The notes beneath the pieces are model-generated. The model was not told the origin of the DNA, did no database searches, and saw nothing but the letters and a program-made list of their open reading frames with translations. The translations under genes and the position numbers were made by a program. 64,000 nt of DNA, taken from Saccostrea cucullata (taxonomy: Eukaryota). Positions within the stretch are counted from its first letter, which is position 1; every line of letters begins with the position of its first letter. Location: positions 1 through 64,000 of the forward strand of contig NW_026928801.1 in NCBI RefSeq assembly GCF_032062105.1. Direction: 5' to 3'. Below, in pieces: positions 1-64,000 of this stretch.

Positions 1-58
1 CTTAGTTGAGACATTTTTTTCTATAAAGTAAACATTAATATGAATGGTTAGATACTGA

Positions 59-1008
59 TTATGTTCCCCGAACGAAGTTGGGGAACATATTGTTTTTCCT
101 CTGTTTCTTCTTCTTCTATTATTTTTTTTCTTCCTGGGAAAATTTTGTAAACTACACATCCGATTTAGGTAAAATGTTTTAGGGTCAGTAGACATGTTAT
201 GTAGATTTGCCGAACAAAGGTCATTTTGCGCGCACGTGCTTGAAAGAGCGCGCACGTGCAACACGTGAAATGACTGATTTTATTGATATAGGCCTAACTT
301 TTAATATTTTTGATGAAATGCTTTGAAACTCATAATATCAGGATATATTAATGGCAAAGACAATATGACATGGTCAAAATAGCAAGATCTCACGCGCATG
401 CACGTGCGCTTCGTTCTGATGAGCTGAAACTAAAGTCTCTATATCTTTCTTTTTTTCGACGAAATCCTATGAAATTTTGATCATAGCCATGCATTAAGAT
501 ATCTTACAACATGATATATAGCAATTGTCATGAAAACACGTGCATGCATGTGCGCTGTAATCTGATTGGCTTAAACTTCAAAATGCTATAACTTGGTTTT
601 CAACCAAACGGGATGGGATTTAGAACATAGATAGATGTAATAAACTTCTGCAAGAAGATATGGTCATCATGCTCATGTATGCACGTGCGTGCACGTGTAA
701 TGACTTAAATAAAAAATACACTTGAATGAGCGTATTTTTAAATACTTTTGGATTAAATACTTTAATATTTAGTATATGTAAATAATTATATAGATTGTGT
801 AGACAAGATGGTATGGCAATTACGCACATGCATTCACATGCGCACGCGTGCAATGCTAAAATCTGAATGAACTTGGCTTTGTTAAAGTCTCAAATGTATA
901 GATTTTGTCCTATTTAATGAAGCGTACATGGAATATATGGCAGCAAAAGGGAGTTAGGGAGCGTTTGGGGAACATCTGTTATGGTCCCCGTTACAATTAG
1001 CACTAGTT
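59..1008 (+). mobile_element. Non-autonomous Helentron/HINE (pearl/DINE-1-like) element with internal ~145-bp tandem repeats
   Basis: 5' TT then hairpin TATGTTCCCCGAAC-GAA-GTTGGGGAACATA (60-89) and a CTT microsatellite (~105-117). GCACGTGC-containing units recur about every 145 bp (~230, 400, 540, 685, 845). A 3' copy TTTGGGGAACAT (964-975) precedes terminal CTAG+TT (1003-1008). Confidence 0.75.
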
Positions 1009-1433
1009 CTTTATTAATTCTTAAACAAAATCACCGTATTTTAATAATTTAACATTGAAAACAGTGTATTCTTATCTATGCGTCGGTTTACCTATATAAC
1101 TGTGCAGGTGTAGAATACTGCAGAAAATGTCGCCACATTATATAGGTAAGGAAAATGATATTCTAGCTTACTGCCGACTTTTTTAAGTTAATGTTTTTAA
1201 AATGTATCACATTTTTTTTATATAAGGCATTTGAAAAGTAAAAGTATTTGGACGTGTCGACGTGTACTGCATTATTAATTTCATGAAAATTGAAATGCTT
1301 GATATTTTTATTCGGCATTTTGCTGGTATTCTAGTAATACGTTTCTGCTATATTCATATATTTGTAAATGTACTTTGTAAAAGAAATCGTATGCAAAATA
1401 AAAATACTTATCTTTGTTAATATATACACATAT

Positions 1434-1658
1434 CAGGGTCCGCCGTCATAAAACATACTTTGGTATGAGAATGCTGTCAAGTCTGAGAATTTTCTCAAAT
1501 CCAAAATTCTCAGAATCAGTTGCCATCATAAAAGTTGAGAAAAATTGAAATTCCTTAAACTCAGTTTTATTCTCAAACTCTTAGCTGAGTAATTCTCAAG
1601 ACTTAAGTTGAGAATTATTTCTTTGAGAATATACAAAGTTTTAGGACGGCGGACCTTG
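1434..1658. mobile_element. MITE (~225 bp)
   Basis: TIR CAGGGTCCGCCGTCATAAAAC versus reverse complement of right end CAAGGTCCGCCGTCCTAAAAC. Internal GAGAAT/ATTCTC inverted motifs. Confidence 0.75.
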
Positions 1659-4600
1659 ATGGAACCTGCATGTAATACATGTAATTGATCAATGAATATC
1701 TTCGTACCTATTTACAGATATTCTTATTTTCCTGACCTGCATAACCTATACAGGTATGTAACAAGAAAAACAAATGGTGATACAATTCTCCAATTGCAAC
1801 ATAAATAAGAATTTTTTTTTTCTCCTTTGTGATGGAATTTCATTGTATTTTAAGAATTTCTTTTCATTTCAGCACTTGTGCATAATATTTAAGCAATAAA
1901 TCATTATTTTTTGAGTGATATAGTTTCATAACTGCAACGGTGTGTGCAAACAAATTAAATAACGCGCGTTATGACTAACCATTTCCATTATCTTTTTTTC
2001 CACACCTAAAGAAAAAATAGAACAAAGCCTACTGTAAACCAATTATTATACGAATAATTTTTTATTCGCAACTGACTGCTAGCTAGAGAACTAATTCGCG
2101 ACGATTTATTTTCGAGAACAAGTGGTAATATATTTTTTTAATTCCACAAGTATTTTTCGTATCAAATTAAAATCGTATATTCGCCCCTAAACTAGGTAAA
2201 ATGCTACCGTAATAACTGCTTACGCATTATTCAAGACATTCTATGCATTGTGTTTACTTTAAATCTTATATCCGCCACTGAAATTGGTAAAATGTTACCG
2301 TGAGTACTTTTAGCCATTATTCACGATGCTCTGTGCTTCACTTTGTCATTGACTGTACTGACACGGAATGATCATGCCCTTACGCAAAAATTTTATATCA
2401 AAGAGGGTTGCACATGGCCAATGTATATCAGAAATATCAACTTTACTTCCCGATCCAACCGTAATGAAAACTCCCGAAAAGTGTATTGCGTACAATGTGC
2501 AGGGGAACATGTATTAAATGCTTTAACACCGAGAAAACGAAAGACGCTTTAAATGTTGACAGCCATTATATACGATCAAGCTGATAGTTGAACGATATTA
2601 AAGTATTGTCCATTAATTTAACACCAATAAATCTTCACAAAGTACGTCCCATTTGCGTTCGAGATTGGTTCCTGACTGTTATTTAAAGAATTAAGGGAAA
2701 CTCAACTATTTTCATCAATGACATTCCTTATTTTAAGTGGGAGGTATCCAACTTGTTTTTAGCAAAGAGGAACCGTGACGCTGCTTTAGACACTTTAACT
2801 TTATCATCCGTGCACCGTAAGGCAAAACAACACAATATAATATAAAATCTCATAATTTGTTTATTCATGCATATATCTATTACACATAAAAAATTTGCTT
2901 TTTTATGAAAAATGTACTTAAGTGTAGTGAAAGTTTTAAGTTTTAAACCACATGATAATTCATAACACTTTGCTTTTTAATGCAAAAAATAAATTTATAT
3001 ATTAAAATACATGTATATGTATTGTGAAAAATGAGAAATAAACTTTCATAACTTCCATATCATTTTACAAATCCTTACAACATTTTATCTTATTTAATGT
3101 CTGTTGCCATTTGACTTAGCGAATTTGCTCTGGAATCACAGAACTGAAGGAGTCCATCGTTACGTCGCCGATTCGACTTCCATCGCGGGGAACGGAGATT
3201 GGCCCTTAATCAGATTGAGATCCCGTGTCGCAGAAATTGTCAGTCAGAAAAATATCCCTCGCTGCTCAATAAATTACTCTCGAAATGAAAACCATTCATG
3301 CCACCGTCTTTCAGTACGCACCGTACTTTGATTTACAGTGCAATTACTCGCATACTACAGTGTTGACAGTATATCTTCAAGTTGAAGTAAAAAGAACGCT
3401 AATTCATAAAAAGAACATTCTTTTGAATTCTTAATAAAGAGAGTTTTAAACTACAAACCAGTGAATGTAACAAATTTTAAATTCTTTTGAGTCCTGACAA
3501 TTTATTACCTATTCGAGTCATTTCTAATGATTCAATTTAATTTAAACATCACCCTTCATCCTTCACACACTGCAAGAAAAAAATTGCCTAATTCTTCCTC
3601 CTTAATAAAAAAAAGTATGTTTGCTATACAAAGAGCACCAGATGTCACTAGCCAGAACCAATGCTAAGGAAAAGTTGAGAATTGATAAGTTTACATGATT
3701 TTCAGGATTTCTACTCATTTTTTACTCTATTAACATTACGGTAGACCGTTTAAAAATCAGATAGACAACATATCTTAATATACCTGTACATGCCACTATC
3801 AATTTCACAGCACATTATTCAAAACATAATTTTTAAATAGAGATTTACAGACGGGGTTTTATAGGAAAGTTTTAATCACTGGCATACAGAGTTTGTCAGT
3901 TTCCATGCATGCTTTGAAAATAATTCCTTATCACAATCAGTTATCAGAATAAAAGGTTGAATTGATAATAGTGTAAAACAATAAAGAAATACCCTACAAA
4001 ATTGAAGGAGCACTCAAGACCATATGCCTTGTTCTTTATACATGAAAGGGCAGCTCTGAAATTAAAACAATATAATGACACATTCAATTGAAGAATTGGA
4101 GGGCTAACTGTTAAGTTGATCAGAATTAAACCATTTAATACATACCTTTAGTTTATATTTAAATTGGGAAGACGGAGTATATTAGTGGGAAAGTACTTAG
4201 TATAAAAAACATTTGATCAATGCATGCATTATTGCTAGCACTCTCGAGCGCTAGCAACTACATAAGTCTAAATTCCTGCCTCGATAAACATTAAAAAAAT
4301 TAGCAAAATAAATCACTTGATCAAGGACCTTTTTTTCTGTGTTTAAAAATTGCTACGGCGCTAGCTCACCTATCGTTTTTAAAAGATAAAGCTTGTTGAG
4401 CAATTAATGTCAATTAATGTGTATGTTAATAAACAAAAGGAAAATTATTATTTTTACTCCTATAACACCGAAAAACTAAAACCCGATAAAAATCATTTAA
4501 ATGAAATTAACTTTTTTTTTAATTGAGGCAAAAAAATTGTTAGAGGCTAAATGTGTGGCCAAGTTAACTTTTAGGCCAGGCCAAAAATTGGTTTGGAGCC

Positions 4601-7600
4601 TTATAAAGGATCAAAATAGATTCCAGGCCAACTTTGAGGCCAAAGGGACCAAGTCAGGTTTTATAGTAAGCCGCTTTCCTCCGTTTTAGCATATTAAGTT
4701 CATACGAAATTGAGAAAGAGATTGAAATCTTAAATAATTTATAATAATGATAAATAAATAAAAATTAACGGAGATTTCAGTTACATAGTTGTGTAAATAT
4801 TAGATGAAGAATAGATTTAAGAGGGCTGTTTAATTAAAACCCAGAATGCATATATGCAGGAAGGGAAGAGAGAAAGTCGCCACACGCCTCATCGGTATAA
4901 AGTGGGGTCTCTGTATGAAAAATTCTGAAAGGGGATTAAAGTTACAAATTATTAAACAAAATGAGTCACCACTCACCCTCCATCCCCCACACCACCCCCT
5001 ACCCCCACCCCCACCCTTTAAAGGAATGATGTCTAACGAAATCTAATTCGACCTATCAATTGCAAGATCGAAAAAAAAAAGACTTCTTCAATTTTTTGGT
5101 AAGATCGGCTAGGCAGGTACTGGTAAGTATAAAAACCAGAAATTATGTACATTTAGTTTTACCTAAATCATTTTCGCCATTTCAGGAAAATTAAGGTACA
5201 AAACACAAAAATAAATATATAATTTCTTTTGACAAAAAAACAGCCATTAGTTTGCGCTGAAGGCATGAATTTAAATAAGATGCTCTTTAAGTATATATTT
5301 TATATATGTTTTGGTGACACAAATTTTTTTACAGATACAAAAAGATTTGTACTATGAACTTAAAAAAATCATACCAAAGTATTTTGTGTCTCATGCGGGA
5401 TGGGGGGGGGGGGGGGCACATGTTTATCGACAAAAAATGGTTATTTTTCGACAATTTCAATGCGATTTACAACTAATACATTATATTTTATTAATATAAT
5501 TATGTTTTATTCATTTGCCTAAAACATAAGAAAATATATAAGGAAAATCTAATCATATCCAAGACAATTTCAAAATATGGCGATGCTTGAATGTCCGATT
5601 TCAATGGAAAATATCGTCTACCCCCTTTTTTCAAGAGCTGTAACTATGGATATCTAACTATTTAGCGCTTGTATCAAGACAATTCATCAAATACAATTGA
5701 ACTGGTCTTTGTATTAAACAAAGATTTTATGACCAAATTGCCAATTATATTGAATTGAATAGGTTCAGAATGTATACAGGACTCGAGAGTTAGCATGCAT
5801 CTTTCTTTGCTTTAATGCAAATTTGAGGATCAATTATAATATGCAATAGTTTTCATATTTTTAAACAACTGGAAACAATTAAATTCAATTTGAAAGATTT
5901 GAAAGATGGGTGAACAAGGCGGGCAGAATGCCTATAGCGTCTGATGTTAAGAAATCATATTCAGTATGTGAATTGAGTATTTTAATTAACTTCTAATTAT
6001 TGAATTTTTTGAAATTATGAGAAAAAAAACCTTATCTGAGAGAAAAAGAAATCTCGCAAAAAAATTTCTTTTATGAAATTAATACAGTGTAGATGGTTTT
6101 CGTGGGATTCGAACCCAAGCAAATAAAAATCCGACGTATCAATAGCATACTGCTTTGACACGCGTTAACCACTATGCTAAATCACGCATGGTGATTTTGG
6201 GCATTTAAATCATGTTTGTGATATGACCCGCGACTTAATGGACTAGAAGTATTTCTCGAAAAGATGCGAACGTTGTGTCATAAATGTGTTATTTTAAGGT
6301 ATAGTGGGTCTTCGCTCCATGTTTTTGTAAACCACAAAATGTGTATTTTATTGCAAACATATAGGGTTATCTTTCGATAAAATGGAGCGAAGACCCATTC
6401 ACATTGAAAAATTTTGGTAAAGTACGAGAAAATGATCCTTTTTGTACTTTTTAATGTGTGTACCTTTTTCATAGGCAAATATTTTCTGTTTTGTGATATT
6501 TTTTTTAAATTGTAGAGGTTTCTTATAAAGAATACTTTGATACTTGATGAAATATCAAATAAAATTTGGGTTTAATTGAGATTAAAATTTTCACTTCTTA
6601 TCTGTCGCCTTATCCACCCAACTTTTTTCTAAAGTATACAGAAAACTTATTTAAATAAATGTTTGATGCATTTCTATTACCTTTGAACATATAAAAACGG
6701 ATACATTACCTGCAAGTGAATTATTGTCTCTTTGCAAACATTAAGCAAGCTACACAAAGATGTAGTGTTTCAGATGGTTTTATATAATCTGTACTATGTC
6801 CCTGTTCACAAGTGATTTTGCTCAAATCCCTCTCTGGCACTTGGATATAATCATAATTGTTTTTTTATTCTCAAGAGGCCAAACAGAATGCTTCCTAGAG
6901 TCTGGGTTTTCTTAAGTAGTTTTAAAAAACAGATGTCTTATATTATGAATAAATACTATGCCTGACATATGAATTTTACTTCTGAAATATAAATTGAAAA
7001 AAATACGAGTTCTGTAAAATTCTTTACGATATTGTATATAGATCACCTAAAATTTATTTTTGCTGCACCTTACTTTTGCAAGATAATCCGTAACACTGTC
7101 TTTATTCAGCTATTCTAAAGTGTTCCTTTGATCACATGGCGTGGTATAAGAAAAATGAAGATGCTTCCGAAATCACATCGTCGCAAACCACGACCAAAAT
7201 GTACTATCCTCTCCCGTTGAAAGAGAGAGCTTATATGTGGAATCCAGACCGTAGCTTGAGACGATGCCGAAATAAAGTCTTCTAGATTTTGATAAATTTT
7301 TGAAAGAAAAAAAAAACAAAAATTCGTATACTACAGGACCGAACTGCATATCTTCAAGTCCCATGAATCAACCTGTAGAAAGAATGTTTTTGAGGATAAA
7401 ACGGATGGAATCTAGTATATAAATCAGTGTCAAATATACTTAGAACCTTCTGGTTTGAACTTCAAAGCTGTCGCATACAGTTGTATACATATATCATGTG
7501 TAACTCATTATAAGCTAAGTCAATGCTAACCAGGCTTTGTTAATCCCCAAAAGAGTCTTTAGACATATTTTTTTTTATTTTACAATGATCTAACTTGAAG

Positions 7601-7652
7601 TTTGTTATTTTAATATCACGGATAGAGTTGGATGTGTCCTTCAGGAGATACA

Positions 7653-7861
7653 ATTGATTGATTGATCGAATATTCATAATTGTTCAACGACCCTCTCGCG
7701 AATTTTTCACTCATATGGAGATGACACCACTTTCCCTTGAGAGCTGCAAATTTTGTCTTATATTCAGCATTCAAGGCCATTAAGCAGGGAGGGGTCTTTT
7801 TGTACCAGCGCATACTGGGACACTGGGACATTGATTTATACGGTCTCGTCTGAAGAACCGG
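7653..7861 (-). mobile_element. 5'-truncated, diverged copy of the tRNA-derived SINE at 16526-16868
   Basis: (ATTG)n tail, then CCCTCTCGcGAATTTTTCACTCATATGGAGA...GGCCATT...GGTCTC, colinear with the full SINE. tRNA head absent. Confidence 0.8.
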
Positions 7862-10061
7862 CCTTTAGTAGATATGACAAATTATTTCCTGACTATACTA
7901 AAGTATTAACACTCCTCGGCAGTCCGGCTGGGATATCTTTAATGTTTCTATTGAAACAATCCGCTATAAGTCTGCCTGGACAAAACATTTAACGCTACAA
8001 GGACAAAAAGTTTCCTTCACTTGTCCATGAACAATAGTCATAACAATTAACCAATATGTTGAGGTCAAAGGATACCATCATTCTCTAGAAAATGTGAGTA
8101 GAGAAATCTCAATTTCAATTTCAGTTTTTTTTTGTTTCCTTTATAATGAGAAGATACAATGTTTTATGAGATATTCTCAATTATCTATTCATGAGAACAA
8201 TCTTAAACAAAATCAGCATAAAGTCTTGATTATAAACAAGTATCATTTTTAGAACTGAAAAATATGAAATAAAGTTATTAATATAACACAAGGGTAAGAT
8301 GGAGTTATAAAAACATGTCTTATAATTATATGATGCCATTAATGCTATGCTTGCTCACTTCTTTATGGCGTCTGATCCAACCAATGATTTTTTGGAGGTC
8401 TGTGTTTGTTCTATTGTATTGTTTATTAGATTTTGAGCTTGAATACTGTTCATTATCTCCACATATTTCATGCCACACTTACAAAATATAGAAGAAATAT
8501 CAAGTGACTTAATTGAAAAGGGATTTGAGTTATTTGGCTTAATAAAGCTTGATATTTCAACGCGAAATTATCATTGCATATCTTTTAAGAGCATAAAATG
8601 ATCGACAAGGCTGTCAACCTTGCTTTTATGACGTTATATAACGTAATTTTGTCTAATGCCTCAATGTACATTTAATTTACGAAATAATTTCTTATAATTC
8701 TATCATGAACCTATTTTATTTATATAATACTCAAATCATAATTGTAATAGTTTTATAAAGGTAACATTTTTGACATTGGGTTCTAATCGCTTGATTGTCG
8801 GAGTACAATTCATATTACCCACAATGAAGCTTACAACCTGACTCTTTTAGGGCACCTGTCCAGTAAAACAACATCGGATGTGTTTTGATAAACATTTTGA
8901 AACAGATAATCTAAATCTGGATAAAAAAGTAGCAGAACAAACACAATCCTCTTAACACCAGGGGTAGGATCAGATACCATGAATTAATGAGCATCCCCCT
9001 GCTGATCAATTTCATTTCCTGTGTTTAAAAAAAATCAGAAGTTGATGATGGATTTTTTCAACAATGATAATAACGTACAGCCTATAAGATTCCCCGGATA
9101 TCATTTTCATCAAACTATCCGCATTTTCTATTGAATTCTCTATAAAATCTCGTTAAATATTTACAACGAATCAATATTTGATTTTAAAATCTAGATCAAT
9201 AATTTATATAAAAAATAAAGTACATATAATCTTTAAGTCATTATAAAATAGTCAATAAGTATAAAATTAGATTGCATATTTTGCGCACACTTTGAGGATA
9301 ACAACAAAGATTGAATTAAATGAACACTCCGATAGACAAATATATTTAAGAGAAAGGAATTTATACCTTTTGATCTCTATGGTGTTCCATGATATAGCTG
9401 ACTGAATTCAATCTTGGTTAGATTATTGCAACAAGTAAATTTCTTTTTTCAGTAAACAAAAGATGGAGCATGCGCCCGCTATAAATTATAAATTATTATC
9501 TTTTTTATGAAGTCCGTTTACTCAACGGTCATATCAAAATCAAGTTAAAATACATGTATTTTTTTTTTACTCACTCTCTTGTGTGAGTCGGTGTCATAAA
9601 AACATGAAACGTACTTAAAAAAGATAAACTTTCCATTGTTACAACGCCATTAAACCATGCATCCGCCGTAATTATTATCATACCTTTGAGCCAACAAAAC
9701 ATTAAAGTCTGTACCCTCTAAAGAAATCTGCTATGCTTTATTTGTAACATAAACTTAACCCTGTTTTTCCTTCTCGTCCAAAAATTAAAGAAACTATAGA
9801 AATTTATTCAATTGAAAATTTGAATTAAACTATTTTTATTTGTGACGGAAAGAAAGAATCCTATGTGAGTGATAAGTGCTTGAAACTAAGCAGCGCTCTA
9901 ATTATGTCTTCATAAAGTATAAAATGCTACAGCTTTTTAAGAGTCTCTCATTTCATCTACTTCTGATTGAAGTATAACAAAAAGGAAGTTTAGAAGGAAG
10001 GAACGACATGTCCTTTAAAACCCTATTATAAAGATTATTTTGGGACACATTTCTAACATAC

Positions 10062-11600
10062 TGTAATACTAGATTTAACGCATAAAAATACGTTGTTTAA
10101 TTTTTTACAAACTAAGCTGGCTATTTTATCCCTTTTTTTACCACCTATTCATAAGGATTAAACTTGTATATGAATCCACATCAAGGTATGTTGAAAGGTG
10201 GAAAGAAGAAAGGTTAGAAGCAAGATATTTGCAACATGTAACATACTTATACATGTGTATATATCTAAATGTATATGAACATTTGTAACTGTTCATAAGA
10301 TATTTAAATTGATTCCCCTTTCTCGCGCAAAGATGCTACACTCCTCCCCTCCTACATTTGATCCCCTTGAATCCCTTCTACAAACAAATTTAAATTTCAA
10401 ATCAATTTAGCTAGTCAGTATACTCTAAAAGGTCAATATAGTATATTTAAATTCAGAACTTAAATTTCCTCGGTCAGTGTTTCGTATGCATTTCTTCCAC
10501 GTAAAGGATAACGCCTGGCCGATATGATTGGATTGCATGTATGTGGACTGGAAGATGGAGGGTCAGCTGAAGTGGGTGGATTCCCACTCGGGACTGACAA
10601 CTGCCTTTGAGCTCAAGAAGGTAGAATCGTTCATTTGCATCAGCGGGGATGTGAAATCTACATGAATAGGTGCTGAGTTGATAACTACGGTGGAGTCTAA
10701 GTAATCAATATAAGGTTTTTTTTTCCGGTGGAAGATCAGCTTTACAACAAAATAAATGATTGCATTGACAATAAAGGATGCGGTTGATAACCTTCACTTG
10801 ATATGTTAGAGGTCCTATCATCATGTGAATATAGCCTGGGCTCAATTTCTCTGCCCGTTTGAATCGTTGTTTTCACCTGTACTTGTTCCCAGTGTGAAAT
10901 TTCTTTACTTGAAAGCTTAAGACTCCTCTGTTTGGAGTTTGTTTCATTTTCTGCTGATAATTTTCCACTTGTCTTCCAGTGTCATATTTTAATAGAGTGT
11001 TCTGAATTGCCACTTTAGAAAAAAAGCTCTGTAGGCGCCACACTAGTGATAGTATGCGGTATAATCACATATTTAAGGAAGTCCCCTAACTTGTATACAA
11101 GTGATTCGCCTTCCCAATTTTTTTTTACATTTCAACACCTTTTTGACAAATTGATACCGTGAATGGTGAAGTGCGTACCAATGTGTGCTTTATCCAGTTC
11201 AATCGGGCAAAACCCTTAAATTTACTCGATGTAAATTACATCCAGTTATCACTTACTATTTCCTTAGGTAGTCGTTTGGACACAAACAGCATCCTGAGCT
11301 TTCGTCAATTGTCAATAATCAGTGAGCTCGTCATGGTCTTACTGGATTGCCTCTATCCACATCGAGAAGCTATCATAAACTATAAGTAAGGATTGACCTT
11401 TCTAATGAGCATATTAAATTTATATTCTCTAAAATGATCTGTTAGCCCTGATCCGGGATGCAACGGTGCTTCTTTTGGACTATTTTGTAAGGAGATACAT
11501 GCTTGACATTTCTCGAAAATTTTCTCTTTGTCCTTATCTAGATTCGGGCACCATAGATATCCCTGCGCTAGTAACTTCATCCTGCACATAACTGGAAATT
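10062..11600 (-). mobile_element. Decayed Ty3/gypsy LTR retrotransposon 3' remnant (integrase fragment, PPT, putative 3' LTR)
   Basis: ORF 11380-11589 RMKLLAQGYLWCPNLDKD..CQAC..Q..P..APLHP is an integrase zinc-binding region. Downstream fragments GPLTYQVK and RRYPLR. PPT AGGGGAGGAG (rc of 10341-10350) is directly followed by TGTAG; a possible LTR end ATTACA lies at 10062. Confidence 0.7.
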
Positions 11601-11995
11601 GATAAAATTACACATAAATGACTGAATTTGTACTTTTTGCATTTGCCTTATTTTAATAACTATACAAAATCAAATAAAAAAATAAATGTCATAACCCGAA
11701 AGCTTGGAATCTTCCCTACATTTTTTCACATTACGGACGCTTTAAGGTATAAGCATCTGTTACAATGACATTTGTTGTTAAATATTGGAACTTTTAGGTA
11801 TAAAATACACAAAAATAAATCATGACCATATCAGAATATTTTCTAACCCAGTGGTGAAATAAGTTCCAAATCCAACTACAAAACAATGCATACTATCTAT
11901 ATACACTTCATTATCTAATTTGACTATCATCCTATTACAGAATTCTATAGAGTAAACATTTTAAAAGTATTATTTTATTTAAGGAATGAATTTAA

Positions 11996-14620
11996 GAGGC
12001 TGTCCACCGAAAAACCAGGCAATAGGTGGCACATCGCATGTCATGGATTTTTATTATTTTTTGCATGTAGACTTATTTAAGCAAGTGTTAATACATGGCA
12101 ACATCAAAAATTTTTTTAGTGGTCCTCTAGTCCTATTTTTGGTAAATGTCTAATTCTAAGTGCAAAAAGGTCAACATGAGGCTACAAAAAATACTACCGT
12201 TTTTATTTTGTTTTATTTGTTACAAATACTTAAAAGCTGGGTGTGTCAATCAATATTATCTATAGCATAGACTCCTATCTTTTATTTCCTAATGAATAAG
12301 ACTCCAAATTATATTTCTTTAGAAAAAAATTATGTGGTCCAAACTTGAGTTTAGCAAGTGACTTTTTGAATTCAGTATCCGAATTTTGATACGTTATAAA
12401 AGCCAATACATTACTATGACAAAATTTTTTCGTCATGTTAATATTAATACAAAGTACAAACTTTTGAGTCACTTCATAAAATTGGTGGGAACAAGTATAT
12501 TGAGGGAAATAAGAGGATTCAAATTCACCTACTATCTATGATTTTTCCCAAATTAAACCGATCCCGATCGGAATTATATGAAGAAGAAAATACTATAACT
12601 GTATTGTTCAATTTAGCTCTTTTGTTGTTATATAGTTCAAAATTTACTTTATTTATTTTTATCCATGTCTTATAGGTGGCAGTTGCCTTTAGTTTGTCAA
12701 CTTTATAAATTTTGAATTATTTTCGATCGGGATCGGTTTTATTTCAATCGGGTATGGTTTTTAGGAATATTTCGTAAACTTGGTTCTTCATTTTAATTTA
12801 CCAGAGAACTTATATACTTATCTGTTTCTTTTCATTCAGTAAAATGTTTTAAATGATTTTGCATGTTCATTTATTCAAATGTATATAATTATCTAAATTC
12901 CTCATGTCTTTTACGTACATGATTACAGTGATGATTACCGTGTACATGTAAAACATCTTTGATTTCTTGGTACTCGGCAATTAAATAAGTGTTTGAACAT
13001 GCATTATGTAGCAAGTTAGAGAAGACAGCTTAGCTTCATTAAATATTTTATTTCAAAGTATTTTTTGTTCTTTTATTAATATTTTCTTAGGAATTAATAA
13101 GGAGTTAAATTCAATAGGTGGCGCACGTACCTACAGTGTAAATACAGAAAATATTTTTTTGTGTGTAGTCTCGGGTTTATCCAAGTTTTTTTCAACATGT
13201 CATCTGTTAATCCTTTTCACCTATATATTCTTCTTTTCCAAATTTTTTTTGTTAATAAAAGAAATTCTTTCATATACATCATTATTTAAGAGCCCACAAA
13301 TCGCAAGCAAAATGCAAAAAGGGGGGGGGGGGGGGAGGGACGGCATCATGGCATCATTTTTTCAAAAACAGGTTTCATGAATATAAAAACATTTTAGAAT
13401 TGGCCAACATAGTTACATATTTTAACTCCATATTAAACGTGAGTATGTAATTATTTCGATCTCCAATTATATTAAAAAAAAAAAAAAATCAGAAACGTTT
13501 CACTGAACCATCTTCCGTTTTAGTTTCAAATTGAAGTTATGAGTTCAGCAGTAATCTCCCGCAATAAATATTATTGTAACTTATTTTTCAGGGTTTTTGT
13601 TTTATATTTTTACTTGTACCGCTGCTTGTTTATTTTTATTTGACTGCATAGATAAATATATTAAAGATTTTACAAATATCATGAAGTAAACATCTCAACT
13701 TCGTTAAATTAAATTTTGCGTAAATCTGAAATATTCACGATTCCTTGATTATCAGAAGAAAAAAACTTTCACATCCCAATTACATAAGAAATGTTCAATA
13801 AAAACACTATAAAAATTAATTATTTTTGTGCATATCCTAGTATTAAGAAAATGTATAAAATAAAAAAAAATTAAAATTTTGGATATTGCACTGTGCATAG
13901 TAATTGAACAGAAAAGGAGAAATTACTTATTTTTAATTATTTTTCTTTGCACGTTTACGCAAAGAATTTACAAACTTTTCTGGAAGTCTATTTGACTATT
14001 TGATTGTGACGCAGTATTAGTCAGGTATATGACGTCACTGATACATAAATGGAAACGTGGATTCATCCTGAATAATACAGCCCATTTTTATCCAAATATT
14101 ACGTTTGCAGGCGTAAATGAGCTCCATTTTGAAAATAAAGTAATTATTTTTTGTTTAATAATTTTCTGTGTATCGAGTCTATTTTTTTTTTACTAGGATT
14201 CCGATAGTAATGCGTTTAGCAGATTTACCGATGCCACGGGAGATAACTCTTGCACTGCAAAATTTCATAAAAACGTCTTTATATTTTGACAGAAAACTAA
14301 TTCACAAGTGTTTTTCCCACCGATTTTATTTTTGAAAAAGAAAGATTGACTTAGTTCAGCATGAATTATAGTCCTGTTAAAAATGTATTGGAAGTTACAG
14401 TTCTTTGTTTCTGACCTAAATTCAATGGTTTATATAGGGGAACTCAATAACACGAAAGAAACGGATATTTTACTAATTAAGTAATTTTCAAACAAATCTT
14501 CGATTACATTATTCCATTTGGACTACATTGATATTGTTTTCAATAAAATATCACATATTCGTCACATTGGATGTGCCGCCTATCAATACAATACTGCCTG
14601 GTTTTTCGGTGGACTGCCTC
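11996..14620. mobile_element. Non-autonomous DNA transposon, GAG..CTC termini and TTAA TSD (Sola3-like; Kolobok possible)
   Basis: Left TTAA|GAGGCTGTCCACCGAAAAACCAGGCA..ATAGGTGGCACATC. Right rc TTAA|GAGGCAGTCCACCGAAAAACCAGGCA..ATAGGCGGCACATC. TTAA at 11992-11995 and 14621-14624. No transposase ORF inside. Confidence 0.8.
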
Positions 14621-26562: not shown

Positions 26563-28740
26563 GTAAGTGTTACTTTCGTTTTTAATGCAAAAAGATAATT
26601 GCTTTGCGATGTTAAGGTAGAACCTATGTCGGAAAAGTCTTTTTCCCAAGATTTTCAAACTTTTCAAAATGATAAATTGGTACTTGCTTATCAATCAGTT
26701 AAAATATCATGATATATTTTCTTGTTTTTAAATCTAGTACAGCCCTTGAAACTTGGTATGGTATTTACATACTGAGACTACACATTTTAGGGGTATTTGT
26801 GAAGAAGAGAAAATAAAAAGTCACAAAAATACCTCTTCAACATCGTCGGTTATAGACTTTATTACCTGAACAATATTAAACACTAATTCTTAAGAATAAT
26901 ATCTTTTTTCTTCAATTGACAAAAAGATAAGTCCACATTTAAAAAAAAATAGGCAAATGAATTCTATTATTTTTTTAGTCAATTTTCCACCCTATACATT
27001 TGTTAATATTTTGTAGAAGTCTTTGTCACAATGTTTTCAATCTTTAATATGATGACGAACATACCCAAATGATTACAAAAAGTGATTAAAATATATACCT
27101 TTCCCCTCTAACCAATGAGAGAGAGGGTATTTACGGATGCTAATATTCTTGACCTTTTTGCACTTACACGGGATATAATTATAAAATGTCTGCTTGGGGT
27201 TACTTTCAGATTTAAAATGTTTACCAAAATTTGTTCTTTTTATTCAAAAATATCATATTTGATAAAAAAAAATTGTAATTAAACACACAAGAATATGAAT
27301 AAGTAACAAATTATTATGAAAAGGAATACACATCAATTCATGATAGATATATGATACAATGTATCACAAAAATGTACATAGAACGCACGATCTACAACAT
27401 GTAAACTTAAAATCGGATATTTGGTATATTTTGTATCATATCAAAATAATTTCAAAATTTCTACTGCTTTTAAATTTTGACTTTAAATTTTGACTTAAGT
27501 CTGTCCTCAGTTTATGGTTTTGGGGTCTGGTCTGTTGTGTATAAATTGCAGTGCTTCAGTTGATATTTCAGCATTTAACGTCAAGATTGTTTTAAAGTGT
27601 AAGGTAAAATGGTAATTTTGTTCAAATCAGAAACTTTTTCGTAGCTGGTTATACTCGCTACATCTTCCTATCTAGCACCAGGTTAGTCAAGAGATTTTTG
27701 GTCAAATTTTCCATAACTCTCATGCATGCATCTTATTATTTACTCATCTGTAGTTTTAATTCACGGATATACTGTTTATGAACATTATTAACAGTATACA
27801 CATTGAACATTGTCAAAGAATTTTAATTTTAGATTAAAGAAAAAAAGGAATTCGACGCACAAAAAAGGAAAATGAATATAAAGCAGAAAATTTCTGATTT
27901 CCTAATGATATTTCAAATTTAGTTAATTTAACAGATTTAAATCAGACATTTAAAATAACTCCAAGCTTTATATTTGGTGTGGCAGCATATCGTTGAATTA
28001 TTAAATGAGGGAATTATAACTCAGGTCTTCAAAATTTGCATACCTCATTGCAATTAATTAAGATAATAAGAGTATATCTAGTGTATAGAATAAGAATATA
28101 AGTATAAGAGAATAACAAGAGAACTATAATAATAATCTCTTAAGATAAATAAGAAATTAATTATATAAACTGTGAAATCAAAACAATTAGATCTACTATA
28201 ACCAGTAGACCCGAGTCTAACGGTACCTAACATAGGGGAAATGTGTTATAATACATTTATAGTTAATGTAACAACAGCTATTGGCTATGTATTATCAAAG
28301 TTTAAATGTACTTTATTCGAGTAATCTAATAGAAGTTCTACTAATCGACAATCGCATTCTTGGATGGTGAACCAGTTAACCAGATACTCGTTGACAACAC
28401 TAGAAAATATGTTACATTATTCTAACAAAGTCTTTTATTAGTAAATCAAAAAGCGGGTGGGGGGCAATTGAGGAAGGGAATTAGTTTTCTTCGTAATGAG
28501 AAAACAATTAAAATTAATATACTTGCGATAAGAATTGAATATAATTCTAATAAAAAACAAACAAACATGTCTTTATATAACCAACGGTTTTAGTAAGTAT
28601 ATAGTTGAAATCTTTCGCAAATTGTTATTCTGTCATCTTTGTTCGAAAAAGCAGACAAAAACGCCAAATAGTTTTAAACTTTTTGCATAAATATTTTTTT
28701 TTGTTTCTTTTTAGCTGGATCTTGATTAAAGGATATCAAA

Positions 28741-31337
28741 ATGGAGAGAAGCAATTTTATCTGGAAATGGATTTTTCTTTTCTTGATGCATTTTACACAA
28801 TCCTATGCCGAAAAGCCTTCTGTCACAGAAATGTATTCAAGACGAGAGGAATTGAATCTTTTGAAAAGCGTTCTTAAACGTTTTAGTGCTTTAGAGGAGC
28901 TTGAGAAAGAAAACATCAATAAAATGGAGAGCATCGAACGGAAACTTAATATAATTAGCGAAAAAATATCAGATTGTGAGGGTTATTTCATTAAAGTTTT
29001 TTTCTCTTGAATTTCCGTTTACATTTGTCATGCAAATAATCATGCGACAATTTTCTTTTTAAAAAAACTTTAGATTTTTTGTTTTCAAGAAAAAAATCCT
29101 TTGTTCAATAGACATCTAAAATTAGATGGAAAATAATCCTTGATTTTATATTCTTATCTAACCTCTTATGTTCCAGATTTCAACCTTTGCTCTGCTTCAT
29201 TATGTTTTGTTAAATGGACTTTTGAGCTTGATAACATTCATAATCTCCAAATATTTCATTCAAATTTTTGTATGCGTAAACAGTATGATGTCAATTTTTT
29301 TTAATATGAAAATGATTTTATTCTTATCAAGAAAAGATAAATCTGCTACAAAAGTATTTGCTATTTTAACTGTAGATCAACAAACACATGTCAATTTCTT
29401 TGCTTTTCCTCAGTTGGCAATGAATACAAAAAGTTGTTCCGGTTATATGTTAAATACATTAAATAATAAATAATAAATTGTTTGTTTGATTTAGTTTAAA
29501 AATCCACTCGGGTGCAAAATACTGTAATGTACTTATTTTTTATATCTGTCTTTCAATGAATAAAAGGATAGATTTTAGTCAGATGAATTCCTAATTAAAT
29601 CTGTAGTAAGAAGCTATGTTCTACAGATATTTTACAACGCGCAACTTGAAAAAATTAAGAAAGTCAAAAGTATTATGTGAAAGTTGCTCGGAAGATTTTT
29701 GCTATCGTTTTGTTCTTAGTTCTCCATAGTGTAGGTATATTATACACACGGAATACGACATTTATAAATGTTGCACTTTTATTTTGCATAAATAAGCTTA
29801 ATGTATACTGGAATATCACATTTTAGGTGTGGGTGGTATTTCTGTACACCCCTCCATCCCGACGTCACAAACCACAAGAAAATCTCCTAATACAACAGTA
29901 AAAATAAAATCAGCACATACAACTAGAACACAATCTGCTACTACAGAGACTACCTCTACGAAACCAACATCGTCTATTACTCAGCTACCAAGGTCAATAG
30001 GTAACTTTTTTCTGAATACTTTTTAAATTTTATCGCAGAACAGATTGATGTCCGTACTTTTTATTTCAATTTCAATATTTAAACCCATTGTAGGTAGTAG
30101 AGGCAGAGAATTTTTAATTCTTTTCATGAAAAATCACCCAGCTGCAAAAGGATCCCCTACAATCTACATTACAACAGGCGGTAATGCGTCTGTGAATATA
30201 TCAACCTCAAATGATCTTAATGCGTCCACTAAATTAGCAACTGACATTATACTGAATGTTTCCTATTATTCCAATATCACACTACCCTATGATCTAAGCT
30301 GTGATTATTTATCGATTGAATCCAAGGCCGTGCTTCTACAAACATCTGAACTATCCACCGTATCAATATTTGATAGTTTTCATAAATCTTCAAACGATGG
30401 AACGCTGATTATTTCAACAAACAGATTGTCAACAAGATATCTTGTGTCGTCAACGAATCCATACAAAAAAAGCGAAGGCTACTACAGTCAGTTTGCTGTT
30501 GCAGCCTTATATAAAGACACCAACGTTAATATTACATTTAAAATGAAAACCAGTACTTCAATATCTCTTCTTGGTGGAACATACGAAGACCAGGATGTAC
30601 TAACAACTACTTTAAATAAATATGAAACTTTACAAATTATGCATACTTCTGATCTTACTGGGACTTTTATTGAATCCACAAAACGAATAGCTGTGTTCTC
30701 AGGGAACCGATGTCAGCAGATGAAAGTCCTAGCATGTAGTCACATGGTTTCTCAGTTACCCCCGACTACCGAATTAGATAATCGATATATTATCCCCGCA
30801 TTCTACGGAAATTTAGGGACATTAATTCAAGTGATAAGTGAAAGTCAGAATTCTATTAAAATCAGCGAAGGTAGGAATTCATCAACCTTGCATATGAATG
30901 AAAAAGAATTCATGAACATTGAGGTGACATCAGGTGAAACTACTACTGTAGAGTCAGATAACCCTGTGCTAGTAACTGGTTTTGCAATGGGTTCCAGCAA
31001 TAAAGATCCTTATATGACAGTCATTCCCGGTGTCAATCAATATGTTGACTACTATAATGTAGTTGTACCAGACGGATATGCAAAGAACTATATCTGTGTG
31101 ATAATTCAACAAAAGTATACAGATGACCTTAAAATAAATGATACCTCAACTGATCATTATAAATCCGTGCAACAGAGCTCTGCTGCATTCGAGACCACTT
31201 ACAGCATTCGTATTTTTGAAGTAGACAGCGGACCCATTGTTATATCGACAACTAATAACTCAACATTTGGATTAATAGTCTACGGTCATCGGATGGATGA
31301 TGGATATGCATTCACCGGCAATTATGTTCTTTCATAA
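28741..31337 (+). CDS. Secreted IgGFc-binding (FCGBP N-terminal) domain protein, ~550 aa; exons 28741-28975 (or -28981), 29827-30000, 30094-31337
   Basis: All introns are GT-AG, phase 1, and join in frame. Exon A is a signal peptide (MERSNFIWKWIFLFLMHFTQSYA) plus a heptad-rich coiled coil. Exon B is a Thr/Ser-rich linker. Exon C carries IgGFc-binding motifs GREFLILFM, DLTGTFIES, IAVFSGNRC, HMVSQLPP, DPYMTVIP, FGLIVYG..DGYAF. AATAAA at 31444. Confidence 0.88.
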
Positions 31338-32393
31338 GGTTTTAAAGTGTGTAATTTACTCTATCCCTGACATATTAATTCAGCCCAATATAAATGTATC
31401 AAATCTAAAATGAATATTTCTTTTTATTTTACACAATTTGCAAAATAAAAATGGATAAAAATTCCTTCTGTTAAATACCAACAAACTTAATCAAAAGGAC
31501 TCCATATGTGACTAAAAAACATACTACATTTTGTTTTACATGTAAATAATAAAAGTATGGCTTCGGAACCGTAACCATCGTTAGAACTCATACAATGAAT
31601 ACAAAATTGAAATGCAATGAAAACAGTTTCAATCTTATTTGCCTAATTATTTTTATACATTTAGGTTGAAGTACAAATGTATTATTGTCCAAGCAAATGT
31701 TTTTAAAAAAGTGGAGGCCAGAATTACCGCATTGCAAAAAAATTCAACTCATTACCGCTTCATTTCTTTGAAATGTTGGGTGATTATTATATATCGCTAC
31801 ATTTTATAAATAAGACTATAGCCTATTACTAGTCATTACCGCTACATATTGAATCAGCCAGCAGTGTCACTGAATAAAAGTCCTATTCATTTTTTACAAT
31901 TTAAGGGGTTTTACAAGAGAGGAGTACATCAAGCATATGGTCTTCAAAATTCACTAATTATGTTATATATGTGTGTTTCATCCATTAAAATGATTGATCA
32001 GTCTTAAAACTTTCTAAAATGTTTAATTCCAAAAGATACATTTCATATTTAAAAAAATAAGACAAATCCTGCTTGAAGCCTTACTTTTATTTCCTCGTGG
32101 TGAGGAAGGGAAACAGGTGTTATGCATTTATTATTTTGTACGTTGAATACACCTGTACATACTTCGTATGGACCAACTGTTGTGTAACCTTTTTTGTAGA
32201 GATAATAAGTATTTAGCGGTAATGACAAAAAACTTAATTATAGTATATCCTTATTAAAGTAGCCTAAGCGCCTGTTTGCTTGCTATTCAGTTGTGACCAT
32301 TTCAATGTATTACCTTCTGTAAATGCATTTACTGTGTCCCTCTCAGTGTTAGATGAAAAACACGCTTTTGTACAAATATGATATTTTAAAGTA

Positions 32394-33136
32394 CTGTAAA
32401 ACGAGAAAATTTTGCACATACGTATTTAAGTGCAAACGTAAGTTGGAATGCATTGGTGCAAATACATTTAAGCGCTTGAACTTGTCATTAAAATGTATAA
32501 GTGTGATATTTTCTTTATCTATATCCATATTTGACTTTTCGGTTTTTCAAGCACGGAAACACAATAGCACCCCCGTATATAAGTAAACATTCGTCAACTT
32601 TACCGTGGTGTTGCAACCATATTGACGTGGAACAATATAAAAATTTATATCAATTTTATTTCAAATAAAAATAATGATGTATTTACGCATTTTATTTAAA
32701 GCAATGCATGCATCAAACGAAAAATTCACGGTTAAACGGTCATTATAATCAGGTAATATCTTCAAATTCAACCACCATGCTTGATTGCATTGTTTACCTC
32801 GAGGCGATAGATCATTTACACGGCAAGAAGCCAAACTTGGAAGGTGCTAATGATAAGTAACGGGTAATAACTACCGTATTTAAAAAAAAATACCGTGGTA
32901 ACAGTAATTTAATTAAATTGTAATTTGGCAGAACTTTCTCGATAGATCCTACCATGTACAGTGCTAATGTGTATATAAAATCCAACGACCTTTCGGCATA
33001 AGGTAATCGCGTGTTCCTATTTAGATTTACTTATAAGAAAGCTAGAAATCCCTTAGCGCACAATAAATTTTAGTGTCCAAGGGCTCTTGCACCAAAGGCG
33101 CTAAAATTAGTAGTGCGCCATATATACGTCTTACAG
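32394..33136. mobile_element. MITE with TA TSD
   Basis: TA|CTGTAAAACG.. and ..CGTCTTACAG|TA ends; imperfect internal symmetry. Confidence 0.55.
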
Positions 33137-33404
33137 TATCTGGCTTAGTGTCATTCTATTGCATTTTGAACAATTTCCATTAGGTCAAATCTGAAAGATA
33201 CGTTTTTCGTACTCATTGTTAGACCATAACTTAAACACTGAATTGTCTACAGTTTTCTCCGTTATTTTGCAATCATGAAAAGAAGCACATGGCGGATGTG
33301 ACCGGTCGTCTGGACATGCTCACTTTTCCATGGCACCTTATCCCACCTTTGATGTTTTTTAGGTCTGTGTTTACTTTGAGCTTGTGTATTGTTCAATGGA
33401 TATT

Positions 33405-33923
33405 TAGCTACAGAACTGTAGCTCTCTGCTTGAGAAAATTCGGACAGATAAAGCAGAGCTTCAGATCTAAGCGTTGTAAAAACTTTCGATTTACGCCGAC
33501 GATTTTTTGTCGCTTTTTTAGGTATTCTTTCATGTACTTTAAGCTTTTTGGCTTTTAGAATGCTTTGCTATATTAATTAATATATTTAACTCTTATATAT
33601 GATGCTTTATTTACCTTTTAACGGTCAGAAACAGTACGTACTGTATGTAGTTTTGTAATGTCGATTTACAAGCGTTCCCATTCGACGTCCTTAATCACAA
33701 ACAAACATTTATTACCGTTTTAAAGAGGTAAGTAAATTATTAGGAATAGAAGTTGATTGTATGATTAATTATTGTATATCATTGAAAAGGAGAGTATGAA
33801 ATACAAGACAAAATACCCGTAGTAAGCGACAAAAAATTGTCTGTATAAATGGTTTTTACAACGGTGTAGCTCTGCTTTATCTGTCCGAATTTTCTCAAAT
33901 AGAGAGCTACTGTTCTGCAGCTA
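33405..33923. mobile_element. MITE with 56-bp TIRs and 8-bp TSD (hAT-like)
   Basis: TIR TAGCT(A/G)CAGAAC(T/A)GTAGCTCTCT..TTGAGAAAATTCGGACAGATAAAGCAGAGCT at both ends. Flanks TGGATATT and TGGATTTT. It interrupts a Penelope-like 3' end fragment starting near 33285. Confidence 0.85.
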
Positions 33924-34954
33924 TGGATTTTTTAGCTTGAATGATGCTCGATATATTTCATTCAGTATAACGAAATGAAAACTTTTTTTTTTAATATTTT
34001 CATGACTATTAATTTTCAGGAGTTCAACTACATATCTAAATACCTATAATCAGAAAACTCGCATTTTCAGGAGTTCAACTACATATCTATACCTGTAATC
34101 AGAAAACTCATATTGTATCACTGATTAAGTCAATTCAAAATTTCTTGTATGTTTTCTTTGGCATAGTTTCAGATGAAAATTTTCAAATTTATTTTTTTCC
34201 TTTTTTAATGTTTGCAAATTGAAACAATTCTTCATTATATTGTACATGTAAATATATCCCTTAGTTGACCCTTTCGGTAATTTATAAAAAAAAAATCCTG
34301 TTGGGAGCCCCTTGGTACATTTGGTTCTCATGGTAACATAGCGGCCCAGTGAAGAGCCCCCCCCCCCCCCCCATTCTTATTTAAATAGTAAGGTTAAAGC
34401 GTGCTCTAGGTACATGTAGTACATGGGAAAACATCAGCCTATAGACGTGTTCGTATAGTGCTAACAGGGGGCCTGTCCATAGAAAATCACCAAGGTCTTG
34501 TGCATTGTTTTTTCATGCCTGTAAAGCCTCTTTACAGAATGTAAATAGATTTCGATAGCATGTGAGATGTAGGGTACTGAAATTACTTTATAAGAGAATA
34601 GTCATTGCCATGTTGTGGTGTTTGATAGAGAGTGAGTGAACTATTGCAGCCTGTACGACACATCTCTAAAACCAGTTTTGGGAGTTATATCATCTGACGG
34701 TGACCCACGTTTGATTTAAAGTCAATATATGAATAAAACATTTTGAAAGTTTGATAACTATTCATATTGTGAATTTTGAAATAATTATGAGTATTCAATT
34801 TTCATTGAAAGACATCTCAAAGTATCTTGGCGTCTGACCTTTGACTCTGGAGCCTGAAAGGAAATACCAAGTGTGCCACGCAGTCCTTTTAAGATAAACA
34901 TTGTTCCTTGCAGTCTTATTAAAAGAAACTGGACAAAGCCATCACAGGATGAAA

Positions 34955-35390
34955 AGCCAGGTTTCCCAAATTTGGAAACCCGATGGAAACATATGGGAAT
35001 CGTGACATCAGTAGTAGTTTCCATTTTATGGAAACCACATAGTGGTTTCCACATAGATTCCCGACATGGAAACAATCAACCTGTGGTTTCCCGTAAGTTT
35101 CCCAAGATAGGAAACCATGGAAACTTACCCTGGTGGTTTCCACATAGATTCCCGACATGGAAACAATCAACCTGTGCTTTCCCGTAAGTTTTCCAAGATA
35201 GGAAACCATGGAAACATGCCCCGGTGGTTTCCATGTAGATTCCCGATATGGAAACAACCAACCTGTGGTTTCCCGTAAGTTTCGCAAGATAGGAAACCAC
35301 GCAAACATGCCTCAGTGGTTTCCATACAGATTCCCGACATGGAAGCCACCAATGTGTAGTTTTCCGACGTTTCCCAGGCAGGGAAACTTT
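34955..35390. repeat. 91-bp tandem repeat (~4 units) rich in GGAAAC/GTTTCC
   Basis: TGGTTTCCA..AGATTCCCGA recurs at 35043, 35134, 35225 and 35316. This explains the overlapping spurious ORFs here. Confidence 0.9.
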
Positions 35391-37690
35391 GAAAGAATAT
35401 CTCAATACTAACCCTCTTACCTTTTATTTTACAAAAAGTTAAATATTTAATTATGTTACCATATTGTTACCAATTATAGAAATATTTCAAAAGTGTTTAC
35501 ATGCTGTATCAAAATAATTAACTTCAAACAGTTAAAATAACTAGATGTGTATTTCTGTGTGATTAATTTCATATTTCAGCAGCGTGAACGCAATTCAATT
35601 TTAATTTTATTTTATTTAACTGAATTTTATTAAATCTAATTTAATTTTGAATTTGATTTATCACTTAAGTTTTGGTAAACTCGTATAGAATGCGTGAAGT
35701 GGAATAGGAAAAAGTAAGTGCATGCAGTTATGTAGAAATCAATCATTTCCGATCCCACTTTCTTGAAACTGTCTATGATAAATGTTCCTTTGAAAAAATG
35801 GAAGAGCTGAGGAAGGGTACATTTAATGAAATTATTTACAGAAAAGATTTACTAAAAAGATCGATTAAAAAGTAAATAAAGAAATATGTCAAGTTACGAT
35901 TACTGATTACGGACAGGTGAGACGTTCCTCAATAAAATAATTAATTTTTTATCCAATATTTTGCAATTGACATTGAAGAATCATTCATCGAATTGGCTGG
36001 GGGCTGAGTATTATCATACTAGTATTTTACCACATAATCAGATTCACAAGACATCAAGGTACCTTACCAGGCATTTGTGTTAGATACCAGAGGTAATCCG
36101 TCAGGGAAAAAAATGCTTCAGTTGGTTTGTCAAAATGACATTTTTAGTGTTTTAAGTTTTTAAATACAAGTTTAGAAAGTGATAAAGATTTTGTTTTAAT
36201 ATTATGAATTAATATATTAATATAAACTGGTCAGATAAGAATCATTCATCGAATTGGCTGGGGGCTGAGTATTATCATACTAGTATTTTACTATTAATAG
36301 TGAATATTGTTTTTTTTTTTATCTAATAAATTATTATTTTTATTATTGGGGGTGGGTGGGTTGCTTTTCATTTTTTTTCCTTGAGAAGCCCCCCCCCCCC
36401 CCCAAAAAAAAAAACGCTTTTGAAAAAGTCACTATGGTCGGCCTGCGTAATTAGGGACACCTGTCCTCACGTGCCATTTCAGGTGGAGACACGTGCCGCG
36501 AAGACACCTGTCACTGTGTATTTTTGTATATTCTATGTGAATTGAGACGGTTTTGTACCTAAAGGGAACAATGGGTTGTTGTCGAGCATATACACACACA
36601 GTCTCCGACCGAAAATTCTTTTAAATTAATATGATGATTCGTGTTTCTTTTATCATTTAAAAGAATATATATTCCATAAATAAAGTTATACAAGAGAACA
36701 TATTTATAAAATAACCTACATTTAAGAAGTTCAATGAAAGAACAAACTATTTAGAATTTTTATTTCAATTTTCATTACTGATTTAAAATAAAACTATCCT
36801 CTTTAGAAATTAAATAATTTTCTATAGGTATTGAATAGATCTTAATTCTCGTCATGTATAATTATATTAAATCAGAATGACGTTAATAGATCAATGTGAA
36901 ATCAAAACTGTATTTAATATTGTTGATGGGTTTTTGTGTGAAATTTGTAATCTAACGTACTACAAAGACATTTATTAGATAAATGTTTATAATATAATTC
37001 ATCACATAAAACGTTTTTTTTTCCTTTTTTTTTGTTTAAATATGTACGCATATCCCCGTGTAGTAAACGCCTGTACTTTTCGCATGAAATTACAATGTAG
37101 GGTCCTAAATGCACATGCATTATATTTAACAAACTTTATAATTTTAAGCCATTTTTTTTTCTCCAAAGGCCATTGCTCTAGATAAAAAAAAGTCTATAAT
37201 ATTTTGCATGATTTTGTTTTCCTTAAGAACAATGGCTTTTAAAGTAGTGCATGCTAAGGCAATCTATTAAAAGAATTAATTGTATAATTAATTCAATGTA
37301 TAATTGTCACGATTGTATTTTTGTGCAGTTTTTGTTGATTTCATTCTATAAAGGTATGAAGTTTGTCAATACTTCAACAAACATTTCTTTATCTATGTTG
37401 TACACTTCTTTGTTTTTATTCGCCGACATGCTAAGTACTCTTTTTTAAAAAAAAAAAAAAACTTGCGTGACTAATAGACTCGATCTTCAGGCCTGTAGGA
37501 AGTAATTTCCGTTAGATTAATAAACTAACCGGGATTTTATTTTTACTAGCATACCTTACCAGATTTCTTAACGAAAAAAAAAACATTAAAAGAAATACAG
37601 GGCGGGACCAGTTAAAGCTGTATGCATAAGTACAATGGACACCGTAAATACAGAAATATTGAGTTCTTATGCAAATATTTCTTGAGAATA

Positions 37691-37895
37691 CTGTATACAG
37701 GGTTATTTTCGCCCCCTGTTATTTCGCCCTTTTGAACTTGTGAACAATTTTGCCCGTTTTGAATTCGCCCAGTCATAGTCCTGTTTAAGAAATTATGAAA
37801 TGTAATTTGAATTCGCCCCGTTTTAAATTCGCCCAATCAAGGAGAAGGCTAAAGGGGTGAAAATAAAACGGGGGCGCAAATTTCCCTGTAAACAG
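37691..37895. mobile_element. MITE with TA TSD, just upstream of the paralog's linker exon
   Basis: TA|CTGTATACAGGG.. and ..CCCTGTAAACAG|TA; internal ATTCGCCC repeats. Confidence 0.8.
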
Positions 37896-37965
37896 TAAGA
37901 CCAAAAAAGGTGAGAACATGTAGTATGATATAAATAATATATTATAGTACAAACATGATTATTAG

Positions 37966-39392
37966 GTGATGTTACGCCCTCCTCACTGACAACAATAAAG
38001 ACAACGACATCCAGTCCAGCTCCAGTACAAATATTTACAGGTACAGCGTCAACGTATCTTTTCATAAAGCAAGGAAATAAAACATTGGTGTTTATATATA
38101 GACCATTGGATTCTTGAATTGTAAAAATGATGTTTTCGAGTTACTTTAATTTATAATCCCTTACAGGAAACATTGGTAGAGAATTCCTTATTCCATTTAT
38201 GCGAAATCGCGCTGGATCCACTGAAAACCTTTCCATCTATATAAAATCTGAAAATGAAGCAGATGTCACAATAACAAGTTCTCCAAACCTAAATAAGAAT
38301 CCTAAATCATCTGTTGACAAGACATTTAATATAACGTCATAGTTTCTTGTCACTCTTCCTTTGGAATTGCAATGTGAATACATGAAGATTGAACATAAAG
38401 GAATTATCCTACACACCTCAGAGGTGTCCAATGTCACTATTTTTGACAGCCTAAATAATGAAACGAACGACGGAACAATTATAATACCAACAAATAAGCT
38501 TTCAACCAAATACCTTGTTTCTTCAACCGAGCCATTTGATACATCGTTGGATGTAAGTCGGTTGGCTATGTTACCTCTGTATGATGGAACCAGGATTAAG
38601 ATTACTCTTAAAATGAAAAAGACCTCGACAATAAATCTTTTGGGAAATACTTATGGAGACGGAGACACCTTCTTGCTCAATCTTGATAGATTTTAGACTT
38701 TCCAAATTGGTCATACCACGGATCTTTCTGGCACGTTCATCTCCGCTACAAAACTAATAGCTGTCTTTTCTGGAAATCCATGTCACAAATGGAACGACCT
38801 GTCAAATGACTGCAGTCATATGGTGACACAGTTGCCGCCTATTAACGAGTTAGGTAATAAATACGTCATCCCTCCATTTTATCACAATAAAAACACACTA
38901 ATTCAGGTCATGAGTGAAAATCAAACTTTTGTAAACTGTAGCATTGGACTAGATAATGATTTAAGGTGGCATTTAAAGGCAATGGAATGTAAGGCGATTA
39001 CATTTAGTAAAAGGGTAATTTTAGATTCAGAGAAACCTATTCTAGTTACTGGATTTGGCATGGGTTTCAATTCTAATAACTCGTACATGACAGTCATTCC
39101 CGGTGTTAATCAATATGTTAATTACTACAAGATCACGGTACCTGACGGATACATAGAAAACTCCCATCCAATCTGAATACAAACTGCAAATTAACGGTAG
39201 AAGAGCTTTTGATCATTAACCAATGTATCATGATTACGCAGGTTTGGATAAATTCTACCAACTTCTTATTTTCGAACTAAAACGGGTACATACGTTATAG
39301 CAACCACTGATCGTTCAAGATTTGGACTTTTTGTCTTTGGACATCGAACTCGTGACGGGTACGGATTCGCTGGCAATTTTGTTCTTCCTTGA
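37966..39392 (+). pseudogene. IgGFc-binding domain paralog, pseudogene (exons 37966-38040, 38167-39392)
   Basis: Same exon layout as the intact gene: phase-1 Thr-rich exon DVTPSSLTTIKTTTSS, then GNIGREFLIPFM...FGLFVFGHRTRDGYGFAGNFVLP*. In-frame TAG at 38340 and 38694, a deletion/frameshift near 39165 and a further TAA near 39217. Confidence 0.88.
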
Positions 39393-39439
39393 GAGTCGAA
39401 AACAAATCATATTTTCAATTTGGTTTTTTAAAGTTATTT

Positions 39440-40075
39440 GTTCACTGTTCAGCTCGACATTGAGATGCATCAACGATGTATTATTATTGACAATGGTAAT
39501 TTTTCCATTCTCAAGTCGATGCGATATATCCTGATGAGCTTGAGATAAAACATACCAGAGTCTGTTTCATATTTGGATATTTTACTTAAACTTTATTATC
39601 ATAAACTTCCGTTACTTATGAAGCAATATACCTTCATCGCCTGCATGAAGGTACTTCGTATATCTCGTTTGATTTGATATGCAGGAGCATGCTCTAAGTA
39701 TAAACAATTTTAAAACGAGGTAAATTATTGAAAAACAAGTTAAAGAAACAAGAATATAAGCAGTCTTCTTTTAAAGTCATTCTTTAGTTAAGTTCTATGT
39801 TCAATACAATGACCTTTTCAGCAAATACAATTTATGGTTAAGTAAAAAACTGACTGACTTTTTCACACGTATTGTTACTCCATTTCTTATACACTGAAAT
39901 GACGACGAATGTCTCTGTTATTCCCCGATTATGACAAGGAACACAAGGCAGGTATGCCAGGTCGACAGAGGGTGCGCAGTCCTCTACGGCACATAATTAC
40001 ACCTCTCACGTTTTGAAGGTCCGAGTTTGCTCTGCACCGATTTCTATATTTATGGAATATTCGTTATCACCTTTC
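39440..40075 (+). mobile_element. Decayed Penelope-like (Poseidon-type) retroelement 3' fragment
   Basis: Degenerate RT motifs FSSTLRCINDVL (cf. FRYIDDVL), IYPDELEIKHT, SYLDI, SNIPSSPA, LI*YAGACS. The 3' segment resembles fragments at ~8345-8460, ~8955-9005 (rc) and ~33285-33400. Confidence 0.75.
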
Positions 40076-41139
40076 TATTCATTCTCTCAAAAAGTTAGAC
40101 ACAATGTTCAAGTTAATCAATTTTTTGTAATTTTTAACATTTTATGATACAATCTGTGTGAGCAACAAGAAGTTTATAAGGGACATCGACAAATTGTGTC
40201 TTTCATTGATATGAATGAAAATTGCATTATTCGCATTATTTGTGTGTTTTCTTACAAAAGTAACAAATATGGAATTGAAAAAATAAACAGGTTGAACCGA
40301 TTACCACAGAGAATTATCCGATGAGTTTGGGATTTTTTAACACATGAACACAGCTAATAATTTAGGGAATGTTGTACATTTTTGAATGAATCTGAAACAA
40401 AATTATTCCATAACTAGATATCACTAATTCAGAGAGATGCAGATGTATATAATAGTTTACTTTTGTTGTATCCCTTCTTTAAATAATATGAAGTGGTTAC
40501 TAAAAAATAAAAAAAAATCTTCATTTTTGCTAGAACTATTGAAGGCTAAATTCAAAAGAATGTCCATGAAAAATATCTAAAGCTAAGGGTAGTTTTTATA
40601 ATTATTGAGGATTAGTAGTGTCATCTCATGGGAAATATAAGTGGTCTTCAAGTATACTTTTAAATAACTTTGTATTTATAAATGTCTTCAATTTAGAAAT
40701 ATGAGAGAGAAATAACATTCTGCTAACGTTTTATATTCCATTGCAGAATTATTTTGAAATTAGTTTAAGGACAGAAGAGACGTTCCTAAATAATATATAA
40801 AATGTTTCAAGAGTTTGTCATTGAAGAATTGCTAATAAAACAAATTTACTCACAAAAAAATTGAGGTACCTAACCAGGGGTAGTTTTTCTTATGCATGAA
40901 TAATCCTTTGGAGAAGAAAAATAATTTTTCAATTTCAAGTGTTTGGATTTTTTAAAAAGACATTCAGAAACTGGTTTAGAAATCAGAATGTGATTAAAAT
41001 TTTGAAATTTTTTCATACATTGCGAAGATATGCAAAACAGATAATGGGGAACCTCTCGTTTGACTTTAAAAGTAAAGTTAGCCTAACACCATTTCCTAAA
41101 ATACAATTATATGAAGAATATTCTATTTTCTATTTAAAG

Positions 41140-41640
41140 TAAATGCTCCAAAGAAGACATCCTTTTGGAAATGAGGGGATCAAGTCAATTTATAACTAAT
41201 TAGAAGAATTTTTTCACACAATAATTAAATTTCCATGCAGTAGAAAGCTCCAAAAAAGACATGCATTTGCAAACGAGGGGATTATGTAAATTTAAAGCAA
41301 ATAAAAACATTTTTTTTTACACAATAATTATAATTATTTCCCAACAGTGTAATGCTCCAAAAAAAAGATATACTTTTGAAAATGAGGGGATCATTTTAAT
41401 TTAAAGCGTATTAGAAGAATTAAATCACACAATAATTAAATTTTCATACAGTAGGATACTTAAAAAAAAACATGATTTTGCAAATGAGGGGTAATGTCAA
41501 TTTATAGCGAATTAAAAACATTTTTCACACAATAATTATTTCAAAACAATAGAATACTCCAAAAAAGACGTACTTTTGCAAATGAGCAGATAATGTCAAT
41601 TGTAAGCGAATTAGAAGCACTTTATCAATCAATTATTACA
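41140..41640. repeat. Diverged ~105-bp tandem repeat, ~5 units
   Basis: Recurrent CTCCAAAAAAGAC..TTTGCAAATGAGGGGAT..TCACACAATAATT. Confidence 0.85.
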
Positions 41641-42951
41641 TATCCATACAAAATGTCAGCAACAAAAAGAGATGATCATCTATAAATTGATACAATTATG
41701 AGGTTGAGCTCTTAGTTTAATGTAACAATTGTCCTTAAATAGATTGCATGCTCCTGCTCACACATTAATAGGCAATATATGTATTCATATATATAATTCC
41801 TATGTGACTTTTTTTTTACAAATATGACGATTAACCCTGTTATTTTTCAAAACGACCGTACCTTGGAATAGTTATTGTGCTCTTTGTCAAGTGTGAAATA
41901 GTCATCAAACTATCACGGCAACAATCCGTTTCTCTGGCTTTTCATCACGGAACCCTTCTGGTTGTAACCGGATTGTGTTGTTACAGAAAAAAGTTACTCG
42001 TTATAACAAAGCACGTGACCTGGTCTTGTTACTGCTTGGTTACATTACCATATTATTTAAGATGCGAAACATAAAAAAGAAGTGTATTTCAACAATAAAA
42101 CATCGCTTATTTTTTTATAACAGTATCATGAAAAATAATGCACAAACTGGTTAAATACAAAATTCTGATGCTGAATGTTCATAAATACTTCCTACTTATA
42201 AAATACATTTGAATTGTGAATATCATGGAAACTATTTTACATATCAGTACAATAAAGCAAATGCCTATATGAAGAGGCATTAGAAGGAGTTATTGCCCTT
42301 GTCAACATTTTTTGTGGAAAGGACTTATATAGACAGCGCTGCTGTCCGATCCTTTTATGTTCATTCATAATGAAATATTGTTTAGATTTAATTTTTTAAA
42401 GATTGAATAATTAATTGATTGAATAAAGAAAATGTGCATCTTTTGAATTCTTTTACTTAGCCATATTTATCTTTACACCTATTTCAAAAGCAATCTTCCA
42501 AAAGATATTGTTCTATAAGGTATGAATTTTGACTAATTACAGTTTTTGCAGAAACTTATTACATCGTAGGAGAGGGAATTACCTTAATGGGATATATGTA
42601 TTTCACAATGCTAATGAAGCACCCAAGCTGATTATAAATGCACCTACTTCTAATATTAGATATCCAAATCATCAAAGCTCTTTAAAGTATAAAAGCTGTT
42701 CATGATATGGTCAATGGCGCACCATCCCTAATGACCCTTACAAATAAAACCCGTATCCTTCGTCCGTGATTTCCACAGTTTTAGAGTCACTAATTTATAT
42801 TGTTGTTATAAAAAGTCACCGGTTTGAAGGCTTGACGGGTTATCACACTAGGGCCTACTGAATCTCCAGCCAGGTAATCTATCAGCTAAGCTATATCGCC
42901 ACTGGCGAGTGAATCCGTATGACTGCCATTTTATTAACTTGAAGGTATATA

Positions 42952-44647
42952 CAGGGCTGCAACGTTATTATTGACGAACCAATCGTGTAGAATCTTTCTT
43001 GTATCGCGCGTGATCGTTCGTGTATCGTGCGAGATCATGCGTGTATCAGACTCAATCGTTTGCGATTTCAATCGTGCGTGACCGAGCGTTACGAAAAGTG
43101 TAAATTTCGTTTTGTAAGTTTTTATTGGAATGCAAATGCTTGTATGTTTTAAATCAAAATAAAATAAATGAAGCACGACTTACATAATTAAAAGCGGAAT
43201 GAACTAATTATCGCTGTTCATAAGTAATATAATAAGTCGTACATTGTTATGTTCTAATATTTATCGATACAAATAGTGTGACTTTTTGTGATAAACCGTA
43301 CATAGAAATGTAACCATTTTTTTCTTTGATATTCTTCGTCTTTACAGGTAATTATTATGGTCAAAATATTTTTGTTATAAATACACAAAAATTGATATTT
43401 TTACATATAAATAGATAAACAATTCCCAATACTTACATCAATATTTAGTCGGCGAGTGTACTTTTACGCGATAAGATTGTCAGAATTTCCTGTACCGATG
43501 TTTTTCTATGTAGTTTACTTTCAATCATTTTTTAAAAAAATTGTTACAGTAAAACTCGGTTATAGCGAAGTTCTAGGGACCTGTGAATTTAATTCGCTAT
43601 ATCCGTAATTCGTTATAACCGTATAACGAATTCGTAAAACCATAGAAAGCGAATTCGCAATATGCATGTTGTCCTTCACGTATTACTACCAAATATGTTA
43701 AGGAAGCAAATATTACAAAAGAAACCTTCGATAACTTAGGGTTTATTGTGAATTGATATACAATTCAATGAACAAAAATAAGTCAGTTTAATTTATAAAA
43801 TTTTGAGATCTTTAAAAGTTCGTTATAAAAGATGTAAATTTCATAAACTTAACTTCAACGGGACCCAAAATCAGTTCGCTATATCCGTAAATTCATTATA
43901 TCAGAGTTCGTTTTAGCCATAAGATTTTACAAGGATTTGTTAAGAATTTTGCCGGGGACCCAGAAAAACTTCGCTATATCCGTGAATTCGCTATATCCGT
44001 GTTCGTACTAAACGAGTTTTACTGTAATTTCTTAATAAAAAAAAAAATTTGAAATAACTGTTGATTTTTAGAGATTAACAAATGGAAATATAGATTTACA
44101 CATAATTTATTCCTTTTAGTATTATTATTTCAATCTTATCCCCCTAACTGCGCATCAAGAAATTAAAATCAATCAAAATTCACGGTCTGCATACTTGTAA
44201 AACTTCTATAAGTAAAAAGGAAAATTTCAGTCTTCTCAAGTCGGATATTTACATAAATTATTTTTTTTAATCTAAAATTTTTGATGAGGCATACATAGCT
44301 TAATAATTCTCTTTAATCTAAAATAAATGATGTGTTCTTCCAGAAACATCCAATTCATTTTTTAAACTATATTTTCAGTCTATGAAATAATAAAATAATC
44401 ATTTTAAACTGAAAATTTGTATTAAGTCTTTCTTCGTTTTGAAAATATTAATTCTCTAATATTTTTAACCATTTTGCGTGAAGAATCGTGCGTTTGCGTT
44501 AGCAATCGTGTAAGATCGTGTAACGTGTAGAATCATGTGCGCGAAGGATCGTTCGTGAAGTTGGTTTTATCGTGCGTTAATCGTGCAGAATCGTTCGCGT
44601 AACGTAATCGTGCGTGTAAGTTGTCAACAATAAAGTTGCAGCCACCG
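42952..44647. mobile_element. Non-autonomous TIR element with ATCGTG subterminal repeats, TA flanks
   Basis: Left CAGGGCTGCAACGTTATTATTGAC; right rc CGGTGGCTGCAACTTTATTGTTGAC. Clusters of ATCGTG/ATCGTT near both ends. Confidence 0.7.
43547..44024. mobile_element. Tc1/mariner-pogo-type MITE nested in the 42952-44647 element
   Basis: TA|CAGTAAAACTCG.. and ..CGAGTTTTACTG|TA; repeated TTCGCTATATCCGT motifs. Confidence 0.88.
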
Positions 44648-44929
44648 TACTGTTTAATGAAACACGTCCTTTTGTTCTGTTGATACGAATATTAAAAGTT
44701 ATAATACACATGATGAAAATGCCTCGAGAAAATGATAGATTTTTAAGATCTCATACTCTTATTGTCAAAAATTCAATCTGATACATGTAATAGTTTCATC
44801 GTAGTGGGGGTAAGGGTAGTGGTAGTAAAAAAAGAACTACATATTTTTAGTATTTTCATAAAAAAAGGGATCTATGTATTCCAGAATTTACTCACCGTCC
44901 TAGATTAGAAATTAATTGAATCATTTATT

Positions 44930-46444
44930 GGAACGACTTTACTTTACCGGTCCCCAAAATAAGGCGCCAAATTATATGAATGCCTTATTCGTTCCTCTTA
45001 TATAGTACGACGGCGTCAGCCGTCGTAAAAATGAAAAATAAGCGGTTTTGGGCATTTTTGACCCCAAAATCGTAATCTACGTCAAATTTTACAGTTAAAA
45101 ACTTCGTTTTAAACGAAAGTTTTTAACCTAAAAACAGAATGTTACATTAAAACACTTACGTTTACATAAAATAAAATCAGCAGTTCTTTAAAATGCAGTT
45201 GTCATCATTGCACGTGCGGAGTATGCACAGTAGATTGACAGGTGAATTTGAAAACAAATGCACGTTGCCATATACCATACAAATTGAAAGACCTCAGGGA
45301 AATGTTTGAAAATGTCAAAATAATTATTGACTGGTTAATTCAGTTAAATTTATTGATAAATCTGAAAGACTGTGTGTGCAAATTTTGTGACTTTGGACGT
45401 TTTGGATTACGAAGGGGCACTTCATTCAGTCGGGATTGCTACGTATGGAGATGCTCCAACAAAAAGTGTCATAAAAAGGTATCAATTCGTAAAGGGTCGT
45501 GGTTTGAAAATCACAATTTAACCTTAGAACAGATCCTGTACATTACATATTTCTGGGTTCACAAGTGTAACCAGGAATTTGTTATTCACGAACTGGAAAT
45601 TAGTGAGAGAACCATAGTGGACTGGTACAATTATTCCAGAGAGGTGTGCGACGTGATCTTACAAAAAAACGAAAATAATATCATTGGAGGCCCCGGGATT
45701 ATTGTTGAAATCGACGAAAGTAAATTCGGGAAAAGAAAATTCCACAAAGGTAGGCGTGTCGACGGGGTTTGGGTCTTTGGTGGAATTGAACGGGATTCTA
45801 AAAAGTGTTTTTTCACTACTGTTGAGGACAGAACAGCTGACACATTAGTTACCATAATAAAGCAGCACATCAAACCCGGAACTACAATCATCAGTGACTG
45901 TTGGAGGGCGTACAGTTCCCTAAACTCAGAAGGTTTCACTCACCTAACTGTCAACCACTCTATTAACGTCGTAGATCCCGACTCCGGTGCTCACACAAAT
46001 ACAATAGAATCCACCTGGAGAGCTCTCAAAAAATCCCTACCCAAAAACGGATCCCAGAAAACGTTATACGACAGTTATTTCTCCCAGTACTGCGTCAGAA
46101 AGTTGTACTTAAACGACTCCCCAGACCCTTTCCTTCGCTTTCTCAACCTCATATCGGAAGTCTACAAACCAAACAAAGCCGATTTCATCTCTGATACCAT
46201 TCCGCCTTTTAAAAAAACAAGAACGCCATTAGTCGACCTTAACCCAACCCTCAACAACAGCCTATATGATTTTCAGATTTAAGGTAAGATTTATTTGTTG
46301 TTGATGTACAGGAATCACTTTCGCCAACATTTTACAAGCGAAATCAAAATGGCCGCCGTAAACACAGGAACTTAGCAACGGGTGTGACGTAGAAGTTTTG
46401 CGCGTGAATTTAGATTCTGGGGACCGGTAAAGTAAAGTCTACCC
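44930..46444 (+). mobile_element. Complete Merlin (IS1016/IS1595-ISXO2-related) DNA transposon, 1515 bp
   Basis: 31-bp TIR GG(AAC/GTA)GACTTTACTTTACCGGTCCCCA(A/G)AAT. Perfect 8-bp TSD CATTTATT at 44922-44929 and 46445-46452. Confidence 0.95.
45302..46282 (+). CDS. Merlin/ISXO2-like DDE transposase (326 aa from first in-frame ATG; frame open from 45242)
   Basis: Uninterrupted ORF. Zn ribbon CKFC..WRCSNKKC. Catalytic motifs VEIDES, WVFGGIER, IISDCWRAY, HLTVNHS, HTNTIESTW. Confidence 0.93.
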   Translation: MFENVKIIIDWLIQLNLLINLKDCVCKFCDFGRFGLRRGTSFSRDCYVWRCSNKKCHKKVSIRKGSWFENHNLTLEQILYITYFWVHKCNQEFVIHELEISERTIVDWYNYSREVCDVILQKNENNIIGGPGIIVEIDESKFGKRKFHKGRRVDGVWVFGGIERDSKKCFFTTVEDRTADTLVTIIKQHIKPGTTIISDCWRAYSSLNSEGFTHLTVNHSINVVDPDSGAHTNTIESTWRALKKSLPKNGSQKTLYDSYFSQYCVRKLYLNDSPDPFLRFLNLISEVYKPNKADFISDTIPPFKKTRTPLVDLNPTLNNSLYDFQI

Positions 46445-46954
46445 CATTTATTTAAAAAGAACAAGATGCTTGTAGTGAATATTCGCCATTATCCTTATAA
46501 AGATGTTTAGTTTATTACTCTGTCAGAAAATTAGCATTAAATATACCAGTCTTGTGTAAACAAATTATACATCACGATTCTAATCGTCTTATTTAGCAGC
46601 AATGGGTTTTTTCTTGTCATCACTTACTGTTAAATGGGACCTACAAATATTTTCATATGTTTCATCCTTAAATTGGGTTCTTACCTTCATATCAAGTTAA
46701 CAACAACTCCTTAACACACTACAACGTATCAAAATTGAATTTAAAGAGTAATTAAGGATACAGTTTATCTTTAATTATTTAATGACAGTCATACTTTCTT
46801 CAACTTAAAGTCATTGATTTTTCAGCGCCTCCAAAGAAAATTCCCTCGAGCAGATAAAAATTTGTGTCAGTAAGATCTAAAATTGCTTTTTAAAACACAG
46901 TATAAGTAATTTTTAAGAATTGCTCTGATTCAATGTATTGTCTAGTGATATATT

Positions 46955-47380
46955 TAGAAAGTCCAACTGCATTGAGGTCCAGAGTATCCATATTTGTATC
47001 CTTGAAGACAAGACCCGGACGTCTGATCACAATTTAAAAATTAACTTATAAAACAACTTATAAAAGTAGAATAATAAATAACTTCCATCTCCACCACAAC
47101 CATAAGGACATGTGTACAAACAGGAAGAACCTGTGTAGCCAACCTGGCATCCCTGAAGACAAGAACCTGTATCTTGATCACAACTACCATCTCCAGCACA
47201 GTTGCAGGGACATGATATATAACATGAATCCCCTTTGTACCCAGGGGTGCACCCTTGTGGACAAGAACCAGTAATTTGATCACAACTCCTATCACCACCA
47301 CAGTTTAAGGGACTATGGGAATCACACGTAAATCCCTTGTACCCCGTCTTACACCCTTCCAGACAATACGACGTTAACTT
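46955..47380 (-). pseudogene. Small Cys-rich EGF-like repeat gene, copy 2 (disrupted)
   Basis: Colinear and highly similar to 16962-17337. A 49-bp AT-rich insertion at 47033-47081 disrupts the frame. No signal-peptide exon found upstream in the window. The 3' flank 46630-46950 is homologous to 16240-16960 minus the SINE. Confidence 0.8.
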
Positions 47381-48009
47381 GTGTTAAAAGCAATATGGAT
47401 AATAAAAGTTATTTAATTATGTAAAGCTATATTTAAATATTTACATTTGGAAATGTTTTTCTTTATAAAAGCAATGCGTATCTATAACTGTATGAATAAA
47501 GGTATGGTGTCAAGAGGTCATAGATGTGCGTATGGATATACATTCGACGTAATTTCTCAGTGACGTCATAAATGAGTAAGGCTCGTTTAATGAATAATAA
47601 ACATGCCGTTGGGTTTGAAAAATAATGCACTTCACACGTTAAAAGTCACATTCAGGCAAAGAGCCAAAGCGCATTTGATAGTCACTTTCTAAACAGAGTT
47701 TAGCAAATCGAGCACACTCGTGTTATGTACACTGTAAACAGGACTCGAGTTCTGTTAATGTTTTTATTTGGAATTCACTGGGTGCGTTCAATCGTCACAG
47801 TCAGCTTACCACAAATGCAGGGACTGACAATATATTGTGTGTTTGTTTTGCTGTCGAACGTGTCTGCACTGAATTTTCTGGATTAAAGTTTTGATATTTT
47901 TCATTTATACAGAACAAGATTGCCACTTTTCCTAAGGATTAAGAATAAAATTAAATTTGTGAAAGTGCAAGGATATGTCAATCAAATTCGCGGAAAAATT
48001 GGAAATTTC

Positions 48010-48278
48010 AAATAAGGTTTATTTTCAAATAAAGCGATTTATGTTAAAAATTTCATGTATGTATTTTTATGGATGTCAATGTGTTTATCTTTTGTAATTT
48101 TACAAAACCTTTAATTTGTAAACCTGGTTCTTCCAGTGACCCAGTTTTACCGCGTCCATAAATTTTGTCAAGGCCTAAGCTGTTTTCAGCCAATCAGATT
48201 GACGCACAAGGCTTCCTATTTATATACTTCTTGTTTACTCGGAGTGCTGCCGCGTAATTTTTGTGAACAAAAGAGCAA
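48010..48278 (+). repeat. ~270-bp dispersed repeat, near-identical to 63423-63692
   Basis: Direct sequence match AAATAAGGTTTATTTTCAAAT...GAACAAAAGAGCAA with only a few substitutions. Confidence 0.9.
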
Positions 48279-48795
48279 GTGTTTAATTTCTATTAATCAA
48301 GCGATCGTTCTGTGCGGCGGCAGTTAAATTCTGTAAGATCCATTGTTTTGATCTGTCCATCTGTGCAACTTGCCGTACTAGCAGACTTATTGACTTCTAA
48401 AACGATCGTTTTCTCTCAATCCGAATTTCCTCAATTCCTTCGTTTATGACATCTCAGAGACTTTATCAGCTTCACAAAAGGAAAGGAGAAGGGAGCAGGT
48501 TTTAATCAGACTGTCAGCCTCAACCTCGATTGCTTCGATTTCTGCCTTGGCATTGAACAGTGTCAAGTGTCTTGTTTGGATAGGGGCTGAGGGGTGCCTC
48601 ACTATTACTATTATTATAAAAAAAATAAAAGGAAGATTGTTCTTGATTGTTTTCTTCATATAAGCATATTATATCATTGACTGGAACTCTCGTAAACTCG
48701 CTTTTCTTGTGGAGGTACCAGGATGGCTCAATTTGTTATCCTCTTTTATTATATAATTCCTTTTAAATTTGTCTACCAGAGCGGCGGCCATGGTT

Positions 48796-49419
48796 GGGGA
48801 GTGGAGATGTTACCCAACCTGTATAAAATGCAACCAAGACGGTCAAGATTCAGCTTTCCACTCTTTATTAAAGTAAATAATCTATTTCTAATATTTATAA
48901 TTTCAATAAATAATTTTACAAAATATACTAAACCTTATTAAAAATATAACTACTTATAATATAAAAAAAAACTTAACTTGTAAATAAAATAAGCCATGTG
49001 AAAATTTAAATAATGTTAACCAAAACGCGCGCAAGTCTACAAAATAATCTCACCTGTATAAATGCAACCAGAAAGAGACAAAATTCAGCTTTCCACTGCC
49101 GAATTGTCCCACTAAGCTACATTTATACTCCCGTACATGTCCTACATATTTTAATGTCTCTTTAATTACTTTTATCCTTAGAGCTCGCGTTCGTTATCTT
49201 TGTCCGACTAAATGATTTATCTCTGTGAACCATCCAGATTAAAGTTAAGCTCCCATCGGTCTGCATCTTTAATTTCTTTTAACCAAATCCATCTTTCTAT
49301 ATACCAGTAAGTAGATTTATTTTATCCTCTGCGCTCGTATCTGCTATCTCTCTAAGCCGAATAGTGCAAATCCATGAAATACATTAGAATTTATTTTTAC
49401 TGCAAATGTTGTTATGATA
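48796..49419 (-). repeat. 3' LTR (high-identity part)
   Basis: About 97% identical by manual comparison to 56961-57584; adjacent to the PPT. Confidence 0.9.
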
Positions 49420-51199
49420 AATTCCCCCCACTAACAAAAATCTTGTCCTCAAGATTTGTTTAATATGGTTTTCAAAGACTTTTACCCAATTTCGCTCATT
49501 TTCAGATGGCTTAAACACACTAAAATATTCAATATATAATTAAATATGCACAAGAAGACTATGTCTAATACACAATAAGATAATATATATGAAACCAAAA
49601 AAAATCACAATCTACAAAATTTAGTTGTACATCAAGATCGAATTATGCACAGCTGCCTAGGCATTTTACCTGGGTGGAGTTGGCAACACTCCTTAAAATA
49701 GGTAACAATAATCTACATCGAAAAGACATCCGCTAAACAATCATAAAAAAACACTCGAAATTTCAATAAGTACACTTAAGCTTGTACCCTATTTGCTTAA
49801 CCCAGAAAAAGAAATAGCAACAAGAATAACCTTCTGCGACTTTTTCACAAATGAGTTGTCATTGTTCTGCAAGATATACACACTCTTTCAAAAAGAATAT
49901 TATTACTGTACATATACATGTAAAATCAATACTCAATCCACGGCACTAAATTGTGTTAATAAAAAGAAATTAAAATCGTCAAACATCTTTGTTAAACCCT
50001 TATGTGTTCAAGAACTCATTAAACATAAAACATTTTTCAACAGTTAAAAAAAATTGTAGTCATCATTGAAAAAAAACATTATCTAATTAATAAAAATATA
50101 CATAATCAAATATATTGGGCATAACGGAGAGAAAAAATAAAACGGCTCTTGACAAAAATCTGGCATGATTTCACACAATTTGTTTTTCTTATATCCAAAT
50201 TTTATTCTATAACGAAGAAAATATCTTCGATAAATTTGTCTTAGGGAAATTTTCAGAATCCCTTTTTTTTCATTATCATATATGGGTTTGTCAGCAGAGG
50301 AATTTTCTATTTAATTGACTGTTATTTACAAAATGTTATTTGTAGCATAACATGAGCGTCCCACCCATGTGATGAGTTTAAAATTTAAATGTCTGTGTAC
50401 AATTGGTTGTTAAAGGTAAAGTTAGTAGTATAATTGTGCTAACACTACTGTAATTATTCCATGCACCAAGAGTCAATCAGACTCTATGCTTGTAAATATT
50501 AAATCTGACGTTTGACCGAAGGTAGTTGTTACTTTATTGACAACAAACACATACAAAACACCAATAGAATTTAATGTATATATACGGTGCAACCGTGAAA
50601 AAAGCTTTTCTTGTCCATTCAGTTTTTATTTTTCTTAATTATCCGATCATTGACATGTATAACAAAAATAAATTCACTCACTCCAGAATTTAATGGTTTC
50701 TTAGTTTATGAAACCCGAACATATAATTTTATGTTAATATATTTGTATAACGTGTTTTCTTTTATTTGATTCGCATCAGTTAGTTCTCGTTATTATAGTT
50801 TCTCTCTAAGTCCGATCTTGAAAGGAGGAATGATTCGCGCAGTACATTAGAAAGGATACAGAATTTCGCTTAGAACCTCTATATAATAGATGACATGAAA
50901 GAAATGGAAAGAGTTGGGCGTCCTGATAGAAGATCTAAATGAATGATATGCATGAAACATGTGAAAGATATGAAAAAGGTATTGGACGCCCCGAAAGAAG
51001 AAAGAAATGTATGACATATATAGAAGTCAAAGACAAAATTCGATCTATTCCATTACGATACCCTTCCTTTCTTTAATTGTCTTCTTAAGACATTTTCCGT
51101 TGTCTTCAATTATTCTTCGATTTTGACCAATTGGATTTTAACGATCAGTTAACCTTTTTTTATCTGTACTGACCTTTTTATTTATCTTATAATAATATT

Positions 51200-54100
51200 T
51201 TAGAATTTCCTTTTTCTTTGTTTCGTTGACGAATGATACAATTGTTTTAACAACTGTAATATATTATTTGAAGGTTCCCAAGTAGGCTGTGACCCATCTG
51301 CCCATTTCACCAAATAATATCGTTTATTACTCATCCATTTCGACAATTTTTCTACCGTGTGCCATTCATCTTTATTCTGTTTCTTTTGGCTTTGCGCGTT
51401 TTCTCTATTAACATTTGCATTGTTTTGTCTTTGGGGATTTTGCGCTTCCGGGGGCGGACGATAATCCCTTGGGTCTTTGTACAATCTTAATCTATTTGCA
51501 TGCACTGATGCTTTTAATTCAACATGGTCGTTTGACCTCCTTAAACTAAACGAATGGTTCGGATTTACCTTAATTATATAATAAGGACCTTCCCATTTAG
51601 GCTCTAATTTATGTTTTCTTCCTGGAGTTCTTTTCATAACTTTTAATAAAACTTCATCTCGTATTTTGAATTGCGGTTCTTTTGTTTTCTGATCATATCA
51701 TTTCCTTTTTTTCTCTTGAACTTTACTCACATTTTTCTTTGCAAGTTCCTGTACTATTTTCACTTTGTTTAATAAAGCATCAAAATACTCTTTTGGTGCT
51801 TTTTCCAAAACTTCCTTGGGGATCAATGAAATATCAATGGGTAATGTCATTTCTTTCCCAAACAACATGTAATAAGGGGAGTACCCTGTCGACTGGGGTG
51901 ATGGACTCATTCTGAAGGCCATCATTACACTGGGTAAAATATCTTCCCATGCATCCTGATTTTTCTGGCAATACGCTCTGAGTGACTGAGCTAGTGTAGA
52001 ATTGATTCATTCGCATGCCACATTACTCTGTGGATGATATGAACTAGTGACGTGCCGTGTCACCTGAAATATTTTACACAAAGCTTGGACTACTTTTGAC
52101 ATAAAATTTTGTCCTCTATCGCTGACCAACGTACGTGGAGCCCCGTATCTTGTAAATATTTCCTTGTACAATAAATGTGCAACCTCTGTTGCCTCTTGTG
52201 TTTTCATAGGTAGTGCCTCTGACCAATGTGATAATGAATCTGTAACCAATAAAATATATTGGTACCCTTGCTTTGTTTTTGGCAAACCTGCCAATATATC
52301 CATATGCCATCGGGCAAATGTCCCTTCTACCGGTAATGGGTGTAACGGTGCGGCCCTACTTGCTGTATCCCGTTTTACCCTTTGACAAACATCACATGAC
52401 GTAACATAGTCATACACATTTTGATACATCCCTGGCCAAAAACACTTTTGCTTTATTGCCAAATAAGTTCGTTATACCCCCAAGTGACATCCACCTGCTA
52501 ATGAATCATGATAAGATTTCAGAACATCATTTATGAAAGACTGGGGACATGCCAATTGTTTAATCATTGCTTCTGGGTTTGATTTATTCTTGGACCTTGG
52601 TTGAAAAATATGAAACAAGATGCCTTGTACCAATTCATATTGATTTGCTTCATATGGGATTGCCTTCGCTCTTTTCGGTTCATTCGGAAGCGTGCCATCT
52701 TGTAAATATTTGTACATATGTTTAAAATACGGACAATTTTGTTGTTCCTGTTTAATTTGTTCATTCTTATTTCCTTCATTGTTATTTTGTTTTTCCCTTT
52801 CTGCTAAAGTGTCATTCATTTCCAAGATATGGTGTTGATTGTCATTTGGAAAAATAAATGTAACCTCTGTTATTTCATGTGGAATTATATCATCATCATC
52901 TTGTTCAGGAGTTTTAGCTTGTTTTGAATAAGGCCTTCTAGACAGTGCATCGCAATTTTGATGTTTTATTCCTGGTCGATGTTTTACTTCAAAGGAATAT
53001 TCTTGTAATTTTAATGTCCATCTTATAAGTCTCGCATTTGTGTGTTTGATAGTCTTTAACCAAGTTAATGCCTTATGGTCAGTGTAGACCAGAAATTTAT
53101 TGTTTAACAAATATACACGAATATGCGCTATTGCTGACACCAACGCGAGCATTTCTTGTTCAGTCACGGAATATGCTTTTTCATACTTATTTAGAGCTCT
53201 TCCTCCGTATGCAATTGCATGTTCTTTATTATCATCTCCCATTTGAGATAAAACATATCCGATAGCCATTCCTGACGCGTCACATGACAATATAAATGGT
53301 TTTTGAAAATCTGGGTAGGCTAAAACTGGTGTTGTTGTTAAGGCTCGTTTAAGTGTATCAAAAGCAATTTGACAATCTTTGGTCCATTTGAAAGGAGTAT
53401 CTTTTGTTAATAACCTATTTAAAGGCAATGCAATTTTTGAGTACCCTTTTACAAATTTTCGATAATAATTCGCTTATCCGAGAAAACTGCGAATATCATA
53501 ATATCATGCTGATTTTGTGGCAATGGAAATGACTGAACCGCGTCAACTTTTGAAGGGTCTACTTTTATTCCCTCAGTAGATATTATATGACCCAGATATG
53601 TAACCTCCGGTTTTGCTAATGAACACTTTTTCGGTTTTAAAGTCAGGTTTGCTTGTCGTAAACGATCAAAAATCAAATTAAGATGTTTCAAATGATTTTC
53701 AAAATTATCTGACCAAACAATGATATCATCGATGTAAACCAAACAATGTTTCCACGTAAGACCTTTAAGAACCATATTCATGAGCATTTGAAAAGTTGCT
53801 GGGGCATTGACAAGACCAAACGGCATCCTTTTGAATTGGTATAAATTATCATGCGTAATGAACGCAGTTTTGTGTTTTGTATTTTCATCTAAAGCGACTT
53901 GCCAATAGCCAGACGCCAAGTCCAAAGTAGAAAATATTTTTGCTTTGTTTTGTCCAATAGCATCAAAAACGTCTTCCAAGCGCACTGATGGAAACGTTTG
54001 AACTGGTGTTATTGCGTTTAATTTTCGATAATCAATTGCAAATCTGTATTCATTATTTAGTTTTTTCACTAACACGACTGGTGACGCAAAAGAAGACGTA

Positions 54101-56124
54101 CTCTCTTCAATTATGTCATGTTTAAGCATTTCATAAATTTGTTTTTCAATTTCTTTCTTAGCCTTTGTAGACGTACGATATGGTTGGGATCTTACTGGCT
54201 TATCATCTTCAGTGACAATTGAATGACGGAAAACATTACACTTGCCCAATTCTGATAAATTGTTTGCAAATACATCACTGTTTTTATTTATAAATATTTG
54301 AAAAATTTCTTTCTCTTTCTCAGATAGAATGGAAGATGATAAATCCAGAGATACTAATTTTTCCTGAGATACTGATTTTTTTTTTTTTGAGGCAATTTTC
54401 GCGTTTTGTTTAATATCCAAAGAAAATATATTCGCGTCATCAATGGGATTCACGGAAGCTATAATTGTTCCAGCAGGAATGTTTATTCCATCCTTGGTCG
54501 TATTCGTAACCTGCATAAACACCTGTCTCGGTTTATTTATGACCACACATTTTGCAACCGCAAGATCTGTCCGTTTAGTAGCCTTTGGTTCTAATAGCAC
54601 CGTGGCTTTGTATTTAGTACGGGATAATCTAACAGGCATGTTTATCATAGAGTCTGGAAGAATGGTCATTGATTTAGCAACTCTTGCCAATCCTAGCTTA
54701 AAATTGATAACATTGATATGAGCTGAATATTCTTGCAAGTGCAAAGTTCTTGAGCCCCAATCTAAACATGCATTTTGTTGTTTCATAAAGTCAGTACCTA
54801 GAATGACCGGATGGTACAATGCTTCAATAATATGGAATGTATGACTTAAACTGATACCTCCAATTTTTATTTGTAAGTCAACTTTTCCATTTACCGGATG
54901 TGACGTTCCCCCTGCCCCGGTTATATTGGATATTTCTGAAACTTTAATCCGCTTTTTCTGAGTTTTCAATTTGCTCAAAACCTGTGAATTGATAGCAGAA
55001 ATAGACGATCTGGTATCTAGAAGCGCATTGAATTTGAAATGCTCCATAAAAACAGGGACATAACATTTGTCTGCAAAACTGATCAACGCCTCTATTGTTT
55101 CACTCTTTTGCTTGCCCTTATTGTGTACAGTACACCTTTTATTTATTTGTTTATTTTTCATTTTGTAAGAGACGGCCGCGAATCCTCGTTTGCGGTTCCT
55201 TGTTTGTCTACATGCTCTTGAAAAATGACCAAATTTTTGACACGTATTACACACAACATCTCTAGCTGGACACATTGTTCTGTTCATGCACATTCCTAAA
55301 CAAAAATTACATGCAGGGAAATTCATGCGTTGCATTGGTGAATTAGTAGGATTATTACTACTTCTACTCTGCATATTAGTAAACGTATGTTGTCGTGGGA
55401 TCCGATAATGTTTTTGCTGTCTAGTTTGTAGTGCATATTTTCTGTTACGTGTATGCATTGTTGTGTACTTTTGTGTCCTGGGTAGAAATGTCTGCACGAA
55501 TGGTTGTTTTTGTTGTTGTGCATTTTGTGGTTGCTCATGAAATTTTTCAGGAAAATTTTGAATGTCGGAATTAATTTTTATCTTTTGAATTTCATCTTTA
55601 ACATTCTTTAAGTCTGCCAACAGATTTTCCAAAGTGTTAATTTGACATGTTTTTGATTTCTCTGCCAACATTGCAATTGCCTTAATTTGTCCATCGTTTG
55701 AGGATTGTGTGTTGCTACAAAAGGTTTAATATCATTTATTAATCCGTTCATAGCAACAGACAATAAGACATTTTCCGGGATATTTTTAATTGAAGCATTT
55801 TTGATAAGTCTTGTTAAGAAATCTTCAACTGATTCTGTAACATTTTGTCTCATTTGCAGTACCGACAAATCTAAACAATTGTCAAACTCTCTGAATCTTT
55901 CCTGAAACAAAGTTTTAATGATATCTGGATTTGACTTTTGTTCAAAAAGTAGCGAATCATACCAAACTTTTGCATGGCCTTCTAAATGGAAGGGAAACGC
56001 ATCAACAATCTTGTTATCAGATAAATCATACAATCGTGCCCATTGAAAAAAAAATTGTCAACCACAGAACAACATTTTGACTACCATCACCTTTAAATTT
56101 TTCAAGTTTTATAGGATTAGACAT
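51200..56124 (-). pseudogene. gag-pol polyprotein, broken by several frameshifts and stops
   Basis: Gag MSNPIKLEKFKGDG..AKVWYDSL; knuckle CNTCQKFGHFSRAC; protease ALLDTRS (DTG mutated); RT LDLASGYWQ, MPFGL, YIDD; RNase H CDASG, YTDHKAL; integrase H..H..CDVC, WHMD, VSDRG, GPY; chromodomain YYLVKW..TWEPSNNI. Confidence 0.93.
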
Positions 56125-56662
56125 ATTTGAAAAAAAATTATGTCCTACCTGTCCATTTTTTTCTTCAGTCTTTTGAATAAAAATATCTGTCCTTGAATGA
56201 CGAGTTTCCTGGCTGTGTCGGACATTTCCTCTTACCAGTACTGCGCTATAGCAATTGTCCAAAACGACTTATAGTTTGTGTACCCAACTACAAGAAGACG
56301 GAATGACACTGGACATCGTACGATTAGCACTAAAGTTTGTAGTTCTCACAGCCCATCGAGTCGGTCGAAGAGCGCTCGAATTCAGTTTTTTTTTTAAGAT
56401 CAACAGCTAGCCACTGTCGCATTGCACGTCAGGCTTCCCCTGGAAGTAACACAAGTTCCTCTGCTCACCAAAGGATATGTGATTTTTACGCGTAGTCCTA
56501 ATGAAGCAGTTAACTGCTTGCATATTTGTGTACGTACTCCTAGGAATCACTGCAACTATTTTGTTACTTTATAAGTCCCAAATGACACTGGATGAAATTT
56601 AACTGTGGTTATTAACAGCTAGTCCCGTTTTTTTCTCCATGTAATGTATTTTCTCCACCACT

Positions 56663-57584
56663 TTTCGTAACAATTCAAATGTTCTTGTGGGGAAATTTTT
56701 GTTTTTCGGATTTCTGTTAGTTTTGTGAATTTGTTTTTGGGTTTTCTATATTATGCGTCTGGTTACTGGATCTGATTGTAAACTCCCGGGATCGTTCGCT
56801 TTTCCGCATGTGAGAGGTTTGAAGGGCCAGGGAAAACCTTTCTCCAATTCCCTGGTCCTGACCAGACAAAGTTTATCCGATTCGCAATGTCCCAGTTTAC
56901 ATTTTATCTCCCTCGGATTTATTTATTCTCTTCCTGCATGTTCAGCGCATTACAGGTTATGGGGAGTGGCGATCTTACCCAACCTGTATAAAATGCTACC
57001 AAGACGGTCAAGATTCAGCTTTCCACTCTTTATTATAGTAAACAATCTATTTCTAATATTTATAATTTCAATAAATAATTTTACAAAATATACTAAACTT
57101 TATTAGAAATATAACTACTTATAATATAAAAAAAACTTAACTTGTAAATAAAATAAGCCATGTGAAAATTTAAATAATGTTAACCAAAACCCGCGCAAGT
57201 CTACAAAATAATCTCACCTGTATAAATGCAACCAGAAAGAGACAAAATTCAGCTTTCCACTGCCGAATTGTCCTACTAAGCTACATTTATACTCCCGTAC
57301 ATGTCCTGCATATTTTAATGTTTCTTTAATTACTTTTATCCTTAGAGCTCGCGTTCGTTATCTTTGTCCGACTAAATGATTTATCTCTGGGAACCATCCA
57401 GATTAAAGTTAAGCTCCCATCGGTCTGCATCTTTAATTTCTTTTAACCAAATCCATCTTTTCATATACCAGTAAGTAGATTTATTGTATCCTCTGCGCTC
57501 GTATCTGCTATCTCTCTAAGCCGAATAGTGCAAATCCATAAAATATATTAGAATTTTATTTTTACTGCAAATGTTGTTATGATA
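56663..57584 (-). repeat. 5' LTR (extent inferred from terminal inverted motif and PBS)
   Basis: Minus strand starts TATCATAACAA and ends TTGTTACGAAA (9/11 inverted match). It is followed by AG and then the PBS TGGTGGAGAA. Confidence 0.7.
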
Positions 57585-59825
57585 CTATTTACATGTAGCA
57601 GAATATGCTCCCTAAGACAATTCACATACTTTCTGGTAAGATCGAATCTACTATTCATACACATTGATGGAAATGACCTGGTCTGCAGCACTCCGAACAT
57701 TTCGCAGTTGGTTAAAGCTATTATTTATTGCATATGCGCAAAATTTAACGCATGGTTTAACCAATCAAAATTCGCCAAATTCTCAGACGGGGCCCTAGAT
57801 GCTCGACTGCTTACTTCAACACTAATGTTTGGATGCGTACAAGGAACTTGCTTCAGCCTGTGATCGCCTTTCATCTCTTTCTGGAAACACCGTGGATTTT
57901 GGGCCTCAGTGGATGAAAATGCACCAGGAAGTATCTTTAAAGCATTAAATCTGCCATTTCTGCATGTTTCTAAAAATATTTAGATGGGGATTTTTTCTTG
58001 TTTATATTGCACTCTAATTTGACCCCTTAATCTCACATTTTAAAGTGTTATTAATGTGTTAAAAATAAATAAATAAATAGATATTAAAATAAATAAATAA
58101 TAGGATATATTTTTGATATACAGCTTACATCCACCTCTTACTCGTGTAATTGATATAAAACACTATACAGTATGTAACGACCCTAGCTAAAAATTTGTTG
58201 TTTTGTTGTTGGGAAATTGTACACAAATTCTATGTCATTGGAGAGAGCTTTCATAAAACTTTTATTTCTTAAAGATATCTTAATTAGGTAAAGTCATAGC
58301 AGTTTAAAGTTGCAAAATTTCAGTCGTTTTCTGGAATTTCTTGCTACATGAAGGATAGGGGTCAAGGCGTTTGCCATTGGGCCCAATCGCATATCAGAGA
58401 GTAGTCATTTCCATCTAATTAATTTTTTACAAAAAAAAAAAAAACAAAAATCTTGGTACTATGTCAGGAAAGTTTTGCTCTTTCTGATTCTGCTTATCTT
58501 TAATTATCTCTCTCTGAGACTCATGGCATGCATGCAGGGAAAAGACATTATTGTTTAAAATTTTCATAGTTTTATTAGAAAAACACACATATGGTGACAT
58601 CCATGTTATCTTGAGAGTTTGACAAGTCAGCTGATTATTAGTCTCAAAACAACAGCAGTTTTATGGACTTTTTGATCTTGAATACTGTATGTTATCTTCA
58701 TAGGTTTCATGGAATCATATGAAATTACAATTTATTTTAAATAAATAAAGGGAGAAAAAAAATTCTTCTAAAAATATTAATAAAATCTTTTAAATACTGC
58801 TATGGAATCTTTAAAAAAAAAATTAAATAAATAAATAAGTAAATAATGATACTAACCTAGGACTGTATCCCTAATCCCAAGAGAAGTGTGTAAATAATTT
58901 AAATAATTTCTCTAAAATTGTATGAAATCTGTGTTACAAAATAATTCTCATACTGATCATTTGTTAATTTCTATAAAACCTGTCTCTAAATTAAAAATAA
59001 TTATCCTTTAAATATAGGCTTAGATCATACAATCAAATTTGACTAGGACTTTCATTTAAAAATTTAGAAAAACAGATTCCTTGTTTATATGCATGCTTTG
59101 TATTTTAGAGGCATTCAAATAGTTTACATTATATATTTTGCATTTTTGTTTATGTGATATTAAAATAACCGAAACATAAATTTATGATATTTTTTAACAT
59201 CTGAGGAATATACTCATTAGGGAAATCACTCGCTCAACATAATGAATACGCTTATTTTTAAAAATCTCTTTAATATATGTTTTAAGTATTCAATGATGGT
59301 GCCAAATATGCAGAATTTTTAGGTAAATCATGTATTCGAAAGCCTTAGTAATTACGAAATGTTAAATTACATAATTCCGTCTGGTGAGGCCTGAACATTT
59401 ATCAATGAGTTTGACCGTTAGGTTAAATTGCGGTTGGCCAAAGGTTAAAGCACAAGTTTGAAACTTATATCAATTCAACTTTCACATTTATTACAACTTC
59501 CATGTTGCAAAAAGATATAACGATCTGATTGTTTGGAAAATTTCATTCATTTTTATTTTTTTAAAACCTCTTGCATTTTAGATCTCGTGAATCTTCAATA
59601 CATTTGTATGAATAATTAAACTTAAGAATATGCACAAAGATGAAAAGTTAAGTTTAGTTTATCCGCTTTCCAAAAATGTAAGTTTTTTGTTTCCCACAAT
59701 GATATAATTTTTGTTGTTGTTGTTTTTGTTTTAAGATGTTAAAATGAATTTTGTTTCGATTCTTTAATGCACACGGTGATCATCTCAGGTCGCTACTATG
59801 TGTGTTATGAATTCATTTTAATACA

Positions 59826-60640
59826 ATCTATTTTGAGTTTGTGTTCAATTCTTGCAAGTTTGTGCTTGCTTTGCCATGATATTCATAGCGAGTTTGTGTT
59901 CGCATAAGTATGGCAGAATCTATCTTTGAGTTTGTGCTCAATTCATGCAAGTTTGTGCTAGCTTTGCCATGATATTCATAGCGAGTTTGTGCTCGCATTA
60001 ATATGGCAGAATCTATTTTGAGTTTGTGCTCAATTCTTGCAAGTTTGTGCTTGCTTTGCCATGATATTCATAGCTAGTTTGCTGCTTGCATTAATATGGC
60101 AGAATCTATTTTGAGTTTGTGCTCATTTCTTGCAAGTTTGTGCTTGCTTTGCCATGATATTCATAGCGAGTTTGCTGCTCGCATTAATATGGCAGAATCT
60201 ATTTTGAGTTTGTGCTCAATTCATGCAAGTTTGTGCTTGCTTTGCCATGATATTCATAGCGAGTTTGCTGCTCGCATTAATATGGCAGAATCTATTTTGA
60301 GTTTGTGCTCAATTCATGCAAGTTTGTGCTTGCTTACATCTTTGCGAGTTTGTGCTCGCATTGATATGGCAGATTCCATTATTGAGTTTGTGCTCAATTC
60401 ATGTAAGTATGTGCATGCCTTTCTATTACATCTTTGCGAGTTTGTGCATGTATTGGTATGGCAGAATTAATTGTTTGTGCTCAATTCATGTAAGTATGTG
60501 CTTGCTTTTTCATTACATCTTTGGGAGTTTGTATTTGTGTTGGTATGGCAGATTTTATTATTGAGTTTGTGCTCAATTCATGTAAGTTTGTGCTTGCTTT
60601 GTCATTACAACTTTGTGAGTTTGTGCTCGCATTAATAAGT
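59826..60640. repeat. 93-bp satellite array (~9 units)
   Basis: ATCTATTTTGAGTTTGTGCTCAATTC recurs at 60011, 60104, 60197 and 60290, decaying at the right edge. It is the source of the 31-aa repeat ORF 60096-60470. Confidence 0.93.
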
Positions 60641-61434
60641 TATTTGATAGCTACATTCTGCTCATATTGGGAGTATGTGCTTACTCTTTGCTTTTAAAGA
60701 AAATGGTTGTTTACTACTACGCACTGCGAGTCTGTGCTCGCATTGTAGTACTTGCATGTTTTTGTAACTTTTTATATGGTGTGGTAAATCTATTTATATG
60801 AGTATGTGCTCTCTATTATGTTTACAGTTGGAGATCCTTTCTTTACAACTACATAGCTTTTTGTTTCAGTATCTACAGTGGTACACTAATTTTAAATTGA
60901 GCTTTATTATTGATTTCAACTACCACAATATTCAGTTATCAATTGTAGTGTGAATATTGAAAACTTTTTATTATATATATACATATACATGTAAAATACA
61001 AAGAAAATCTTTTCTCTAATGGGTACAACAATTAGGCTATTTTCTTTTGTTAATTTTTTTTCTATTCATTTGTCTACGCTTTGGCTGTGTTCCTCTCTTT
61101 TCAGACAATGCTGCCTAACTGGAGAAAGTCACCAGCACAGGCAAGTCCAGATATTTGCCTTCAGTCTCTCAAACGCAAGCAACCATTGAGGCCTATCAGC
61201 AGCTAATCCTGCAGACAACTTAAATATTCCGTCAGTCCAGAACACTTTATTTGGGGATAACAAGGGATTTTGAAAATTGGCAACAACCCCTACCCGAAAT
61301 TGTGTAATTCTTTATGGTGCAAGCAAGACTACACAATGCCAGTTTACAGACTCTCAAAGCTGCTGCTGACTCACCATCCCAAATTGTACAATTATTGTCT
61401 AGCCAGACTTTAAATGACTTCACATTAGCAGCTT

Positions 61435-61810
61435 CATTTGTCTGCCTGTTATCATTTCTGTTGCGTATATTTTAAACAGGGTCAGAATTTGTCTGCCTGT
61501 TTGTCAATATTGGATATTTCTACCAGGGTCAGAATTTGTCTGCCCGTTACCAATTCTTTATTGTATATACTCTAACAGGGTCAGAATTTGTCTGCCTGTT
61601 ACAATTATGTATTTTAAAATTTTTAACAGGGTCAGAATTTGTCTGCCTGTTATCTTTCTGTATTGTATATACTCTAACAGGGTCAGAATTTGTCTGCATG
61701 TTACAATTTTTGTATTTTATATTTTTTTAACAGGGTCAGAATTTGTCTGCCTGTTATCATTTCTGTATTGTATATACTCTAACAGGGTCAGAATCTGTCT
61801 GCCTGTTACC
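61435..61810. repeat. ~52-bp minisatellite (~8 units)
   Basis: AACAGGGTCAGAATTTGTCTGCCTGTTA at about 61474, 61523, 61574, 61625, 61676, 61729 and 61781. Confidence 0.92.
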
Positions 61811-63098
61811 ATTTTAGTATTAGAACTTTCCTGCATGTGGTAGAATAGCAGGAAAACATTGTATGATAGAAGTATTTTATTGGAAACACCTGTTTATGGT
61901 AGGCATGGCCAAAGGAAGGCCAATTACAAAGCAGTAATTTGTGAGGTGTTGGAGCATTCTCAGCCAGTGCTCCGCAGAACACGCTTGTGTTTTGTTTATA
62001 TCTATATTTGAATGAATATGTTTACATATATAATATACAATATTGTAATTTATGGTTTTGTTTTATTGTACATGTACATCTATGTGTTATTCATACCAAG
62101 CACTGCACTGAATGCACGTCCGGCATTCTCCTTTGAGACATTATTTACATAGCGACGGACACAGGTTTTCAATAGTTACTCATCTTTGGTTTTTTCCTGG
62201 GCGATTTTTAATGTCTTTGATAGGGATATATTGCATAGCATATAACATATATAGTTAACAAAAAATTACATCACTTCATTGATCACATACACATTAATGT
62301 ATGCCTTTGGTTACATGATTTGTGTTTAAAGTAATGCCAGCTGATCCCACAAAGCTAGCCTGGTTTACAGCAGAAGTGGTGTATTATTTGAGGAGTGTTG
62401 TATTATTTTAGGTGTAGTCTGTCAAATAATGTGGGAAGGTTACACTGTATATTTCTAAATTTGGTCAGAATTGGGTGCCTATGTCTCAAAACTTTAATGC
62501 ATTTGCAATGCATTAAGATTTGACATTCAGGTTTACCTTTGTACATATTTTTCAGCTTAAATCTTAGTAGGCATAGAAGTTGTAAGCCTGTTTCCATCTA
62601 ATTGTATAGATTCCCTTGATTTTCTGCAGGTTCATTCCTTGGCCTCTGAACTATGTAAATGTATCAAGGTTAGTTTTAAATGATTCACAATTTGTATGCC
62701 GTTATCTTATTGAATTGTTTACTTAATTTTATATACATTAGGGCGAGTTTCACCATCATTTGTAATTTTGTTGCTGATTTCCATCACTTGTTACTTTCTA
62801 TTCAGAATTTTGTGTTGGCCTTTTTATGTAAGGCCATGAGATATGAGTAATACCAATAGTGTTTACAAGCAAGAAGACTCTAACATGATAAGTGCATTGA
62901 AATCCTTCGAATTCATTTTCTGTGTACAGATCGAATGTTGCCCACGAGCGTTTGAGTAAATAATCTGTTTGTATGTGCATGATGTTCATTAGCTTTAAAT
63001 TCCAACCTTTTTTTTTTTACCAATTTAACATTTTATATCATACGTGTGGTTTTACCAAGGCAACATCTTGAGTGGTGCTTCAACCCGTTAGGTTGATG

Positions 63099-64000
63099 GC
63101 GCTTTTTATGCACCACTTTTGTTTCCAATAAAGTTTGTTGTTGTATTTTACCGCATTATCACATATGTATGTTGTAACAATATTGTGGCTGGGAGACCAC
63201 TGTTTTGTAATCATTTATTGAATTGCATTTCTGGTCAAGCTTTCCATTATTCTGTTATGCCTCCCAGCCAAATTATTTGGTAATTGTTTTTATAAATGGA
63301 TTTCATTTGTCGTCATTTAAATAAATGACAAGATCTTTACACTTAACATATCTTCTGTTATGTATTTTGGAAACAAACAGAGCTGCTATGTTGCCTTGGT
63401 CTGCCAGTAAAGTTTTAACATAAAATAAGGTTTATTTTCAAATAAAGCGATTTATGTTAAAAAATTCATTTATGTATTTTTATGGATGTCAATGTGTTTA
63501 TCTTTTTGTAATTTTACAAAACCTTTAATTTGTAAACCTGGTTCTTCCAGTGACCTAGTTTTACCGCGTCCATTAATTTTGTCAAGGCCTTAGCTGTTTT
63601 CTGCCAATCAGATTGACGCACAAGGCTTCCTATTTATATACGTCTTGTTTACTCGGAGTGCTGCCGCGTAATTTTTGTGAACAAAAGAGCAACCACCACC
63701 TCCACTCCATCCACCACATTTGTTTAATTAACCACATAATTTTATTTGTGTGTCCTGCAGCGCTTTTTATGCACCACTTTTGTTTCCAATAAAGTTTGTT
63801 GTTGTATTTTACCGCATTATCACATATGTGTGTTGTAACAATATTGTGGCTGGGAGACCACTGTTTTGTAATCATTTATTGAATTGCATTTCTGGTCAAG
63901 CTTTCCATTATTCTGTTATGTCTCCCAGCCAAATTCTTTGGTAATTGTTTTTATAAATGGATTTCATTTGTCGTCATTTAAATAAATGACAAGATCTTTA
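63099..64000 (+). repeat. Local direct duplication 63099-63339 / 63760-64000 (runs off window) bracketing the second 270-bp repeat copy
   Basis: Near-identical 241-bp blocks 661 bp apart. Confidence 0.9.

Follow-up and report, generated by a model that had tools for sequence, protein, structure and literature searches.

Human FCGBP is a core protein of gut mucus; the role of its N1 domain is stated to be unclear, and IgG binding by the purified protein has been contradicted (PMC11796319). The N1 domain, FCGBP_N, is typically N-terminal, a placement suggested to matter for function; most invertebrate FCGBP_N proteins are without VWD domains and some of those from amphioxus are without any other domain, and bacterial members are described as secreted proteins associated with gliding taxa (Lang et al. 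2016, PMC4948705). Fig. S5 of the same paper holds at least 25 C. gigas FCGBP_N entries, the oyster expansion being already tabulated there, and its drawings may already depict C-terminal placement. Oysters also have coiled-coil and triple-C1q protein classes, and bivalve sC1q-like type II and smultiC1q proteins combine a signal peptide, a coiled coil and a C-terminal globular head and occur as tandem duplicates (PMC6835236).

The gene described here lies on the forward strand of a 64,000-nucleotide stretch of Saccostrea cucullata DNA (the window); it is real, intact and already annotated, and belongs to a known domain family. Molluscs are not known to have IgG. An earlier note on this DNA had proposed three phase-1 exons splicing to one protein, which holds: exons 28741-28975, 29827-30000 and 30094-31337 have GT-AG ends, are separated by two phase-1 introns and give a spliced open reading frame of 550 aa with a single stop at its end. 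The product is identical, letter for letter, to the NCBI/UniRef model P0001 of S. cucullata, ‘IgGFc-binding protein-like’, an independent automated gene model and not a transcript; the gene model is almost certainly correct. Exon A (28715..28975, +) carries a short 5′ UTR, the ATG at 28741, the signal peptide and the coiled-coil stalk, as judged from sequence, splicing and identity with P0001. An untranslated exon probably lies upstream, since the ATG is preceded in frame by TGA at 28723-28725 and by a strong acceptor AG at 28713-28714, both read from the sequence. The phase-1 donor of exon A is at 28976 (+), with an alternative at 28982 that would move the exon end six bases to 28981 and give 552 aa; both ends had been proposed and both keep the frame open, 28975 being the choice of the NCBI model and 28981, which that model does not use, a possible alternative. 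Retention of intron 2 would introduce a TAA at 30024. Exon B (29827..30000, +; phase 1-1) comprises 58 codons of a Thr/Ser-rich, basic linker, and exon C (30094..31337, +) encodes the whole FCGBP_N (IgGFc_binding) head, residues 138-550, and ends in TAA; the first AATAAA past the stop codon, at 31444..31449 (+), is a putative poly(A) signal.

Residues 1-23 (28741..28809, +) form a probable signal peptide on the basis of hydropathy, a helix at residues 4-21 and the hydrophobic N-termini aligned in relatives. Its hydrophobic core spans approximately residues 6-19, no transmembrane-like 19-mer is present elsewhere in the protein by hydropathy, cleavage would follow Ala23, and the protein is very likely secreted. 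The AlphaFold2 model of the full protein, built on an 83-row alignment, predicts helices at 4-21 and 28-80, leaves 82-133 disordered and gives the head, with confidence, an all-beta fold. The second helix, which ends in Cys79, is the predicted coiled-coil stalk (28822..28975, +), assigned from the AlphaFold2 helix, a three-copy model and stalk homology. A coiled coil of about 50 aa had been claimed; the predicted helix is of that length (53 aa), however the heptad core is shorter (residues 41-79, about 39 aa), with heptad-spaced interface positions in the three-copy model at 41, 44, 48, 51, 55, 58, 62, 65, 69, 72 and 76. Three copies of residues 24-84 are predicted to fold as a parallel, in-register bundle, the trimeric outcome for which the earlier note had looked to modelling, with a score of 0.58 against 0.00 for the best control, contacts agreeing by at least 82% between runs and pLDDT of at least 75. 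In calibration, the mark for such scores was passed by 21 of 30 solved pairs and none of 23 single chains from microbes, and by 17 of 29 solved pairs (7 of 16 from animals) and none of 30 single chains from eukaryotes; the stalk was modelled in three copies only and without an alignment, a job unlike this calibration set. Because coiled coils are common among solved structures, the trimer score may reflect likeness to many of them; formation of an oligomer through the stalk is considered likely from the model. Cys79 sits on a core position, Cys occurs at or near that place in most related stalks, and an inter-chain disulfide may form through this residue.

A related stalk is also found on proteins with a different head. 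A search of 1.84 billion representatives with a profile built from eight FCGBP_N stalks gave 17 matches: five known FCGBP_N proteins, a divergent new FCGBP_N protein (P0153), five lone exon-sized fragments, P0155, four unrelated proteins, and P0160, which has three C1q domains behind the stalk. The unrelated matches (P0157, P0161, P0162 and P0163) were repeat-driven and were discarded; three of them had E-values like that of P0160. A widened profile that included P0160 picked out 4 of 7,999 scored candidates, among them the S. cucullata C1q protein P0165; P0160 and P0165 are S. cucullata paralogues on different contigs with the same stalk-plus-C1q layout. P0160 and P0153 share 39 of 77 stalk residues (z 15.9, heptad-preserving shuffles), an identity that extends over the signal and the pre-coil segment, and P0153 and P0001 share 21 of 76 (z 10.0). 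Direct comparison of the P0001 stalk is moderate with P0165 (20/75, z 5-6) and weak with P0160 (14/65, z 2.7); the C1q link therefore runs through P0153 and the profile. Common ancestry of the P0001 stalk and that of the triple-C1q proteins, as represented by two paralogues from one species, is probable from these alignments. P0155 (S. cucullata LOC134249572) has a stalk identical to that of P0001 at 30 of 64 positions, beyond which come a far longer coil and a fragment resembling an endonuclease, and is probably a mis-joined gene model.

It could be argued that the stalk is an ordinary short dimerisation or chaperone helix and that its sharing with C1q proteins reflects model chimeras or chance coiled-coil likeness: models from tandem clusters can be chimeric (P0052), the only two C1q proteins found are close paralogues from one species, and the coil of a second oyster subfamily is unrelated. 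This superficial likeness is improbable, given that the P0160-P0153 match takes in the signal and pre-coil segment and survives shuffling that preserves the heptads, and that P0160 and P0165 keep one layout on different contigs. The analogy to stalked bivalve recognition proteins drawn in the earlier note gains from the predicted parallel trimer and from the homologous signal-plus-coil module on two triple-C1q proteins; by the same analogy, a coiled-coil stalk in common with C1q-type proteins suggests a sticky, sugar-binding role. The coiled-coil tail ahead of the head that defines sC1q-like type II proteins is present as a prediction (helix 28-80, three-copy model and stalk homology), and the probable signal peptide, the C-terminal globular head and the tandem duplication are likewise in common with sC1q-like type II and smultiC1q proteins (PMC6835236). 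Unlike bivalve C1q proteins, the oyster protein has no C1q domain, a 413-aa head predicted as multiple sandwiches and an inserted mucin-like linker exon.

The linker of exon B contains 44% Ser+Thr and has a pI of 11.7; residues 82-133 have pLDDT below 50 in AlphaFold2, and the mucin-like segment of about 58 aa described earlier is confirmed in length and composition and is predicted to be disordered. Throughout the window, on both strands, exon B is the sole segment to pass a filter for such linkers (acceptor, phase 1-1, open, at least 45 aa, Ser+Thr at least 35%). The linker is probably O-glycosylated; unlike gel-forming mucins, the protein has no VWD-C8-TIL units, and its Thr/Ser segment is just 57 aa, not a long PTS domain.

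The match of exon C to Pfam PF17517 takes in all 297 model positions, with 161.7 bits against a cut-off of 25.6 (E 3.1e-47), and the stop codon follows right after the head. No match to VWD, C8, TIL or C1q (PF00386) was obtained from Pfam at E<=0.1 in exons A, B and C, no VWD-like open frame of at least 45 aa was seen by eye at 31338-38100, and the NCBI model also ends at the head; the protein thus has the lone C-terminal IgGFc-binding domain, free of VWD/C8/TIL repeats, that had been claimed. The missing VWD is usual in invertebrates; the surprise is the C-terminal position. The PF17517 match is full-length, VWD is absent as in most invertebrate members (PMC4948705), and the protein is probably secreted; unlike the norm for the family, the head stands last in the chain, after a coiled coil and a Thr/Ser linker, throughout a 34-row oyster clade (SH-aLRT 99, quick tree). 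The N1 domain is in common with vertebrate FCGBP, however the oyster protein is about 550 aa, has no VWD-C8-TIL units and would oligomerise through an N-terminal coiled coil, whereas vertebrate FCGBP uses C-terminal VWD disulfides. The gene is therefore a PF17517 member, neither a vertebrate-type FCGBP nor a C1q protein, though built like a type II C1q.

The head is modelled with a mean pLDDT of 95.6 and a pTM of 0.94, and contains internal repeats, three of which are backed by profile comparison. Repeat 1 (residues 138-235; 30096..30389, +) is outside the Pfam model but conserved with the head; its profile matches that of repeat 2 (residues 240-349; 30402..30731, +), which holds the best-conserved residues and Cys343, with a probability of 68%, E 4.7e-5 and a score of 29 against a shuffled maximum of 21. 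PF17517 leaves out this first repeat of about 100 residues, which is alignable across oyster and bacterial members. Repeat 2 matches repeat 3 (residues 355-443; 30747..31013, +), predicted to be a beta-sandwich resembling TM1070/ASRT, with a probability of 94.7%, E 6.3e-8 and a score of 44 against 14. Unit 4 (residues 448-550; 31026..31334, +) is beta-rich and at most a divergent fourth repeat; it shares the linker motif pattern and the strand count of the other units, and none of its profile matches rose usefully above shuffled controls.

Sequence variation among 15 close relatives is even over the four units (entropy 1.12-1.26), with no hypervariable patch that might mark a diversifying binding site. 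A few polar residues are kept from oysters to bacteria: Asp323 (64/64 and 15/15), His353 (61/64 and 11/15), Gln357 (64/64 and 12/15) and Asp441 (55/64 and 15/15). These would suit a catalytic head, or one binding metal or a small molecule and not glycans; this is very improbable, as no enzyme family scored above threshold and conservation falls mostly on Gly, Pro and aromatic residues of the repeat linkers, the pattern that a structural role would give. A ring-closing disulfide between Cys206 and Cys471 was considered and is not counted as evidence, since co-occurrence of the two residues follows one clade (among 79 rows, 28 have both, 5 Cys206 only, 0 Cys471 only and 46 neither). Among PDB sequences there was no match to the head (E<=1) or to the 79-row head profile (E<=10); Foldseek searches with both models returned only multi-sandwich matches of low TM and were set aside. 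In the ESM Atlas the head found PF17517 clusters only, and repeat 3, with PF17517 left out, found only unnamed matches below 0.9.

The head also bears a likeness to the ASRAH superfamily (TM1070, PDB 1nc7; ASRT, PDB 2ii7), in which a Trp opens strand 1, an Asn lies past strand 2 and the sandwiches assemble as a tetramer, dyad or tetrad; the superfamily is described as prokaryotic, and sugar binding in it is itself a prediction (PMC2739507). The likeness is structural and applies to repeat 3 alone, which is modelled as an eight-stranded beta-sandwich like that of 1nc7, with about 10% identity and no profile-level link found; the ASRT family was absent among the 25 of 53 Pfam families listed, and the 79-row profile found no PDB sequence at E<=10. 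The oyster head does not have the His/Cys pocket motif of the ASRT-like family, a Trp stands just ahead of strand 1 of repeat 3 in 15/15 distant members (Leu364 in the oyster protein), and no Asn after strand 2 is conserved in this repeat. It is conceivable, though quite unlikely, that FCGBP_N joins four ASRAH-type sugar-binding sandwiches in one chain as a tetrad, and that exon shuffling with C1q genes made it the head of a further stalked, multivalent lectin-like recognition class in oysters. In the literature searched, beyond which lay bioRxiv supplements and most subscription papers, no description was found of an FCGBP-ASRAH link, of a stalk common to FCGBP_N and C1q proteins, or of the layout of signal, coil, linker and C-terminal FCGBP_N.

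Searches with the head retrieved 118 similarly long proteins and 34 longer ones; they favour the gene's own clade, and C. gigas FCGBP_N proteins with TSP_1 or fibrinogen domains were not retrieved. Among 50 oyster-named proteins, the head is complete and C-terminal in 41, and no extension of more than 20 residues follows it in any of these; 31 of the 41 have at least 40 other residues ahead of the head, and 10 consist of the head only. The other 9 models are partial. The modules ahead of the head include the signal-plus-coil stalk, a second coil with no detectable relation to the P0001 stalk (z at most 3.5), a Ly6/uPAR-like pair, EGF arrays (fibrillin-like in some oyster proteins), a coil plus CUB, and a membrane-anchor-like segment; a Thr/Ser linker mostly lies between module and head, with labels given partly by eye. 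The earlier note had envisaged a coiled-coil recognition family; the family is not purely one of coiled coils, since the same head also follows these other modules. In P0069, P0094 and P0096 (Crassostrea), read by eye, the head comes after a hydrophobic stretch within the chain and a Thr/Ser stalk; these are possible type II membrane proteins that would present the head at the cell surface. In a quick tree of 42 heads the 34 C-terminal ones stand apart from the N-terminal heads of scallop, tubeworm and bacteria (SH-aLRT 99); P0153 has a long branch and its placement is unsure. In a 15-row tree, six heads with the P0001-type stalk are interleaved with Ly6/uPAR-type heads, and a single clade is rejected at p-AU 1.2e-7, the six having been picked after the larger tree was viewed. 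This interleaving is explained by exon shuffling through phase-1 introns, to which gene conversion or mis-joined models could contribute; all architectures rest on automated gene models, P0052 visibly joins two neighbouring genes, and some apparent module swaps may be mis-joins or gene conversion. P0001, P0007, P0051 and P0119 each lie on a contig of 360,708 bases, consistent with a tandem cluster.

A second family member lies 6.6 kb downstream of the intact gene as a pseudogene. Its Thr/Ser-rich linker exon (37966..38040, +; phase 1-1, 25 codons) has AG and GT ends and matches the linker of P0026, and its head exon (38167..39392, +) contains PF17517 pieces interrupted by eight internal stops, at 38340, at 38694 and six more at 39174-39249. 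The head is 45% identical to the intact one and closest to P0026, of the Ly6/uPAR type, not to the adjoining gene; no second stalk exon or Ly6/uPAR-like exon was found for it in the window.

The remainder of the window holds other features. Two Cys-rich exon copies at 16944-17342 (-) and 47027-47383 (-) are 77% alike over about 560 bases and contain 34-aa EGF-like repeats (102-base period) with weak Pfam EGF matches, the 47 kb copy being interrupted; presumably they resemble MEGF10 or scavenger-receptor-F-type genes. A Ty3/gypsy-type LTR retroelement at about 48795-57584 (-), split by stops, has protease, RT, RNase H, integrase and a weak chromodomain match, with 626-base direct repeats (48795-49419 and 56960-57584) that are 97% identical, and a 347-aa open frame at 45239-46282 (+) contains an ISXO2-like (IS1595-family) DDE transposase domain (E 1.7e-20). 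Tandem arrays are present at 35042-35376 (period 91), between the intact gene and the pseudogene, and at 41138-41601 (102), 59825-60637 (93) and 61436-61821 (51 bases); inverted repeats typical of non-autonomous DNA elements at 14621-14751, 20860-21596 and 33405-33923; and recent dispersed duplicates of 240-270 bases with 97-99% identity at 48010-48278/63423-63692 and 63099-63339/63760-64000.

The protein is best explained as an intact member of a tandem oyster family in which a single phase-1 exon, carrying the whole FCGBP_N, serves as a C-terminal head behind exchangeable N-terminal modules. Once secreted, three chains would zip up through the short parallel coiled coil, a disulfide at Cys79 could lock the trimer, and the flexible, probably O-glycosylated Thr/Ser tether would let three heads reach out. 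Each head, predicted as a cluster of three or four small beta-sandwiches, would most likely bind carbohydrate or glycoprotein, and the oligomer could bind repeated glycans with avidity and so cross-link mucus or agglutinate microbes or particles on mucosal surfaces. The chances of this explanation as a whole are evenly poised; a glycan or glycoprotein ligand for the head has about an even chance in its own right, and microbe recognition as the main role is rather doubtful.

The leading alternative is a structural protein of mucus or larval adhesive, whose head would bind mucins, VWD/EGF matrix proteins or surfaces and whose oligomer would cross-link a gel or glue, with immunity secondary; it overlaps with the tandem-family explanation and differs mainly in ligand and site. 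The human protein's place in mucus, the secreted bacterial members of gliding taxa and the fibrillin-like EGF arrays bearing the same head in oysters all fit it. C. gigas EKC34632, an FCGBP_N protein (Fig. S5, PMC4948705), is pediveliger-specific (PMC6337334); this larval-settlement expression, the sole oyster FCGBP_N expression found, suits mucus or adhesion as well as immunity, but EKC34632 could not be placed in the P0001 clade. ‘IgGFc-binding proteins’ are reported to change under stress or metamorphosis in accounts that do not show their domain content (PMC5457604, PMC7525975), and several of those in the adhesion literature take the name from a resemblance to VWD or zonadhesin, not from FCGBP_N (PMC7333891, PMC12993968). 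The tandem duplication, the adjoining pseudogene and the stalk sharing with C1q fit a fast-turnover recognition family, and a primarily structural or adhesive protein is considered unlikely.

What sets this gene apart is a domain placed at the C-terminus, N-terminal modules that can be swapped, a stalk in common with C1q proteins and the predicted repeat fold; if no ligand were found, the protein would be an annotated case of a known family, unusual in its layout. The domain standing alone at a free C-terminus argues against a need for N-terminal placement, and a stalk with either a C1q or an FCGBP_N head would, if true, be concrete module swapping among expanding bivalve secreted families. 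The stand-alone head is a natural construct for binding and structure studies, and its repeat structure and likeness to TM1070 lead to a specific hypothesis, glycan binding at the repeat interfaces; if the ASRAH-type tetrad were true, the head would be a direct route to the ligand of a domain found in human gut mucus and gliding bacteria.
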